From a virus (lineage: Duplodnaviria > Caudoviricetes), in IMG/VR virus record IMGVR_UViG_3300034072_000606, positions 1 through 53,818 of that record: a DNA stretch of 53,818 bases; one strand, given 5' to 3'. The stretch's first letter is position 1, and every line of letters begins with the position of its first letter. A model generated the notes under the pieces. The model saw only the letters and a list, made by a program, of their open reading frames with translations. It had not been told where the DNA came from and ran no database searches. The translations under genes and the position numbers were made by a program. This document shows, one piece after another, positions 1 to 53,818 of this stretch.

Positions 1-153
1 GAGCCCAGGCCTGAAGAAACTGGATTGATTCGGATGTATTTCCCTTGATAGTCATTTCGTTCTCTTGTAACAAGAAGCCCAATAGGCAAGATCGGTCGGG
101 TTTTGAAAGACGCGGTAACATTCGCGTCTGATCGTTTCTTCAGTCGGCGCGTC
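1..153 (+). repeat. Terminal direct repeat (assembly overlap), copy 1
   Basis: Matches 53666-53818 except at positions 127 (T vs C) and 130 (G vs T). Confidence 0.97.
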
Positions 154-477
154 GGTTCCGTGAACCCAGACCAGCCGAACCTTCCAGCCTTCAAAGACGA
201 ACCATTCCTTGCCGACCCGCAATACAAGGAAGACGAAGCCGCCGGAATGCCACCGGCGATACAGCCACGCCTTCTGCTGAGGGGTCGGGGGGTGCTTGAG
301 CCGGAGCGGTCCCCCGCGAGGTGGCCAGCGGTCGGCGTGTTTCAGCTCAAACCAGCCTTCCTTGAAGTTGACGTCAGGGGTTCCGGGGAAAGCGGGGTTT
401 TCAACCCTGACCGGGTCAAGGTTGAAATTCTGCATAGGCGTCCGCAACGCCTGCCACATCTGCGATTCACTTGGCAT
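52..477 (-). CDS. PD-(D/E)xK nuclease / Holliday junction resolvase-like (VRR-NUC-like)
   Basis: RVEN..PGTPDV...WFELK motif and TPQQKAWL; directly upstream of the primase-helicase on the circle. Confidence 0.75.
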   Translation of the reverse strand: MPSESQMWQALRTPMQNFNLDPVRVENPAFPGTPDVNFKEGWFELKHADRWPPRGGPLRLKHPPTPQQKAWLYRRWHSGGFVFLVLRVGKEWFVFEGWKVRLVWVHGTDAPTEETIRRECYRVFQNPTDLAYWASCYKRTK

Positions 478-908
478 TATTCGAATGAATCCCTTGGGTA
501 CATAGAAAAGTCTTTATGATTGTTTTTGTTGGTTTCCCCCACGTAGTCCCCCGGAACAGCGCGGGTTGCGCGCTTCGCCTTAATCTTCGCCATCACTTCG
601 GGGCTCTGAACTCTGGCGAGCTCAGACACAGAGGCGTGGTTAAGGTCGATCCCCGCCGCGCTACAAAGAGCCGCAAGCGTGAGTGCGACGCCGCCAACTT
701 CCTGTTCCGGTTGACCTACGGGACGATTGAAGACGTAATAGACCAGCCCCTGAGCTTCGTCAGATGTACAGTCCATCGACTGAAACAACTCCAAAGCTTC
801 TTCAAGAAGCCTGAATGCCCGCTCGCGTTTGTTGGTGACGGTTTCGGGCGTGAAGCATTCGTCCATCCACTTCTTGACGCCTGCCTGATAGATATTGATG
901 CTGCTCAT
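477..908 (-). CDS. MazG-like nucleotide pyrophosphohydrolase-type protein
   Basis: LLEEALEL...QEVGGV acidic helices. Start moved to ATG 908 (ATGA overlap with the upstream stop). Confidence 0.55.
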   Translation of the reverse strand: MSSINIYQAGVKKWMDECFTPETVTNKRERAFRLLEEALELFQSMDCTSDEAQGLVYYVFNRPVGQPEQEVGGVALTLAALCSAAGIDLNHASVSELARVQSPEVMAKIKAKRATRAVPGDYVGETNKNNHKDFSMYPRDSFE

Positions 909-1327
909 TTCAAACCCTCCGGTTCTTTCACTTCCACTCCGCAAAGCCGGAATAGCTCAGCGGCCTTCTCCACGGTTTCGATCACCGCCGGATCGTCGCG
1001 CCACGGACCCGGCGGACAAACCACGCACTTGATCCCGAAGCCGATTATGAGCTTGGCGCATTCCTTACAAGGGTGAGCCGTCACCGTGAGCGTAGCCCCG
1101 GCGGCGAGACGACTGGCGCCAATCAAAGCCACGGCTTCAGCGTGGACAACTGCCTGATATTTCTTCTCGCGGTCTCCCCACCAGTCTTCTGGTACGCCTT
1201 CCGGAAATCGGTTCCATCCGGTACTGATGACCCCAAATCGTTTATCGTGGACGACCGCACCTACTTTGGTTGAGGGGTCGCGGCTGAATTTTGCTGCGTT
1301 CTGAGCTTCTTCAAAGAAAATGTCCAT
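905..1327 (-). CDS. dCMP deaminase
   Basis: SRDPSTKVGAV, TGWNRFP, HAE and PCKEC zinc-deaminase motifs. Confidence 0.92.
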   Translation of the reverse strand: MDIFFEEAQNAAKFSRDPSTKVGAVVHDKRFGVISTGWNRFPEGVPEDWWGDREKKYQAVVHAEAVALIGASRLAAGATLTVTAHPCKECAKLIIGFGIKCVVCPPGPWRDDPAVIETVEKAAELFRLCGVEVKEPEGLK

Positions 1328-1350
1328 TGGTTCTCCCTTTCTGGGTCCTC

Positions 1351-1379
1351 AGATTATCCCCGCTTCGGCCCGGGGTCTA
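1351..1379 (-). promoter_or_regulatory. Sigma70-like promoter TAGACC-N17-TAATCT with a CGGGGATAA box at -10
   Basis: Intergenic, 17-nt spacer, followed by an RBS and the dCMP deaminase start. Confidence 0.55.
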
Positions 1380-1382
1380 GCC

Positions 1383-3434
1383 TCATCCCATTGATGCGCC
1401 CCAGCTCTCGCCCAGCTCAACATCGACCTTAAATGGGACGTGTGTTTCCAACACGTTCTCCATTATCTCAGCCCCAAACTTCGCTTCTTCCGGGGTCATA
1501 GAGCCGTCGATTTCATCGTGGACCTGGAGCTGAACATAGAGCCCTGCCGCATCCATTTCCACCAGCGCCATCTTCGTCTGGTCGGCTGAGCCGCCCTGAA
1601 TGCGGCGGTTGAAAGCCTTGTGGAGCCAATCGAAGCTGCCGTCATCCTTTTGCGGGAACCGGCAACGCCGTCCGCCGATTGTTTCGATGAAGCCCTGCTT
1701 CTCAGCGAGCTTCTGCATATAGTTCGCCATCTTGCGGACGAACGGCACCTGACGGTCAAACATATCAATCAGGGCTTGGCCTTCGGCCCCGGCACATTCC
1801 CAATAGCGCACGTCATACCCGGCCTGACGACCCGCGTTAGCTTTCGCGACAACTTCTGCGTAAGTTTCGAAGTCCTTCTGCTTCCGGGCGCGACCCTCTT
1901 TCCACGTCAGTCTCCAAGCCGAAGGCAAACCCAAATCGCCGCACAGCTTAGCGCCTCCCATGCCGTAGGAAAGTCCCAGGAAGATGTTTTTCGCGTACTT
2001 GCGTTTCTGACTGAAAGCGGCTTTGCCGTGAAGTTCAAGATAGTCGTCACCGTTGATCATACGGGTCATCATATCGTGGAAGTCCATCGTGGGGTCTTCC
2101 CGATACCGCCGCGCTGCTTCCAGAGCGCTTTCATACGCAGCTGAGCCTATCGCTTCAGGGCCGGTCTCGATTGCCGAGTTGACGGCCTGTCTGGGCTCCT
2201 GCTGGGAGTAGTCGAGAGCGGCCCAAGGCACGCCGTTGTCCGGGACGTAAATGGATCGCCACATGGGTCCAATCTCGGGATCGCGAGCGGGTTGATTTTG
2301 AAAGTTGAAGTTGGCAGAACTCAGACGCCCAAAAGCAGCGCCTTCGGTCTCGCCGCTTTCATCGTCCTTCTGGCGACGGAGCTGATTGAACGTACAATGA
2401 GCTCGACCGTTGGTGAGATGCTCCTTGACGCTGTCGCAGAACGTGGATCGCAGCGTGCTCATCTTTTTGGCTCGCCGGAGGTGATCACCGATAGGATGGT
2501 CAAGGCTGTCGAGAACCTTAGCCGTCACGCTATCCTTGCCGGACTTCGCTGTTTTGGGCAGATCGATACCCAGCTCCCGGAGGACGGAAGCGAGGACGGC
2601 AGTGTTGGTGATATCGCCGAAGCTCAGGCGACGACCTGAATGAACGGAGTTGGCTGCGTCAATCGCCTTCTGCTGCTCAGAGCGGGCCCAAGCATCGACC
2701 TGCTCAAGCCGGTCTTCGTCAACCTTCACGCCCCGGCGGCGCATCTTCACCAGAACCGGAAGGACCCGGCTTTCAAGGTTGAAGACCCTCCAGAGGTCCT
2801 GATTTTCAATCTCGCGTTCCTGTCGCCGGAGGATTTGAAGGGGCAGGCGGGCGTCCTGCTCACCGTAGGGGCCTACCAGCTTGGCAGGGAGCGCCCAAAT
2901 ACCGCCTTTAGCGGCCTTGCCTGTGTAACCGTATGCCGCGAGCGCCTCGCGCAATAGGGTCTCATCCTTGCCGGGAAGGTTCCACCGCTCGCTGATTGAC
3001 TCAAGGCTGTAGCTGTAGTGGAGCTCATTGATGAGGGGGTCGGCCACTTGAACATCACGGAACCACTTGACATTAGGGAACACAATTCCCTCTTCTTCAA
3101 GAAAGTCCAGATCGTACCCGAGATTGGCGCCGACTAGGATGCCGTCAAATTTCGCTGCGCAGTCCCGGAGGTACGCAATCACCTGCGCCGGGGGAAGGTT
3201 TCCGCCCCCGGCGTGGCGTATCGGAAGATAAAAGCAGGGGCCGTCCTCAATCGCGATTGAGATGCCGGCAATGTAAGCCCCCCGGCGAACCCCGGGACCC
3301 ATTTTGGTCAGAAGGTCGTCCCGGTTCTCCGTATCAATCGCAACCCGACCCGATCCCCAGGAGGTCGGGAGGTCGGAAAGGTTAGGGGCGGTCCACGAGC
3401 TTTCTGGCTCAAACAGGGGCAATTGCGCGTACAT
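1383..3434 (-). CDS. polA: Family A DNA polymerase with 3'-5' exonuclease
   Basis: Exo AIDTE; GRLSSANFNFQN; motif A LDYSQQEPR; motif B RKYAKNIFLGLSYG; motif C VHDEI. Confidence 0.96.
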   Translation of the reverse strand: MYAQLPLFEPESSWTAPNLSDLPTSWGSGRVAIDTENRDDLLTKMGPGVRRGAYIAGISIAIEDGPCFYLPIRHAGGGNLPPAQVIAYLRDCAAKFDGILVGANLGYDLDFLEEEGIVFPNVKWFRDVQVADPLINELHYSYSLESISERWNLPGKDETLLREALAAYGYTGKAAKGGIWALPAKLVGPYGEQDARLPLQILRRQEREIENQDLWRVFNLESRVLPVLVKMRRRGVKVDEDRLEQVDAWARSEQQKAIDAANSVHSGRRLSFGDITNTAVLASVLRELGIDLPKTAKSGKDSVTAKVLDSLDHPIGDHLRRAKKMSTLRSTFCDSVKEHLTNGRAHCTFNQLRRQKDDESGETEGAAFGRLSSANFNFQNQPARDPEIGPMWRSIYVPDNGVPWAALDYSQQEPRQAVNSAIETGPEAIGSAAYESALEAARRYREDPTMDFHDMMTRMINGDDYLELHGKAAFSQKRKYAKNIFLGLSYGMGGAKLCGDLGLPSAWRLTWKEGRARKQKDFETYAEVVAKANAGRQAGYDVRYWECAGAEGQALIDMFDRQVPFVRKMANYMQKLAEKQGFIETIGGRRCRFPQKDDGSFDWLHKAFNRRIQGGSADQTKMALVEMDAAGLYVQLQVHDEIDGSMTPEEAKFGAEIMENVLETHVPFKVDVELGESWGASMG

Positions 3435-3684
3435 CGGTCACCAGTTTGTCTGCTTGCTGATCGGATAAGAGACGGCGAACCTTTTTGACGCCGTGACTCA
3501 CTGTCGTGCGGTCTCGCTGAAGCTGGAGACCGATTTGCGTGAAGTTGTTCTGCTCCATCCACATCAGCCACATCACGATCTGACGGGCCCAAGCAACCTC
3601 CGGGGAGCAACGGGTGGAGCAGAGAAGCTGAGCCCGGGAAACCCCGAACTCAGCCTCAACAACCTTGAGAACGGTCTCAAGCAT
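3409..3684 (-). CDS. Stand-alone DnaA C-terminal (domain IV) HTH DNA-binding protein
   Basis: VEAEFGVS..LL...R...VAWARQIVMWL......QIG...RDRTTVSHG matches the DnaA domain IV signature (RQIAMYL...IG..F.RDHTTV.HA). Confidence 0.8.
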   Translation of the reverse strand: MLETVLKVVEAEFGVSRAQLLCSTRCSPEVAWARQIVMWLMWMEQNNFTQIGLQLQRDRTTVSHGVKKVRRLLSDQQADKLVTDVRAIAPV

Positions 3685-4078
3685 GGATCGCCTCATAAGC
3701 GTCGATCATCTTTTCCAGATAATGGATCGCCCGGTCAATATCATCGTGATCCAACCAGCAATCGATCATCGTTATCGCCACGGCGTCGTCGCTGTTCAGA
3801 TCGATCCCGTTGGACTTCAGGAAGTCATAACGGCGATGATCAGACCGCATTGGACGATTGAAGGCCGGAGGGCAATAAGTAATCCCCAGAGCTTTGATCT
3901 TCTGGAGATAGGTGATTGCCTTCTTGAGGCCCTGAACGCCGTCCTTCTTGCGCCAGCGGGTGACGTATTTGGTGGCGCAGCCCTCCAGATACCCGAGACC
4001 GGTTTCAGCGGCCCAGTCCCAGTGCTGATACGTTGCTTCGTAGTGATCCCCGCCGACCTGTTCAACGTGAGCGTTCAT
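3677..4078 (-). CDS. DUF3310 / T7 gp1.7-like protein (possible dNMP kinase)
   Basis: QVGGDHY...EG.ATKYVTRWRKKDG..GLKKA..YL. Confidence 0.75.
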   Translation of the reverse strand: MNAHVEQVGGDHYEATYQHWDWAAETGLGYLEGCATKYVTRWRKKDGVQGLKKAITYLQKIKALGITYCPPAFNRPMRSDHRRYDFLKSNGIDLNSDDAVAITMIDCWLDHDDIDRAIHYLEKMIDAYEAIHA

Positions 4079-4509
4079 CGGCTCGCCTCCTCAGCGAGAC
4101 GTTCAACCAGCTCATCCCAGGACGTCATCAGTTCAACGTCCGGGAGGGCAGTGAACACGCTTTCGTGACCCGGGGGAAGATGGTCGTGACCACCCTTACG
4201 CGGATCAAGGTCCAGCACCGCAATCGTGCGATGACCGAGTGCGTGGGCGTAGCCGAACTCAAACCATCGACCGCCGCCCCGGTTCTCAGACGCCTGCGGC
4301 TCGCCGATGAAGACGAGCGTATCAGCGCGGCGAACGTCTTCCACGTCTCGGATCGCGTGATACTGGATGTTGTCGCCAGCGGCTTCATCATCCCAAATCC
4401 AGCCGCCGGTGATCTCGTAACCGGCGGCTTGAAGCTTCGCCGCGACTTCCCGCAAGGCGAACCTCTGGGCATATTTGGCCGCAATGTAAATCTTACGCGT
4501 TTTCATCAA
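4075..4509 (-). CDS. Nucleoside 2-deoxyribosyltransferase / dNMP N-glycosidase family protein
   Basis: IYIAA, DVEDVRRAD and GG..FEFGYAHALG motifs. Confidence 0.8.
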   Translation of the reverse strand: MMKTRKIYIAAKYAQRFALREVAAKLQAAGYEITGGWIWDDEAAGDNIQYHAIRDVEDVRRADTLVFIGEPQASENRGGGRWFEFGYAHALGHRTIAVLDLDPRKGGHDHLPPGHESVFTALPDVELMTSWDELVERLAEEASR

Positions 4510-4666
4510 TTATCACCGTGATGGTCTGTGGCGGCTTCTCTTTGAAAGCCGACCGTTTGATGTAGATTGACTCAAGGCCGCCGTCACCGGCCTTGAAACC
4601 ATATCGATAGCTGTTCTTGGGCTGGCGGTCGTCAGCCAGCAGCTCCATTTTGATTTTCAGCAGCAT
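4493..4666 (-). CDS. 57-aa hypothetical protein (not in ORF track)
   Basis: Read by hand: MLLKIKMELLADDRQPKNSYRYGFKAGDGGLESIYIKRSAFKEKPPQTITVIIDENA; overlaps both neighbours and fills the gap. Confidence 0.6.
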   Translation of the reverse strand: MLLKIKMELLADDRQPKNSYRYGFKAGDGGLESIYIKRSAFKEKPPQTITVIIDENA

Positions 4667-5744
4667 GATTCACTCCGTCATCCGCCGCCCGGGATCGCGA
4701 GCGAGCCCGGTTTGTGAGCCAAAGTGTGGCCCCCACCCTCCAGTCGTTGTCGGCTGGGATTTGTTCCAGTATCTCGGATGCGTCCAAAATACCGGTCTTC
4801 TTGCTCGCCTTGAAGGCCCGGTGAGCCATAACCATCGGGCAGGCGACCTTGCGCAGGAACGGCGAGCGAATGCCGATCCGGGCCGGGTCTTCGAAGAACA
4901 TGTTGATGTCTTCCAGGATTTCCTTTTCAGACTGCCCAGAGAACATATCCATCGGGCGCACGACATTGCGGCCATACGGGTCCTGGATCGGCTGACCGGC
5001 GGTCGGGTGAACCTTCGAAACACCCCACGGCCATTCGACCGGGGCCTTGTCCAGCGTGGACAGATAGGCGTGATAGTTGTTCGCCACCTGCCAATAGTAG
5101 CCCATCGGCACGCCGATCATCGCGGCAAGGTATTCCTGAAGGACGGAGAAGTGAACGGCGTTGGCGCCATAGGCCCCCCAGACCATATCGTTGGATCGGT
5201 TGAAAACGGTTAGGTTCAGCTTCCCGTCAACGATAGCCGGCAGGGCCATCAGGTTACACGGAATATCCTTGCCGCCGCGATCCGCAGCAGGCTGATCGGT
5301 TTCCGCGTCGTACATCTGGATGACAACGCGGCGGTCACTGGGGTCTTCCTTCAGGCGACGGATCGCCCACGCGAGCTGATCAAGCGTATTCAGCCGGGGA
5401 CTGTCGGCAATGAAATGCTTGCGCCAGCGGTGGCCATAGGCCCCGGGGACCGTCTTGCCATCATCGCTATAGCGCCCGAAGTCGGCGACGTAAGGCGTCA
5501 GGGCCTTGAGGTCGTTGCGACCGGCGATCATCCAGAGCGATTCAACGAGATGGAAGAAGGGGTTGGCATCCCGGACCTCGTTGAACAGGACGCGCTCCTG
5601 CGGGCAGGTGTAGAACGTGGACACCGGGCCAGGAAGAACCAGCACCGGGCCGTTCCGGGTCTCACTCTGGACGCCGTATTGGCGGATGATGTTAGCCCCC
5701 GACCAAAGGGCGTCGTTCACGTTGCGGGCTTCGATAGTGATCAT
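4632..5744 (-). CDS. Thymidylate-synthase-fold enzyme, probable dUMP hydroxymethylase
   Basis: ETRNG, RDANPFFH, GAYG.RWR, DIPCN (catalytic Cys), RSND..WG.YGAN (Asn implies dUMP specificity), NNYHAY. Context of HMUDK and aGPT-PPlases. Start at ATG 5744 with AGGAGA RBS. Confidence 0.85.
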   Translation of the reverse strand: MITIEARNVNDALWSGANIIRQYGVQSETRNGPVLVLPGPVSTFYTCPQERVLFNEVRDANPFFHLVESLWMIAGRNDLKALTPYVADFGRYSDDGKTVPGAYGHRWRKHFIADSPRLNTLDQLAWAIRRLKEDPSDRRVVIQMYDAETDQPAADRGGKDIPCNLMALPAIVDGKLNLTVFNRSNDMVWGAYGANAVHFSVLQEYLAAMIGVPMGYYWQVANNYHAYLSTLDKAPVEWPWGVSKVHPTAGQPIQDPYGRNVVRPMDMFSGQSEKEILEDINMFFEDPARIGIRSPFLRKVACPMVMAHRAFKASKKTGILDASEILEQIPADNDWRVGATLWLTNRARSRSRAADDGVNHAAENQNGAAG

Positions 5745-5893
5745 TTCTTGTCTGTCTCCTTGGTCTTCTTGACCTTTGGTTTGCGACACAACGCAGGGAA
5801 ATTGTGGCGGTGTCTCGCTTCTTCGATTGCCGACCGGGAGACGTGGCCGCAAATACAGCCCCACGTCATCCGCCAATATGCAGAACGGCCCAT
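5741..5893 (-). CDS. 50-aa basic protein with CxC..HxH putative zinc finger (not in ORF track)
   Basis: MGRSAYWRMTWGCICGHVSRSAIEEARHRHNFPALCRKPKVKKTKETDKK; TGATG and ATGA overlaps at its two ends. Confidence 0.65.
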   Translation of the reverse strand: MGRSAYWRMTWGCICGHVSRSAIEEARHRHNFPALCRKPKVKKTKETDKK

Positions 5894-6870
5894 CAGTAGC
5901 CCCTCCCCGGAATGTATTGGGCTCTTGGCTTGCCCTCCCCGTTCTTAACCCGGAGGTATTTGTCCACTTCGCAGCAACAATTCTGAATGTCGCTGAGGTC
6001 GATATGCGGAACCCAAGGGGCGCGGAAGCGGTCCTGCTCCTCGTAAATCTGCCTCATTTCGTCCAGCCCCTGATCCTGAGACAGGTTGAAATTCACGTCG
6101 CGACCGGCGAGCCGATTGAGGCCGCGCCGGGACCCCGGGCCGACTGCGGCCCAAGTATTGATATCAGGCGCTCCCCGGAGATAACGGGTGTGGCGCATAT
6201 CCACGCAGACCTGATAGGCCATAAAAGGCCCCCAGCCGATATAGCGGGGGTGCTGGAACCTTGCCCAAACAGACTCCATAGCCAAGCCGCCTTCGGGCTG
6301 GTCTTCAAGGATCGCTTCCCATTCGTGACGATCCTCCCACAGGCGACCGATGACGATGCGGGCGACGTACTGCTGCTTGGTCCAGCTGTACCATTCCGCT
6401 TTCGGGTTGCTCTCAGCCCGGATCATATACGCCCCGGTGTAGACCTTCTCGCCTTGCTTCGACCACCAGTCAAGAGCCCTGCCGAGATTAGAGGGGCTGA
6501 AGATCGAAGAAGTTGGCCAAGGGTAGCCGCTCGCAATCAAAAACTGGAGCGTCTGCGGCCAGTTGATGTAACGCCCAATCGCGAGCATCAGCCAGAGGTG
6601 GCGGTCATCGGCGTAGGGATCGCGGATGTGCTCCTTGATCCATGCCGTCACGCGGTCTAACTCCCGGAAGACATTACAGAAGCGGTACGCCTTGAGGATC
6701 GGGTCGGCTGTAAAGACCCCGGACGGCAAGCCCATGTATTCTTCAGTGAACACTTCTTGGTTCACCGGCCATTGTAAAAGCTCGTTGCCGGCAGCAGCTT
6801 CTTTGCGCAGATAGATCGCGTGGCGCTCGTTGACCCAATTCCAGAGGGGCGCGGTGTCAAGGTTTGCCAT
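5893..6870 (-). CDS. aGPT-PPlase clade 1 (amino acid/amine:DNA transferase-like, HhH glycosylase fold)
   Basis: NERHAIY, DPIL..YRFCNVFRELDRVT, YTGAYMI, GPFMAYQV.VD, GPGSRRGLNRL, QNCCCEVDKY. Confidence 0.88.
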   Translation of the reverse strand: MANLDTAPLWNWVNERHAIYLRKEAAAGNELLQWPVNQEVFTEEYMGLPSGVFTADPILKAYRFCNVFRELDRVTAWIKEHIRDPYADDRHLWLMLAIGRYINWPQTLQFLIASGYPWPTSSIFSPSNLGRALDWWSKQGEKVYTGAYMIRAESNPKAEWYSWTKQQYVARIVIGRLWEDRHEWEAILEDQPEGGLAMESVWARFQHPRYIGWGPFMAYQVCVDMRHTRYLRGAPDINTWAAVGPGSRRGLNRLAGRDVNFNLSQDQGLDEMRQIYEEQDRFRAPWVPHIDLSDIQNCCCEVDKYLRVKNGEGKPRAQYIPGRGY

Positions 6871-7159
6871 TGATCTTAACCCCTTCAAAACCCAACCCCG
6901 TCATGAAGCAGCAAGCATGACCTTCTGTTTCCGGCGGCGTGACTCCGGGTTTGTTGGACAAGGCGTAACCGGTCGCAGAACAAAACAGACGCTCCGCGAT
7001 GGTCAGAGGACTCATTTCCGAAACCGCCGCCAATTCTATAACGGTCGGATGGTCGGAAAGATCGCAAATCATTCTGACGACCTTCTCGCCAAGGGGGAGT
7101 ACGATCTGAGCGACCTGTGAATTGGTCTTGGCGCTGAAGTCTTCGGCCTTGAACATCAC
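6857..7159 (-). CDS. Hypothetical protein within the modification operon
   Basis: Overlaps both neighbours; no recognisable motif. Confidence 0.6.
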   Translation of the reverse strand: MMFKAEDFSAKTNSQVAQIVLPLGEKVVRMICDLSDHPTVIELAAVSEMSPLTIAERLFCSATGYALSNKPGVTPPETEGHACCFMTGLGFEGVKINGKP

Positions 7160-7764
7160 GTCCTCCCGGACTTGAACGCAACGTAAGCCTTGAGGTCCTC
7201 AAAGGCGCGGTCGTGGCGTAGGTTGACGGTATCGATGCCGGCAGCATCGAATTTGGCACGGGTGGCGTTGATCGCCTTGATCTTGTCCCTGACCAGATCA
7301 ACCTTGATTTCCCGGGTCTCGCCCTTGGCCGCGATCTGACGAGCCCGGATGCGCTCAAGGCAAAGCTCCAGCGGCGTGTCGAGATAGGCGATGAGAACTT
7401 GCTCGTGATGAATCCGGTTGTTGTCCCGGAAGAAATCCAGCCAGCTCCCGGCAACGGTCGAAGCCAGAACGCCTTCGCAGAGGACGTGTTCAACCGAGCA
7501 ACCCAACTCCAAGGCATATTGGATCGCGCCCTGCTGGATAGCGAAAGATGGAATTGTGTCCATTCCTCCGCAGCCTTGTTTGTAGGACCCGATGGCCATC
7601 ACGCCGTTACCGGCGTAGCCTTCGACCCGAAGACGGCGCGACGGGTCTTTCTTGGTCGGCGCGTCGTAAAAGTTGAGGTCAACCGGGTCCGGGTTCTCGC
7701 CGATCATTTGACGGGCGAGGTGGGTCTTGCCTGACCCGTTTGTTCCACGAATATTGATGATCAC
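7156..7764 (-). CDS. 5-hydroxymethyluridine DNA kinase (5-HMUDK, P-loop)
   Basis: IINIRGTNGSGKT, IGSY...CGGMDTI, CEG, LDTPLE.CLERI..R; flanked by aGPT-PPlases. Confidence 0.85.
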   Translation of the reverse strand: MIINIRGTNGSGKTHLARQMIGENPDPVDLNFYDAPTKKDPSRRLRVEGYAGNGVMAIGSYKQGCGGMDTIPSFAIQQGAIQYALELGCSVEHVLCEGVLASTVAGSWLDFFRDNNRIHHEQVLIAYLDTPLELCLERIRARQIAAKGETREIKVDLVRDKIKAINATRAKFDAAGIDTVNLRHDRAFEDLKAYVAFKSGRT

Positions 7765-7787
7765 GTTGGTTCTCCTTTTCTGATCCG

Positions 7788-7816
7788 ACCTTATCCCCGG
7801 AGTGGATAACAGTCAA
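7788..7816 (-). promoter_or_regulatory. Sigma70-like promoter TTGACT-N17-TAAGGT containing an inverted TTATCCAC/TTATCCCC pair
   Basis: Intergenic, 17-nt spacer, AGAAAAGGAG RBS downstream. Confidence 0.6.
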
Positions 7817-8649
7817 GCCTTGCCAGTTGGGTAAACTGCGAGTAGGTCTTGGGCTCCCCAAGCGGCCAGCTCGCGGCGATGGTCCTGGGTGTCTTTCCCG
7901 ATGAAGTAATGACCCTTCCGGGCGCTCTTCCACTTACACAGGACGGTCTCAACCTCCTGGATGTTACAAAATCGGGAACTGGATTTGCCTTTGAAACCGG
8001 GGGCTAAAATCCCCGCGTAAGCATCAAGCAACATCTCAACAACTCTCTGAGGCGTCATACCCAAGTTGCCAGTAGGGTCGAAAATGGTTGACATCATTTC
8101 AGCCCCCTCTCGGGGGTCCTTGTAGAGCGTGACCAACTCCTCTGGAAACGTGATTGGAACGCCCAAAACACGCTCAAGCATATCAGCGGCCTTGAACGCG
8201 ATCCACGGGCCGAACTGAGGCCAGTCCATAGCCTTGTTGACCTGTTCAAGTGTCCGGCAACCCTCAAGGCTGATCACCGCCTCTTCAGGGTGATTGAACC
8301 GGGACCTAAGCCATTCAACGCTGTCAACGCATTTCTGGCCGCGCCAGTGCCGACGCTCGTGCGCTCTGGGCCAACGAGCGCCGCCGCCCGGGATGCCTTG
8401 GGATTGAGGCCCGCATCCATCCGGGTTTTCTGCGGCAAGATGAAGATATTGCCAGAACCGAGTGCCGGAGTGATCGCTGATCCAATAGCTCGCGCCGACC
8501 GAATAGCAGCACCAGTAGGCGAGCATAAAGCGACGAAGGCGCGAGCCCTTGACATCCCATTCCGTCAGGCCGACATAAAGCGGGTCATGGTCATTGGTAA
8601 GAATGAGTTTCCGGCCCCATTCAACGGGGTTGTTGATCAGGTCTGTCAC
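7813..8649 (-). CDS. aGPT-PPlase clade 2 (amino acid:DNA transferase)
   Basis: LI.T.D.DP.Y, AYWC.Y, RWPR..ERRHWRG, FGPWIAFK.ADM.ER, QEVETVLCKWKS. Confidence 0.87.
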   Translation of the reverse strand: MTDLINNPVEWGRKLILTNDHDPLYVGLTEWDVKGSRLRRFMLAYWCCYSVGASYWISDHSGTRFWQYLHLAAENPDGCGPQSQGIPGGGARWPRAHERRHWRGQKCVDSVEWLRSRFNHPEEAVISLEGCRTLEQVNKAMDWPQFGPWIAFKAADMLERVLGVPITFPEELVTLYKDPREGAEMMSTIFDPTGNLGMTPQRVVEMLLDAYAGILAPGFKGKSSSRFCNIQEVETVLCKWKSARKGHYFIGKDTQDHRRELAAWGAQDLLAVYPTGKA

Positions 8650-9479
8650 GTCAAAGCCTCCAATAGCTTGGCAGCGGCCCAGCCGGCAGCTGCGGTTCCG
8701 TTCTTCCCTCCGCCCGTCAGGCTCCAGAGCCCCGGGGCAACTTCTTCCAGCGCCGCCGGATCGCTTGTCTGGGCGAAGGGTCTGACGCCGATCCGAACCT
8801 CACCGCCGCCTTGACCGGCGAAGTCGGATATGCGCTTGGTGGATTGCTCTTCCCGCAACCCGTCCCAATTCTTCTCAAGGATCGCCGTGCCGTCCCCGGC
8901 CCAGTGGAAGCCGTCACAGGAGAACCGAACCAGCTGCTTGTACGGAGCCCAAACAGATATCCGGTTGTCTTCAACTTCCTTGAAGAGGCGCAGGCTCAAG
9001 CCGACCTTGCCGACGACCGGGACGCCGGTGATGAGCTGACGGGTCCAAGCGCCGCAGGCGACGATGACGTGTTTGGCGTTCGCGTGGTCAAGAGGGTTAT
9101 CGGGATTCAGAAACCTCACCCGATTGCCCCCGGGGTATGTCGAAACTTTTATTACCTTTCGCCCTATCCAATCAGGCCATTTCGCGTCCCGATCCATCAC
9201 CACGTCCGGGTTGATCCATTCCGCGTTCACGGAAACCGGGCCAGCTTTGAGCGAGACGGTGCGCAGACCATACAGCCTGTCTAGGAGCCTGAAAGATCGC
9301 TCCACGTTGTCCTTGCCCATCTTCTGGAGCCAGGACGGTTTCATCAGGCACCCGGCGGCGCGAGACCCGGAGCGGGGCCGACCGTCATCAATGATCAACA
9401 CGTCCATTCCTGCGTCCCGGAGCGCCGCCCCGGCTATGGAGCCGAAGAGGCCCCCGCCTACGATGATGACGTCACGCAC
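8646..9479 (-). CDS. FAD-dependent oxidoreductase (DAO/glycine-oxidase fold), candidate flavin-dependent C-N lyase acting on modified DNA
   Basis: VIIVGGGLFG FAD motif, GSRAAG, ACGAW, WAPYKQ, GVRP, TGGGKNG; GTGA-coupled to aGPT-PPlase2. Confidence 0.82.
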   Translation of the reverse strand: MRDVIIVGGGLFGSIAGAALRDAGMDVLIIDDGRPRSGSRAAGCLMKPSWLQKMGKDNVERSFRLLDRLYGLRTVSLKAGPVSVNAEWINPDVVMDRDAKWPDWIGRKVIKVSTYPGGNRVRFLNPDNPLDHANAKHVIVACGAWTRQLITGVPVVGKVGLSLRLFKEVEDNRISVWAPYKQLVRFSCDGFHWAGDGTAILEKNWDGLREEQSTKRISDFAGQGGGEVRIGVRPFAQTSDPAALEEVAPGLWSLTGGGKNGTAAAGWAAAKLLEALT

Positions 9480-9820
9480 TGTTGGTTCTCCTTTTCTGAC
9501 CTCCGGCGATCCATGCGCCGGGATTGGTTGATTTCCTTCGGGACGTATTCAAGGCAATCCGGGTTGACGCACAGGCTGAAGACGCACTTGTGATCCCGGT
9601 CGTGACCTTTAGGGAGCGGCCCCTTTTTCCCGATCACCTCACACGCGAAGCGATGAGCCCGGACGCGACCGATCTTGCGGTTGACATAGAATGTCCCGTA
9701 CCACTTCTTGTTTCCCTGACCCCGGCTACGAGCCCCTGTCCAGAACCAGCACCCGCAAGGGAGCTTGTCCACGTGCTTCATAAACCGATCTATTTCGGCT
9801 TGGGTTGCTTGGATGGTCAT
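9458..9820 (-). CDS. HNH endonuclease
   Basis: GCWFWTG, YG.F, RAHR, DHKC..SLCVNP.CL..V....N. Confidence 0.85.
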   Translation of the reverse strand: MTIQATQAEIDRFMKHVDKLPCGCWFWTGARSRGQGNKKWYGTFYVNRKIGRVRAHRFACEVIGKKGPLPKGHDRDHKCVFSLCVNPDCLEYVPKEINQSRRMDRRRSEKENQQCVTSSS

Positions 9821-9895
9821 GTAGTGCTCCTTTTCTACTGCCTCAGCCCCCGCACTCAAAGAGCCGGGGGCTGCGACAGTTCAATCAGGCGTCAG

Positions 9896-10117
9896 TCAGA
9901 TGGTACTCGGAACCGGCTCATCAGTGCGCGCCAGGAGGCGCTTCAGGAAAGAACGGGTCGGGGCCGGAGACGACCGGGCGACAGTGATCAGAGCGGCGAT
10001 GCCGGCGGCGAGGAAAAGGGTCTCAGCGGTGGGCTTGAAGGCAAGGACACTCAGCACCAGCGAGACGGTACTGATGAGCGTGATCAGAAAGTAACTGCGG
10101 AAATAACGGCGAACCAT
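9896..10117 (-). CDS. Small two-TM membrane protein
   Basis: Two hydrophobic stretches; GGAGG RBS before ATG 10117. Confidence 0.6.
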   Translation of the reverse strand: MVRRYFRSYFLITLISTVSLVLSVLAFKPTAETLFLAAGIAALITVARSSPAPTRSFLKRLLARTDEPVPSTI

Positions 10118-10173
10118 GATGGCCTCCAAGTTGTTTGCGGTTGAAAGACGGGGACAACCCCATCAGCGGTATT

Positions 10174-10202
10174 AAGCTAACCCGGGATCGCGCCCGGGTC
10201 TA
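10174..10202 (-). promoter_or_regulatory. Sigma70-like promoter TAGACC-N17-TAGCTT with palindromic spacer
   Basis: ACCCGGG-N6-CCCGGGT spans the spacer; lies at the head of the modification operon. Confidence 0.45.
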
Positions 10203-10207
10203 GCGCC

Positions 10208-11107
10208 TCAGTCCTGTCCTCCAAGCATCTCCATTGCGAGTGCGATCTGGTCTTTCTCCTCGACCTCGCGCAACAGGGACGCATCCCATATTGCCTCGTC
10301 GCGGATCATCTTCACGTTCCGCTCGATAAGGCGTTCAATGTATTTGGGGTCCAGTGCGTCAAGCTCCCAAGAGTGATCGCCGAACTCACGCCGATAGTCT
10401 TCAAACCGGCTATCAGTCTCCTTAGCCGGGTTTGGGGGCGGTTTGATTTCCTCAATCTGGTCCATGTTCAAGGCGAGACGTTGAACAGTGACAGGGGTGC
10501 CGGCAAATAGGCTCAGGCGCTCCCGGTTATCCCGCGTCATATCAAGCCCAGAGGGGTCGTGATCCCCGAGATGGAAGACGATGGGCCTCTGACCCTTTCG
10601 AACGTAATTGGCGAACCGTTGACCGGCCCTCCACTGCTCGCTCTGGCTGTTGTAGCCCTTGATAGCGAAGAAATTGACCCGTAGCTTGTTACAAATCCCG
10701 GCGATCACGCCCTCAAGCGCCTGCTTCTCGACCCAGACTTCAGGACGCCATTCTTGATCCGCCCACAAGTCCCGACGATAGGAATTATGAACGGCCTCCA
10801 GAGCTTGATTCGGATGCGTGTAGGTTTCGAGCCCCTTGAGGTTGCGGCCACGGTCTTCAATCGCCGTCCAGCTGACGAGACCCGCCATGCGTCCTTTGTT
10901 GATGACCGATCCAAGCATATTGTAAGATTGCTGCTTGTTCGGGATAAGGTCGCGAGCAACAAACTGATAGTACAGCTGACGCAGGGTCAGGGAGTAGCCT
11001 TGGGCCTCGTAGCTGTCGATGATCTGGTTCGCTTGTGCGATTAGATTGAGGGTGTCCTGCCGGAAGTTGGAGGACTCATAAGCCCTGAAGTGACCTTTCC
11101 CGCTCAT
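10208..11107 (-). CDS. Topo VI-A/Spo11/JetD-like wHTH-TOPRIM protein (DUF2399-like)
   Basis: TLRQLYY (putative catalytic Tyr), VWVEKQAL, LGDHDPSG (DxD), RLALN, WELDAL. Confidence 0.78.
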   Translation of the reverse strand: MSGKGHFRAYESSNFRQDTLNLIAQANQIIDSYEAQGYSLTLRQLYYQFVARDLIPNKQQSYNMLGSVINKGRMAGLVSWTAIEDRGRNLKGLETYTHPNQALEAVHNSYRRDLWADQEWRPEVWVEKQALEGVIAGICNKLRVNFFAIKGYNSQSEQWRAGQRFANYVRKGQRPIVFHLGDHDPSGLDMTRDNRERLSLFAGTPVTVQRLALNMDQIEEIKPPPNPAKETDSRFEDYRREFGDHSWELDALDPKYIERLIERNVKMIRDEAIWDASLLREVEEKDQIALAMEMLGGQD

Positions 11108-12105
11108 TTCAACCTCGCAACACCGGAGGACTTGTGAGCGGTTTGGGGATCGATCCCGACTTTCTCAGCTGCGTCGTACCCGGCCCAATAGGTGCTGGAA
11201 TCAACATCCGACTTCGGCGAAGCGCGGCGACCGCCCCGACGACGAGCCCAATAAGCCTCATCCGCCTTGCGTTGCTTCTCCTCTTCCTTGCGCGCCTCCT
11301 CCGGGTTCGCTGCGGCCCATTCCGCATAAGCCTTCTCAGCCGCAGCGGCTTCTTCAGCGGCTTTCCGGCGAGCTTCGGCCTGCTTGGCGCTCCAGCCCTC
11401 GCCATAGATGAAGTCCATGTTGGCTTCCCGCTCGCTCTTGCGAACGTCCGCAATCGTCAGAGTGGTCGCGGTCGATACCCCGGCGCGGGCGGCTGCGTGC
11501 TCAGCCTTGCGCTTGCGTTCGGCTTCCTCTTCCTCCAGCTGGTCGCGGCGGTCTTGAACCTTCTCGATGATACGGGCAGCAGCACCCTTGCGATAAGACA
11601 CGGCCCAACGGGAGAACCGCTGAGTGTTGTCGTTGTCGAGCCGCTCCATGACAAGCCGCTCAATCGTCTGCTCAAGATAGGAAGCCATGGATTGAGTGAG
11701 CTTAACGTTGACGATGCGACCAACAACGCGGTGCTGGTATTGGATCGACCAGACGTCATCCTTGTAGGTTGTACCGTCCCATTGCTTCCGGTTGACCTCG
11801 CGGCGGTGCCATTTCCGGCTCGTCCAGTACACGCAGAAATTCAGCTCAGAGACTGCGCGCCAGAGGTCACGCTGGTAGAGATACACTCCTCCCTTATGCT
11901 TTGCGTCCTCGCGCCGCCCTGACGTGCCGGAGCCCTGCTCAACCATCGCCATATCGATGTTGTAAGCCGCGAGCATCTCCTGGGCCTTGGCAGCAGCTGC
12001 GGCGGCTTCGGCCTCGTTTCCCTTCTGCCGGTTGGCGAGAGCCAGAAGTTTCTCAACCTTCTGGATGATCTTGATTTGTTCTTCGCTGAGGTCTTGCTGG
12101 CTCAT
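11104..12105 (-). CDS. DUF2786 domain protein
   Basis: KVEKLLALA.....EAAAAAAKAQEMLAAYNI N-terminus; AGY..A..V at the C-terminus. Confidence 0.78.
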   Translation of the reverse strand: MSQQDLSEEQIKIIQKVEKLLALANRQKGNEAEAAAAAAKAQEMLAAYNIDMAMVEQGSGTSGRREDAKHKGGVYLYQRDLWRAVSELNFCVYWTSRKWHRREVNRKQWDGTTYKDDVWSIQYQHRVVGRIVNVKLTQSMASYLEQTIERLVMERLDNDNTQRFSRWAVSYRKGAAARIIEKVQDRRDQLEEEEAERKRKAEHAAARAGVSTATTLTIADVRKSEREANMDFIYGEGWSAKQAEARRKAAEEAAAAEKAYAEWAAANPEEARKEEEKQRKADEAYWARRRGGRRASPKSDVDSSTYWAGYDAAEKVGIDPQTAHKSSGVARLK

Positions 12106-12132
12106 CTCGTGCTCCATTTCTGCGCTGGTGGA

Positions 12133-12159
12133 AGGAAAAGGGGGCTCAAGCCCCCTTCT
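12133..12159 (-). terminator. Intrinsic terminator-like hairpin
   Basis: AAGGGGGCT-TG-AGCCCCCTT followed by TTCCTT, overlapping the stop of the DUF3489 gene. Confidence 0.55.
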
Positions 12160-13123
12160 TTACCGTGTGGGGAACCGGGGCGGTCATACCGGACGGCAGA
12201 ACCAGGTGATAACAATCTTCTTCAAAGCGCTTGACGGTGCGGATGCCGTAGCCCTTGACCTTGTTCATATCCCAGTTCATACCGGACTTGACGCTGACTT
12301 CCTTCCAGGGCTTCGCGCCGCCGGAAAGGGCCTCCAACAGCTCCCGCATAGTTGCGCCTTGAACGCGGGAAAGCATATCGACCAGAATGGCCTGCTTGGA
12401 ACCGGCGCGGCAGGGGTACGCCTTCTTCATCGGGGGAAGGTTGATGCCGGTGCCGCGACGGGGGGCGACCGGGGCGGCTTTCTTCGCCGGGGCCGGGATC
12501 GGGGCTGCGTTTTTGGCGTCTGCTTCCTTGATCGATTTGGCGATTGATACCGCGAGCTGCTCAGCGCGAGCTTCGGCAAGGTCCTGGAGATTTGCCCAAA
12601 GGCGCTTAACACCTGCGTCCTTGGTGGCGAAGCGCGAGACTTCGGCGATACCGGTGTTGAGCTCCTTGGCGGTCGTGTTGTAGAGCGCGACGAGCTGAGG
12701 GCCGGTGAGGTCGTTGAGGTCTTCCTGAGAAGCAGCAACATAATGGTCGGTTGAGGAAGCAACACCCGCGTTGTCGGTGAACTGAACGGCGAGATTTGCG
12801 AGGTCGATGATTGCGATATTCTTGGTCATTTTCGGGTTCTCCTTTTCTTCGGTGACGTAGTGAGCGATGAGGTCGAAAGACCGAAGGGCCTTTGCGTACT
12901 GCTCGGGGGTGCGGTTAGCCTTGAGATAAGCGAATTGCGACCGAACCTCTTCAATGTAGCTTTCGGTCATCTGGTCGTCTTGCTCTGCATTTTCAAATCC
13001 AGCAAGGTCCCAGCAGGTCGGGCAGGTCTTGGAATCAGTGCCCTGCTCGCCGGTCCAACGCGTGAGGTGGTCGCAGCAAGAGCAGGTGAAAGTCGAGGAA
13101 CCTTTTACGAAAGTCGAAACCAT
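12146..13123 (-). CDS. Early protein with N-terminal Cys-rich segment and C-terminal DUF3489-like wHTH
   Basis: CSCC...CPTC; GSKQAILVDMLSR..GAT..EL; in-frame internal RBS and ATG at 12829. Confidence 0.7.
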   Translation of the reverse strand: MVSTFVKGSSTFTCSCCDHLTRWTGEQGTDSKTCPTCWDLAGFENAEQDDQMTESYIEEVRSQFAYLKANRTPEQYAKALRSFDLIAHYVTEEKENPKMTKNIAIIDLANLAVQFTDNAGVASSTDHYVAASQEDLNDLTGPQLVALYNTTAKELNTGIAEVSRFATKDAGVKRLWANLQDLAEARAEQLAVSIAKSIKEADAKNAAPIPAPAKKAAPVAPRRGTGINLPPMKKAYPCRAGSKQAILVDMLSRVQGATMRELLEALSGGAKPWKEVSVKSGMNWDMNKVKGYGIRTVKRFEEDCYHLVLPSGMTAPVPHTVKKGA

Positions 13124-13167
13124 TGTCGTTCTCCATTTCTAAGCCGGTGTCCACCGGGGATAAGAAC

Positions 13168-13196
13168 AACTTAAAGCAGTTTGACGATGAAGTAAA
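13168..13196 (-). promoter_or_regulatory. Early-type promoter TTTACT-N17-TAAGTT with TTATCCCCG 4 nt downstream
   Basis: Same architecture as 48850-48878, including the GGCTTAGAAATGGAG leader. Confidence 0.68.
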
Positions 13197-13198
13197 GA

Positions 13199-13228
13199 GG
13201 CCCGGAGCAAAATAATTCGCTCCGGGCC
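13199..13228 (-). terminator. Intrinsic terminator after the RNR gene
   Basis: GGCCCGGAGC...GCTCCGGGCC 10-bp stem followed by TCTTTACTT. Confidence 0.65.
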
Positions 13229-13241
13229 AAAAAATTTTACG

Positions 13242-15002
13242 TCAGGCGCATTCCCGCCGCCCGCTTTCGGGATCGATTGTACAAGAAGTCTGGACCGGAT
13301 CGGCATATGAGTTGGTGCCGCCGTCCTCCTCCTTCGGCTTGTCGCTCTTGCCTGTCAGCAGGGCCATGCGCTTGCCGTCAATATTGAACGTGGTACAGCC
13401 CTTGGCGCCACCTTCCCAAGCGGCCCAATAGAGCCCCTTGAAGTCCTCCCAGCTCATCGACCCGTCCATGTTACAGGTCTTGGAGACTGCGGAATCAACC
13501 CACTTCTGAACGGTCGTCAGGACAGCGATATGCTCCTGGGCCGTTACTTCCGAAGCGCGACGACCCCGGACGCCGAAGTTGGCAACGCCGTAATCTTCAA
13601 TTTCGACAAGCTCCTGACCGGCGGGCGTGTTAACCGGACGGGCAGTGATGTAGTCGAATACCGGTTCACAACCAGAGCTGACGTTGTCGGCGCAAAGGCT
13701 GATGGTGCCGGTCGGCGCTTCGGAAGTCAGATGGGAGTTGCGGATGCCGTGACGCTCGATAAGAGCTTGAACGTCGCCGGGAAGCTGCTTGATGAACGGG
13801 GCGTCCAGATAGCGATGATCGAAGAGCGGGAACGGACCCTTTTCAGCGGCGAGAAGAGCCGAAGCACGATAGCACTCAACCGCGATTGTCTTGAACACTT
13901 CTTCCGTCCAAGCGAGGAACCCCGGGGAGCCGTACACGTGCCCAAGGGCCTCGCCGGCATTCGCCAGACCGGTGACGCCGAGACCCATGCGGCGCTTCTC
14001 CTTGGCCTCTCGTTCCTGCTCCGGGAGCGGATAGCGGGCGCGATCCACAACGTTGTCCATAGCGCGGACAACGTGCGGGATATCGGCTCGCAGCTGCTCC
14101 CAATCGAAGTCCCAGGATGCTTCGTCCAGCGTTCTGACGGTCTTCGGGACGATGTATTTGACCAGATTGAAGGAACCGAGAAGGCAAGCGCCGAACGGGG
14201 GCAGGGGCTGCTCACCGCAAGGATTGGTCGCCGCGAGGGTTTCGCAATACTTGAGGTTGTTCATGTTGTTGATCGTATCGATAAACAACACGCCGGGTTC
14301 AGCCCAGTCCCATGTCGAGCGCATAATGGCTTCCCACAGGTTGCAGGCGTCCACTTCCTTGTAGACTTCACCGCCCCACCGGAGATGGAACGTGCGACCG
14401 TCACGGACGGCTTCCATGAATTCATCGGTGACAGCGATTGAGATGTTGAACCCGGTTAGCTTGTCCGTGTTCTGCTTGGCGTGAAGAAATTCTTCGATGT
14501 CCGGGTGATCGACCCGCAACACGCCCATCTGAGCACCGCGACGATGCCCAGAGGAGGCGACGCAACGGCAGATCGCGTCGAAGACCTCCATGAAGGAGAC
14601 CGGGCCGGAGGAATGTGATTGAAGCTTCCTGATGAGAGCCCCTTTGGGCCGGAGCTTGCTGAAATCGTAACCGATCCCGCCGCCCATTCGCATCGTCGCA
14701 GCTGCCTCGGTCGCACGCTGCATAATATTGCCGTCGCCGTGAACGAAGCTGTCTTCAATCGTCCCGGACACGAAGCAATTGTAAGGGGTTGTGGATCGTA
14801 TCGACCCCATAGCCGATTGAACGCGGCCTGCCGGCATAAAGCGCATGTCCATCGCGATATCGCGGAAAGCGTGGAAATGCTCGTCATTGTCTTTCATCGC
14901 ACTGCTGAATCGGTTGACGCCTTCTCTGAAATCCTCGCCGTCGCCGCGATACTTCATTGAGTGGAAATAGTCACCCACTCTGGTCTTCGGTCCCATTTTC
15001 AT
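13242..15002 (-). CDS. nrdJ: Class II (adenosylcobalamin) ribonucleotide reductase
   Basis: PAGR, YNCFV, GGGIGYDFS.LRP, RRGA, TNPCGEQPL, RRMGLG, APTGT, AVSKT; no small subunit gene. Confidence 0.92.
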   Translation of the reverse strand: MKMGPKTRVGDYFHSMKYRGDGEDFREGVNRFSSAMKDNDEHFHAFRDIAMDMRFMPAGRVQSAMGSIRSTTPYNCFVSGTIEDSFVHGDGNIMQRATEAAATMRMGGGIGYDFSKLRPKGALIRKLQSHSSGPVSFMEVFDAICRCVASSGHRRGAQMGVLRVDHPDIEEFLHAKQNTDKLTGFNISIAVTDEFMEAVRDGRTFHLRWGGEVYKEVDACNLWEAIMRSTWDWAEPGVLFIDTINNMNNLKYCETLAATNPCGEQPLPPFGACLLGSFNLVKYIVPKTVRTLDEASWDFDWEQLRADIPHVVRAMDNVVDRARYPLPEQEREAKEKRRMGLGVTGLANAGEALGHVYGSPGFLAWTEEVFKTIAVECYRASALLAAEKGPFPLFDHRYLDAPFIKQLPGDVQALIERHGIRNSHLTSEAPTGTISLCADNVSSGCEPVFDYITARPVNTPAGQELVEIEDYGVANFGVRGRRASEVTAQEHIAVLTTVQKWVDSAVSKTCNMDGSMSWEDFKGLYWAAWEGGAKGCTTFNIDGKRMALLTGKSDKPKEEDGGTNSYADPVQTSCTIDPESGRRECA

Positions 15003-15216
15003 CTCCTGGGTTTGCCTGGGTCAATCCCCCTACCCTATTCCCACTGGAACTAGGGGTCAACACTCTCCTGATGGTGTTTGCGGACTCATCAAGGAGTTGT
15101 AAGGCCGCTTCCAAAGCGACCCGTTTCACCTGACGCTTTTCGAGCATCAGAGCTAAAAGCCCGGTGGCCCGGGCGGCGGCTTTGTGAGCCGCTTCTAGTT
15201 GTTCACCCGCCGACAA
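14971..15216 (-). CDS. Hypothetical protein
   Basis: Fills the gap between helicase and RNR, overlapping both. Confidence 0.55.
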   Translation of the reverse strand: MSAGEQLEAAHKAAARATGLLALMLEKRQVKRVALEAALQLLDESANTIRRVLTPSSSGNRVGGLTQANPGDENGTEDQSG

Positions 15217-16462
15217 CGGTCACAGCGTCCTGAGCGCGTGTGATAGCCGTGTAGAGCCACTTCTGCGCTGAATCGCCGAAGGTCCCGGCCTCGTTGATAA
15301 TGAGCACCCGACCCCACTGAGAGCCCTGAGACTTGTGAACAGTGAGAGCGTAGCCAAAGGTGAACTCTTGAGCCTCGCGCCGCTCCCAATATCCGATCTC
15401 ATCCGGGTCGCCGTTGAAATGCTGAGGATGGGCTGGGATCAGGAGCGGTTCGGCCTCCGGTGCGTCGTCTGGGCGAATGCGCAGGTTGACGAAGCCGCCT
15501 ATCTCTTCGCTGTCGCTCGCGCTGATATGGAGCGTCCCGTTGAGCAGTCCGTGATCCTTGTCGTTACGAAGGCACACCAGCTTCTCCCCGGTCAACGGGA
15601 AATCGGCGTGCGAGTATTCCTTCAGGTCCCGGACGCGGTGATTAGTGGAAAGCCGGGTCCGGTTCCGTCCAACCAGTATCTGGTCTGCTGCGAGAGCCAG
15701 CTCAGGAGTGGCGCGGTGGATGACGGCTGAGTCTCCGTACTCGCCGACCCGCAAACGCTCGCCGTTGCGCACCCTCGTCGCAAGCTCCACAATTGGATTA
15801 TCCCGGGCCTGACGATGAATCTCCGTCAGCATGACATCCGGTTTAGCGTCAGTGAAGTAGCCTGTGCCTCGCACCGGGGGTAACTGCCCAGGATCGCCGA
15901 GAACCAGCACCGGCTTTCCGAAGGACATAATGTCCATCGCCATTTCCTCGTCAACCATGGAGCATTCGTCCACGACCAGCAACTTGGCGTCACGCAACTT
16001 GCTCTCCGGGTTGAGACTGAAGCCGGGGCGCTGATTGTTACGCTCCTCCACCTTGATAGCCGCCTGAAGCTTCGTAATCCGTTCCATCAGATCGCGGCGG
16101 GGCTTGTAGGACGGATCGCCCTGAGCCTCAAGCCGGTCTTCGTGAATCATCTGCTCGACTTCTTCAAGCTCGTCTTTGAGCTCAAGATAGCGTTCCTTGG
16201 ATCGCTCCTTGGGATTGTAAACAAGGCTGTGAAGGGTTTGAGCGTCCCCCGCACCGGATCGCCGGAGGACTGAAGCGGCCTTCCCGGTGAAAGCTGCGAA
16301 GATGACGTGACCGTCAACCCCTTGGGCAAGGTGCTTGGCCAGCGTTGTCTTGCCGGTGCCAGCATACCCGAAAAGGCGGAACAACTGCTTGTCGCCAGGG
16401 TTCTTCAGCCAGTTGCTCACCCGCACCAGCGCCTTGTCTTGCTGAGGAGACCAGATTGTCAT
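15203..16462 (-). CDS. RecD/Dda-like SF1B helicase
   Basis: GYAGTGKTT, AFTGKAA, VDECSMV, GDPGQLPPV, EIHRQ, YALTVHKSQGS, LYTAITRA. Confidence 0.92.
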   Translation of the reverse strand: MTIWSPQQDKALVRVSNWLKNPGDKQLFRLFGYAGTGKTTLAKHLAQGVDGHVIFAAFTGKAASVLRRSGAGDAQTLHSLVYNPKERSKERYLELKDELEEVEQMIHEDRLEAQGDPSYKPRRDLMERITKLQAAIKVEERNNQRPGFSLNPESKLRDAKLLVVDECSMVDEEMAMDIMSFGKPVLVLGDPGQLPPVRGTGYFTDAKPDVMLTEIHRQARDNPIVELATRVRNGERLRVGEYGDSAVIHRATPELALAADQILVGRNRTRLSTNHRVRDLKEYSHADFPLTGEKLVCLRNDKDHGLLNGTLHISASDSEEIGGFVNLRIRPDDAPEAEPLLIPAHPQHFNGDPDEIGYWERREAQEFTFGYALTVHKSQGSQWGRVLIINEAGTFGDSAQKWLYTAITRAQDAVTVVGG

Positions 16463-16845
16463 CAGAACGGAACCTTCTCATTTCGGGCCGGGGAAGTTTG
16501 GTGAGCCCCTTCCGGGTATCTCTCCACGTAGCACTTGTAGTGGTATTTGTTAATCCCGTCCCATTTACAAGGATCGCCAGTCAGGGTCGGCTTCCCGCAA
16601 CCGACACACCTGCCTGGGCGTCGTATTGTGACCATACCGTAAACGAGATTTAGCATCACCGTTCCGCTCGCGCCCACGTCTATGCCCAAGCGGTAGCTCC
16701 ATCCAGCCCCGAAGCGAGGCGATGAGCCCGTTTTGGGGCTGGCTTGGTTAAGGGGGGCTGAATGCTTGGAGCCTTTCCAGTTGTAACCTTCTTGCCAAGG
16801 CCACCTGGAAGCGGTTAATTCGAGATTTAGGAAGCGCAAATACAT
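16462..16845 (-). CDS. Hypothetical protein with CxxC...HxxC zinc ribbon
   Basis: CVGC...HYKC; AGAAATGGAG RBS before ATG 16845. Confidence 0.6.
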   Translation of the reverse strand: MYLRFLNLELTASRWPWQEGYNWKGSKHSAPLNQASPKTGSSPRFGAGWSYRLGIDVGASGTVMLNLVYGMVTIRRPGRCVGCGKPTLTGDPCKWDGINKYHYKCYVERYPEGAHQTSPARNEKVPF

Positions 16846-16976
16846 TTGGTTCTCCATTTCTGAAAGGGCGCTCCCCGCCTTGTCGGTCTGACGGGACAAA
16901 CCTACTGAGGCGGGGAGCTGGACGGGCGCTCCATCACGGCTTTCCCCGTCCTAATTCTGACCAGAGGACGAGATGA

Positions 16977-17849
16977 TCAGAATGGAGGATCGTCCATATC
17001 TTCCTTGGAGCGACCGCCGCCCGACGAACGGGTGTTGCCGCCGGAAGTCTCGCGCTCAGGCAGATCGGGCTGCTCGCCAGCCGCGCCTTCCTGAGACATC
17101 TTCAGAGCGCCTTCGGCCTTCTGACGGACCATCTCCGCACCCATCTGGACAACGGGGTGGTCTGCCGGCAGACGAGCGCCGGTGGCGTCCTTGTTCTCGC
17201 TGTCGAAAGCCGCGTTATAGACGAACCACGACTGGTTGCCGTCCACCTTCTTTTCAGAGGTGATGCGCCAGACGTGGCAGAACCACGGAGCCTTGAACTT
17301 GCGACCGTTGGCGCCGGGAAGCATGATGCTGTCGGAACGGTTGACAATGGACTTGTAAGCCTTGATGCGGGTCGAAGTGAAGGAGATGACCGCCGCGTAG
17401 GGCTCGCCGTCTTCGTCATCTTCTTCCGGCAGGACGAAGCCGAACAGATAGAACGTTTCGATGAGGTCGTTGCCGTTCTTCAGCGTGATCTTGCCGCGCT
17501 GGGACTTGGCCCACTGGCTGATCGGCTCTTGGAGGCCATAGGAAGCAACGAGACCGCCGCCGCTCTCGACCGGAACCCATTCCACGTACATGTGGTCACG
17601 GCAGGCCGGAACGAAGCGGAACCCGGACGGGTAAAGCTGCTGCGTCGCCGTGTTGATGAACATGCCGGCTTTCGCGCCGTCCACGGTTTCGATTTCCGGG
17701 CTGTTCTTTTCCAGAACCTTGATGAACGGAATTGATCTGTCAGAACTGTCCAGATCGTCAAGACCCTGACCTGCGTATTCCTCCAGCCCCGCGTATTCCG
17801 CCGGGAGCTGAGCCTGCTGCTTGGTTACTGCTGTCGTCTGCTTTGCCAT
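16977..17849 (-). CDS. Probable single-stranded DNA-binding / annealing protein
   Basis: IPFIKVL...SP, YVEW, acidic tail ending DDPPF; located in the replication cluster; AAGGAGAG RBS. Confidence 0.65.
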   Translation of the reverse strand: MAKQTTAVTKQQAQLPAEYAGLEEYAGQGLDDLDSSDRSIPFIKVLEKNSPEIETVDGAKAGMFINTATQQLYPSGFRFVPACRDHMYVEWVPVESGGGLVASYGLQEPISQWAKSQRGKITLKNGNDLIETFYLFGFVLPEEDDEDGEPYAAVISFTSTRIKAYKSIVNRSDSIMLPGANGRKFKAPWFCHVWRITSEKKVDGNQSWFVYNAAFDSENKDATGARLPADHPVVQMGAEMVRQKAEGALKMSQEGAAGEQPDLPERETSGGNTRSSGGGRSKEDMDDPPF

Positions 17850-18032
17850 TATGGCTCTCCTTAAAGTGAGGCGGTTTCCAGGCACCGGCTCTAGCCCTCT
17901 TCGTCCAGCAGACGAACCTCTCACCACTCACCCAGGTGACGGGAACTTTTGGCGTCTGGCGTGGTTCTGCCCCACATTCGGCTCGCGGTGATCAACCCGG
18001 TTGCCAGCACTATGCCATACCAAACGCGTGAA

Positions 18033-18584
18033 CTATTTGGGCTTCACCACGGCCTGCTTCCACATATGGACGCCGAGCAATTCAAGTGGCACGTCCTCGC
18101 CCTTCGAAAGCTTCTCGCGCACCAGAGACCCGAGTGTCTGCCAGTGGACCGACTGCTTGTGAAACGCCTTGGTCAGACCGGCGGCGCGCAGCGCGTCAAC
18201 GGCCTTCTTGATTTCTTCTTCCTTGGCCTTGCCGAGATCAACGTTGATCTCACTCTTGATGATCCCGCCGTTGCCGCCGTCCCGGAGCCACTTGAACGCC
18301 TCGCGTTCCTTCTCCTTCGTGGGCTGACCGCGTACCATATCGGTGATCGACACCTTGAGGCCGTCAATCGTGGTGAGCTCTTCCTGACCAGCCGCCGCCA
18401 TCAGCTCCGGCATAACGTCTTCCTGAAGCGTCTTCAGGTGTTGCTTCGCCTGACGCAGAGCCTCTTCGGCCTCGTCAACCGCGATCTGGGCCGCGAGGAT
18501 ATCCCGCGCCACGCCCGCGATCTGGGCCAGAATGTTATCGGTCTTGAGGGGTGCTTGGGCAAGTTGTTCGTAACTGGCAGTCAT
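18033..18584 (-). CDS. Conserved phage replication-cluster protein (coiled coil, unknown function)
   Basis: MPELM..AG, AFKWLR..G.G.IIK, VHWQTL; strong RBS. Confidence 0.7.
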   Translation of the reverse strand: MTASYEQLAQAPLKTDNILAQIAGVARDILAAQIAVDEAEEALRQAKQHLKTLQEDVMPELMAAAGQEELTTIDGLKVSITDMVRGQPTKEKEREAFKWLRDGGNGGIIKSEINVDLGKAKEEEIKKAVDALRAAGLTKAFHKQSVHWQTLGSLVREKLSKGEDVPLELLGVHMWKQAVVKPK

Positions 18585-18609
18585 AGTGGTGCTCCTTTTC
18601 TACAGTGAG

Positions 18610-18638
18610 AGATTATCCCCGCTTCGGGGCGTTGGCTA
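18610..18638 (-). promoter_or_regulatory. Promoter TAGCCA-N17-TAATCT with a CGGGGATAA box
   Basis: 18610-18627 is identical to 1351-1368 (AGATTATCCCCGCTTCGG). Confidence 0.5.
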
Positions 18639-18975
18639 CTTCGAAGACTTGGGCTTCAATAGGTGTATACACCTTCTGGCGACCGTTCCACTGAAGAAAC
18701 CGAATGCGACCCTTGTTCACATCACATGCGACCGCCGCTGCGAGACCGCAGAGAACCGGGTTGCCGACCATCAAGAGGTAATCGTCATCACCGAAGTCCT
18801 CAAGAGCGTCCCAGAGGTCATTGATGATCGAGTCAGTTGCCCAAGGGGCAGCGGTGGGCGTGAGAAGAAACTTGAGGTCTCCGAATTTCTCAGCCGGGGT
18901 CAGATCGTAAACGGGCACATACGATCCGGTGGCCGTATCGTAACGCCTATGGTCTTGTACAACAAACACAGTCAT
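18613..18975 (-). CDS. Conserved hypothetical phage protein
   Basis: DLTPAEKFG, DYLLMVGNP; ATGA-coupled to the helicase. Confidence 0.7.
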   Translation of the reverse strand: MTVFVVQDHRRYDTATGSYVPVYDLTPAEKFGDLKFLLTPTAAPWATDSIINDLWDALEDFGDDDYLLMVGNPVLCGLAAAVACDVNKGRIRFLQWNGRQKVYTPIEAQVFEVANAPKRG

Positions 18976-20453
18976 CTGATCCACTCCTTCATTTTGTCCC
19001 CGAGAATCACGCTGGCAACTTCAAGTTTCTTGACGAGCGCCTCAATCGCGTTTTCGTCCCGGGTTCCCGCGCAAACCAGATCGGTGTAGTCAACATGGTC
19101 AACTTGGCCGATACGGTGATTGCGGTCTTCGCTCTGAAGCCGCATGCGCAGATTGTAGTTATTGTTGAAATAGATAGTGGACTTGGCTTCGTTCAAAGTC
19201 AAGCCCTCGCACATTGAGACGTTCGCCACGAAGTCCGTTGCGTCGCCCTTTTTGAAATCGTCCTTGGCCTTCTGAAGCTCGTTGGACGACCGGGTGCCGT
19301 CATACCGGACGGGCTTGCGACCCATCTTCTGAAGGGTCTCCATTATCATCTCAACGTCCCGGGTCCAAACAGCCCAAGTGATCGCCTTCCCGGGGGTGTC
19401 TTCGATCTTTTCCTGATAGGCGCGCAGGCGAGGGTTGCGGGCGCGGTCGATTAGCTCAACCGGCTCCTGCCCGGCCTCGACCGGGAGATAACCGCAAAGG
19501 ACCTGCTGCATGCGGAGAAGACGGACGATTGCCAGAGGCGCGGCAATAAGCTCACCGCTCTCAAGGAACGTCATGAACTCCTCGTCAAGCTCCTTGTACA
19601 TCCGCGCCTGCGTCGGTGTCATCTCGTAATACCGCTTGCTGTAGAGCTTCTCCGGCAAGTCTAGGACCTGATCCTTGGTGACGCGACTGCTGATAAGCTT
19701 CAGAGCTGTGTACAACTCCTCAAGATTATTGTAGCAGTCTAGGATCGGATATTCAATAGTCTTCAGCCGACCCTTCACCATCTGTTTCGTGAAACCAACG
19801 TCCCACACACCGAAATATGCTTTGAAGGCCGTGAAGCTGTCAATATCAAGCTCTCGCTGCCAGAAATCCGGGTCCAGGAATTTCACCTGACTGTAAATGT
19901 CAAACGGTCCATTCGGAACCGGCGTGCCGGACATGATGCGACGATAGGCCGCGTGCTTGCCCCCGGCGAGGATCGACATTGTGGACTTCGCAGATGGCGT
20001 TTTGACGCGATGGGACTCATCAAGGCCGCAGAACACCCGGCGCTTCTTCATCATCTGCCAAACGGCCTTCTTCCCCATATCCGTCTGCCACGCCTCGTAG
20101 CTGATCGCGAGAAGCGGGAAGCGGTTGGTGTTGAGAAGGTTGCGGACCTGCTCCTGACGGTATTTTACCCCCGGGGTGTCGGGGTGGTAGGCGTGAAGCT
20201 CCATACCCTCCAAAAGCTCCGGCGGAAGATGGGTTGGCAACTCATCGGTGATCCAGTTGCGGTGAACACCGTTCGGGGCCACAATAATGGCTCCTTGAAT
20301 TTCCCCTTCAGTCCACAGGTGAGCGATGGTGTCAATATTGGGCTTCGTCTTGCCGCAACCCTGCTCCCAGAAAAGGGCGTAGTTTTCTGAAGACTTGTGC
20401 TCTTCAAAATGCTCTGCTTGGTGCTGGAAAGGCTTCGTGTAAGGGACGTACAT
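18972..20453 (-). CDS. SNF2-family (SF2) helicase
   Basis: EQGCGKT, LDESH, MSGTP, EGLTL, QSEDRNHRIGQ. Confidence 0.92.
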   Translation of the reverse strand: MYVPYTKPFQHQAEHFEEHKSSENYALFWEQGCGKTKPNIDTIAHLWTEGEIQGAIIVAPNGVHRNWITDELPTHLPPELLEGMELHAYHPDTPGVKYRQEQVRNLLNTNRFPLLAISYEAWQTDMGKKAVWQMMKKRRVFCGLDESHRVKTPSAKSTMSILAGGKHAAYRRIMSGTPVPNGPFDIYSQVKFLDPDFWQRELDIDSFTAFKAYFGVWDVGFTKQMVKGRLKTIEYPILDCYNNLEELYTALKLISSRVTKDQVLDLPEKLYSKRYYEMTPTQARMYKELDEEFMTFLESGELIAAPLAIVRLLRMQQVLCGYLPVEAGQEPVELIDRARNPRLRAYQEKIEDTPGKAITWAVWTRDVEMIMETLQKMGRKPVRYDGTRSSNELQKAKDDFKKGDATDFVANVSMCEGLTLNEAKSTIYFNNNYNLRMRLQSEDRNHRIGQVDHVDYTDLVCAGTRDENAIEALVKKLEVASVILGDKMKEWIR

Positions 20454-20476
20454 TGGATGCTCCATTTCTTAACCGG

Positions 20477-20505
20477 AAGATAGCGAGCCCCGCTCCGGTA
20501 ATCTA
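20477..20505 (-). promoter_or_regulatory. Promoter TAGATT-N17-TATCTT
   Basis: Between repeat element A and the AGAAATGGAG RBS of the SNF2 gene. Confidence 0.5.
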
Positions 20506-20524
20506 GCCCAGAGGCGTGGCGGCT

Positions 20525-20781
20525 CGTCTTAACGTTCTTAACTTAGCCGATCCGGTCACAGCGAAGTTAAGACGCTCAACCCCCCAGCCCCGTTGTCAAA
20601 ATCTTAACTTTCTTATGTTTCTTAACTTAGAAATAGGGGTCTATGAAAATGAAGTTACACCGGCGAATATAAAACCACCTAAGAAAGTTAAGAAGCTAAG
20701 ATTTCCCTGCCCTGGGCATCACTTATGCGTCTTAACTAGGGAACTGCTTTCTTAGGTTTTCGCAATTTCGAAGTTAAGACG
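20525..20781. repeat. AT-rich iteron/palindrome element A (CTTAACTT/AAGTTAAG arrays); candidate origin or regulatory element
   Basis: Colinear homologue of 45342-45605; the 28-bp block at 20601-20628 is identical to 45417-45444. Confidence 0.85.
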
Positions 20782-21452
20782 GGAGCTGGCAGAAATCCGG
20801 CAACACGAGCCTCCTCAACCGAAGCGAAGCACCCGCGAGCCTTAACTAGGTCCCTCCAGGGGCTCTCCGGGCCGTGGTAATATTTCGACCCGGAAGCCGC
20901 CCAGACGGTTTGTTCAGACGTACATTCGGCCCAGTGAGCAGGCCGAACTACAAACCGGGGGCGATCCTCCCCGACATATGTGCCCAGAAGGAACGCGCTG
21001 ATCACCGCTGTGATGAAGAGGATGATAAGCCAGACCTGTGACGGCAGACTGTACTTCCCGCGCTCGTCATCCGGGGTTAGATACAAGGCTACGCAACCGC
21101 CGACAAGGAGCAATCGACTGAAATTGGAGGTAGGGGTGCCAAGCCAATCAACGGGGGTGCCAGCTATATTCCAGCAGAGCGTAAAAATGCCCCCGTACAC
21201 CACGGAGGCGGCAACAGCCGGGATGCCTACAGCCCCGAGATGGGCCATCCTGTGCTCAGGGCTTCGTTCCCCGCGCCACAACACGCCGTACCAGCCTTGA
21301 AAGTATTTGAAGATGATCGCAAGACCCACGAGAACGGCGAACACCGAAAGCGACACCGAAAGGATCGGGCCGGGGACATACCAGCCCAAAGACCAGTAAG
21401 CCGCGAGACCCAAACAGATGTTGATCAGGAATTGGTTTTTCGTCACTTTCAT
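20736..21452 (-). CDS. Multi-TM membrane protein with C-terminal Ada-metal-binding-like domain
   Basis: About 5 hydrophobic segments; VWA..GSKYYH.P.S......F.S.EEA..AGF; ATGA overlap at 21452. Confidence 0.65.
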   Translation of the reverse strand: MKVTKNQFLINICLGLAAYWSLGWYVPGPILSVSLSVFAVLVGLAIIFKYFQGWYGVLWRGERSPEHRMAHLGAVGIPAVAASVVYGGIFTLCWNIAGTPVDWLGTPTSNFSRLLLVGGCVALYLTPDDERGKYSLPSQVWLIILFITAVISAFLLGTYVGEDRPRFVVRPAHWAECTSEQTVWAASGSKYYHGPESPWRDLVKARGCFASVEEARVAGFLPAPVLTSKLRKPKKAVP

Positions 21453-21634
21453 GGGGACTTGCTCCGGCGATTCAATTCCACAATCCCAGACATGGATTGT
21501 AGAACGCGATTTCCAGACTGGATAGCCTGTATAGTTTGGTTGAGCTCTTGCTGTAGCCGGTTCAGCTCTTTTTCCCGCTCCTCGCGTTCCTTTTGAGGGC
21601 GTCCCGGGCGCAAATATTTGGAGATGTTGATCAT
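21449..21634 (-). CDS. Small coiled-coil protein
   Basis: ATGA overlaps at both ends. Confidence 0.6.
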   Translation of the reverse strand: MINISKYLRPGRPQKEREEREKELNRLQQELNQTIQAIQSGNRVLQSMSGIVELNRRSKSP

Positions 21635-21867
21635 CGTGACCTCCGGTCGCCCTTGATGAGCTCAACCAAAGTCTCAACGCTGTTTTTGACTTCGGTAGCA
21701 AGCTCCACGACCCGCATGACGTCAGTGCGACGAGCTTCATGTAGGTCGTCTTTTGCTTTCTCAGCAGCTCTCCACTGCTTGACGACCCAGACCAGAGCGC
21801 CCATCAGACCGACGATGATGAAGAGGTCTAGCCGTCCCTTTTCAAGAAAGCCGGTCAATTCAGTCAC
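21631..21867 (-). CDS. Single-TM holin-like protein
   Basis: LFIIVGLMGALVWVV followed by a charged helix; GGGGAG RBS and GTG at 21867. Confidence 0.55.
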   Translation of the reverse strand: MTELTGFLEKGRLDLFIIVGLMGALVWVVKQWRAAEKAKDDLHEARRTDVMRVVELATEVKNSVETLVELIKGDRRSR

Positions 21868-22102
21868 AATACGCTCCCCGGGCTGCGTTGTTACCGCGCA
21901 CTTCAAGTTGCGTTTGGTCCGTGTCTTTGCTGGAATAGGTTAGAGGCTTCCAAGCCTCGCAAGCGGCTGAAGCCGCCGCTTTGTCTGCTTCAATCCCGGC
22001 GGAACGGGTCGTCAGGGTCTGCTGGCACCCTACCATTGAGAACGTCATCACGAGCGTCGTTAGCGCGGTCAACCCGCTCGCCCTGAAGGGTCTTGAGCTC
22101 AT
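21860..22102 (-). CDS. o-spanin (Rz1-like lipoprotein)
   Basis: Lipobox SMVG-C, further Cys residues, overlaps the i-spanin in another frame. Confidence 0.72.
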   Translation of the reverse strand: MSSRPFRASGLTALTTLVMTFSMVGCQQTLTTRSAGIEADKAAASAACEAWKPLTYSSKDTDQTQLEVRGNNAARGAYCD

Positions 22103-22205
22103 TGATCAGGTTCCTTTCAATCTCGTGCTTCTCAGCCTGCCGGGCGAACCACGAAGCAAGGCTGAGAAGCATCTTGAGAACGGCGAGAGCCGTGCCAACG
22201 CTCAC
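21990..22205 (-). CDS. i-spanin (Rz-like)
   Basis: N-terminal hydrophobic helix, coiled coil, DPDDPFRRD end; GTG start overlapping the holin stop. Confidence 0.68.
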   Translation of the reverse strand: MSVGTALAVLKMLLSLASWFARQAEKHEIERNLINELKTLQGERVDRANDARDDVLNGRVPADPDDPFRRD

Positions 22206-22450
22206 TTGACCGGCGGTTGCTCTTTGGTCAGACCCTTGAAGCCGTCTCGAACAACGTTGATCAACATCTTGACGACACCCAGCACGGTGAGGATCGTTGC
22301 GGCGAGGGTCGGGCTCAGAAACTGAATGTTGGAGCATTCAAGCTCGCCATTGGCCAGGGTTGTACAACCCATAGCCGAAAGGACGGCAGTAAGACCGGCG
22401 ATGATGATCATCACCACATTGATGATGTTGTGGATAAGGTTCGTGTTCAA
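22202..22450 (-). CDS. Holin (2 TM)
   Basis: Two TM segments, basic C-terminus RDGFKGLTK.QPPVK; directly after the endolysin; TTG start with GAGGAG RBS. Confidence 0.65.
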   Translation of the reverse strand: MNTNLIHNIINVVMIIIAGLTAVLSAMGCTTLANGELECSNIQFLSPTLAATILTVLGVVKMLINVVRDGFKGLTKEQPPVK

Positions 22451-22461
22451 CTTGTCTCTCC

Positions 22462-23271
22462 TCAGAGATTGGCAAACTGGAAATGCATCCAATCGTAATT
22501 TCGTGCGCGGCCCAAAGATAACGCGCCTTGCGCCTCAACGATAGCCCAAAAGGGCTCGTAAACAGGTTTCGCCAACTCTGCGCGGTCACGACCCCACCGA
22601 AGTTGATTCCGCTCCGGGTCCAGATCGTAGGCGATCCCATACCCATGCATGCTAATGGTTTCCCCGCCCCTCATCTTGCGGAGATTGTAGCAACCGCCGA
22701 AGAGGTCAAGCCCCAGCTCGCGACACTTGGTCTCTCCATAGTGTTTCGCTGTCTCAGCGAAGATGGTTGTGAAGGCGTCCGCCACGAGCTTGTGGCAGCT
22801 GAAGCTGGAGACCTTCTGGGCCTTGTTCCAAGCGATCCGAAATGGGAAGGGGAACTGCGCCTTGCCGGCTGTACAATCCGGGTTCCCGGCCTTTCCGAAG
22901 AAATTGGGGACGCCCTTCTGAGTGGGCCAGCGCGTGTTTTTCGGGGGAGCCTTGGAAGGAAGGTCAGGAGCCCGACCGGGGAGCACTTCCTGCTTGCCGG
23001 TCGTGATGAAGTGATCCCAAGCGTTGAACGCCTCCTGGGTGTTGTGCCCAGAGTAGCCGTCTACCTTTCCCGGCTCGTAACCGGCGGCTGTGAGGATGAC
23101 CTGAGCCGCAGCCACGCGCTGACGAGCTTCCGACCACTTGAGAGCTTCCGGCTTATTGCGTTGAAGAACCTTTGACACGGCCTCCTTTGACTTGGGGCCG
23201 AAGTCCCCGTCAAGACCGCCGGCATAGTAACCGGCGGCTTTGAGGAGCCGCTGAATTGAGCGGTTGTCCAT
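22462..23271 (-). CDS. Endolysin: peptidoglycan-binding domains plus M15 peptidase
   Basis: IQRLL...GY..G.LDG.FGP.S and G.VDG..G..T repeats; YN.R.MRGG...SMH.YG.A.D and DWMHFQ. Confidence 0.9.
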   Translation of the reverse strand: MDNRSIQRLLKAAGYYAGGLDGDFGPKSKEAVSKVLQRNKPEALKWSEARQRVAAAQVILTAAGYEPGKVDGYSGHNTQEAFNAWDHFITTGKQEVLPGRAPDLPSKAPPKNTRWPTQKGVPNFFGKAGNPDCTAGKAQFPFPFRIAWNKAQKVSSFSCHKLVADAFTTIFAETAKHYGETKCRELGLDLFGGCYNLRKMRGGETISMHGYGIAYDLDPERNQLRWGRDRAELAKPVYEPFWAIVEAQGALSLGRARNYDWMHFQFANL

Positions 23272-23282
23272 TGCTCTTCCTT

Positions 23283-23582
23283 TCAGGAAACGAACACCAC
23301 AGCGTCAAGCGGCGGGTTGTCGAGCATGGCCTGAAGCATCGCCATATTCTTGACGATGTCGTTGGTCACCTTATTGCCGTGACCAGCCCAGTCTTCGTGA
23401 AGCTCGAAATCGACCGCCGCGACCTTGCCAGGCAGAGAGTTGAAAAAGAGGAAGGGCTGGCCGACCCCGGGGACGTTGATGAGGCCCTGAGCGGAAAGCA
23501 CCAGAGTGTTGGTCGCCGTCAAGGTTCGAAGCGTGCCAACGGGAAATTCGCAGATCATCTTCATTTTGTCGTCTCCAGTCAT
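23283..23582 (-). CDS. Hypothetical protein
   Basis: ATGA-coupled to the fibre assembly gene. Confidence 0.6.
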   Translation of the reverse strand: MTGDDKMKMICEFPVGTLRTLTATNTLVLSAQGLINVPGVGQPFLFFNSLPGKVAAVDFELHEDWAGHGNKVTNDIVKNMAMLQAMLDNPPLDAVVFVS

Positions 23583-24214
23583 GTTGTTGCCCTATAAACT
23601 TGGACGGAAATTTCAGCCGGGTCCACCGGTTGGCCGTCGCTTCCTGAAACAGTGATTTCCATGTAGCTCAGCTGACGATCGGTCACTGTAGCCTGACCGG
23701 AAGAAGGTGTAACCGTGTAGCTATAGCTGTAACTCAGGTCAGGCATTTCTTGAGAGAAGAAAACCCAAATTAACCCCGGACCCATCCAAAGGGCAAACGC
23801 AACCCCGGCGGCAACCCCCACTGTAAAAACTTCCTCGTCCACAACTTGTAGCAAAGCTACGGCAACAAGAGTGGGGACGGGCGGCGGTGGGGGAATTTCT
23901 GGAGTTTGAGGGGGCTGGTCGGTGTATCCATCGTCAGCCGGATTTCCGAGTGAGACGATTTTGACTGGACGGCCTTCTGCGTTCCACCAAGTTTGGCCGC
24001 GATAATCGCTTACTTGGTTCCAATCGGTTCCGTTCCAAACTCGCGCCATACCCTCTTGAGCGGCGGGAGGTTCTACAGTAACCGAGAAAGCGGGAAACAA
24101 AAATTCACCCTCGTTCATCGGGTCGGGATCGGCTTCAGAGCTTCCTACATATTCCCCGGTTTCGGGGAGAAAACTGTAAATCTTCAATTTCGGCCCCCTT
24201 AATATTTCATACAA
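23579..24214 (-). CDS. Tail fibre assembly protein (Tfa-like) with C-terminal extension
   Basis: IYSF..ETGEY.G, PA.S..VEPP, W.G..W..V.DYRG. Confidence 0.75.
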   Translation of the reverse strand: MYEILRGPKLKIYSFLPETGEYVGSSEADPDPMNEGEFLFPAFSVTVEPPAAQEGMARVWNGTDWNQVSDYRGQTWWNAEGRPVKIVSLGNPADDGYTDQPPQTPEIPPPPPVPTLVAVALLQVVDEEVFTVGVAAGVAFALWMGPGLIWVFFSQEMPDLSYSYSYTVTPSSGQATVTDRQLSYMEITVSGSDGQPVDPAEISVQVYRATT

Positions 24215-25002
24215 GGCATGAGCGACATATTACGCGGTCTGTTATCCCCAGGTATGACAGCGATATCCACAGGTCCCCCTTGACCGTTGTCAACTACCAA
24301 GTTTCCGTTAATCCAAATATACCGGATAGACTGAACTGCTCCCTCACTTGAATCGCCATCGTCTCGCCCAGCTTGGATGTTGAAATATCCAGCATAAGCG
24401 GCCTGAGTAACGCCCAAGGCGCGCCCAGAGTCAACGCCTCTGGCGTCGTCCCAGAACCGGGGAAACTCGCCCCGAAGATCAGGTATGCGGAAAGTAGTGG
24501 TGGTGTTGCCGGTGGAGAATTTACCGCTATTAGCGGCCCAAGAAGCTTCTGCCACGATGCTCCCTGACGCCTGGGCATAAGCCCAAAGGTCTGGATACGA
24601 AGCCCTTGTCAAAGTAGCCCCATTGAGCTTGATCCATCCCGCCGGGGGAGTTGTCCCGACGAACATGGCGACCATTCCTACAAGATTGGATGCGCGCTTC
24701 AGCTCATTTCCGCCAAGGTTCAGTGGGCCTGACATAGCTTCCGTGCCGTCCTTTTTCAGACGGGCGGCGATAGCGTTGTTGACGGTTGTCGCAAAATTTG
24801 CGTCGTTGCCCAGAGCAGTCGCCAGCTCTTTCAAAGTATCGAGAGCAGCGGGAGAGCCGTTGACGATCAAGTCTGTTACCAGATTGGCGACTTGTTGGAC
24901 GGAAAGGCGCTCCGTAGCTCCATTCAGAATTGCCGGGATTTCATAAGCGAGCGACGGCGATTGGACCGCCGGCAGCGCACTGATTTTGATTCCGTCAACC
25001 AT
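24199..25002 (-). CDS. Tail fibre protein with collar domain
   Basis: SPAALDTLKELATALGNDANFATT; GMVAMF....PPAGW..LNG..L.R..YP.L; FRIPDLRGEF.R.WD. Confidence 0.88.
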   Translation of the reverse strand: MVDGIKISALPAVQSPSLAYEIPAILNGATERLSVQQVANLVTDLIVNGSPAALDTLKELATALGNDANFATTVNNAIAARLKKDGTEAMSGPLNLGGNELKRASNLVGMVAMFVGTTPPAGWIKLNGATLTRASYPDLWAYAQASGSIVAEASWAANSGKFSTGNTTTTFRIPDLRGEFPRFWDDARGVDSGRALGVTQAAYAGYFNIQAGRDDGDSSEGAVQSIRYIWINGNLVVDNGQGGPVDIAVIPGDNRPRNMSLMPCMKY

Positions 25003-25005
25003 GAG

Positions 25006-25959
25006 TTACGTCCTCGCTGCCCAACCCACCCAGATATCGATGTCGCCCTGGCCCCAGACGCCAATTTGATAGCGAGACAGAGGACGAACGCCCGCGCTGA
25101 ATTCGGCTGCGCCGCTAATGTTACCGAGAATAGATTTCGCCCCGTTAGCCCACACATCGTTGATTGCCGTCAAGTAGCACTGAGGTCGTCGCGCCCAATT
25201 AAGGGTGATGGGGTCAAAATTGTTAACGTTAGACGGGGCTGTGTTGTCTTCGTACCCCGTTTGAAAATCCGGGTTTCCTTTCGATCCGCCGCGAGCGTCA
25301 ACGACTTGACCGGAAGCCCGAAGGTCATGAGCGTTCGCCAGAGCGGTGATGGTCGCCACGTTCGTGGAGTTGGTCGTAACTCTGGCAACAAGCATATCGT
25401 CATAGACGCTATCGAACGTTTCAGCCGTCTCGGGAGCCGCTGATGGGTTGTATCCAGAGTTGCTCAAGTCCTTGAGAGAGAAGCCGCCGGAAGGAGACCA
25501 ACGCAGATGGTATGTCTTGTTAGCTTGCGTGTTGAAATCCGTCTGGGCGGTCGTCACCAACGAGATGCCCCTGTGAAGAAAATCCAGACCTCCCGGCACT
25601 CGTACAATACCGGTAGCCGGGGAAATCACGTTGATGCGATAATCCTCAGTTTTGATTTCCGGGAAGATCGGAAGGCGAGCTGACGCCTGACTCATCAGAA
25701 GGTAATTTTCTGTTTCCCCGCCGCCGGTGGCGGTTTCAATCAAGGAGACAATAGCTTTTCGAAGTTGAGCGTAATCGGCGTCAGTCGCCGCCAAACCGGC
25801 ATACGATATGACGTTTCCAACTTCCGATTCAAGGCGATGAAAAAGGCCATTGAACAAAAGCTGATCTGCCGGCCCGCAAGGGAAGCCGTTGATTTTCTCA
25901 TCCGAAGTCGGAACGCGCCGACCGGCTTGACTAGCAAAGGGGGTGCTGAAATCAGCCAT
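25006..25959 (-). CDS. Baseplate-proximal tail fibre protein
   Basis: P...E..NGF, FNGLF, EV.NVI..AGL...D..QL.KAI N-terminal anchor pattern; position after the baseplate genes. Confidence 0.7.
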   Translation of the reverse strand: MADFSTPFASQAGRRVPTSDEKINGFPCGPADQLLFNGLFHRLESEVGNVISYAGLAATDADYAQLRKAIVSLIETATGGGETENYLLMSQASARLPIFPEIKTEDYRINVISPATGIVRVPGGLDFLHRGISLVTTAQTDFNTQANKTYHLRWSPSGGFSLKDLSNSGYNPSAAPETAETFDSVYDDMLVARVTTNSTNVATITALANAHDLRASGQVVDARGGSKGNPDFQTGYEDNTAPSNVNNFDPITLNWARRPQCYLTAINDVWANGAKSILGNISGAAEFSAGVRPLSRYQIGVWGQGDIDIWVGWAART

Positions 25960-25973
25960 AATGGTCTCCGGGA

Positions 25974-26906
25974 TTAACAATCATAGGGGTGAACATCCAC
26001 TTCGCACATCCATGGAGCCCCTTCGGTACACAGCCAAGCCGCATGCTCTACTAAGGGGCCAGTGTATAGATAGCGTCCATTTTCGTCAAGTATTGGTACA
26101 GCATTTTCGGTGAACAAAGGTAGCCCTTCCGGGATCATGCCTTCACAGAAGCCGCCGTAGTCCTCGCAGAAACCGAAAATCTTTCCTGTGCGACGATACG
26201 CGTCAGTAGCTTGTGTGCGTTCAAGATCATCTTCGCAGAAACCTCCCCAGCCTTCCCCGAAACCGAACACCCTGGTTTCTCCAAAATGGAACATCAACCG
26301 AATGCCCAAAGCTATGGGGAGGACCCTTGGATAAAGTTGAAGTAGCCTGATCTCGCCATCTGTCAGATCGCGTCCCGGGGCCACTACAATTCTCCCCTGA
26401 CCAGAGTAAAGGACGGTTGCTTGAGGTCCAAAAAATTCCCTCAAGCAAATCTCAAGGCTCGACAAGTCGTATTGACGCTCAGCTTGGAAGCGTCGAACCT
26501 TCAGAAAGGTCCTATAAATTTCATCGTCAACCAAGCAAATTTCTGACAAACCCGGCCCACAATCAGCCCAAGAGTAGTTTCCAGCGGACGGGTCGCAATC
26601 TCCCCCGAAGCCAGAAACTGGCCGGAGGGTGATGCCCTCTGGGCAGTCAAACCCGAAAGCAGGCTCTGTGTCGCAAACGCAATGGCACCGGGGCCAGCCA
26701 AGTCGCTTCCCAAGTAAGGTCAGCTGGTCCCCCACGGCAGAGTTTATGTCAAAATAGTCTGGAAGATCACAAACCTGGCGATGAACTCTCGCAGCAGCTT
26801 TGAGGTAGGTTCTCAACATATGAAGAAATTTAGGGCTTTCGCGATATCGCGTCAGAACCCTATCAATTCTAGTCTCAACCAATTCTTCTTCAGTCGGGCA
26901 GCTCAT
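25974..26906 (-). CDS. Baseplate wedge protein (DUF2612-like), Cys-rich
   Basis: YRESP, FDINSAVGDQL..LG...G..R, L.DD..YR..L; FGF repeats. Confidence 0.75.
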   Translation of the reverse strand: MSCPTEEELVETRIDRVLTRYRESPKFLHMLRTYLKAAARVHRQVCDLPDYFDINSAVGDQLTLLGKRLGWPRCHCVCDTEPAFGFDCPEGITLRPVSGFGGDCDPSAGNYSWADCGPGLSEICLVDDEIYRTFLKVRRFQAERQYDLSSLEICLREFFGPQATVLYSGQGRIVVAPGRDLTDGEIRLLQLYPRVLPIALGIRLMFHFGETRVFGFGEGWGGFCEDDLERTQATDAYRRTGKIFGFCEDYGGFCEGMIPEGLPLFTENAVPILDENGRYLYTGPLVEHAAWLCTEGAPWMCEVDVHPYDC

Positions 26907-27787
26907 ACCAAGAATACCTCAACGTCAAGATTTGCCATCTCGGTGAAGGAAATCTCAACCGGCACGTTTAGTTGAGGTTCAGCTCCATCGCGACCGGCGG
27001 CGAAGCTGACAAACTCAACCGTGTTGAACGATCCTTCGATAAGACTGCGAAGCTGGTAGGCGTTCACGTCAAGACCATTCTGCCGCTTTTCCTGCCAAAG
27101 AGCTTCAGCGGCAGCTTCGATTGCTACAAGCGATGGAGGCGGACACCCGTTTTTGTCACGATGGAGTTTGACGTTTACAATCGCCTTCACGTCAACCCAG
27201 GCAGGGCGAATAATGCTCATAGAGCGACAAAACCCGTTTACGTTGGTGCTAACCAAGGTGTTGCCGTAAGTACTAACCCCGGGGACCACGTAGGCCCTCA
27301 CTGTGTTGGCAATATCTTCTTCGGACCCGCCTATAACAGCGACCGCCACAAATCCGCGTTCCAACTCTTGGTCAGTCGTCTCTCCTGAGTCATTGACAAA
27401 AACTTGAGCGTAAGTTACACCCGGCAAGCTTCTCAACGCCCCTGACAAATCTTGGATATCGATCCGAGCTTGGCCCTTATTTGTGATGGCCTGACGCATC
27501 TCCGTATCGTTCTTGGCTCCGCGTCGAATAAGGCGCAATGCAGCCAATGTCTCAAGTCTTGTAGATTCAGCTTGGTCGGGATCGTAAGACTGATACAAAT
27601 CCAGATTGCGTTCATCGATTTCGGCAATGAGGTCAGCCATCAAACCATTCAGTTGGCCCAAGGGGCTGACCGAAGTCTGGACGAGACCGGGACCAAATTC
27701 AGTTGCCAAATCCGCTTCGATTTCGGCGAGGATAACCGAAAGGGGCTTTCTCACATAGCCTTGGGGCAGAACGCCATATTCGCTCAT
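26903..27787 (-). CDS. Baseplate J-like wedge protein
   Basis: YGV.P.GY, SPLGQLNG, DPDQA...RL, V.GG....IA, PG..TYG. Confidence 0.8.
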   Translation of the reverse strand: MSEYGVLPQGYVRKPLSVILAEIEADLATEFGPGLVQTSVSPLGQLNGLMADLIAEIDERNLDLYQSYDPDQAESTRLETLAALRLIRRGAKNDTEMRQAITNKGQARIDIQDLSGALRSLPGVTYAQVFVNDSGETTDQELERGFVAVAVIGGSEEDIANTVRAYVVPGVSTYGNTLVSTNVNGFCRSMSIIRPAWVDVKAIVNVKLHRDKNGCPPPSLVAIEAAAEALWQEKRQNGLDVNAYQLRSLIEGSFNTVEFVSFAAGRDGAEPQLNVPVEISFTEMANLDVEVFLV

Positions 27788-28158
27788 ATGTTTGCTTCCT
27801 CATCGTATTCCGTCAGCACCGTGATGTTAGACGCCCCGAGCCCTCTGGTCGAGCGATCAAATCTAACGCTGAACGTTGTGATTTCCACAACTCCGTCCGT
27901 GTCTAAAATTTCGGCCTTCAGAACACTTTCTGCCAGCACAGGGTCGTATTGACCGCCCAGAATATCGCGGACCCAAGGCACACCTACATCCGCGTCAAGA
28001 AACCACTCCCCTTCATGGGCCATGAGTCGTTGCTCAACATGCTGAGCAACGGCTTCGGCGTCATGGACGAAAACAAGATTGCCGTTAGCGTCCATGTGGA
28101 TATCCGCCGGAGCCGATCCCTCTCTCTTCAAGCTGAGACCCATTCGACTTAAAGTCAT
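27784..28158 (-). CDS. Baseplate sheath-initiator (gp25/gp46-like)
   Basis: AVAQ.V..RL....GEWFLD...GVPW, IL.TDGV..I. Confidence 0.78.
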   Translation of the reverse strand: MTLSRMGLSLKREGSAPADIHMDANGNLVFVHDAEAVAQHVEQRLMAHEGEWFLDADVGVPWVRDILGGQYDPVLAESVLKAEILDTDGVVEITTFSVRFDRSTRGLGASNITVLTEYDEEANI

Positions 28159-28817
28159 AGCTCCATGCTCCTCAGTTTGGACGCAATTTCGGTTGCTTCA
28201 GCAGCCATTGTATGCGAGTATTGTCCAGTGGAGGAGCCTGACGTTACCTTAGTTTCGTGTTGAGCTATGATTTCGGCTAATCGGGCGAGCATTTCAAAGA
28301 AATTGCCGGCGGCTCCCTGGAATTTGAACTTCCCATCCTCACTCATTTCTATTTTGAACGATCCATCAGCCGTTCTAATCTCCATGTTGGAAGAGTTGAA
28401 ATTGGGAATAGGGTCTGTGAGAGCCTCCCCACCTTCCAAAAAAGCCTCCATGTCGCTTAGCGAGAAGCTCCGGGCGTCTTGGTTTGCCGTGTAGTCGCCT
28501 CCTGAGTGAAACTCGTCGCTGGATCGCATCTGGGGTCGAAGCGTGACCTTGTCCCCTGCTTTAACGGGGCTCGTGATAATAAAGCCTCCGGCGCGAGCGA
28601 ACCTAACAGGCACCTCCAAGAGTTGGGGCATGTCAACCGGCTGACCGTTATGGCGAGGCTTGTAGCTTGGTTGAATGGTCGCGGTCTGGGTCGCCGGATC
28701 GAAACTGACTATCGTTCCCGGCATTTCGCCCCACATGGACTCACGTTCGGACTGAGCCTGAACTGCCACGTTCTCCCTTTGGGCGTTGGTCGTCTTTCCG
28801 CGTTTCCCCATGCTCAT
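28155..28817 (-). CDS. Baseplate spike (gp138/gpV-like)
   Basis: MPG.IVSFDP..QTA..QP, VPV.F...GGF....PV..GD, R.F.LSD; terminal His residues. Confidence 0.82.
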   Translation of the reverse strand: MSMGKRGKTTNAQRENVAVQAQSERESMWGEMPGTIVSFDPATQTATIQPSYKPRHNGQPVDMPQLLEVPVRFARAGGFIITSPVKAGDKVTLRPQMRSSDEFHSGGDYTANQDARSFSLSDMEAFLEGGEALTDPIPNFNSSNMEIRTADGSFKIEMSEDGKFKFQGAAGNFFEMLARLAEIIAQHETKVTSGSSTGQYSHTMAAEATEIASKLRSMEL

Positions 28818-29698
28818 TTTGAAGCAGACCCTTCGTCAATCTTGCCGCCACTCATAGCTTCGCCGGTGATGCTCATCAAGAAATCGCCGTCCCGGTTATC
28901 GCCGCTAAAATCAATCTGGCTGATACGGTAGGTGTTGTCTTGAGCATTCATTTCCAGAACCTCGCTGCGAACTTCCACAAGTCTATTCGGGCGGGCTCCC
29001 GGGTTGAGCAAAGCTTTTACCTTCACCCCGTTATCGGTGATAGTCGGCGCTCCCACCATACCGGTTTCAGGGCTAATCAAAATCTTGCCCTCAAGATAGC
29101 CGTCGCCGGGTATGATTTCGAATGTCTCGTTTTGTATAGACCAATAAAAGTTGTTACCCCGTCCCAACGTGTCCAGCTCGCGAGTGCACGAACCGCACAT
29201 GCTGTATGGACGCTTGAAAGTTTTCACGTCATCAGGGAATTTTGTCTCTCCCTTAGCGATACCTTGTTTTTCAAGCTCCTTGTACAATTCATCGACTACT
29301 TCTGGGACAGACGCCCCCTTGGGGATTGTCTTGCTGATGGTTGCCCGACGATACGCCAAATCACCATCACCGCAGCTTACGGTGGTGATAATATCCGGCC
29401 CTTCCCGGTCGTGCTGAAAATCTCTGATGCGACCCTTTGCGATGATACCGAGATTGCCGCCGCCCTCCGGGGGAACGTACCCGGCCTCAATTTGAACAGT
29501 TTCAAGCTCTCGCCCTACGGCGTTCCTGTGATCTTTATTAAGGTTGTACAACTTGATATTGAAGGTATTGGGCGATCCTGATATGCCTCGCGACACGTCA
29601 AAAATCACGCGCAGCTCCTGTTGCTCAACCGCATCGCTGGGGTTGACAACAAAACCGCCGGGGAACGTAACCCGGACCTTACGCAGCCACTGCCGCAT
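28814..29698 (-). CDS. Baseplate hub protein
   Basis: I.LYNL, I.AGY, CGDGD, WSIQN, ETGMVGAP, LLNP, GDNR. Confidence 0.78.
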   Translation of the reverse strand: MRQWLRKVRVTFPGGFVVNPSDAVEQQELRVIFDVSRGISGSPNTFNIKLYNLNKDHRNAVGRELETVQIEAGYVPPEGGGNLGIIAKGRIRDFQHDREGPDIITTVSCGDGDLAYRRATISKTIPKGASVPEVVDELYKELEKQGIAKGETKFPDDVKTFKRPYSMCGSCTRELDTLGRGNNFYWSIQNETFEIIPGDGYLEGKILISPETGMVGAPTITDNGVKVKALLNPGARPNRLVEVRSEVLEMNAQDNTYRISQIDFSGDNRDGDFLMSITGEAMSGGKIDEGSASK

Positions 29699-29999
29699 CA
29701 ATTTCCTCCTGGGTGGTATGATACAGCTTAACGATGCCCAAGGGCAGGTTCTCCCGCGTCGGTTCCGCCCCCGTCTCGGAAAAAGCAAACAGCACACCTA
29801 TTCCGAGCCCAAAGGGGGCGAGAAGGTCCGTGCCGGTTACGATCCTCCGGCCTTGTATGACGGGGCCGTCATCAAGAGACAAATCAAATGACCAGCGGTT
29901 GGTGACACCGCTAAACCAAAGCAAGAAAGTGACGCGCCGACCGTTCAGAAGAAGAGAGAATTTTTGCTTGGGTTCGTCTACAATTCGAAATTCAATCAT
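29679..29999 (-). CDS. Small baseplate hub-associated protein
   Basis: P.Q.FS..L.G, W..DL, G..IVTG.DLL; position. Confidence 0.7.
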   Translation of the reverse strand: MIEFRIVDEPKQKFSLLLNGRRVTFLLWFSGVTNRWSFDLSLDDGPVIQGRRIVTGTDLLAPFGLGIGVLFAFSETGAEPTRENLPLGIVKLYHTTQEEIDAAVAA

Positions 30000-30562
30000 C
30001 AGAACATCCTCTTCAAGATGGACTGCGTTTTGGCCGGGGCGACCGTAGTTGTAGGATTGTCGCCAGTCTGAACGGTCGAAGCGGCTTTGTCTGCCGTCGC
30101 CGAGTTGGTGGCGGATTTCGCCGTTGGCTTAGAAGAGGTCGTGCTCTTCTTGCCCCCGGGCTTGCCCTTAGATTGCGCCTCGTTGCCGTCTGTAGTCGAG
30201 CCAGTGGAAACGATTAGAACCTGCCGGCAAACAACAGTAGCCCGGAGGATAGTGGAATTAGTCTTATCCCGCGTGGCGTCGATAGAAGCTATCAGCATGT
30301 CCTCATAGACGCTGAGGCCAGTTACCATGTAAAATGGCACCCGGCTTTCCTGAAAGCGCACCAGAGCGTTATAGGTCAAGGCGGCTTTGCTGTCAGCAAT
30401 TTCCAAGACGACCTGCTTGGGCTTGATATACGCGTGGTCGTTGACTTCGGCTCCCGTTTCAATCGGGTTCGCCGTGATCTCGATTTCGGACGTGTGATCC
30501 TCGCTGAGGACACAATCAATCGGCATAGGTCCAATAGCACGGGAGAAGGCAATGACGCTCAT
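29999..30562 (-). CDS. Tail tube initiator / Dit-like protein
   Basis: D....E.H....IT.NP.E.G....DHA...P, TG...Y.DM.I; follows the tape measure. Confidence 0.78.
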   Translation of the reverse strand: MSVIAFSRAIGPMPIDCVLSEDHTSEIEITANPIETGAEVNDHAYIKPKQVVLEIADSKAALTYNALVRFQESRVPFYMVTGLSVYEDMLIASIDATRDKTNSTILRATVVCRQVLIVSTGSTTDGNEAQSKGKPGGKKSTTSSKPTAKSATNSATADKAASTVQTGDNPTTTVAPAKTQSILKRMF

Positions 30563-32463
30563 CAGAATGAGGGCTCCGTTTCGATCTGCGACCGCTGCTG
30601 AGCAACGGCACCCTGAACGGCTCCTGCCGTCGCTTGCGCCGCCTGCTTGGGCGCGTCGGTGGCCTGTGTAACTGTCTGATTGACGGTCACGTTGTTCGTC
30701 TGCGGGAAGCTCCGGTTGTCGGCGCGGGCGTCAGTGATCGTCGCGTCAACGGCTGTGTCGGGGGCCATCTTCTGGATGTTGTCGTTGGCGTTCTTCAACA
30801 TCTGCTCCCATTCCTGACGTTGAAGCTCCATCTTGGCGTCCCAAGCATCCTGATCAAACTTGATCGGGGTTTCCGGTCCAGCTGGGGGTGCTTCGCCGGT
30901 CCCGGTAACGGGAGCCCCGGGGACCACCTTTGGATCGGTAGGACCGAAACCGAGATTTTGAACCCATTCGGGAAGCTGAAAGAGGCCCAGGAACCAATCC
31001 TTGATCGCTGCGCCGACCGACTGAAGACCGGCGAGCAGATCATTACCTAGCCGGGTGCCTTCGGCTATCAGGTCGATATTGAAAGCGCCCTTGACGTATT
31101 CGTTGATGCGATTGCCGACCCCTGCCCAGAAGCCGTAAACCCAATCAGCCCATGCGAGGAAGCCCGCCTGAATGCCGCCCGTGATAACGCGGCTCACCGC
31201 GTCCCAGTCAACGCTCTGAACAGTCTGCTTCCACATACCGAGAAGCGAGACAGAGCCGACAACCAGACCAACGATCCCGTCAACGAGAAGCTGACCGGCT
31301 TGCCGCCCTAAATCGCCCCAGTTGATGTTGGAGAGCCAATTTCTAAATGCCCCGGCGGCTTCCATCAGGATAGACGGAAGACGAGAGCACCAGTCTATGA
31401 AGTCGCCGATGACGCTCTCACCGCCTTGGAAATAGGCAATGAGGTCGTCAACCGCGAGACCGATAGCGACGAACGCTGATAGGATCGGGAAGGCCCACAC
31501 CAAAAGAGCCCCGAGCGCGACACCCAAGGAGACAAGAACCGGCTTCAGGCTTTCGAAATTATCGATCAACCATCCGGTTATGGACGCGACCCGCTCACCC
31601 ACAGCCCAGAACATATCCGCGAACCATGTAAGGGTCTTGCTCAGAGCAGCAGCCCACTGGTCGAGCTTCCCGCTTTTGTCCAACAAGTCAATTGTATCGA
31701 TCAAGCCTTTGAGCTTGTTGTTGACACTTTCGAAGAACCCGGATTCACCGATGCGGCGCTGAAAATCAATCCAGCTGTCGCCGATGTTGGACGTCATGCC
31801 CTTGAAAGTCTTGGATTGGCGATCCATCGCGCCGTTGAACCGGTCTCCCATGGTCTCAAGGAGGAATGACCGGATTTCGGTTGCGTTCTTCTTTACAGTC
31901 TTGCTGAGCTCTTTGCCGTTCTTCGTCCAGTTGAAGGTGACGCTGTCGCCTTCCTGCTTGGCCTTGATACCAAATTCCTTCAGACGCTCAAACTCGCCGG
32001 TGGAGGCGTCGGCAAACATCTCAACGGCCTGATCGAGACCCTTGCCCATAGCCGAAGCTGTGTCCCCGAGAATGCGCAGCGTGTCGTTGGCAATCGGGTC
32101 GATGCCGTAAGCCTTGAGCTTGACGAACGCCTCAGTTACTTGGGCAACGTCATAGGGGGTCTTCTTGCCGAAGTCGGCAATCCAGTCGAGCGCCGCCCGC
32201 GCCTTATCGGCGCTTCCCTCAATCGTCTCCAGGGTCGCTTGATAAGTCTCAAATTGGGCTGAGGTCTCGATGACCGACTTGCCAAGGAACGTGAACGCAG
32301 CCGCCGAAGCGGCAGCTGCGATCTTTATACCTGTGCCGATAGCCGCGCCGACCTTTTCAGCGGTCTTCTCAACGCGCTTGAGCGTGTTCTCATAGCGCTT
32401 CGCAGCGTCCTCGCCGGTCAACTCAAAGCCCAGGAGGGCGATCAACTCATCAGCGATTGCCAT
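30562..32463 (-). CDS. Tape measure protein
   Basis: IADELIALLGF, F.KKTPY....V..AFVKL.AYG, GEFERLKEFGI; Trp-periodic helical repeats. Confidence 0.9.
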   Translation of the reverse strand: MAIADELIALLGFELTGEDAAKRYENTLKRVEKTAEKVGAAIGTGIKIAAAASAAAFTFLGKSVIETSAQFETYQATLETIEGSADKARAALDWIADFGKKTPYDVAQVTEAFVKLKAYGIDPIANDTLRILGDTASAMGKGLDQAVEMFADASTGEFERLKEFGIKAKQEGDSVTFNWTKNGKELSKTVKKNATEIRSFLLETMGDRFNGAMDRQSKTFKGMTSNIGDSWIDFQRRIGESGFFESVNNKLKGLIDTIDLLDKSGKLDQWAAALSKTLTWFADMFWAVGERVASITGWLIDNFESLKPVLVSLGVALGALLVWAFPILSAFVAIGLAVDDLIAYFQGGESVIGDFIDWCSRLPSILMEAAGAFRNWLSNINWGDLGRQAGQLLVDGIVGLVVGSVSLLGMWKQTVQSVDWDAVSRVITGGIQAGFLAWADWVYGFWAGVGNRINEYVKGAFNIDLIAEGTRLGNDLLAGLQSVGAAIKDWFLGLFQLPEWVQNLGFGPTDPKVVPGAPVTGTGEAPPAGPETPIKFDQDAWDAKMELQRQEWEQMLKNANDNIQKMAPDTAVDATITDARADNRSFPQTNNVTVNQTVTQATDAPKQAAQATAGAVQGAVAQQRSQIETEPSF

Positions 32464-32710
32464 GTTTTTCGCGGGCCTTTCTCACCTTCTCTGCTTCAGC
32501 CGCCTTCAGATCAAGCATCTCATGGGCGTCCAGAACATCAGCGATGGTGACCCACTCTCTAAGGTCACGAAGCGTATAAAGTTGAGGCTCAGATAGCACC
32601 GGCCTCATCAACCAAAAATTGAGGTTAGGGGCGACCGCCCTAACCTCTTCCGGGGTCAGCCCCTCACCATCTTCTGAAGGTCGCCAGCTCCCGGCACGTC
32701 TGAGAAAAAA
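32450..32710 (-). CDS. -1 frameshift extension of the tail assembly chaperone (G-T type)
   Basis: Slippery T TTT TTC at 32704-32710; the -1 frame stays open to TGA at 32450 (..FWLMRPVL...TL.DL...TIADVLDAHEMLD..), overlapping the tape measure start. Confidence 0.75.
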   Translation of the reverse strand, partial: FFLRRAGSWRPSEDGEGLTPEEVRAVAPNLNFWLMRPVLSEPQLYTLRDLREWVTIADVLDAHEMLDLKAAEAEKVRKAREKHGNR

Positions 32711-33105
32711 TCCCCCAGCACCTCTTTCAGAACGAAGGCGAGAAGCGGGAAAAGGTCTTTCTTGTGGCTCCGGTCTGTGAAGTCCTGATCCACGTCAACA
32801 GTACCCCATTGACCGCTCTTGGATTGGATTTCAGCGTAAGCCGCGATCCTGGCGATCAATTCAACCACGCCGTCCGGGTCGCACTTGGAGAAAATGTCTG
32901 CCAGAGCGCCTACCAAGGCCGCGTCTGATGCGGCCTTGGCTTCGGGGTCCTCCTTCCCCTTTGTTCCCATACCAGCCATAATGGTAGGAAGGCGATCAAC
33001 GCCACCACCGATCACCTTCAGGAGACTAACCTGAAGCCTGATTGCTTCCGTGGCAAGAACGTCCTTAACCCGGAACAATCTGCCGTTGATCTTCTTCTCT
33101 GCCAT
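32656..33105 (-). CDS. Tail assembly chaperone
   Basis: Between tube and tape measure; ends ..VLGDFF.. at the slippery site. Confidence 0.8.
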   Translation of the reverse strand: MAEKKINGRLFRVKDVLATEAIRLQVSLLKVIGGGVDRLPTIMAGMGTKGKEDPEAKAASDAALVGALADIFSKCDPDGVVELIARIAAYAEIQSKSGQWGTVDVDQDFTDRSHKKDLFPLLAFVLKEVLGDFFSDVPGAGDLQKMVRG

Positions 33106-33119
33106 TTCAGCTCCTCACG

Positions 33120-33545
33120 TTACGGGGTCGTGACGTTCGGCGTCCAATCGCCGGTAACGACAACCCACTCACGCACCGTTGCGTTGGTGCCCTTTGTGTC
33201 GTCAGGAGCGGTGCGCACAAAGCAATCCGTACCGGTGCCGCCTTCGTTGTTCCCGTTGTCGATGATATCGAACGGGAAGCCCCGGAGGATGCCGGCACGC
33301 TGCGCCCTCCACTTCTCCAACAGCTGACGGTGGGTCGGGCTGTTGGGCTTGAGGCGCAGCGTGATGGTTGCCGACCGGTCAGCCGATTGACTGAACAGGG
33401 GCGTGCCATCCGCTCCAATGAGCATAGTACCGACATCAGCGCCCGGAGACACCTGAATTGCGTTGTCGCCGTCCATAAGCCCAATGACGCGACGACCGTC
33501 AAGTGTCGCCACCACATTGAGCATCGAATATGCGATGGTGGTCAT
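33120..33545 (-). CDS. Tail tube protein (DUF3277-like)
   Basis: YS..NV...DG, GADG, TI.L...SP, REW. Confidence 0.82.
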   Translation of the reverse strand: MTTIAYSMLNVVATLDGRRVIGLMDGDNAIQVSPGADVGTMLIGADGTPLFSQSADRSATITLRLKPNSPTHRQLLEKWRAQRAGILRGFPFDIIDNGNNEGGTGTDCFVRTAPDDTKGTNATVREWVVVTGDWTPNVTTP

Positions 33546-33557
33546 GTTTGAGGCTCC

Positions 33558-34712
33558 TTAGAAAGTCATCGTGTAGTTGATGGTGGTGTAGTGGACGGCA
33601 CCGGCGTACCGGAACCGGACGGTGATGGCCGGGGCGATACGAGCCTTGCGCTGGCTCTCCGGTACGTCGAAGACGGACGGCACGGTGATCTCAACGGCGG
33701 GCTCGTATTCACCCGTAGTGGGGTTCAAGTCCTTGGCAACGATCCCGGCACGAACGGCCTGAGCCATGATAGCCCGGGGGACGGACGCGAGCTGCTGCAT
33801 GCCCTGATCGGTGTAGGGAATGCGAGCGTTGTTGAGGAACAAGGCCAGAGCCTCTTCCTCAGTGCGCGCAACGATCCAGTCCGTCGCGTGAACCTCGTCC
33901 ACGAAAACGTTCTGGGTGAGCATCGAACCCTCAACCAGGAAATTCTGGTCGCCGATATCGACATAAGTGTTGGCACAATGACCGGAGCTTTCGCTTTGGC
34001 CGATCCCTTCGATGAAGGCCGTCACGGCGGTAACAGCGGCAGAACCGATGTTCACGTTGTTGATGCCGGGGGCCTTCTTGAACTTCAGGGTGTAGGCGCT
34101 GTCAGCATCGTCAAAGACGCGGGTGGCCATGTAAGCGGCCATCGACCCGGCCAGATAGGCGTCGGGGTCGGTATGGTAGAACACGGCTGTGCGCTCCACC
34201 GTACCCTTGTGACGAGCCGCAATGTTGGTCGTGTCAGACGGGTCCTGGAGCTTGACATCATTGCTATCGATCATAGCAATCTTCTGCTGAGCTTCGATCC
34301 AGTCAACAAGGCCGTCCAGATACGGCTGATCGCGCATGGGCTTGTCCACAAGAGCCATATACCAGCTCTGGTCATAATCAAGGATCGCATCCAGAGAAGC
34401 GATGAAGTTGGCCTTCTTCGCTGCGTCGTCAGCACCGGTAGGCGTGGCGGCGAAACCCACCTTAATACGAGCAGGGCGCGGGTTCTGTGAGAAGGCCGCG
34501 AGTGCCGCCGCATAGACGGTCGTGTTGGAAGGGTAATCCGTCTTTACTTCCTCAAGGGAAGCATAGAGCTTGGTGCGGTGCGTCGCATCCACGACCCCGG
34601 CGACGGCGGTGTGGGTGAGGATAAGCTGCGTGCCGAAACCACGTCGCGTCGGGAAGTTGTCGTTGCGCGACAATTTCACGTCTACAACACGGCTATATGG
34701 AAGCTTTGCCAT
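33558..34712 (-). CDS. Tail sheath protein (DUF3383-like)
   Basis: SRVVDV, Y.S..EV..D, FSQ.P.P, T.KFK..PG, F.DE....DW, IPYTD.G, AGAVH. Confidence 0.87.
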   Translation of the reverse strand: MAKLPYSRVVDVKLSRNDNFPTRRGFGTQLILTHTAVAGVVDATHRTKLYASLEEVKTDYPSNTTVYAAALAAFSQNPRPARIKVGFAATPTGADDAAKKANFIASLDAILDYDQSWYMALVDKPMRDQPYLDGLVDWIEAQQKIAMIDSNDVKLQDPSDTTNIAARHKGTVERTAVFYHTDPDAYLAGSMAAYMATRVFDDADSAYTLKFKKAPGINNVNIGSAAVTAVTAFIEGIGQSESSGHCANTYVDIGDQNFLVEGSMLTQNVFVDEVHATDWIVARTEEEALALFLNNARIPYTDQGMQQLASVPRAIMAQAVRAGIVAKDLNPTTGEYEPAVEITVPSVFDVPESQRKARIAPAITVRFRYAGAVHYTTINYTMTF

Positions 34713-34714
34713 GT

Positions 34715-35200
34715 TCAGGCCCTTTCTCCTGTGAGATTGAAGTCGTACTCCTCAATGACATCGATGACGAAGCCATCACTGGACTTGCCGCGCACGACTA
34801 TGTTCACCTGAGTCCGGGGCTCCCAATCTTCACCCACGAGCTCAGGAATACTATTTGCGGCACTGACCTCATGAATAATGAGATCGGGCCGCAGGGGCTC
34901 CTGGAGTTGGGTCAAGTGAACCGCCGACTGAAGGCGACGCACAAGGTTCTCTCCTTGGGCACCGTAAAGAAACAACAAAAACGTCCATTCAATCTCGAAA
35001 ACTGGGGTGGCCATAACTTCGTCCGTGCCAGTGTATTCGATATCGTCAACGTTATCGTGAATATTGCGCCAATTCGCTAGATCGGTCATTCCGTAAGGCT
35101 TGTTTGGACGGTCAGCCTGCTGACGATCCTTGATCATGGTGACGCCAAGAAGGTCAACCAACCACTCGTTTAAGCGGGTATGGACCTCATTGTTGATCAA
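34715..35200 (-). CDS. Neck / tail terminator protein
   Basis: Q...RP..PY, WE.R; immediately before the sheath. Confidence 0.68.
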   Translation of the reverse strand: MINNEVHTRLNEWLVDLLGVTMIKDRQQADRPNKPYGMTDLANWRNIHDNVDDIEYTGTDEVMATPVFEIEWTFLLFLYGAQGENLVRRLQSAVHLTQLQEPLRPDLIIHEVSAANSIPELVGEDWEPRTQVNIVVRGKSSDGFVIDVIEEYDFNLTGERA

Positions 35201-35529
35201 CCTTCGACCCTCTTCATTGCGAATTTACAAAACCCGTCTGCCGGGCGAGGCCATACGTGGACAACCCGGAATGTCTCGCCACCATAAACGACTTCCCACT
35301 TGACGGCAACCATGGTTCTTGACCAACCAACCATTGAAACCTCAGACCGGAGCCCCTCCGGGAGGTCCTGGAGCATACGCCCAGAGGAGGGCTGAACAGC
35401 GGCCATGCCGGGAACGGGCGCGGGAGCAGCGCCTAGCACCGCGTCACCGCCCTTCGTGTAGGTCGCTCCAGCCGGGGGCTTGAAAGTGACCGGTACGGCT
35501 TCGTCATCAATCGCTTCAGCTACGTCCAT
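35197..35529 (-). CDS. Head closure / head-tail adaptor
   Basis: VQP.....LQ.LPEG.R, V.Y.G..F.V..V.P. Confidence 0.68.
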   Translation of the reverse strand: MDVAEAIDDEAVPVTFKPPAGATYTKGGDAVLGAAPAPVPGMAAVQPSSGRMLQDLPEGLRSEVSMVGWSRTMVAVKWEVVYGGETFRVVHVWPRPADGFCKFAMKRVEG

Positions 35530-35963
35530 CAGCGTTTCACCTGCCAAGTTACCTTGCTTCGCATTTCCCCGGTATCAATCAGCGGGTTGTCGGAGCCCTT
35601 CTGCTTGATCGTGCTAGGCGCGTTCGGGGGATCGCGCAGATTGGTGATCTCCTCTTGTATATCCCCTTGGGCTAGGATGCCCAGCTGTCTCATCGCTGTA
35701 TCCAGCGTCATCTCCCCGCGCAGGATTTTCGCGCCGGAGGATTTGAGGAACCGGAGATACTCGCCCCGGTTCTTGCGAATAGCGTTCAGAAGGAAGGGGC
35801 GAGGCGGAATGCCCCGGGAGGTGCCATAATGGTTCCAGATAGCGCGGTCAACGACTGCGCTGGACACCTTCCCGGCGGGGAAGCCGACCTTCACTTGACG
35901 CGGGCCAGATATCGTCTTGGGGATTTCTATATTGCGCTTGCGGCGGATCGTAACCGATACCAC
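35529..35963 (-). CDS. Neck / tail completion protein
   Basis: VKVG, A..NHYGT..IPPRPFL, PPNAPSTI..KG...PLIDTG.M. Confidence 0.78.
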   Translation of the reverse strand: MVSVTIRRKRNIEIPKTISGPRQVKVGFPAGKVSSAVVDRAIWNHYGTSRGIPPRPFLLNAIRKNRGEYLRFLKSSGAKILRGEMTLDTAMRQLGILAQGDIQEEITNLRDPPNAPSTIKQKGSDNPLIDTGEMRSKVTWQVKR

Positions 35964-35964
35964 A

Positions 35965-36354
35965 TCACACCAGCCCGATGGCGGGCACGTTCAGCTTCAT
36001 GAGCTGTGCGAACCTTCGACCATACACGGTGAGGCTCAGGGAGGAAAGCAAGCCGGAGCCGGTCGCGCCTGCCGTTTGAGCGTATTGTGTGGTAACGTCA
36101 CCGACCTTGCGCATAAGCACCTCCCGCCCAGCGGACGGCGGAACCGGGGCACCTTCAACGCGCTTCGGCCAGCCCTCCATCGAAAGGAGGTGGGCCGTGA
36201 AGGCCATGATTGCCGGCTTCTGGTCGGTCTCAACCCACTCGTCATCGACCATGGGCGAAGCTTCCGCAATCACCATAGTCACAAGCGCATCCGATACCCC
36301 GGAAAACTCGGGGTATCGGGCCTTGACTTCTGACGCCGTGGGAATATGGACCAT
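35965..36354 (-). CDS. Head-tail connector (DUF4054-like)
   Basis: ARYPEF, TAHLL, VGDV...Y, T.YG..F..L. Confidence 0.78.
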   Translation of the reverse strand: MVHIPTASEVKARYPEFSGVSDALVTMVIAEASPMVDDEWVETDQKPAIMAFTAHLLSMEGWPKRVEGAPVPPSAGREVLMRKVGDVTTQYAQTAGATGSGLLSSLSLTVYGRRFAQLMKLNVPAIGLV

Positions 36355-36797
36355 CAGGCCGTCTGTTCCTTCTTGTCGGCGATCATCTTCTTGAGCTTTT
36401 CCGTGCCGGTGTTGGCATTCGGATTCAGGCCCAAATCGCGAGCTTCCTTGAGGAGGGTTTCGCGTTCGTTGGTCTTGGAAACGGCTTCCTGTTCAGCGAT
36501 GGCATCGGCGAGGTCTTCGTCAGACGTGTCGGTGTCGAAGCTGACGCCGAGTTCAAGCGCCTTGGCTTCCAGCACCTGGCGATCCGTCTGACCGTCCTTG
36601 GCGGCTTTCACGTCCACCTTGCCGTCAACGGAGATGACGCCAGCCTTGAGCCACTGCTTGGCCGCGCCGCCCTTGCTCCACTGTTCGAACTTCTTGTCGT
36701 CAATGGTAACAGCGTGGTCTGCGCCGGGGCGGATATCGACACCGGCTACATTGAGCAGGCCGTCATGATGATTGGTAACTTTCACTTTATCCTCCAT
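36354..36797 (-). CDS. Virion-associated protein with two HeH-like repeats
   Basis: L..KA.ELG.......L and L..EA.DLG.......L repeats. Confidence 0.6.
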   Translation of the reverse strand: MEDKVKVTNHHDGLLNVAGVDIRPGADHAVTIDDKKFEQWSKGGAAKQWLKAGVISVDGKVDVKAAKDGQTDRQVLEAKALELGVSFDTDTSDEDLADAIAEQEAVSKTNERETLLKEARDLGLNPNANTGTEKLKKMIADKKEQTA

Positions 36798-36878
36798 CGA
36801 AGGGTTTGGTTTCTTCTGCTGCCTCAGCCCCGGCTTTGGGGGCCGGGGCTTTCAGCCTGGTCAGCTGAGAACGGCGGC

Positions 36879-37820
36879 TCAGATGCCGTCGCTGTAGCGC
36901 ACTTCCTTGGGCAGACGAATGTCCAGGGGACCCAGACGGAAGATGCCAGGGACCTTGTAGGTCAGGCCGACAACCTGAACGGGCAGGAAGCGGTGACGCA
37001 TTGGAATATGCATCTTGAGGACTTCGGGGCTGTTGCGGTAGGCAACCATGCGGGCCGTATTGCCGGCACCGGCGGTGTTGAGACCACGCATGCCGCGAAT
37101 GCGGAGCTGCTGACCGGTTTCAGCCGTGAAGACGTTCGCCCGCTGGAGAAATTCCAGAATGGTGAGCGTTCCGTTGCCGTCGCCGAGACGCTTGGAAGCG
37201 ATATACTGGAGCTTCAGGGAAGGCAGCAGGAGGGTGTCAGCCATAGCAATCTCGTTGGTGGCCGTGTAGACCCCGCTGAGAAGCTCGTTGACATCCGCCA
37301 AAATCTGGTCTTCCGTGGCCGTTGCCCAAGCACCGGTCGAAGCGGCGATTGCCGTGACAGATGCGTTGTTGAACAGACCCTTCCAGCCCTTTTCGGTGTC
37401 GCCGCTGAAGGCGATATTGTCCACGGTGCGTTCGTAAATCATACGAGCAGCCGCCGCCTTTTCGCCGGACAGGTTCATGCCGAGCATGAGAGCCTGATTG
37501 ACCTCTTCAAGGCCATAATCGTAGCCGATGCCGGCCATCTGGATCGCGGTCTCATCCTGCGCCAGCTGAGTGCCGACAACCGGGATATCGCTTGCGCGGT
37601 CGGCAATCCAGTCAGCCTTGCCGGTGACGTTCATGCTGTAGTACGTGACCGTTTTGATCCACTCCGGCGCGGAGTAATCAACCGGGATCAGGCCCGGGTA
37701 ACGGATCGCCGGGAAGCGGGTGCGGTAAACACCGGCTTCCACATAGGCGGTCTGCGATTCAACAAACCCAAGGTTTGCCTGCATCGCATCGCCGATCTGA
37801 AGCTGATTCTGCTGGAACAT
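36879..37820 (-). CDS. Major capsid protein (DUF2184-like)
   Basis: Y...E...A..LG..L...KA.AA, AF.GD......GLFN, T..EFL, RMVAY, P....Y.DGI. Confidence 0.88.
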   Translation of the reverse strand: MFQQNQLQIGDAMQANLGFVESQTAYVEAGVYRTRFPAIRYPGLIPVDYSAPEWIKTVTYYSMNVTGKADWIADRASDIPVVGTQLAQDETAIQMAGIGYDYGLEEVNQALMLGMNLSGEKAAAARMIYERTVDNIAFSGDTEKGWKGLFNNASVTAIAASTGAWATATEDQILADVNELLSGVYTATNEIAMADTLLLPSLKLQYIASKRLGDGNGTLTILEFLQRANVFTAETGQQLRIRGMRGLNTAGAGNTARMVAYRNSPEVLKMHIPMRHRFLPVQVVGLTYKVPGIFRLGPLDIRLPKEVRYSDGI

Positions 37821-37832
37821 GTGCTGCGCTCC

Positions 37833-38285
37833 TTACTGCGGCAGGTTGATGCGGATGCGGGCAAGCCCGTTCGCTGCGGCACCGGTGTCGAACACCGCCC
37901 CGGCGACCGCGATGACGCCAGCGGCGACGGCCTTGGTGCCGAAGAGGCCGGTGGCCACGGTGAGGGTGACATCGTCGCCTTCGACCACGGTGCTGTCCAC
38001 CTTGACCCAGATTGGGCCCTTGGTGATGATAGCCGCCGTGTCATTGGCCGGATAAACATCCGGGGACGAAGCGCGAGCGCCGGTGGCCTGCGAGCGGACG
38101 GTGATGCCGTCAACCCGGTCAACCGCAGCCTTCACAGAGTGCTGCTTGGCGCCCTTCTGGACCGCCTTGCCGAAACCGATTTCGGCGTCAACGGTGCGCG
38201 AAAGGATAGTGGCGGGCGACGTGTCCGCAACCTGACCTTCCTGCGCAACTTCGGGGTCGGTGTTGTAGTTTTCGATATACGGCAT
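37833..38285 (-). CDS. Capsid decoration / cement protein
   Basis: I.FG..V, G.IWV; between protease and capsid genes. Confidence 0.72.
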   Translation of the reverse strand: MPYIENYNTDPEVAQEGQVADTSPATILSRTVDAEIGFGKAVQKGAKQHSVKAAVDRVDGITVRSQATGARASSPDVYPANDTAAIITKGPIWVKVDSTVVEGDDVTLTVATGLFGTKAVAAGVIAVAGAVFDTGAAANGLARIRINLPQ

Positions 38286-38296
38286 GTCACGAACCC

Positions 38297-39460
38297 TCAG
38301 TTGGCGGACTGGCGATCAACGCCGGTCTGGTCGAAATGAAGAAGCTCATCGAACGCCTGCTGACGAGCCCGCTGGGCGTCGTTCATCTGAGCGTGATGGG
38401 CGACCGGCGACGGACGGGTGTCACCCATCCGGGCCTGCCGGAAGGTGTCCTGCGTCTGGGATGCCTCGTCGGCGAGAATGTCGAAGCGGGCGTCAATATA
38501 CGCCTGATCAGAGACGCGCTCAGCCGGGAGCTTGTCACCGAGCTTGGCCTTGACGACTGCCGCCTTGAGGGCTGCGTCAGAGAGACCGGCGGGCTTCACG
38601 TCCTGCGCGATCTTTGCCGCTGTCGCTTCCAGGGCAACGCGGTCAGCCACCAACTTGCCCAGAGCGTCGGGCGTGAGGACCTTGGAGGTGGCATCGTCAA
38701 GCTTCGCCTGAAGAGCGGAAATCGCCGCATCCTTTGCCTCCAGGTCCTTCTTGTTCTTGCCGTCCTTTTCGTTCATCTGGTCTTCGATCCGCTTGCGGTC
38801 GGCCAGAAGCTTTTCGATGGCCTGGGCACCCTGGTCCGTGGTTTCCACGGACAGCCCATCCACCATCACATTGCGCGTACCCATGGGTTTCTCCTTATCG
38901 TGCGCGATGATCGGGGCTGTGCCCCAGTGAGACGCATCGTCACCAATGCGTACATCCTTGCCGGCCCGACCCCGCTGAACAATCGCGACGTGGTTGGCTC
39001 GAATTTTGGTCTGCTTGGCCTGATAGGGCTTTCCATCCGGCGTGACACCGTCTTCCCATACCAAGTCGCAGGTGTAACCGGCGCTCAGCTCGCGCTTCCC
39101 GCTCTCCACCTTCTGGATTGATGCGCCGTCCGCCACCATGAGGCCGACACGCAGAAACTCGCCGTCTCGCCTGATCTCACCATCGGTCTGACCCCGGGCC
39201 AAGTCCTTCCAGTTGTCGGAAGTGACGGCGACTGAGGGGTGATCATCGGTGACGGGGCGGTGAGCAAACGAAGCCATTGCGGCGTCGTTGAAAACTTCTT
39301 CTTCAGGGCGATAGACGTCAACAACCTTCAGATCGGGACGCCCTAGCTCGCTGCCAAGGTACTGCTGAATGCCGGTGCGTGCGACCCGTGCGTCAGCGAC
39401 AAGGTATCCATCCTCACGGCGGCGGGTGCCTACAATCGCAACTGAGTCCGTAAACTGCAT
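38297..39460 (-). CDS. Prohead protease / scaffold (DUF2213-like)
   Basis: DGYL, ARTG.Q.Y, VYRP.EEVF, P.T..HP, ELS.GY, NHVA.V..GRAG; coiled-coil C-terminus. Confidence 0.88.
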   Translation of the reverse strand: MQFTDSVAIVGTRRREDGYLVADARVARTGIQQYLGSELGRPDLKVVDVYRPEEEVFNDAAMASFAHRPVTDDHPSVAVTSDNWKDLARGQTDGEIRRDGEFLRVGLMVADGASIQKVESGKRELSAGYTCDLVWEDGVTPDGKPYQAKQTKIRANHVAIVQRGRAGKDVRIGDDASHWGTAPIIAHDKEKPMGTRNVMVDGLSVETTDQGAQAIEKLLADRKRIEDQMNEKDGKNKKDLEAKDAAISALQAKLDDATSKVLTPDALGKLVADRVALEATAAKIAQDVKPAGLSDAALKAAVVKAKLGDKLPAERVSDQAYIDARFDILADEASQTQDTFRQARMGDTRPSPVAHHAQMNDAQRARQQAFDELLHFDQTGVDRQSAN

Positions 39461-39639
39461 CAGCTCCTCAGCCCCCTTCTCTGGAGGTAATCCAAAACAC
39501 GTTTCGTTCCTTGAGAGGTAACGGCGGCAACGTCTTGGGCTCCTGTTTTAGCGACAAACTGAACAGCCGTCAAGACCGTTGAAGGCTTCTTGACAGCCTC
39601 AACAATTGCTGTTCTGCGTTCTGCGCACCTACAAGCCAT
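39460..39639 (-). CDS. Small hypothetical protein (MACRCAERR)
   Basis: TGATG overlaps at both ends. Confidence 0.55.
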   Translation of the reverse strand: MACRCAERRTAIVEAVKKPSTVLTAVQFVAKTGAQDVAAVTSQGTKRVLDYLQRRGLRS

Positions 39640-40451
39640 CAAAACCTCACTATACCTTGAGCGATACAACGGCACTGGATTGGTTGCCCAGGGGGCAGTC
39701 CGTCCTCCGCTCCGGTCGGCTCACCATACTTGTACTGCTTGCCTTCAAGATCACGGTGACGGGGGCGAACGCGCTCATCAGCGCTGGTCCTCCAGATGTA
39801 TTCATCAATCCCGGCCTGCTCATGACGAATGCGGTTTAGATCGGCTGTGAGCTTCCCGGTCTGGTCTCGGGCAATGAGACGGGCGCGGCTATCGCCGATG
39901 TCAAGCTGCTTCTTGAGGCGCTTCTGAAGCTCAGCAACAGATTCACCGTTGATGAGGGCGTTGGTTGTCTCCGTCGCAACACGCTTCAGGATATCTTCGG
40001 CCATGCCCCGGATAAGGGAGGCATTGCGAAGCGCCGCCGCTTCAAGATAGGCGTCAAGGTCCTCTTCGGCGACAACGCTGCTCAAGTCTACACTGAAGGC
40101 TCGCCGCGCCGCCCCCATCCAAGCCTTGGTATGGCGACGACCTTCCAGCTTCAGGAGCTGACTGACCTGTTGCGAAGCGCGACGGATCATAGCGCCGACA
40201 AGCAGACGAAGAGCGTTGAAGCTATCCTCATCCGCGTCGGTCACGAGCCGCGTCTTGTACTTCGGGATGATGATTTCCCGGAGCCCTTGGGCGATGGTCT
40301 GTTCAACCTCGCGTAGCTGGGCCAAGTAGCTCTTCTCAAAGCCCAAAGGGGCGACGATGACGGGTGCGAGCGCCGTTGTCCCGGGGCGGCGACCCCGGAC
40401 CATGTTGGCCAGTCGGTAGGACTGAGGCGTTACGGCGTCACATGCGAACAT
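39639..40451 (-). CDS. Head morphogenesis protein (Mu gpF / SPP1 gp7-like)
   Basis: RARLIARDQ, Y.W....DERVRP.H..L.G, PG..I.CRC. Confidence 0.88.
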   Translation of the reverse strand: MFACDAVTPQSYRLANMVRGRRPGTTALAPVIVAPLGFEKSYLAQLREVEQTIAQGLREIIIPKYKTRLVTDADEDSFNALRLLVGAMIRRASQQVSQLLKLEGRRHTKAWMGAARRAFSVDLSSVVAEEDLDAYLEAAALRNASLIRGMAEDILKRVATETTNALINGESVAELQKRLKKQLDIGDSRARLIARDQTGKLTADLNRIRHEQAGIDEYIWRTSADERVRPRHRDLEGKQYKYGEPTGAEDGLPPGQPIQCRCIAQGIVRF

Positions 40452-40639
40452 TACTTGTGCCTTGGTCGGGGATCGGGCTTATGGGTCCAGTGGATATTCA
40501 TAGGGTTGAAGGCGTCGGAAGGGAAAGGCTTTTCAGCTGGGGCCGATGAGGAGCGGCGCTTTGCCAACTCCCTGACGATGACCTCCGGGGCATTTTCCAG
40601 GTTGGCCTCGTCAATCGGCCTCTTACGCATCACCGCCAT
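40451..40639 (-). CDS. Small hypothetical protein
   Basis: Overlaps the portal stop and the gpF start. Confidence 0.45.
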   Translation of the reverse strand: MAVMRKRPIDEANLENAPEVIVRELAKRRSSSAPAEKPFPSDAFNPMNIHWTHKPDPRPRHK

Positions 40640-42473
40640 CGCTCACAACCTTCTCGCGCCAATCACCGGTCTCGATTTCCTCATAAATCTCAGGACCCAA
40701 GATGATCTTGCCCTGCCAAGGCTTGACGTTCACCAGATCAAGTTCACCGCCGCGCAGGCTGATCGATATGTGCGGCTGGTAATCGGGGTAATCGCTTGTG
40801 CCGCCGATGTCCTTAGCGTAGCCGTGACGCCACTGAAGCTCGTTGGAGGCGAAGAGGAGCACCAGAACGTCGCCCGCGTCACCAAACTTCTCGCTGATAC
40901 GCGGTCCGCCCTCCGGGATTTCCAGCTGGGCGTCCCAAGGCTGACCCATCTTCATCCAGTCGATAGGCGTCTTGCTGTAGATGATGGTGACGTGCATGCT
41001 TTCCGGGGCGTAAACGTCACTGACGCCCTGATCCTTGTACCACTTGATGATCTCATCTGCGTTGACGACATCACGGCGCATGTAAAGGGTGCGCGGGGCT
41101 GCGTCACCGACCGGTATCTTGGGCTGCGGGTTCTCAAGATTGTTGACTGCGGCTTCCTTCGACCGCATTTCAAGGTCGAATTCAGGCAACTTGTCGCCGT
41201 TCTCCTTGAGAAGGTCGCCAAGGCCGGGGTAAACCCCATCTTCCACCAGCTGATTGCCGACGCTCGTGCGCATTTCTTCAGCAGCGAAGAGACCCAGGCT
41301 GTTGACGATGTTGGCGGTTTCGGCCTTGAGCTTCCCGATTTCAGCCCGCTCCTTCTCACTCATCTGCTCCAGAGGAGACCAAGTGTAGAAAATTTCATCG
41401 GGGCGCGATCCTAGCGCCGACCGGATGAGAGCTTCATCGAGCTTGTACATCGCTGGCTGGATTTCCAGCGTCTGAATGGACGTGACCCGGTCATAATAGT
41501 TCTTCATGTCGTGTTCCCCGGTCGAATTGAGACCGGAGGGGGATTGCCCAACAAGGCGCGTCAACGGGATATCCGAAGCGCCTGAAACGAGAATCAAGAA
41601 CTGCTGGAGAACGTCCGGGAGAGCCGCGAAGTTGATCTGCTTGCGGTCGTATTCCTCATCAGCATCCGTGATGAGGGCCTTGCTGACGGACTTGCCGATG
41701 TTGGCGAGTGAGAAGCGGTCGAGGAGCTTCTGTCGGTAGGGAGCGGCTGAGAGCTGCTCCATCAGGTCCTGAATCTTGAAGACGTCAACGTTGGCTTCGA
41801 AGACAAGACTTGCGATGTTTGCTGCTGTGCTGTCAGTGTTGGCAATCGCCGTGTAGATGGACTGAAGCACGCTATCGCCCCAGCCGGTCGCGGTCACGTT
41901 GCCAATCGGGTTCCACGGATCGGGGAGCGGGTCGCCGACCTGAACAACCAAGCGCGAGGGGTGAATGGTCGTGAAGTCCCGGGCGTTGCTGATCGTGTAA
42001 TCGACCGGCATGCCGTAATGCTCCAGGGTCGGGTCAATCTCCAGCTCACCGGCGATCATCTCCCGGCGGCTCATCACGGTGAGATACTTGATCCCGCCCT
42101 TCTTGATGCCCTCAAAATCAAACTCCTTGGACGCATCACCCCCGTCACCGATGTAGATAGCTGCGCCGCCCCAGAGGCGGGCGAGGGTCTTACACTGAAG
42201 GATTTTCTGCTTGAGGCCCAAGCGGCGCTCTTCAGCCTCGATCAGAGTGATCTGCGACTGATCGGCCTGCCAGTCTCTCCACTTGCGAACGGCGTCCAGA
42301 GCCGGGATATTGACAATCTTCTTCGCCAACCACGTGTTGCGGTAGGCATTGTGAAGCTGAACGTCACTGAGGATCAAGTTTCCGTAAAACACCGCCGCCG
42401 ACTTATCGACAGTCGGATCACCCATGCCGGTGATGAGTGAACGGAGGCTGTCAGCAGTCGGAAGGGTTGTCAT
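40623..42473 (-). CDS. Portal protein (DUF1073-like) fused to a C-terminal Acb1-like 2H phosphodiesterase
   Basis: Portal motifs W.A...V..PA.DA.R.W, ARL.GG, IHPSRL, IPLTRL.G.SP.G...TGE.D..NYYD; C-terminal HVTIIYS and YQPHISIS (two HxT/S motifs). Confidence 0.9.
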   Translation of the reverse strand: MTTLPTADSLRSLITGMGDPTVDKSAAVFYGNLILSDVQLHNAYRNTWLAKKIVNIPALDAVRKWRDWQADQSQITLIEAEERRLGLKQKILQCKTLARLWGGAAIYIGDGGDASKEFDFEGIKKGGIKYLTVMSRREMIAGELEIDPTLEHYGMPVDYTISNARDFTTIHPSRLVVQVGDPLPDPWNPIGNVTATGWGDSVLQSIYTAIANTDSTAANIASLVFEANVDVFKIQDLMEQLSAAPYRQKLLDRFSLANIGKSVSKALITDADEEYDRKQINFAALPDVLQQFLILVSGASDIPLTRLVGQSPSGLNSTGEHDMKNYYDRVTSIQTLEIQPAMYKLDEALIRSALGSRPDEIFYTWSPLEQMSEKERAEIGKLKAETANIVNSLGLFAAEEMRTSVGNQLVEDGVYPGLGDLLKENGDKLPEFDLEMRSKEAAVNNLENPQPKIPVGDAAPRTLYMRRDVVNADEIIKWYKDQGVSDVYAPESMHVTIIYSKTPIDWMKMGQPWDAQLEIPEGGPRISEKFGDAGDVLVLLFASNELQWRHGYAKDIGGTSDYPDYQPHISISLRGGELDLVNVKPWQGKIILGPEIYEEIETGDWREKVVSDGGDA

Positions 42474-42477
42474 GCGG

Positions 42478-44175
42478 TCATCCCACGTTGTCGAGCGAAT
42501 AGCGGCTGGAGACAGGCCAATAGGCCATCACAACCGCGTCTGCCATATTCGGGGATCGCGTCCCCTCCGGTGTCTTGTTCACCATCAACTTTAACCGACC
42601 CGGGCTCAAAGAGGAAGTAGCTTGGCTGAGCTCTTTGATGAGCTGTGCCAATTCTTCAGTCGTGAAGCTTGCGCTGTCAATGCTGATCAGCTCGTCTGTA
42701 TCGATATCCACGCCTTCGGTCAAGGCGCGGTAGGTCTTCCAGAACCGGGCGCGCAGCTCCCACCAAGCTTGGGCCTTGATGTTGAGATAATGGTCCTTGA
42801 TGAGGGGAGAGCCCTTGTCGCCCCTGATCAGGCGCTTCTCCGGGAAGAGGGGAGGCAGGCCCGCGTTCCAAGCCTCAACCTTCAGGCCGGTCGGCCACTG
42901 AATCTTGCTGGTGTTGGTCTCGCCGCTCTCGTCTAGCCCCCGGAGGCGGTTGAACTCAGCCTTACAACCCGCACCTACACCGATACAGTCATACATCAGC
43001 GAGGTGTCGTGAGGGCGCTTGAGATATTGGATCGCACGGCGAGCCGTCACGCCGGTATCGACCTGACCCCAGACCTTGACGCCTTTCAAGACGACGCCCT
43101 TGCGCTGTGCCAAGGCGTTCCGGTCCCCGCCTCCGTCCGCCACGTCTAGGCCCGCCATCCACTTCCCATCGTCCGTGAACTGGAGCTTGATGTGAGCGTC
43201 AACCGCAGCGCGCACCCAATCATTCGGGATGATGATGCCTTCAACGGAGGCGTTATAGTCGCGGTCCACCTCTTGGGCGAAGATGTGAAGCAGGCCCTCA
43301 TCCTCTGCCTTCTTGCGGCGTTCCTCGTACCATTCGATGGTCTTGGCCGGATGATGGCGCCAATCGAAGATGAAGATATTGGCCTTGCCCTTGACGACTG
43401 GTGCGCCGACCTCCCACTCAACCCCAGCTTCCCGGCGGCGGTGGAACACATTGCCGGTGCCGTTGACTGAGCTGATGTCGATCTGGACGCGGGTGTTGTC
43501 GCCCAAAGCAGCCTCAATCAAGTCGGGGCGCTCATAGTGGGCGCTCTCGTCCTTGAAGTAAATGCGCTTGCGACCGCCACGACCAATGCTGTCGCCCGCC
43601 TCGCCGGTGATGCTCGCCCCGTTCGCCGGGTTGAGCACCCTCATATAGGTCATGTGGTCCTTGAAGCTGAACCCCGGGGGGAGAAATTCCGGGGGCAGAC
43701 CCCGGATGACAGCCCTGATCTTCTCAAAGATGCTGTCCATGTCCCCGATCTTATCAACAAGCTGCTCCTTTCGGGAGCCCCAGCCGATTGACATGCCATC
43801 ATAGAACAACCACAGGTGGACGGATACAGCGACCGATAGCCAAGTTGCGCCCGCGTCACGGCACTTCTCAATCAGGCCGTCCGCTTCGCCCTCAAGACAG
43901 GCGTAAATGAACTGCGTAAGATCGGCCTGACGGGGGAACATGATGAAGGGCATGCGGGTGATCTTCCCCGGCACGCCCGCGTTACGTGGATCGTAGGTGT
44001 CAACCCAGTCGTTGATGAACTCAACTGGGTGATCCTTGTAGTAAATCTTGGCGGCTTGAAGCATAGCCGGGTTGGACCGGAACAACAGCAGCTGTTTCTG
44101 GCGCCAAGCGAACAACTTGACGTAGTTCGGGGGCCAAGCGGTCGTCGCTGATAGGTCCTTGACGTGAGCGTTCAT
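42478..44175 (-). CDS. terL: Terminase large subunit
   Basis: EKCRDAGATW (Walker A variant), GRGGR..Y..DESAH, GLDVAD.G.D, YDCIGVG, SPN.ADA. Confidence 0.93.
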   Translation of the reverse strand: MNAHVKDLSATTAWPPNYVKLFAWRQKQLLLFRSNPAMLQAAKIYYKDHPVEFINDWVDTYDPRNAGVPGKITRMPFIMFPRQADLTQFIYACLEGEADGLIEKCRDAGATWLSVAVSVHLWLFYDGMSIGWGSRKEQLVDKIGDMDSIFEKIRAVIRGLPPEFLPPGFSFKDHMTYMRVLNPANGASITGEAGDSIGRGGRKRIYFKDESAHYERPDLIEAALGDNTRVQIDISSVNGTGNVFHRRREAGVEWEVGAPVVKGKANIFIFDWRHHPAKTIEWYEERRKKAEDEGLLHIFAQEVDRDYNASVEGIIIPNDWVRAAVDAHIKLQFTDDGKWMAGLDVADGGGDRNALAQRKGVVLKGVKVWGQVDTGVTARRAIQYLKRPHDTSLMYDCIGVGAGCKAEFNRLRGLDESGETNTSKIQWPTGLKVEAWNAGLPPLFPEKRLIRGDKGSPLIKDHYLNIKAQAWWELRARFWKTYRALTEGVDIDTDELISIDSASFTTEELAQLIKELSQATSSLSPGRLKLMVNKTPEGTRSPNMADAVVMAYWPVSSRYSLDNVG

Positions 44176-44507
44176 ATCATACCCATCTCTTCAAGAAATC
44201 CGTCGAGCCCTTCCGGTTTCTCTCCAGAAACTAGCGGACCCTTGATGAATTGGTCCCAATGCTCAGATAACCGATATTCGCAAACCCTCAAAGCCCTTTT
44301 CATCGGAACTATCTTGAGCTCGTCTTGAGTCCTAGCGATCCGGCGCTGCCAACTCCTGATTTCTTTCCAAAACTGTCTGTGTTCTAATTTCACATGAGCC
44401 GGCAATGCTCGAAAACACTTGCCGCAAATCATTTCTCCAGGAAAATCTTCAGCCTTCCCCGTACAACGACAACTTGGGTTAATACAAGGAGTGCGAGCCC
44501 CTGTCAC
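44172..44507 (-). CDS. Hypothetical Cys-rich protein
   Basis: C...C.C........C..C; overlaps both neighbours. Confidence 0.6.
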   Translation of the reverse strand: MTGARTPCINPSCRCTGKAEDFPGEMICGKCFRALPAHVKLEHRQFWKEIRSWQRRIARTQDELKIVPMKRALRVCEYRLSEHWDQFIKGPLVSGEKPEGLDGFLEEMGMI

Positions 44508-44755
44508 TGCCCGTCTGCCTTCTTGGTGATAAGCCTCCGCAGCCTAGCAATCTCGCGCTCCATACCGTCGATGAAGGCTACAGCGTCGTGAACCTTCGTC
44601 CCCTCGCTGACGGCGCGGCAAAGTCCGCCTTGGGCTAAAGCCCCGGGGACCGGCGGAACGGAGTAGACTGCGAGAATGAGGACCTTGACGCCTTCCTTCT
44701 CTGCCAGCGCTAGGCTGGCGTTGATTTCGTTCTCAAGGTTCTGTTCAAAGCTCAT
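44504..44755 (-). CDS. Hypothetical protein
   Basis: ATGA-coupled to terS. Confidence 0.6.
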   Translation of the reverse strand: MSFEQNLENEINASLALAEKEGVKVLILAVYSVPPVPGALAQGGLCRAVSEGTKVHDAVAFIDGMEREIARLRRLITKKADGQ

Positions 44756-45297
44756 TTGTTCCCGTCCCGGGTCTGCGCGTAAAGGTCTGCCGCCTCTTCA
44801 GGCGACATGTCGGTGTTGATAGCCTGGATCGGCCCGCCGCCGGGGCCGCTGATTTCCGACTTGTCGGCTAGGCCGAGATCGCGGCTGATGATGTTGGCGT
44901 TCAGGAGACCTGCTGCTGCGGCAACAAACTTTTGATCCCGGATAGTTTGTTCAGCCCATTCTATGACAGACAACAAGTCAGGTCTTGGGTTGATCGATCC
45001 CGGAGTGCGCCACTCACGCCATGTGGTGGCCGCGATATCGATGAACAGGCACAAGCCGCCTATCGTGAAAGCCCGGGTCTTCGGAACACTCTCCAGCCAA
45101 CTGGAACCCTCGTATGAGAACGGCTTAGCCTCCATCAAGGGGTTCTCTTCACACCAAGTGAAGTAGTCCTCGCAGGCTTCCCGAAGCTTTTGAGCCCCTT
45201 CCTCACCCACCGGGAAAGTCGGGTGAACCCCATGCCGGCTTCGCTGCTTCCAAAACTGATTTCCAATACCGAATTTACTGCTCAATGTCGCCTCCAC
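44752..45297 (-). CDS. terS: Terminase small subunit (P22 gp3-like)
   Basis: GNQFW..RS.HG, C..YF.W.E.NPL, RA.T..GLCLF.DI, QKF..AAA.LLNANII.RDLGL. True start may be TTG 45285. Confidence 0.88.
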   Translation of the reverse strand: MEATLSSKFGIGNQFWKQRSRHGVHPTFPVGEEGAQKLREACEDYFTWCEENPLMEAKPFSYEGSSWLESVPKTRAFTIGGLCLFIDIAATTWREWRTPGSINPRPDLLSVIEWAEQTIRDQKFVAAAAGLLNANIISRDLGLADKSEISGPGGGPIQAINTDMSPEEAADLYAQTRDGNK

Positions 45298-45309
45298 GCG
45301 TGTGAGCCC

Positions 45310-45338
45310 AATATATGCCCAAAGCAGGGGCGCGGCAA
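45310..45338 (-). promoter_or_regulatory. Promoter TTGCCG-N17-TATATT for the packaging/virion operon
   Basis: 17-nt spacer; abuts repeat element B and precedes the terS RBS. Confidence 0.55.
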
Positions 45339-45341
45339 CGG

Positions 45342-45605
45342 CGTCTTAACTTTCTTAACTTAGCACTTCGTGTCACTTCGAAGTTAAGACGCAAAATTGC
45401 CAGCAGGGCTGTCACTATCTTAACTTTCTTATGTTTCTTAACTTTAAAATAGGGGTATATGAAAACTAGTATACACGGGGGAATATAAATCTACCTAAGA
45501 AAGTTAAGAAGTTAAGATATCCCCAGCCCCTCTGGGCATCTCATCGCTTAACTTAAATTCACCGTCTTATGTTAAGTTAAGCGATTCACACTTTTTAAGT
45601 TAAGA
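45342..45605. repeat. AT-rich iteron/palindrome element B
   Basis: Homologous and colinear to 20525-20781, same orientation. Confidence 0.85.
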
Positions 45606-45613
45606 AGATCCAA

Positions 45614-45649
45614 CAAGAAAATCGGGGACCTTTTTCGAAGACCCCCGAT
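45614..45649 (-). terminator. Intrinsic terminator ending the early small-gene operon
   Basis: ATCGGGG...CCCCGAT stem followed by TTTCTT. Confidence 0.55.
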
Positions 45650-45699
45650 CCACACCCCGAAAATCACGTGAAATCGCTTAGCGAGCGACACGTCAAGAT

Positions 45700-45915
45700 T
45701 CATTTTCTTAACTTCGCGAGCAGTTCCCTAAGATCAATTTTGAGGGCTTCGATAACGCCCTCCTGCGCAATTTGAAATCTCCAACAAGCTGAAGCCATGG
45801 TGTTGAAAACCAATTTATAGGTCTCTTTTTCGTCAGCCCCCTCCGCTATCGCTTGTTTTGCGTCGTCGCGATAAGAGGGGTGAACCTTTTCCCAATCTTC
45901 GTGATTCAGAGTCAT
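45700..45915 (-). CDS. Hypothetical early protein
   Basis: ATGA overlap; GGAGG RBS. Confidence 0.6.
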   Translation of the reverse strand: MTLNHEDWEKVHPSYRDDAKQAIAEGADEKETYKLVFNTMASACWRFQIAQEGVIEALKIDLRELLAKLRK

Positions 45916-46370
45916 TTCTCCTCCACCTCCCGATAGCGCACCCCGCAGCTGTAGTAATCGTGCGGGGCGTTCGGGAACCTACGCCGATCCGGCACGTGAG
46001 GATCGGGCGCGGTAACGGCTTCCAAATCAGCTAGGGCTTGCTCCCGGGTCGGCCAAGCTTTCTCATAGAATAGCGGATAGTCAGCCCCAGGTTGTCGCCG
46101 GTCGTATTGATCGACCTGATACACCTCAGCCACCCACTCACACCGATACGTCTTATGAACGAATTGTGGACCAGTTGGTCCCGCCGCCAGCAATTCGTCA
46201 ATAGTCGGCTCGTCCTTTATAAGCCCAATAGGCTCGCGAATCAGGACAACCGGTCCATGTTTCTTGTCGAACCGGAAAAAGTCCCGTTCATACTCCGGCC
46301 CCAGCGCCTGAATCCGTTTCCAGATATCCGCGTGCGCGGTCGGCGATACTCTCAGCAAGACGACGCTCAT
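45912..46370 (-). CDS. Hypothetical early protein
   Basis: ATGA overlaps at both ends. Confidence 0.65.
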   Translation of the reverse strand: MSVVLLRVSPTAHADIWKRIQALGPEYERDFFRFDKKHGPVVLIREPIGLIKDEPTIDELLAAGPTGPQFVHKTYRCEWVAEVYQVDQYDRRQPGADYPLFYEKAWPTREQALADLEAVTAPDPHVPDRRRFPNAPHDYYSCGVRYREVEEK

Positions 46371-46459
46371 GGGAACCTCGTCAGCACATAGAACAGCATG
46401 GCCCCGACGCCTACGCCGACCGTTCCCGCGATAGTGAGAACTAAGCCCAGATCACTCAT
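46367..46459 (-). CDS. 30-aa single-TM peptide
   Basis: MSDLGLVLTIAGTVGVGVGAMLFYVLTRFP; ATGA overlaps. Confidence 0.55.
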   Translation of the reverse strand: MSDLGLVLTIAGTVGVGVGAMLFYVLTRFP

Positions 46460-46662
46460 AGCCCCGACCCTCCGCAGCGTCTCGGGCACTTGATCCGCCC
46501 CCGGTGAAACGACGCTTCCAGGATCGCGAGAAGCCACACGATGATCCAGATGCCGCAAGTCAGCAGCGACATAATGGCGTGAAGCACGTGGTTGGGACGG
46601 CGAACCTTCACCGATACGATCTGCCCGCACTTGGAGCACGTCCTGAGTTCATGGTGTATCAT
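46456..46662 (-). CDS. LITAF-like zinc-ribbon membrane protein
   Basis: CSKC...NH.LH....LLTCG.W..VW...CPRRC. Confidence 0.7.
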   Translation of the reverse strand: MIHHELRTCSKCGQIVSVKVRRPNHVLHAIMSLLTCGIWIIVWLLAILEASFHRGRIKCPRRCGGSGL

Positions 46663-46949
46663 AGCGAAACTCCTATTGTAGAAAGACCAACTTCGCGGCG
46701 ACGTTGCTTCAAATCCCAAACCTTCTTTTCAAGGTCTCTGATCTCGTCATCATAATGCTTCACAGCCTCCTTGAAGGATTTCAAGGTTTCATCCGGGTCG
46801 TCGGTTTCAACCAGAAATTTATCCCGACCCTTCACGCAATAAGTCTTGCGCCGCCCATACAAATATTGGTAGGTTTTTTCTGTTTCCTGAACCAGCTCGC
46901 CAATATGGCTAAGCGATCCATACGAGAATTGAAACACATGCTTAGTCAT
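46659..46949 (-). CDS. Hypothetical early protein
   Basis: GGAG RBS, ATG 46949, coiled-coil C-terminus. Confidence 0.62.
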   Translation of the reverse strand: MTKHVFQFSYGSLSHIGELVQETEKTYQYLYGRRKTYCVKGRDKFLVETDDPDETLKSFKEAVKHYDDEIRDLEKKVWDLKQRRREVGLSTIGVSL

Positions 46950-47301
46950 CACAAATCTCCAATTTGTCGATAGCGTCCCGGAGCCCGTCGCCCCAAGTCG
47001 AGGTTTTTGCATTCGATCCGACGACCGACCAATTCTTGGTCGCGTCATCCTGGGATATCTGAACTGAGCCGGAGGTCCCATTCTCCACATACCCGCAAGC
47101 CGCCCTCAGCTTTTCGATCCGCTGCGTGTCCGGGTTCAGGTTCGTGAAAACCTGGTGAACGGCTTGAATAAATTGCTTAGCTATTTCCGGGCTCATCTTG
47201 TTTTCTGTCACCAAGTTGAGTTCCATGAGCTTCTTAGCCTGCTCAACGTCGCCGACTTCGAATTCAACGCCGGCAACCCTCATTCTGACTTTGTCCATCA
47301 C
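46942..47301 (-). CDS. Hypothetical early protein
   Basis: Tightly packed ORF; ACGYVENG..V.I.QDDAT..W motif. Confidence 0.65.
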   Translation of the reverse strand: MMDKVRMRVAGVEFEVGDVEQAKKLMELNLVTENKMSPEIAKQFIQAVHQVFTNLNPDTQRIEKLRAACGYVENGTSGSVQISQDDATKNWSVVGSNAKTSTWGDGLRDAIDKLEICDD

Positions 47302-47408
47302 AGTCTCTCCACTTTATAGCCGGTCCATTTCGGCATGGGGTCGCACCCCGGGTCCAAGGTCGAAGTACAGCACCCTGAGAGCGCGAGCAATACAAACAAC
47401 CACTTCAT
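47298..47408 (-). CDS. 36-aa lipoprotein (not in ORF track)
   Basis: MKWLFVLLALSG-CCTSTLDPGCDPMPKWTGYKVERL; lipobox LSGC; ATGA and GTGA overlaps. Confidence 0.7.
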   Translation of the reverse strand: MKWLFVLLALSGCCTSTLDPGCDPMPKWTGYKVERL

Positions 47409-47614
47409 TTGCCGTCCTCCATGACGTACATTTTGGCGCTTACGTCATATCGAATGAAAGGCGGATTGCTTGACATAAATTCCGCTATATCGCTCGAAGC
47501 CACTTGGTGGGTGACGTCGAATTCACGGACGATGTCAGCTCGCCTTATTTGGCCGAATTGTTTGAACGTTGCGGCAATAAATTCCTGACGCCGTTTCTTG
47601 AACCAATCGCTCAT
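47405..47614 (-). CDS. Stand-alone winged HTH resembling the N-terminal domain of CapW/BrxR-type WYL regulators
   Basis: RQEFI......GQIRRADI...F.V....AS.DI......P..I.YD..AK.Y. Confidence 0.65.
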   Translation of the reverse strand: MSDWFKKRRQEFIAATFKQFGQIRRADIVREFDVTHQVASSDIAEFMSSNPPFIRYDVSAKMYVMEDGK

Positions 47615-47907
47615 TTCACTCTCCATTTGCGCCGTTCAAGCGCCGCTTCTTTGCGACGCTGCTTACGGTTCTTCCCCGGCTCCAGGACGACTTTCAGTCC
47701 AGAGCCGTCATAGGGATCACCATACAGGTACGATTCATCCATGTACAGCTCCTGGTGCTTGTTCACCTCGTCAGGGTCCATAGCAGTGGTCAGCACCTCT
47801 ATCATCTGGCGTTCCTCAGCCTGACGAAGCGCAGCCACAAGAGCCTTCGAAACACCCGAGAAACCGACGCCGACGAGCGCCACCTTAGGCGCGTTCCGCT
47901 CCGTCAT
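47611..47907 (-). CDS. Hypothetical early protein
   Basis: Start moved to ATG 47907 (GAGGA RBS); NRKQRR basic tail. Confidence 0.58.
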   Translation of the reverse strand: MTERNAPKVALVGVGFSGVSKALVAALRQAEERQMIEVLTTAMDPDEVNKHQELYMDESYLYGDPYDGSGLKVVLEPGKNRKQRRKEAALERRKWRVK

Positions 47908-48035
47908 TGGATCGTCCTCACGCACGTCGCATAGCTCGCGCTCTGCTGGCAGATTTCCATCGCCCTCGCGTGCGACGACGCCACTATCCAGATGATCAGC
48001 GACACTGCCGCCCCGATCATTACCCACTGAATCAT
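47904..48035 (-). CDS. 43-aa membrane/secreted peptide with a Cys pair (not in ORF track)
   Basis: MIQWVMIGAAVSLIIWIVASSHARAMEICQQSASYATCVRTIQ; ATGA overlap downstream. Confidence 0.55.
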   Translation of the reverse strand: MIQWVMIGAAVSLIIWIVASSHARAMEICQQSASYATCVRTIQ

Positions 48036-48115
48036 CTTGTTCAAGTCCGTACATCCTTATCCAAGCCTCGCGTTGCCAGCGAGAAACCTCAATTAAAGCC
48101 AGCTCGTGCGCCTCA

Positions 48116-48346
48116 TCAGGAGACACGGACGGTCTCCACGACTTTGAGACGATCCGGGTTGTCCATAGCCTGAAGCACGCGCTGAAATTCATTGCCGCCG
48201 CTGTACAGACCCTTGTACATATCTTGTTTGGTCCAGGTCGCGACTTCCCCGGCTCCGTTCAGAAGGGGCATATTGCGCCCCTCCCGCACCACCGAGAAAA
48301 ACCGCGACCCGTCCGGGACCGTACCCACAAGAACCTTGTCTTTCAT
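48116..48346 (-). CDS. Hypothetical early protein
   Basis: ATGA overlap; GGGAG RBS. Confidence 0.6.
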   Translation of the reverse strand: MKDKVLVGTVPDGSRFFSVVREGRNMPLLNGAGEVATWTKQDMYKGLYSGGNEFQRVLQAMDNPDRLKVVETVRVS

Positions 48347-48597
48347 ATCGCGCTCCCCGGGAAAGACTGTTTCCAGTCTCTTTCCATTATGTTGAGAAGT
48401 TTGGTAGCAGCGGCCAATTTACCACCTACGGACACCGAACACCGCAACCCATCATACCCTACTCCAAAATCACCGGCTGGATACACTACGATAAGGCGCT
48501 GGCCTTCATCCAAAAATCGTCCGCACATAGGATGAGATTGAATCTCAACAACCTTTTCACTCCAACGGAGAACGTTTTCTTGAACGTCCTTCATCAC
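48343..48597 (-). CDS. Hypothetical early protein
   Basis: Overlaps both neighbours. Confidence 0.6.
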   Translation of the reverse strand: MMKDVQENVLRWSEKVVEIQSHPMCGRFLDEGQRLIVVYPAGDFGVGYDGLRCSVSVGGKLAAATKLLNIMERDWKQSFPGSAI

Positions 48598-48806
48598 ATA
48601 AACCCCTCTGCTTCAAGATCGCCGATCATACCGCGAATATTGCCGGTGGAAACTATGACGTACCATTCGTCATATTCAAACAAGAGCGACAATTCGTCCC
48701 CGCGAGTTTCCAGGATGATTTGCGTTTGCTTCATCTTGTCTCTCAGACGAACGGCCTGATCGTAATTGTCGCAGCGAAAGGGAATAGTGGAAAGCTTGAT
48801 TTTCAT
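48594..48806 (-). CDS. Hypothetical early protein (first gene after the promoter)
   Basis: AGAAATGGAG RBS, ATG 48806. Confidence 0.62.
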   Translation of the reverse strand: MKIKLSTIPFRCDNYDQAVRLRDKMKQTQIILETRGDELSLLFEYDEWYVIVSTGNIRGMIGDLEAEGFM

Positions 48807-48849
48807 TTCTGTTGCTCCATTTCTAAGCCGCCTCAGCGGGGATAACGCC

Positions 48850-48878
48850 AACTTAGACCTTATCCCCGCTGAAGTCAA
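48850..48878 (-). promoter_or_regulatory. Early-type promoter TTGACT-N17-TAAGTT with -10 enclosed by a 13-bp inverted repeat
   Basis: TCAGCGGGGATAA (48833-48845) and TTATCCCCGCTGA (48860-48872). Confidence 0.7.
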
Positions 48879-48896
48879 TACCAGTCGAGCAACTTT

Positions 48897-49727
48897 TTAT
48901 GCGGGTCGATCCGGTTGAGGACCCTTGCCTGCTTTCCAGCTGGAGAAAGCCGCGTGTAAGCTTGCCTTCTCCTCACTGCTAGCCGCTTCCCGGCGCAAGG
49001 CGCGGTCAGCCTCTTCGCCCCGGCGATACACGGAGCCGTCATCCGACATCATGTACCACCAATCGTGTCGCTCCAGCTTCTCATAGAACAACAGCAATTC
49101 CGACTTCGCTAAAGGTTCCGTCTCGGTTATTGTTCCCGAGCTGGCAGCAATGGTCTCCTGCCGTTCCTCCTCCCCGGCGGGAGACCCCTTCAGCTCACGA
49201 TAGCAACGCGCCACGAACAAAGCCTGAGCCTTACAATCCGAAAGCGCGTTGTGCGCCAGCTCCGGTTCCACCCGACCGACTGAAGGCGCGAGCCACTTCA
49301 TCGTCCGCACGTCAAGAACGTTGTTGTACTGCCAAGGAATGTCCAGCCGGCACCGGCGATAGGCGTTTTCCAGTATCGGGGGATCGAACGCAGCACCGTT
49401 CGCCCAAATCTTCGCCCAGCGCCCGCCGTTCGCGTTGACGAAGCCACTCAGCTCTTTCAGAGCAGCGCTCAGCAGGAGCCCTTCCCCCGGCGCGGCGAGC
49501 GTCTGGAAGGCGTCTGGCTGGCTAAGCCACCAGTGAAGCGTTGACCAGTCGATACGCAGGCCCGCGTCCATCACGGCTTGGGGATCGACGTTCAGGCAGA
49601 TACCGTCCCCAATCAACACGCCCGCGTCGTCTGCGGTTGGGTCGAAGACTTGGGCCCCGATCTGAATGATACCCGCGTCAGGGGCGGTCGAAAGCGTCTC
49701 CAGGTCCACCATAATATGCTGAGCCAT
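48897..49727 (-). CDS. DEDDh 3'-5' exonuclease (Exo VIII-N/DUF5051-like) with an extra C-terminal domain
   Basis: MVDLETL, IIQIGA, WANG..FD..IL, DVRT, HNAL.D...QA. Confidence 0.85.
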   Translation of the reverse strand: MAQHIMVDLETLSTAPDAGIIQIGAQVFDPTADDAGVLIGDGICLNVDPQAVMDAGLRIDWSTLHWWLSQPDAFQTLAAPGEGLLLSAALKELSGFVNANGGRWAKIWANGAAFDPPILENAYRRCRLDIPWQYNNVLDVRTMKWLAPSVGRVEPELAHNALSDCKAQALFVARCYRELKGSPAGEEERQETIAASSGTITETEPLAKSELLLFYEKLERHDWWYMMSDDGSVYRRGEEADRALRREAASSEEKASLHAAFSSWKAGKGPQPDRPA

Positions 49728-50290
49728 CACTCGCCCTCCAAGCATTCGATAAGTGAAGAGACACTCTCGCCGCGAGCCCAGAGCATCATAGCGAGATTGG
49801 CAACGTCAAGCGGGTCGCCCTTCTCCACGTGCTCCCGGAGGAGCGTTGAGAGCCATACTTGAGAGCAGTTTTCCTTATCGTCCCAGCCGCTCCGGCCTTC
49901 GGCTCGCTTCTTAGCAAGCTTAGCCTTCATAGCCACCGCGCACTGGTCCACGGCGATATCGTCTGGGTCGGCCCGCGTTGCCGATGACCAAGCGGGACCT
50001 TCAACCAGAGCTTCCATAAGCTCGCAGCCCTGCTTGTGACCCCAAGCGCTCGCGACGAACTCGTTGGGCTTCCCTTTCAAGCCCCGACATATAGGGCAAG
50101 AGGAATACCAAGAGCCGTTGTTGGCACCCATCGACGTGCCCTGACCTTGAGTGCGTCCAGACCACTCCAGCTTCCGCAAAAGCTCCTTGACATTTGAATC
50201 AGGAGAAGGGGCTGGTTTCGCCGGGGCGGGGTTCTTAGCCTCCCGACGCCGGTCAGCTTCAATCTCGTGTCTTCCGTAATGGTCGCCCAT
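49727..50290 (-). CDS. Phage protein with CxxC and a C-terminal KLAKKR..G..GW...GDP.DVAN helical domain
   Basis: Motif recognition; function unknown, possibly NTP-pyrophosphatase-like. Confidence 0.6.
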   Translation of the reverse strand: MGDHYGRHEIEADRRREAKNPAPAKPAPSPDSNVKELLRKLEWSGRTQGQGTSMGANNGSWYSSCPICRGLKGKPNEFVASAWGHKQGCELMEALVEGPAWSSATRADPDDIAVDQCAVAMKAKLAKKRAEGRSGWDDKENCSQVWLSTLLREHVEKGDPLDVANLAMMLWARGESVSSLIECLEGE

Positions 50291-50291
50291 A

Positions 50292-51077
50292 TCACCGTTC
50301 CTCCTCATTCATGCCCAGAACCCCGCTGAGGTCTGGCTTGACGTAGTTCGGTCCCTTGACGACCCGGCCCGCGTCGCAGAGGATCGGCTTGCCGTCCGGT
50401 CCCAGCTTCGACATATTGGAGGCGTGAACCTCCGCATAGGCCGCGAGCTTGTAGTGGCCGAGACCCAGCGTCAGGTAGGTCCCATCGCAGACGTAGGACA
50501 TATCAGTCAGCGCGTCCAAGCACTCCACGATATCCCGGTTGAGAATGCCCTCAGCGAGCTCAGCAAGCTCTTCCTGGCAAAGCTGAAGGCGAATGAGGGC
50601 GAGCGAGCCTCCCTCATCGTTATACTCAAGGCACTCAGCCGCGTAAGCCTTGAGGTCCTCGCCTAGCTTCGCCGCCGCGCTCATATAGTCGCGAAGGTGG
50701 ACAGCGGCCACAGGGCCGTATTCCGGCACTTCAGGGGTCGGATTGATATGCGCCCCGAATGCCCCGGCGAACTCAGCGACGTGATCCAGACCCGGATCGA
50801 AGTAATGACCGTTGGAGGGCCGAACCTCCACCCGCGTTCCCGCCGAGACGATGCGCAGGGACGGGTCCAGGGTCAACGCGGCATTCAGCGCTGTAGCCAG
50901 ACGCAGGATGCGCCCTTGGGCCGTCTCCTTGCCCCGTACTTCATGGACCTCGTCGTGGAGTTTGAGAAGCATTTCGATGTCAGCCGCGTCCTGACGGCTT
51001 CCCACGGCTCGCTCTGCTTCGATATTTGCCTCAACCCGTTTCCGGGCTTCAGGGGTTAGTTTGATTGATGGTGTCAT
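50292..51077 (-). CDS. MazG / PRA-PH-like dNTP pyrophosphohydrolase
   Basis: VAEF..AF, QEELAEL, DALTD.SYV..G, EVH.SNMSK...G.P.....G.V.KG..Y..PDL. Confidence 0.85.
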   Translation of the reverse strand: MTPSIKLTPEARKRVEANIEAERAVGSRQDAADIEMLLKLHDEVHEVRGKETAQGRILRLATALNAALTLDPSLRIVSAGTRVEVRPSNGHYFDPGLDHVAEFAGAFGAHINPTPEVPEYGPVAAVHLRDYMSAAAKLGEDLKAYAAECLEYNDEGGSLALIRLQLCQEELAELAEGILNRDIVECLDALTDMSYVCDGTYLTLGLGHYKLAAYAEVHASNMSKLGPDGKPILCDAGRVVKGPNYVKPDLSGVLGMNEEER

Positions 51078-51100
51078 TCTAGTTCTCCTTTTCCGGGGAC

Positions 51101-51129
51101 AGCTTATCCCCGGTTACTCTTAGAGGCAA
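51101..51129 (-). promoter_or_regulatory. Promoter TTGCCT-N17-TAAGCT with a CGGGGATAA box at -10
   Basis: 17-nt spacer; AAAAGGAG RBS downstream. Confidence 0.55.
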
Positions 51130-51346
51130 TCAGCCCCAGTTGACGCAGCAAGCGTCTTATCCCCGCTCGCGTGTTTTCTATCGACCTATTCGTTGCGCCG
51201 GTCGTGATGCCGCAACAATACAGATGATCCTTGCCGCCGTGACTGACCCACACTTTCGCGTGCTTCTTCACTTCGATCCGGTACTGAGCCCCGGCGGCGA
51301 TAAGCTCTTTCTCAATGACCGCGATACAATCAAAACGGCGTGTCAC
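51104..51346 (-). CDS. Small HicA-like protein
   Basis: Helix, ..KKH.KV.., TT...R...N.RA.IRR.L pattern; GTG start with AGGAG RBS. Confidence 0.5.
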   Translation of the reverse strand: MTRRFDCIAVIEKELIAAGAQYRIEVKKHAKVWVSHGGKDHLYCCGITTGATNRSIENTRAGIRRLLRQLGLIASKSNRG

Positions 51347-53720
51347 TTTCGGTCTCCTTGAGCTCGCCTTGTTCTTCGGCCTCTTCAGCAACGCTGACAT
51401 CAGGCCACTGATAAGGCCCGCCGAAGCGCTCATCAAAGTGAGCTCGCGCCTCATTCAGACCCGGGAAGGCGTAAAACCACGACTTGGTCTTCCGGTAGGT
51501 CGGATGCCCAAAGCGGTCGATCACCTCAACTTCAGCCATCTTCTGGAAGGTCTGCGGAAAGACCCCGGGGAGGACCTTCTTGAGGAACTTGCCCAGACCG
51601 GTCGGGGAGGCGCGGCGGTTGATCTTCTGCCGTTCGCAATACGCAAGATAGTCCTTCTGAAGGTCGAGCTTGGTGACTTCCGGCTTCCAGAAATCGCCAA
51701 TCAAATGTCCTTCGTTGAGCTTCTCGAACCACCACTGCTCCTCCGGGCTCATGGACATAATCTTCTGGTCCTGAAGGGCCTGGGTCTTGGGGAATTTGCG
51801 GACTTCGAAGTTGCTCAGGTCCCGGGTCTTCAGCAGATGAAGCAGGGCCTCGCGACCACCATTGTCCATCTGCTTCTGGATCGCGGCGAAGTAAGCCCCG
51901 TTCTGCATCGCCGTATCGCCAACGTCAATGATACAATAGCGCCGCTCGTCAGACCCGGCTGGCACCACCCAATCATCGTTGGAGGCCATACCAAGATGAA
52001 CGAAGTTGGAGGCCATTTCAGCGTCCACGCCCTTACTTTCGACCATCAGCAGGTCTTCAGTGATCAGCGTCTTCATGATGCTCTCGTGCTTCTTGTCGCC
52101 GGCATAGAAAGCCTCGTCGCCGAAGAGGAACACGCAGTCACGAAGGTGTGAGTTGAAGTTACCGACAAGATGTTTTGAGTCAGACACGTGAAGGTAATGA
52201 CGTCCCCAGAGCGATCCGAAATGCTTGAAGACGACGCCCTTGCCGGCACCCATTCGACCGCGCAGCACTAGCGCGACTTGGCCGGGGCTGTCGGGCTCCT
52301 GAACGGCGCGAGCCATCCAGTTGATGACGTATTCGCTCAGTTCCTCGTTGCCTTGGCAAACGTTCTCCTTGATGTGCTTCAGGAGCAATCCGCAATCGCC
52401 GGGGCGGGCCTCGCAAGAGAACCCCTGCCACAGATTGTAACTGTCAGAGACCTCCTTGCCCGGGGCGAAGACAATCGTGCGATATTGGCGGCGGTTCGTG
52501 TTTTCAAGCCACCACTTGCCCAAGGGCTTGCGCACGTCATTGCCGTCCTTGTCCTGACCCACGACAACCTGGATATGCATATAGCGGTTGCGGAAGTCGT
52601 CAAACGACTGACGGGATAGGCGGTGACGCTTGAGGGCCGGGTCCCAGACCTCACTCACCACGCGACATTTACCGCCGATGTCCTCAATCACGGCGTGTTT
52701 CTCGTTCAGCTCGCGCAGCCAAGGGTCAATGGCGTCTTCCTTGGCTCGCTGAATTTGACGAGCGAGGTATTGCTGGGGCCGGGGCTGGTCCAGGACGTGA
52801 CCGCTGATCAAATAGTCCGGGTCCAGGAAGATCGAAGCAATCTGATCATCTGTACAACCGTTGCGCACCAGCTCGCACATCACGTGCCAAGTCGCTTCCG
52901 ACCGCGAGCCCCACCGGGTCGGGTCGTCAGGATCGTCACCGTTGACGATGAGAGCCTTGGTGCGAGCCGTAACGGCTGAAGGCAGGTCGTCAAGGTCGAT
53001 GGTCGGAAGGTTGCCGCTGATCTGAACCTGCGGGCCGCTGCTGGTGGTCGTTGAGCCGGGGGTTTGGACGCGGGCGGCGGCTGTGAACTGCTTCAGGCTA
53101 TAGACCCGATCCCAATCAGCCTCCACGATACAGGCCAGATAGGTCCCGCGACCCTTCTTGCGCTTCTTCGCATTCGGCACGTTGATCGTACCGGGCAGGC
53201 GCATAATGCGGTCGATGTTGTGGCAGGAGTCAGCCTGCGTCAACACTTCGATCTGGAGATTGTACGCCTCCAGCTCTGCGGATCGGTCAAGGTCGCCGTC
53301 AGTGCGTTGCTCCTCGTCTAGCAACCAGAAGCCCTGATAGCCGCCGCCTGAATCAATGATTACAGTCGGTGGCGGCGTGAACCCCCTCAACAGGGATAGC
53401 GCCCGCTTGCGCTCGCTCTCCATCTCCTCGCCGGGTCGCGGATCGATATCCACGTGGAGCGCCGCCATAGCCCGGATATCTTCTTTTTTGGGCTTCATGT
53501 TCATCGGGCGCAGGAGCGGATTCACCGTGAAATAGATATTCTCCCGGCCTTGACGGTCGTCAATCCATTTACGGGCGTTCTTAGCGCGGTCGGGACCGGG
53601 TTGAAACGTCACTGTAATAATCTTGCCGTCCGGCACAATAGCGGTCAGCTGCCAGTTGTCTTCAGGAGCCCAGGCCTGAAGAAACTGGATTGATTCGGAT
53701 GTATTTCCCTTGATAGTCAT
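51330..53720 (-). CDS. Primase-helicase (RepB/AEP-like primase plus SF3 D5-like helicase)
   Basis: YF.VN, HVDID, SGGGYQ.FW, RIMRLPGT.N, SRSE, G..GAGKG, F.DE, EXKG, SN, DERRY. Confidence 0.9.
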   Translation of the reverse strand: MTIKGNTSESIQFLQAWAPEDNWQLTAIVPDGKIITVTFQPGPDRAKNARKWIDDRQGRENIYFTVNPLLRPMNMKPKKEDIRAMAALHVDIDPRPGEEMESERKRALSLLRGFTPPPTVIIDSGGGYQGFWLLDEEQRTDGDLDRSAELEAYNLQIEVLTQADSCHNIDRIMRLPGTINVPNAKKRKKGRGTYLACIVEADWDRVYSLKQFTAAARVQTPGSTTTSSGPQVQISGNLPTIDLDDLPSAVTARTKALIVNGDDPDDPTRWGSRSEATWHVMCELVRNGCTDDQIASIFLDPDYLISGHVLDQPRPQQYLARQIQRAKEDAIDPWLRELNEKHAVIEDIGGKCRVVSEVWDPALKRHRLSRQSFDDFRNRYMHIQVVVGQDKDGNDVRKPLGKWWLENTNRRQYRTIVFAPGKEVSDSYNLWQGFSCEARPGDCGLLLKHIKENVCQGNEELSEYVINWMARAVQEPDSPGQVALVLRGRMGAGKGVVFKHFGSLWGRHYLHVSDSKHLVGNFNSHLRDCVFLFGDEAFYAGDKKHESIMKTLITEDLLMVESKGVDAEMASNFVHLGMASNDDWVVPAGSDERRYCIIDVGDTAMQNGAYFAAIQKQMDNGGREALLHLLKTRDLSNFEVRKFPKTQALQDQKIMSMSPEEQWWFEKLNEGHLIGDFWKPEVTKLDLQKDYLAYCERQKINRRASPTGLGKFLKKVLPGVFPQTFQKMAEVEVIDRFGHPTYRKTKSWFYAFPGLNEARAHFDERFGGPYQWPDVSVAEEAEEQGELKETESDTPF

Positions 53721-53818
53721 TTCGTTCTCTTGTAACAAGAAGCCCAATAGGCAAGATCGGTCGGGTTTTGAAAGACGCGGTAACATTCGCGCCTTATCGT
53801 TTCTTCAGTCGGCGCGTC
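53666..53818 (+). repeat. Terminal direct repeat (assembly overlap), copy 2
   Basis: Matches 1-153 with two mismatches (53792, 53795). Confidence 0.97.

Follow-up and report, generated by a model that had tools for sequence, protein, structure and literature searches.

The DNA analysed here (the window, a viral record of 53,818 nucleotides) carries a PaMx11-type post-replicative thymidine hypermodification cluster that lacks the acetyltransferase. The encoded pathway very probably runs as far as 5-aminomethyl-2'-deoxyuridine (5-NmdU). Since no known tailoring gene follows the lyase step, free 5-NmdU is the most likely mature base, a prediction that we hold at slightly better than an even chance. 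The cluster occupies the minus strand from position 9479 down to 4632, where the ORF list of the window contains seven ORFs, all in the order given in the earlier note. They are assigned as follows:

8646..9479, minus strand: flavin-dependent N-alpha-glycinylthymine lyase (NGTO; PaMx11 gp47 orthologue), from PF01266 and PDB 8z2o/8z79
7813..8649, minus strand: amino acid:DNA transferase (aGPT-Pplase2) with predicted use of glycine as donor, from PF18724 and PDB 8z2m
7156..7764, minus strand: 5-hydroxymethyl-dU DNA kinase (5-HMUDK, P-loop), from PF18748
6857..7159, minus strand: 100-aa ORF (orf100), clade-specific, with no family match
5893..6888, minus strand: aGPT-Pplase1 (Pfam HMUDK_hel), the standard companion of the kinase, from PF18723
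5741..5893, minus strand: 50-aa Cys/His-rich basic peptide (orf50), a possible zinc binder from its Cys/His pattern
4632..5744, minus strand: thymidylate-synthase-fold enzyme, predicted dUMP hydroxymethylase, from phrog_5131

Both the gene identities and their order were borne out by Pfam, PHROG, PDB and tblastn matches. Reading of the sequence shows gene junctions that overlap in the motifs GTGA, TGATG and ATGA, a layout that fits a single operon with translational coupling. The earlier description of the genome as complete also stands, as a 153-nt terminal direct repeat (99% identity) indicates a complete record and CheckV estimates its completeness at 98%. The enzyme set is not unusual in the sense put forward in the earlier note; it is the PaMx11 set without the GNAT, and Pplase1 is a standard member. 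What truly sets the cluster apart from PaMx11 is limited to the missing GNAT, a different gene order and the two small clade-specific ORFs.

The thymidylate-synthase-like enzyme matches phrog_5131 (E 3.8e-114) and is 44% identical to both M6 gp58 (E 2e-92) and PaMx11 gp51 (E 2e-90). Its true start is the ATG at 5744, matched to residue 1 of gp51 in the alignment; a longer ORF reaching 5876 was rejected as an upstream extension. The nearest solved relative is the hydroxymethylase MilA (5b6d, E 6.8e-17), with the best thymidylate synthase at 1e-10. An Asn occupies the slot of a MilA Asp and may be read as uracil specificity, and the protein is predicted to be a dUMP hydroxymethylase rather than a thymidylate synthase. 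Such an enzyme would supply 5-hydroxymethyl-dUMP, which would be phosphorylated and then polymerised into phage DNA instead of dTMP. The kinase matches PF18748 (E 6.2e-9, 36.1 bits against a cut-off of 27) and, by tblastn, M6 gp54 (E 2e-20) and PaMx11 gp49 (E 3.9e-20). A Walker A motif, GTNGSGKT, and an AAGGAG motif shortly 5' of the GTG start can be read from its sequence. This P-loop kinase would convert 5-hmdU in DNA to 5-PmdU.

The transferase and the lyase are clear orthologues of PaMx11 gp46 and gp47, respectively. The transferase matches PF18724 (E 1e-17, 65.1 bits against a cut-off of 26.2), the PaMx11 gp46 glycinyltransferase structure PDB 8z2m (E 1.2e-47) and 25qc (E 1.3e-45). Its catalytic Cys is conserved in the segment EVETVLCKWKS, aligned with M6 gp51 and PaMx11 gp46; passages of PMC8989533 describe this Cys and the neighbouring Glu as required in the family. 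All six equivalents of the YuA Pplase2 glycine-pocket residues (D24, E96, K159, K248, Y257 and D262) are kept, of which K248 and Y257 serve as the criterion for glycine in the relevant part of PMC13458397. In the proposed step the Cys would attack C6, the phosphate would be expelled and the amine of glycine would be added, yielding N-alpha-glycinylthymidine. The lyase aligns over residues 2-274 with the PaMx11 flavin-dependent lyase (PDB 8z2o, E 1.5e-58), matches PF01266 (E 3e-11) and phrog_16743 (E 1.5e-55), and carries an N-terminal dinucleotide-binding motif that reads GGGLFGS. It would oxidise the N-C-alpha bond, and hydrolysis would then free glyoxylate and leave 5-NmdU.

Overall identity between the window lyase and gp47 is just ~41%, and three DNA-contacting or pocket positions have changed (F52L, K202L and Y244F, the last being F235 in the window). 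These differences could mean that the flavin enzyme of this clade acts with another outcome, oxidising the opposite C-N bond and so forming 5-formyl-dU, or acting on another adduct; the final base would then be something other than 5-NmdU or one of its derivatives. We consider this very unlikely. The NGTO residues Y180, Q182, R210, R242 and K268 are conserved as Y180, Q182, R209, R233 and K259, of which R233 and K259 are invariant in 56/56 homologues and Y180 and Q182 are each present in 55/56. R242 in gp47 is proposed to bind the glycine carboxylate, and F52, K202 and Y244 are positions discussed by Wen et al. (PMC11472151). Y244F recurs in 6 of the 56 homologues and F52L in 20, among them loci bearing a GNAT or an amidoligase downstream, where the amine is needed; the partner transferase, moreover, keeps its glycine pocket. 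For the kinase, transferase and lyase steps leading to 5-NmdU, the data demonstrate orthology and conserved residues.

The absence of GNAT, PLP and radical-SAM genes from the genome, proposed in the earlier note, was confirmed by tblastn, Pfam, six-frame profile and family HMM searches in which the positive controls fired. The tblastn search with the PaMx11 gp48 acetyltransferase gave a best E of 2.4 in the window, and searches with M6 gp52 (PLP) and gp53 (radical SAM) gave no match at E <= 1. Pfam scans of 73 ORFs showed no GNAT, PLP, radical-SAM or methyltransferase family among the matches listed; for one batch of 22 ORFs (alignment A1) these were the best 25 of 29 families (weakest listed E 0.0042, limit 0.01). 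Profiles PF00583, PF13508, PF13673, PF04055, PF00291 and PF00155 had no match at E <= 1 in the six frames of the window, although all 14 control genomes were matched and PF00583 recovered PaMx11 gp48 (E 2.6e-16) and the Epa5 GNAT (E 6.7e-14). HMMs derived from the tailoring genes of relatives reached a best E of 0.08 in the window. The values were 2.2 for the GNAT family HMM, 1.6 and 1.1 for amidoligase-like (~330 aa) and LMWPc-like HMMs derived from 25 and 17 relatives, respectively, and 0.46 for an HD hydrolase HMM; the amidoligase-like and LMWPc-like HMMs match 27/60 and 18/60 IMG/VR loci. Four ORFs of GNAT-compatible size (16462-16899, 45912-46370, 46659-47090 and 47611-48192) had no family match when compared by sequence and profile methods. 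With GNAT, PLP and radical-SAM enzymes all missing from the search results, the last step that can be recognised is the one that forms 5-aminomethyl-dU. Because no gene for an acetyltransferase, amidoligase, PLP, radical-SAM or methyltransferase enzyme was found to follow the lyase, the mature base would most likely be free, cationic 5-NmdU, present at some of the T positions. What we infer from these data is how each protein acts, that the thymidylate-synthase-like enzyme is a hydroxymethylase and, most of all, that 5-NmdU is the end product.

Alternatively, 5-NmdU may be an intermediate that a host enzyme or an unrecognised phage protein (Pplase1, orf100, orf50 or another ORF) converts further, possibly to an undescribed base. 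This is unlikely on balance, yet it deserves real weight. Sixty IMG/VR loci with the flavin lyase were compared; the amine-forming pair is followed by a GNAT in 14/60 and by an amidoligase in 27/60, with neither present in 19/60, so that capping is the commoner state. In loci L035, L044, L045 and L057 the GNAT occupies the position between kinase and Pplase1 that orf100 takes in the window. Consideration of orf100 as a GNAT nevertheless led to its rejection, with hhalign probabilities of 9% for the single sequence and 0.5% with a three-sequence profile, and its 100 aa fall short of the 142-182 aa of relatives' GNATs (13/14). It has no Pfam or PHROG match, is 81% identical in locus L011 and has a positional counterpart, EVB34_006, in phage RHph_TM26.

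Pplase1 matches PF18723 (E 8.3e-42), M6 gp55 (E 5.8e-92, 51% identical) and PaMx11 gp50 (E 9.8e-35). Its AlphaFold model (pLDDT 92) is structurally closest to PaMx11 gp46 (8z2m_A, Z 10.0, rmsd 4.1 over 219 residues), level with DUF2419 (Z 9.9); HhH DNA glycosylases come next (Z 8-9). The residues C306-E307, invariant in 40 sequences, fall opposite the catalytic LCK of Pplase2 in an hhalign comparison (probability 45%), a correspondence that would suit a further conversion of 5-NmdU. Against such a role, Pplase1 is found in 51/60 IMG/VR loci across tailoring classes and cannot explain a clade-specific product. Table 3 of PMC5889632, the part of that paper drawn on here, assigns one Pplase1 to each of the four model phages. 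The earlier suggestion that this clade-1 enzyme adds a second substituent is therefore not supported, since the protein is standard in every characterised cluster and its presence does not point to such an addition.

The start of orf50 overlaps the stop of Pplase1 (TGATG) and its stop overlaps the start of the thymidylate-synthase-like gene (ATGA). It was not found in loci L011 and L012, and shares 71% identity over 34 residues with a frame of RHph_TM26 that carries no annotation, in which the pattern C-x-C-x-H ... H-x-H ... C is conserved. The earlier label of zinc-finger ORF is just plausible: the pattern would suit it, but no Pfam or PHROG family matches the peptide.

The acetyltransferase-free form is not unique to the window. 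PF00583 was not found in the whole records of RHph_TM26 (complete), G001 and G002 (terminal repeats, 100% complete), which together with the window form a four-genome clade in the lyase tree (SH-aLRT 100). The lyases of this GNAT-free clade are 69-91% identical to that of the window, and this divergence within a fully supported clade indicates that the reduced state has persisted. PF00583 was likewise not found in the whole record of Stenotrophomonas phage Sonora (MZ326860), and a term search of its genome announcement (PMC9022593) returned no mention of DNA base modification. Nor were known tailoring families found in four related genomes that are complete or nearly so, which also speaks against further conversion of 5-NmdU. 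The cluster could instead be a decaying remnant, in which the acetyltransferase has been lost, the pathway is unused and virion DNA contains plain T or hmdU. All that points this way is the missing GNAT and the missing HD hydrolase, which accompanies most related clusters (HD HMM matches in 35/60 loci). All five enzymes are full length with intact catalytic motifs, their genes are tightly coupled, and the GNAT-free set has been kept in the four genomes across the divergence noted above, which argues for selection. We consider decay very unlikely.

The comparison of the 60 loci suggests a modular layout with 5-NmdU as a possible hub: glycine transferase and lyase would make a common amine, which different phages would then leave bare, acetylate or pass to an amidoligase. 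Whether the virions of the whole clade, RHph_TM26 included, would carry free 5-NmdU, with unrelated lineages such as Sonora arriving at it independently and one-module swaps deciding between the bare, acetylated and amidated forms, seems to us evenly balanced.

Three further genes on the minus strand may serve the pathway or accompany it:

50292..51077, minus strand: MazG-like pyrophosphohydrolase, candidate dTTPase/dUTPase (PF01503 E 1.8e-5, residues 162-220)
905..1327, minus strand: candidate dCMP deaminase for dUMP supply (PF00383 E 1.2e-17 among the 22 ORFs of A1)
3677..4078, minus strand: DUF3310 protein (phrog_5839 E 5.9e-29, PF11753 E 1.3e-4)

The role of the MazG-like protein is suggested by its likeness to gp18, the dTTPase/dUTPase of SH-Ab 15599 described in part of PMC13458397. 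Assignment of the deaminase to 905..1327 is based on synteny with the annotated RHph_TM26 deaminase downstream of polA. The DUF3310 protein is homologous to PaMx11 gp53 (E 1e-18) and M6 gp61 (E 3e-20); it is conserved beside such clusters and present in 35/65 clustered sequences.

To our knowledge, no virus particle has yet been found to contain the free amine base, and 5-NmdU is documented solely as an enzymatic intermediate. In an excerpt of PMC11550810, 5-aminomethyluracil is already listed among phage bases, with citation of earlier work. If the amine is free, the known natural bases of DNA would gain one whose primary amine sits a single carbon away from C5. Such a base would be chemically reactive and would bring a positive charge into the major groove, which matters for restriction evasion, for nucleases that recognise hypermodified DNA and for the enzymatic labelling of DNA. 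It would not represent a new kind of system, as all of the enzymes fall into families already described. Testing the prediction would cost little, since the reduced set also occurs in two cultured phages, RHph_TM26 and Sonora.

Among the closest known systems is that of PaMx11, in which the gp46-gp51 enzymes lead to 5-acetylaminomethyl-dU according to sections of PMC8989533 (Lee et al. 2021) and PMC11472151 (Wen et al. 2024); the former agrees with the pathway given in the earlier note. Orthologues of gp46, gp47, gp49, gp50, gp51 and gp53 (DUF3310) are present in the window, and polA and a dCMP deaminase adjoin the cluster in both phages. In contrast to PaMx11, the window is without the gp48 acetyltransferase and the HD hydrolase gp52, its operon starts with the lyase and includes two additional small ORFs (orf100 and orf50), and its virion is Pam3/E217-like by structural Pfam families rather than that of a Mesyanzhinovviridae siphovirus. 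The M6/YuA pathway to 5-(2-aminoethyl)-dU employs gp51, gp52 (PLP), gp53 (radical SAM), gp54, gp55 and gp58. It has the kinase, glycine transferase, Pplase1 and thymidylate-synthase-like enzyme in common with the window, and so the same N-alpha-GlyT intermediate, whereas the window has the flavin lyase in place of the PLP and radical-SAM enzymes. The amidoligase-type variant combines the lyase with an amidoligase and usually a LMW phosphatase, neither of which was found in the window by the HMMs above. Among cultured phages, RHph_TM26 (MN988465) has the same order of FAD enzyme, Pplase2, kinase, small ORF, Pplase1 and thymidylate-synthase-like gene, with a lyase 71% identical, but a polynucleotide kinase/phosphatase gene separates its lyase and transferase. 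Sonora carries Pplase2, FAD enzyme, kinase, Pplase1 and the thymidylate-synthase-like gene, and differs by an extra Nmad5 protein (a Pfam label checked on a homologue).

Outside DNA modification, the FAD domain of tRNA MnmC (cmnm5U to nm5U) performs the same flavin cleavage of a glycine adduct on the C5-methyl of uracil, leaving an aminomethyl group, and gp47 resembles this domain according to a passage of Lee et al. (PMC8989533). The systems differ in that the substrate in the window would be DNA, not tRNA, and that no MnmC-type methyltransferase domain or family occurs among the matches listed in the Pfam scans. If the prediction holds, 5-NmdU would correspond in DNA to the nm5U of tRNA and would be the smallest of the cationic thymine hypermodifications.

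All plausible genes of the 53,818-base IMG/VR record lie on the minus strand. The operon begins with the flavin enzyme, read from 9479 downward, and ends with a thymidylate-synthase (TS)-like gene:

8646-9479, minus strand: FAD enzyme (flavin lyase), first gene, 277 aa; PF01266, phrog_16743
7813-8649, minus strand: amino acid:DNA transferase (Pplase2), 278 aa; PF18724, 65.1 bits
7156-7764, minus strand: P-loop 5-hmdU DNA kinase, 202 aa; PF18748, 36.1 bits against a cut-off of 27
6857-7159, minus strand: orf100, 100 aa, without family match
5893-6888, minus strand: Pplase1, 331 aa; PF18723, E 8.3e-42
5741-5893, minus strand: orf50, Cys/His-rich, 50 aa, without family match
4632-5744, minus strand: thymidylate-synthase-fold protein; phrog_5131, E 3.8e-114

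Residue 1 of both PaMx11 gp51 and M6 gp58 aligns with the ATG at 5744, so this codon, and not the one at 5876, was taken as the start of the TS-like gene. Adjacent genes overlap by GTGA, TGATG or ATGA, which fits a single translationally coupled operon. Downstream are genes for DUF4406-like, DUF3310 and DnaA-C-like proteins, polA and dCMP deaminase, and the surroundings match the arrangement of Rhizobium phage RHph_TM26; only by way of this phage, whose host is Rhizobium sp. N4311, can a host be presumed. A scan of genome contigs for prophage copies or a host returned four metagenome-bin contigs, none from the window clade. The ends of the record (1-153 and 53666-53818) form a 153-nt direct repeat of 99% identity, so that the genome is complete and one unit measures 53,665 bases (IMG/VR class: linear). 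Together with the CheckV completeness estimate of 98%, this makes the loss of a gene off the record ends unlikely.

Several features lie outside the operon. An HNH endonuclease gene (9458-9859; phrog_1872, E 3.8e-20), probably encoding a homing endonuclease, is directly upstream and overlaps the flavin lyase start by 22 bases; among loci of relatives, L011 and L012 have it at the equivalent position, and L016 and L039 have it at others. The DUF4406 or nucleoside 2-deoxyribosyltransferase-like protein encoded at 4075-4509 (PF05014, E 3e-4, below the cut-off), between the TS-like and DUF3310 genes, is kept in L011 (92%), RHph_TM26 (65%) and L023 and may act on the nucleotide pool. A 325-aa ORF at 12146-13123, with a weak DUF3489 match, is homologous to M6 gp49 (E 7e-38), PaMx11 gp45 (2e-4) and gp38 of the Stenotrophomonas phage Sonora (4e-33); this homologue is directly upstream of Pplase2 in 26 of 65 clustered sequences and, in the window, 2.7 kb upstream of the operon. 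A 124-nt direct repeat of 84% identity (20584-20707 and 45400-45523) occupies two of the few intergenic gaps and may be a duplicated promoter or regulatory region. A promoter and terminator scan of 3000-11500 was uninformative, with 0 promoter-like sites (2.9 expected) and 5 terminator-like sites (8.6 expected). In the structural block (23579-44175), 1 of 24 ORFs matches the anti-CBASS Acb1 family (PF23474, E 5.1e-36), and the other matches are of Pam3/E217 type (cement protein, baseplate hub gp41, Pam3 gp32, gp33 and gp34-like); thus, the virion is of the Pam3/E217 myovirus type.

In the PaMx11 pathway, the kinase yields 5-PmdU, which gp46 converts with glycine to N-alpha-GlyT (315 u); gp47 cleaves this product to a 257 u nucleoside assigned as 5-aminomethyl-2'-deoxyuridine (5-NmdU), which the GNAT gp48 then acetylates to a 299 u species (Lee et al. 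2021, PMC8989533). Aligned with M6 gp51 and PaMx11 gp46, the window transferase retains the catalytic Cys (EVETVLCKWKS) and all equivalents of D24, E96, K159, K248, Y257 and D262. These residues form the glycine pocket of YuA Pplase2, and K248 with Y257 is enough to turn a diamine transferase into a glycine user (Li et al. 2026, PMC13458397), which makes glycine the predicted donor of the window transferase. For the lyase, the equivalents of R242 and K268 of NGTO (PaMx11 gp47) are invariant in 56 homologues and Y180 and Q182 are each present in 55 of the 56; the window enzyme has all four. It departs from NGTO at F52 (L), K202 (L) and Y244 (F), changes common to 20, 13 and 6 of the 56 homologues, and a different outcome of the lyase reaction in the window clade is judged highly improbable. 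Decay of the operon, whose genes overlap and whose transferase retains its catalytic Cys, is a shade less probable still.

Among solved structures, the TS-like enzyme is closest to the CMP hydroxymethylase MilA (E 6.8e-17; best thymidylate synthase, 1e-10), and the MilA Asp position is an Asn in the window, which can be read as uracil specificity. Orthology to the M6 enzyme makes it a predicted hydroxymethylase. Ribonucleotide reductase and dCMP deaminase genes are also present, and the MazG-like protein (50292-51077) may, by analogy with PMC13458397, be a candidate dTTPase/dUTPase; the nucleotide-pool side of the pathway is putative as a whole.

The claim of the earlier note that the genome holds no GNAT, PLP or radical-SAM gene was borne out by tblastn, Pfam, six-frame HMM, hhalign and PHROG searches, all of which were negative. 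By tblastn against the window, PaMx11 gp48 gave a best E of 2.4, and M6 gp52 (PLP), M6 gp53 (radical SAM) and the Sonora Nmad5 protein a best E of 0.6. No GNAT, PLP, radical-SAM or methyltransferase family was among the Pfam matches listed for 73 window ORFs at E ≤ 0.01 (sets of 10 + 22 + 17 + 24 ORFs; 25 of 29 matched families listed for the 22-ORF set). The HMM check for the three enzyme types, run in six frames over the whole record with PF00583, PF13508, PF13673, PF04055, PF00291 and PF00155, returned 0 matches for each family at E ≤ 1, and 14 of 14 control genomes matched. HMMs trained on tailoring genes of the relatives (GNAT, amidoligase, LMW phosphatase, radical SAM, Nmad5, HD, NT5C and TET/JBP) reached a best E of 0.08 among all window six-frame ORFs of at least 60 aa, hhalign probabilities for four such profiles stayed at or below 10% with all 72 window proteins compared, and PHROGs on ten unassigned ORFs indicated no transferase. 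Four ORFs of 143-193 aa (16462-16899, 45912-46370, 46659-47090 and 47611-48192) are without any match by sequence or profile. Further alteration of 5-NmdU by an unrecognised phage or host step, the leading alternative, is considered rather unlikely.

Within the operon, orf100 has an 81% identical homologue in L011 and, by position, a counterpart in RHph_TM26. It occupies the GNAT slot of four loci and is the top window protein against the relatives' GNAT profile (hmmsearch E 2.2, hhalign probability 9%). As a cryptic or truncated GNAT it is unsupported, a three-sequence profile giving a probability of 0.5% over a different region; orf100 had no feature match in the Atlas and its model has a pLDDT of 0.51. 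A homologue of orf50 with the Cys and His positions retained lies in the RHph_TM26 locus at 5560-5775, minus strand; the published annotation of that phage leaves 200 nt blank between TS and Pplase1 genes, and this homologue is encoded there. Neither orf100 nor orf50 has a recognisable fold or family.

Searched over whole records, PF00583 is missing as well from RHph_TM26 (54.5 kb, circular), Sonora and two related genomes, G002 (terminal repeats, 100% complete) and G001 (96% complete); the positive control, gp48 in PaMx11, was matched at E 2.6e-16. A profile of 68 lyase homologues retrieved 60 IMG/VR loci, which were classified by six-frame HMM search. A gp48-type GNAT was present in 14, an amidoligase-like 330-aa protein in 27 (PF12224 weak, E 0.0015; e.g. 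L016:8792-9787) and neither in 19, a class that is not always minimal because some loci hold further unassigned ORFs among the core genes; in 14 of these 19, the lyase is flanked by 2 kb or more on each side. Whole-record searches with PF00583 were negative for four more loci of this class (L053, L063, L065 and L069) and positive for Epa5 (L037). On a lyase tree built by a quick method, with FAD rows shorter than 230 aa left out, the window, L011, RHph_TM26 and L012 form one clade (SH-aLRT 100), all without an enzyme capping the amine, and the three tailoring classes need at least 16 changes. The tailoring module has therefore often been exchanged, and the window clade has retained the bare state. 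A large protein database holds 25 further lyases with 54-88% identity to that of the window. The acetyltransferase-free operon described earlier is a real and reasonable observation. An argument from absence, strengthened because the lack of a capping enzyme is conserved across the clade, leans modestly towards an amine of 5-NmdU that stays free in the window phage.

The amidoligase-like protein, not GNAT, is the commonest partner of glycine transferase and flavin lyase (range L014-L058), and its loci represent an uncharacterised arm of the pathway. An LMW-phosphotyrosine-phosphatase-like protein (PF01451, E 4.9e-19; L016:10097-10579) accompanies it in 18 loci, and a radical-SAM/SPASM enzyme is added in three (L025, L033 and L043). 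A TET/JBP dioxygenase (PF12851, E 3.8e-13) is encoded in L065:5776-7219 and also in L066 and L043, with the TS-like gene absent within the fetched locus; 5-hmdU may therefore arise on DNA, not from dUMP, in these three.

Pplase1 is no addition particular to the window operon: all four model phages have one listed in Table 3 of Lee et al. 2018 (PMC5889632). It is present in 51 of the 60 IMG/VR loci, irrespective of tailoring class. In SP10, Pplase1 is fused to the kinase, hence the Pfam name of the family. The best structural match of the Pplase1 model (pLDDT 92) in a wide VIA-align search is PaMx11 gp46 (Z 10.0, rmsd 4.1, 219 residues), tied with DUF2419 (Z 9.9) and followed by HhH glycosylases; a Z of 10.0 is modest for a helical protein, so fold kinship only is claimed. 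Foldseek of the model against the PDB gave none at E ≤ 0.001 (top rows HhH glycosylases, E about 0.1), and Pplase1 queried by sequence against the PDB had no useful match (best E 0.22). Two residues, C306 and E307, do not vary across 40 sequences and fall opposite the catalytic LCK of Pplase2 in an hhalign comparison (probability 45%). Judged by this alignment and the structural match, Pplase1, too, appears to attack C6. The speculative idea that it turns remaining phosphorylated sites into T is possible; the available text of papers naming Pplase1 assigns it no activity.

In the literature searched, outside which lay most subscription journals, figures and supplements, no report of 5-NmdU as a mature virion base was found, and it appears only as the gp47 product or as a synthetic nucleotide. 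PaMx11 virion DNA was not obtainable by Lee et al. 2021, so even the acetylated base has been seen only in reconstituted reactions (PMC8989533). Figure 2 and Supplementary Figure S15 of that paper may already depict acetyltransferase-free lyase clusters. 5-Aminomethyluracil is listed, citing earlier work, among the bases of some bacteriophages (PMC11550810), and the Sonora genome announcement, in its available text, makes no mention of modification (PMC9022593). The prediction of a free amine is testable on cultured phages.

The window operon was set against CHARACTERISED pathways, using tblastn for PaMx11 and M6 proteins and PDB matches for solved structures. For the flavin enzyme, the match to the solved lyase PaMx11 gp47 spans the whole length (E 1.5e-58); for the transferase, the solved matches are the glycinyltransferase PaMx11 gp46 (E 1.2e-47) and another Pplase2, 25qc (E 1.3e-45). 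By tblastn, the kinase is orthologous to PaMx11 gp49 and M6 gp54 (E about 1e-20), Pplase1 matches PaMx11 gp50 (E 1e-34) and M6 gp55 (E 6e-92), the TS-like enzyme matches PaMx11 gp51 (E 2e-90) and M6 gp58 (E 2e-92), and the DUF3310 protein is orthologous to PaMx11 gp53 and M6 gp61. Since its enzymes are orthologous to ones with measured activities and solved structures, the predicted steps up to 5-NmdU very probably operate in the window phage. By HMM search, the window lacks the HD hydrolase typical of M6 and PaMx11. The window operon is a reduced variant of the known pathway, one that is recurrent in nature.

Follow-up and report, generated by a model that had tools for sequence, protein, structure and literature searches.

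A myophage portal protein ending in an Acb1-family phosphodiesterase domain behind a putative Asp/Ala prohead-protease site

The locus described here raises the question of how an Acb1-type phosphodiesterase joined to the portal protein of a myophage is put to use, that is, whether it acts while tethered to the portal, as a free protein in the head, or once injected. The source is an IMG/VR record (IMGVR_UViG_3300034072_000606; ~54 kb, 98% complete) that holds the virus genome alone, without host DNA, and the window, i.e. the whole stretch of DNA analyzed, comprises 53,818 nucleotides. Translation of positions 40626-42473 on the minus strand gives a single open frame of 616 aa that ends at a stop codon at 40623-40625 (Table 1); portal and Acb1 share this one ORF, which is situated among the late head genes, flanked by those for the terminase large subunit (TerL), itself placed as TerL is in Pam3 and RHph_TM26, and the MuF-type protein. 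PHROG 146 ("portal protein") matches residues 6-607 over profile positions 23-586 of 587, and therefore the fusion belongs to the PHROG 146 profile itself. The Pam3 portal 8HDS was matched over residues 3-612 in a PDB sequence search (E 1.8e-241), and in Foldseek the full-length model had 8hds_A as its best match (E 1.2e-40), followed by the E217, T1, FCWL1, Pa193, and XM1 portals. Ahead of the enzyme domain runs a linker that is hypervariable in both sequence and length among 151 relatives and whose pLDDT falls below 50 at residues 444-446 and 448-456 of the full-length model. The last 160 residues include the strings HVTIIYSK, VLVLLFASNELQWRHGYAKDIGGTSDYPDYQPHISIS, and GDW; a sequence-only reading of this DNA had placed an Acb1-like domain here, at 40623-41110, which is right to a few bases, the domain together with D457 spanning 40626-41105. 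In what follows, a slash between two residues marks the bond that is or would be cut.

Table 1. Features of the portal-Acb1 gene and of the surrounding head module
Feature	Position	Strand	Basis
Portal-Acb1 gene, 616 aa, 68.4 kDa	40623..42473	(-)	one ORF
Portal core (Phage_portal_3 / DUF1073), residues 39-388	41310..42359	(-)	PF06381 E 2.1e-103
Disordered linker end (predicted), residues 444-456 (NNLENPQPKIPVG)	41106..41144	(-)	pLDDT, full-length model
D457/A458, proposed prohead-protease cleavage site	41100..41105	(-)	conservation and capsid/TLS homology
Acb1-type 2H phosphodiesterase domain, residues 458-616	40626..41102	(-)	PF23474 E 5.1e-36
First catalytic motif H494-V-T496	40986..40994	(-)	aligns with T4 Acb1 H44, T46
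Second catalytic motif H568-I-S570	40764..40772	(-)	aligns with T4 Acb1 H113, T115
MuF-type minor head protein	39639..40451	(-)	PF04233 E 2.7e-21; PHROG 324 "head morphogenesis"
DUF2213 head-maturation protease/scaffold, candidate for Asp/Ala cuts	38297..39460	(-)	PF09979 E 4e-58, residues 14-174
Major capsid protein	36879..37820	(-)	PF09950 E 1e-78
Predicted capsid maturation site D11/A12	37785-37790	(-)	alignment with TLS Edman site
Terminase large subunit	42478..44175	(-)	PHROG 2 E 8.5e-19

Sequence and model evidence supports the assignment of the portal C-terminus as an Acb1-family 2H phosphodiesterase domain with an intact catalytic tetrad. The PF23474 (Acb1) match covers residues 461-607 and profile positions 1-143 of 144 at 124 bits, where the cut-off is 27, and a search of the genome with this profile returned one copy only (127.9 bits). 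The Acb1 of phage FBB1 (7T26/7T27) was recovered by PDB sequence search at E 3.4e-11. The family match first proposed from the letters alone lies far beyond chance. BLASTP aligned the domain with T4 gene 57B (L006, NP_049750.1) at E 3e-15 and 36% identity over 90 residues; this is the accession that Hobbs et al. (PMC9117128) name as Acb1, and the T4 strings quoted in the sequence-only reading are indeed present in it. The expected structural overlay on Acb1 was likewise borne out, the AlphaFold2 model of the domain (pLDDT 91.9, pTM 0.84) having 7t26 as its first Foldseek match (E 1.1e-9, TM 0.66/0.76) and 7t27 as its second; beyond these come other 2H enzymes, with LigT-type enzymes as the next fold matches. 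Both HxT/S motifs are intact, as first read: the His of the first is found in 151 of 151 relatives and its Thr in 150, whereas at the second motif His is kept in 150/151 and Thr or Ser in 149/151. S570 replaces the second Thr of the tetrad, a position at which 15 of the 151 relatives have Ser.

Alignment also matched eight of the nine functional residues listed by Hobbs et al. T4 Y12 corresponds to Y464 (Tyr in 151/151), F107 to Y562 (Tyr, Phe, or Trp in 122/151 and His in another 27), W147 to W605, which lies in a lid segment with lower pLDDT, and E141 to E598 (Glu in 118/151), an invariant Glu, E595, three residues upstream making the exact partner of E141 uncertain. By sequence alignment only, three of the four base-stacking aromatics (Y12, W74, F107, and W147) are thus matched, by Y464, Y562, and W605. 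The fourth, W74, aligns with E528, a position with Glu or Asp in 142/151 relatives, and therefore the binding pocket, perhaps also the substrate, would differ from those of T4 Acb1, although W506, which is invariant, might stand in for W74. The domain therefore shares with the Acb1 of T4 (57B) and of Erwinia phage FBB1 the PF23474 family, the 2H fold, and the HxT/HxT(S) tetrad, as well as a base-stacking Tyr, an adenine-reading Glu, and a C-terminal lid Trp, but whereas the T4 and FBB1 proteins are free-standing and of ~150 aa, here the enzyme forms the C-terminus of a portal. Across 151 representatives the active site is under purifying selection, which speaks for a working enzyme, and it is very probable from sequence and model that the domain is an active Acb1-type enzyme. 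An internal start at M465 giving a separate Acb1 protein was also considered; M465 comes after Y464, inside the first strand, and because its product would be without this conserved binding residue, such a start was rejected.

It is most improbable that the domain has no catalytic relevance and is a structural appendage of the portal, such as a plug or an extension of the crown that contacts DNA during packaging. It does sit where portal barrels and crowns touch DNA, as described for Pam3 (PMC9942802), and large additions at the C-terminus are tolerated by portals, that of Pa193 having a sequence of 765 aa, but the His and Thr/Ser of the tetrad are retained in 149-151 of 151 representatives and no ordered copy of the domain appears in the Pam3 virion model. 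Moreover, several close relatives do without it: in RHph_N28_2, Kintu, and CUB19 tblastn coverage ends near residue 424, and the portal of coliphage TLS, at 435 aa, has no Acb1 domain.

The substrate is a separate matter, independent of whether the enzyme is cleaved off or tethered. We regard it as unlikely that the main substrate is something other than the Acb1 signals, such as RNA 2',3'-cyclic phosphate ends or 2'-5' oligoadenylate-like signals, or that the domain acts by Usb1-like RNA cleavage. RNase action and 2'-5' oligoadenylate degradation are among the alternatives raised in the passage of Iyer et al. 2017 (PMC5512222) concerned; the domain also matches PHROG 755, labelled "RNA ligase," a label that RefSeq still gives to T4 57B, and to these may be added the swap of T4 W74 for a conserved acidic residue, the place of LigT-type enzymes as the next fold matches, and a set of invariant residues proper to the clade (R467, N471, W506, R525, and R549). 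On the other hand, Acb1 is the best match by family, sequence, and fold, the eight matched functional residues include the adenine-reading Glu and the lid Trp, and all nine additional acb1 homologues that Hobbs et al. report as assayed cut 3'3'-cGAMP and cAAA, none of the nine being established as portal-fused. The same authors report that Acb1 leaves cA4 uncut, so that on type III CRISPR hosts the expected targets would be cA3-type signals only. For BCSR5, the phosphodiesterase of 9Q2Y/9Q2G, a literature search found no paper on the enzyme.

The fusion as such is common, is labelled in Pfam and PHROGs, and has had a likely role in print since 2017, in line with the sequence-only reading, which had not claimed it as new. 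We found it in at least 595 IMG/VR stretches, and the same architecture is seen in the portals of Rhizobium RHph_TM26 and RHEph04-06, Synechococcus Ssp-JY39, Pseudomonas phiPSA1, and Aminobacter Erebus. The closest comparison is with the Pam3 portal gp3 (8HDS; Yang et al. 2023, PMC9942802), which, like the portals just named, is the same two-domain protein end to end, within the same head-gene order and with an Asp/Ala junction; tblastn identity to Pam3 and RHph_TM26 is 58-62%, the Pam3 Acb1 domain itself being ~60% identical, and the portal described here does not differ in kind from the Pam3-type portals but is another member. The Pam3 paper makes no mention of the enzyme domain. Its virion model, 8hds_A, holds 442 of 621 residues, and therefore the Acb1 domain lies outside it; 8HDS is also not among the Foldseek matches listed for the domain model. 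This absence fits a cleaved and a flexible domain alike, and the Pam3 papers yielded no peptide-level proteomics.

Portal-fused and MuF-fused 2H domains have been proposed by Iyer et al. to be packaged in the head and injected (2017, PMC5512222, section 20; 2022, PMC9503650, section 3.4.5), with the nucleotide signals of SMODS (CBASS), cyclic-mononucleotide, and CRISPR systems as proposed targets, so that the idea of an injected cargo had a precedent as well. The portal-2H architecture found here is exactly that of these polyvalent, head-packaged effectors, and the pattern given for them, an effector in one chain with a head protein and encoded in the head-morphogenesis module, is what the locus displays. 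What those sections do not give is a release mechanism or a cleavage site, and the link between an Asp/Ala junction and DUF2213 is new here. The word "portal" does not occur in the main text of Hobbs et al. (PMC9117128) or in 4,845 characters of its supplement text, and a limited literature search returned no paper devoted to Acb1-portal fusions as such. More widely, the Acb1 domain recurs on proteins of the capsid interior, namely portals, which belong to three Pfam families, and prohead proteases, which belong to two; its neighbors there are ART, Zeta-toxin, and NUDIX modules. The fusion alone thus adds little; the mechanism could matter, and the new element is the junction evidence that links D457/A458 to the capsid Asp/Ala site and to the DUF2213 protease.

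The proposed site has the form x-x-Asp/Ala, ends the predicted-disordered linker, and matches the capsid motif of the same phage. D457 is invariant in 58 of 58 full-length fusions, one of just 18 invariant columns, and Asp stands at this position in 110 of 112 Portal_3-fused representatives. The 84 related loci yielded 80 junctions, all with Asp at P1, and 68 N-termini of capsid proteins, all with D-[AM] behind a short leader, mostly of 5-11 residues; in 47 unique portal/capsid pairs, P1 is Asp in 47 and P1' is Ala in 46 at both sites. The identity of residue 457 appears to track the type of head module rather than the Acb1 fold, being Asp in 2/2 fusions to DUF2213, Lys in 6/6 fusions to an S78_2 protease and in 3/5 Portal_Mu fusions, and Arg in the single PF04860 case, a pattern confounded by relatedness, since domain subclades travel with their fusion partners. 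Because D457-A458 lies immediately before the first strand of the domain, its conservation within the clade could also be structural. Covariation between the portal and capsid sites is weak: P2 is the same at both in 14 of the 47 pairs against 8.1 expected (p 0.012, uncorrected for relatedness), and P3 and P4 show no excess.

Coliphage TLS, which is T1-like, shares PF06381, PF09979, and PF09950 with the phage described here (gp33 and gp36 among its proteins). Its virion capsid protein begins ASDMGIW by Edman degradation (PMC11447400), and in the TLS genome this string comes after ...GAKND; the corresponding bond, D32/A33, aligns with conserved columns having Asp in 64/64 and Ala in 63/64 sequences (63 unique capsid proteins and TLS). 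The leaders differ in length, that of TLS having 32 residues by RefSeq annotation, or 45 as surmised in the part of PMC11447400 that deals with it, and that of the present phage 11. The capsid protein is itself close to Pam3 gp7 (8HDT, E 3e-151), and the DUF2213 protein matches PHROG 530 "head maturation protease" (E 5e-103) and, by phmmer, TLS gp33 (E 4.6e-19), which is also a DUF2213 protein. Asp/Ala as a protease site is thus experimental for the TLS capsid protein and would extend to the portal by homology. On the processing of PF09950-family capsid proteins, a literature search on the DUF2213 protease found only one paper, an unrelated one; the E217 paper describes capsid residues 1-65 as invisible and the Pa193 paper portal residues 1-93 as undetected.

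The cut had first been proposed at PVGD/AA, of which the Asp/Ala part is strengthened by the fusions, the capsid pairs, and the TLS Edman data, whereas the Gly is not general: across phages Asp/Ala alone holds, and the fuller motif [IV]-G-D was given up. Within this genome [IV]GD occurs 6 times in the 1586 aa of four head proteins against 13 times in 14464 aa (p 0.0035, for a motif picked post hoc), and the portal fold itself contains two of the six sites. In the DUF2213 protein the RIGD closes the Pfam domain, and in the MuF protein the site is inside the MuF domain, so that both may be structural and neither is counted in favor of the cut. An Asp/Ala site behind the Acb1 domain was likewise discarded as a general rule, being close behind the domain in only 3 of 18 multi-module relatives inspected (P0083, P0069, and P0112). 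On balance, homology and conservation, together with the absence of the domain from the Pam3 virion model and its recurrence on capsid-interior proteins, make cleavage at D457/A458 reasonably likely.

It is rather unlikely, by comparison, that the domain simply stays on the portal and works in the producing cell, where unassembled or assembling portal protein, made late at 12 copies per progeny particle, would hydrolyze CBASS signals at the moment late structural proteins set them off, with the fusion just securing timing and dose and the virion copies being a by-product. The gene's place among the late head genes, with TerL on one side and MuF on the other, agrees with such a role, and since the domain is the sole Acb1 copy in a 98%-complete genome, any late anti-CBASS activity must stem from the portal-Acb1 protein; a flexible attached domain would account equally well for the residues missing in 8HDS, and the Pam3 paper (PMC9942802) reports no cleavage. 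A permanent tether, however, leaves unexplained why a hypervariable linker should end in an invariant Asp, why this residue switches to Lys in S78_2-protease contexts, why it resembles a mapped capsid cleavage motif, and why the domain has repeatedly been fused to the N-terminus of prohead proteases. The two possibilities can both hold, because the uncleaved protein may act before assembly.

Release by cleavage would connect these observations as follows. The gene product would be a normal DUF1073-type portal followed by a flexible linker and an active Acb1-family 2H phosphodiesterase, and because portal C-termini point into the capsid, each procapsid would contain twelve copies of the enzyme. 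As the linker ends in x-x-Asp/Ala, a motif that DUF2213 would also trim in the capsid protein, maturation most likely cuts at D457/A458; this would free within the head up to twelve enzyme molecules (A458-A616, 159 aa, 17.9 kDa, pI 4.6), which would accompany the DNA out of the head when the next cell is infected and hydrolyze cyclic di- and trinucleotide signals that contain adenine (CBASS, possibly cA3) ahead of, or during, their synthesis by the host. Taken whole, from intact enzyme through cutting, packaging, and injection to early hydrolysis, this is the best explanation at hand, with chances we would put a little above even. We infer retention in the head, ejection, and the substrate range of portal-borne Acb1 from the evidence set out above, and for ejection with early activity, taken as a part, the analysis allows a possible but doubtful outcome. 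A folded 18-kDa protein would need to unfold to pass a tail channel of ~40 Å (as given in the Pam3 paper, PMC9942802). Late proteins often trigger CBASS, and early delivery is not obviously needed.

Cargo delivery of this kind has a precedent in T4, in which acb1 adjoins ipI in an anti-defense island (Hobbs et al. 2022, PMC9117128) and the internal proteins and Alt are packaged in the head, cleaved by gp21, and injected with the DNA, as summarized by Iyer et al. (PMC5512222). The logic shared would be that cargo is brought into the procapsid, freed at a short motif by the maturation protease, and delivered with the genome. T4 cargo is targeted by a short N-terminal peptide that binds the scaffold core, and its motif ends in Glu, whereas in the present phage the carrier would be the portal, which would limit the dose to a fixed maximum of 12, and the motif has Asp as its last residue. 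Should the cut prove real, it would represent a second route, besides T4-type targeting peptides, for loading a fixed dose of a counter-defense enzyme into the virion, and the DUF2213 proteases, a little-studied family, would gain a rule for where they cleave. Since the junction can be linked to a cut that Edman degradation mapped in a homologous head module, the question of mechanism has become simply testable in cultured phages, among them Pam3, for which a cryo-EM structure exists.

A wider and more tentative reading, to which we give somewhat less than even chances, is that DUF2213-type prohead proteases use the Asp/Ala code as a general cargo-release signal, with the portal as a stoichiometric loader of twelve copies. 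The very large group made up of Pam3-like, T1-like, and Rhizobium myophages would then use the same code, and maturation would free the loaded modules, Acb1 here and ART, Zeta kinase, or others in relatives, as internal proteins for injection. Modules of the ART (Alt-like) type are indeed found behind Acb1 on some of the portal relatives. With Lys at the junction in phages with an S78-type protease, the residue found there would indicate which specificity the protease of an otherwise uncharacterized head module has.

The sequence-only reading had placed an Acb1 2H phosphodiesterase domain at the C-terminus of the 616-residue portal protein, and this is confirmed. Pfam assigns Phage_portal_3 to residues 39-388 (E 2e-103) and Acb1 (PF23474) to residues 461-607 (143/144 model positions, E 5e-36), where the score of 124 bits far exceeds the cut-off of 27. 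The protein also matches T4 gene 57B (RefSeq sequence; E 3e-15), against which the T4 strings quoted in that reading proved correct, and the FBB1 phage Acb1 of solved structure (E 3e-11). The last 160 residues were modeled with a pLDDT of 91.9 and have 7T26 and 7T27 as their top fold matches, followed by the phosphodiesterase of Burkholderia phage BCSR5 (PDB 9Q2Y/9Q2G; TM about 0.65, 15% identity) and LigT-type 2H enzymes. The BCSR5 entries, released in 2025-11, represent open-lid and closed-lid states, and a literature search on this enzyme found no paper. Functional residues named in passages of Hobbs et al. (PMC9117128) were mapped through T4 57B aligned with 151 relatives, i.e. the window's own protein and the best 150 of 1,949 cluster representatives. 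T4 Tyr-12 (Y464 in the window protein) is kept in 151/151 relatives, H44 and T46 (H494 and T496) in 151/151 and 150/151, and H113 and T115 (H568 and S570) as His in 150/151 and as Thr or Ser in 149/151. F107 corresponds to Y562 (Tyr, Phe, or Trp in 122/151, His in 27 others), E141 to E598 (Glu in 118/151), and W147 to W605 (Trp in 89 of the 130 relatives with a residue at that place). T4 W74, on the other hand, is unmatched, with E528 at this position (Glu or Asp in 142/151), and the pocket appears to differ from that of T4 in at least one stacking residue. With these matches, the observation of an Acb1 fusion stands, and the enzyme looks active.

The portal-Acb1 fusion as such is real and already described, and the novelty of the observation had been overrated. 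Passages of Iyer et al. 2017 (PMC5512222) report 2H domains on MuF or portal proteins and suggest as their targets the nucleotides that activate certain defence systems, which they would degrade, and passages of Iyer et al. 2022 (PMC9503650) take such fusions to suggest head packaging and injection against SMODS, cyclic-mononucleotide, and CRISPR signalling; the word "portal" is absent from the main text of Hobbs et al. 2022 (PMC9117128). The Pam3 portal (PDB 8HDS) has an identical two-domain arrangement (E 2e-241 to the window protein), and PHROG profile 146, "portal protein," extends through the Acb1 part. At least 80% of the query was covered in 32 records of the phage collection (Rhizobium, Synechococcus, Pseudomonas, Aminobacter, and Sinorhizobium phages), the match to further relatives there ends at about residue 424, without the Acb1 domain, and an IMG/VR scan gave at least 595 confirmed stretches with the fusion. 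The Acb1 domain alone, searched against 1.84 billion representative proteins, matched 1,949 clusters (E up to 1e-3), and local probes found portal plus Acb1 in 110 of the best 150 of these representatives. A Pfam survey of 48 long or unexplained proteins among the same 150 showed the domain on portals of three families (PF06381, PF06074, and PF04860), N-terminal to prohead proteases of two families (DUF2213 in two proteins, Peptidase_S78_2 in six), and together with ADP-ribosyltransferase (eight portal forms), Zeta-toxin (two), pyridine-nucleotide oxidoreductase (one), and NUDIX in giant proteins (three). These settings belong to the "polyvalent / head-packaged effector" theme. A regular expression (Q-P-R-x-P-x-G...G-G-Q-F/W or H-P-R-G-x-x-G-x-F/W) matched 11/151 proteins, including representatives P0022, P0069, P0077, P0088, P0109, P0112, P0138, and P0143; in multi-module forms this short conserved motif lies 15-50 residues after the Acb1 domain, ahead of the ART or Zeta module, and might serve for anchoring or processing.

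The sequence-only interpretation is partly supported, in that the identity was right and the cut proposed at PVGD/AA, i.e. D457|A458 at the linker end, appears better founded than the view of a single sequence allowed. Among the 151 relatives, neither the length nor the composition of the linker is constrained, and the structure model predicts it to be disordered as far as residue 456; yet when 58 full-length fusions are aligned, just 18 columns are invariant, and D457 is one of them. An x-x-D|A also follows a short N-terminal leader on the capsid protein of the window, Pam3, RHph_TM26, RHEph04, and phiPSA1. Across 84 loci (80 from IMG/VR and four phage records), the portal-Acb1 junction was recovered at 80, with Asp at P1 (the residue before the cut) in 80/80, and the capsid N-terminus at 68, with Asp then Ala or Met in 68/68. 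In 47 unique portal/capsid pairs, P1 was Asp in 47/47 and P1' (the residue after the cut) Ala in 46/47 at both sites, and P2, preceding P1, was identical between the two sites in 14/47 pairs versus 8.1 expected by shuffling (p 0.012, kinship ignored); relatedness inflates all the counts bearing on the cut site because Acb1 subclades travel with their fusion partners. Residue 457 is Asp in 110/112 Portal_3 and 2/2 DUF2213 fusions, Lys in 6/6 S78_2 and 3/5 Portal_Mu fusions, and Arg in the single PF04860 fusion; it varies with fusion context, so the Acb1 fold does not require D457. In Synechococcus phage Yong-M3-232 (OM868076.1), the gene is split by a tandem duplication of ~42 residues spanning the linker end and the start of the Acb1 domain. 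This leaves a shortened portal CDS and, apart from it, a CDS of 183 aa in which the linker comes first, ...LGD|A is retained, and the Acb1 domain is complete. The gene is in one piece in its relative Ssp-JY40, and the split could be natural or an assembly artefact.

An experimental anchor comes from the T1-like coliphage TLS, whose gp33 (DUF2213 protease), gp36 (capsid protein), and portal belong to Pfam families identical to those of the window's three corresponding proteins. Passages of the TLS paper (PMC11447400) report that the virion capsid protein begins ASDMGIW by Edman degradation and surmise that 45 residues are removed; in the TLS genome this string is preceded by ...GAKND, and the leader is 32 residues by the RefSeq start. 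TLS D32|A33 aligns with an invariant Asp column (64/64) and an Ala column (63/64) among 63 unique capsid proteins plus TLS, corresponding to D11|A12 in the window capsid protein; what was mapped, however, is the cut in a relative's capsid protein and not in any portal. R-I-G-D (residues 172-175 of the window's DUF2213 protein) directly follows the DUF2213 domain in nearly all relatives with the protein recovered, and was sought but not found in TLS gp33; it may be where the protein cleaves itself to separate protease from scaffold, or it may belong to the fold.

In the Pam3 virion structure, 442/621 portal residues are modeled, and 8HDS is absent among the matches listed for the Acb1-domain model; therefore, the domain is not ordered on the mature portal, although a C12 map would fail to show a flexibly tethered domain just as it would a cleaved one. 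Given this equivalence, the restriction of the mapped cut to the capsid protein, relatedness, and the location of D457 and A458 immediately ahead of the domain's first strand, our confidence in cleavage at D457|A458 is moderate. Such a cut would yield a 50.5-kDa portal and release a 159-residue enzyme of 17.9 kDa (computed masses), present in at most twelve copies per head and too large to leak out, which might leave through the tail. With late expression, the enzyme may act in the producing cell, possibly in addition to release in the head. For cleavage, the D|A junction offers a precise, cheap test on phages already in culture.

The viral record that makes up the window (53,818 bases) looks complete, with a CheckV completeness of 98%, and no host DNA was found in it; it represents a myophage whose genes lie almost all on the minus strand.

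Coordinates of the head module and of other features discussed
Record	Feature	Position	Strand	Remark
Window	TerS	44752-45297		head module
Window	TerL	42478-44175	-	head module
Window	Portal-Acb1 gene	40623-42473	-	one open 616-residue frame
Window	62-aa ORF	40451-40639	-	between portal and MuF; overlaps last 17 bases of portal gene
Window	MuF	39639-40451	-	head module
Window	71-aa ORF	39460-39675	-	between MuF and DUF2213 protease
Window	DUF2213 protease/scaffold protein	38297-39460	-	head module
Window	Cement protein	37833-38285		head module
Window	Major capsid protein	36879-37820	-	head module
Window	261-aa protein	50292-51077	-	adjoins primase
L001 (Yong-M3-232)	Split portal-Acb1 gene	1450-2144
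L003 (RHph_TM26)	~550-aa gene	8122-9774		portal-protease interval
L004 (RHEph04)	~550-aa gene	7946-9592		portal-protease interval

The 62-aa and 71-aa ORFs have no PHROG match; in RHph_TM26 the portal is followed by a small hypothetical gene, and Pam3 has no annotated gene where the window has the 62-aa ORF. The additional head-module gene of RHph_TM26 and RHEph04, annotated in the latter as a lysophospholipase L1-like esterase, is absent from the window and Pam3. The 261-aa protein matches a MazG-like nucleotide pyrophosphohydrolase in its C-terminal part (PHROG 671, E 8e-30) and may represent a second nucleotide-directed function of this phage.
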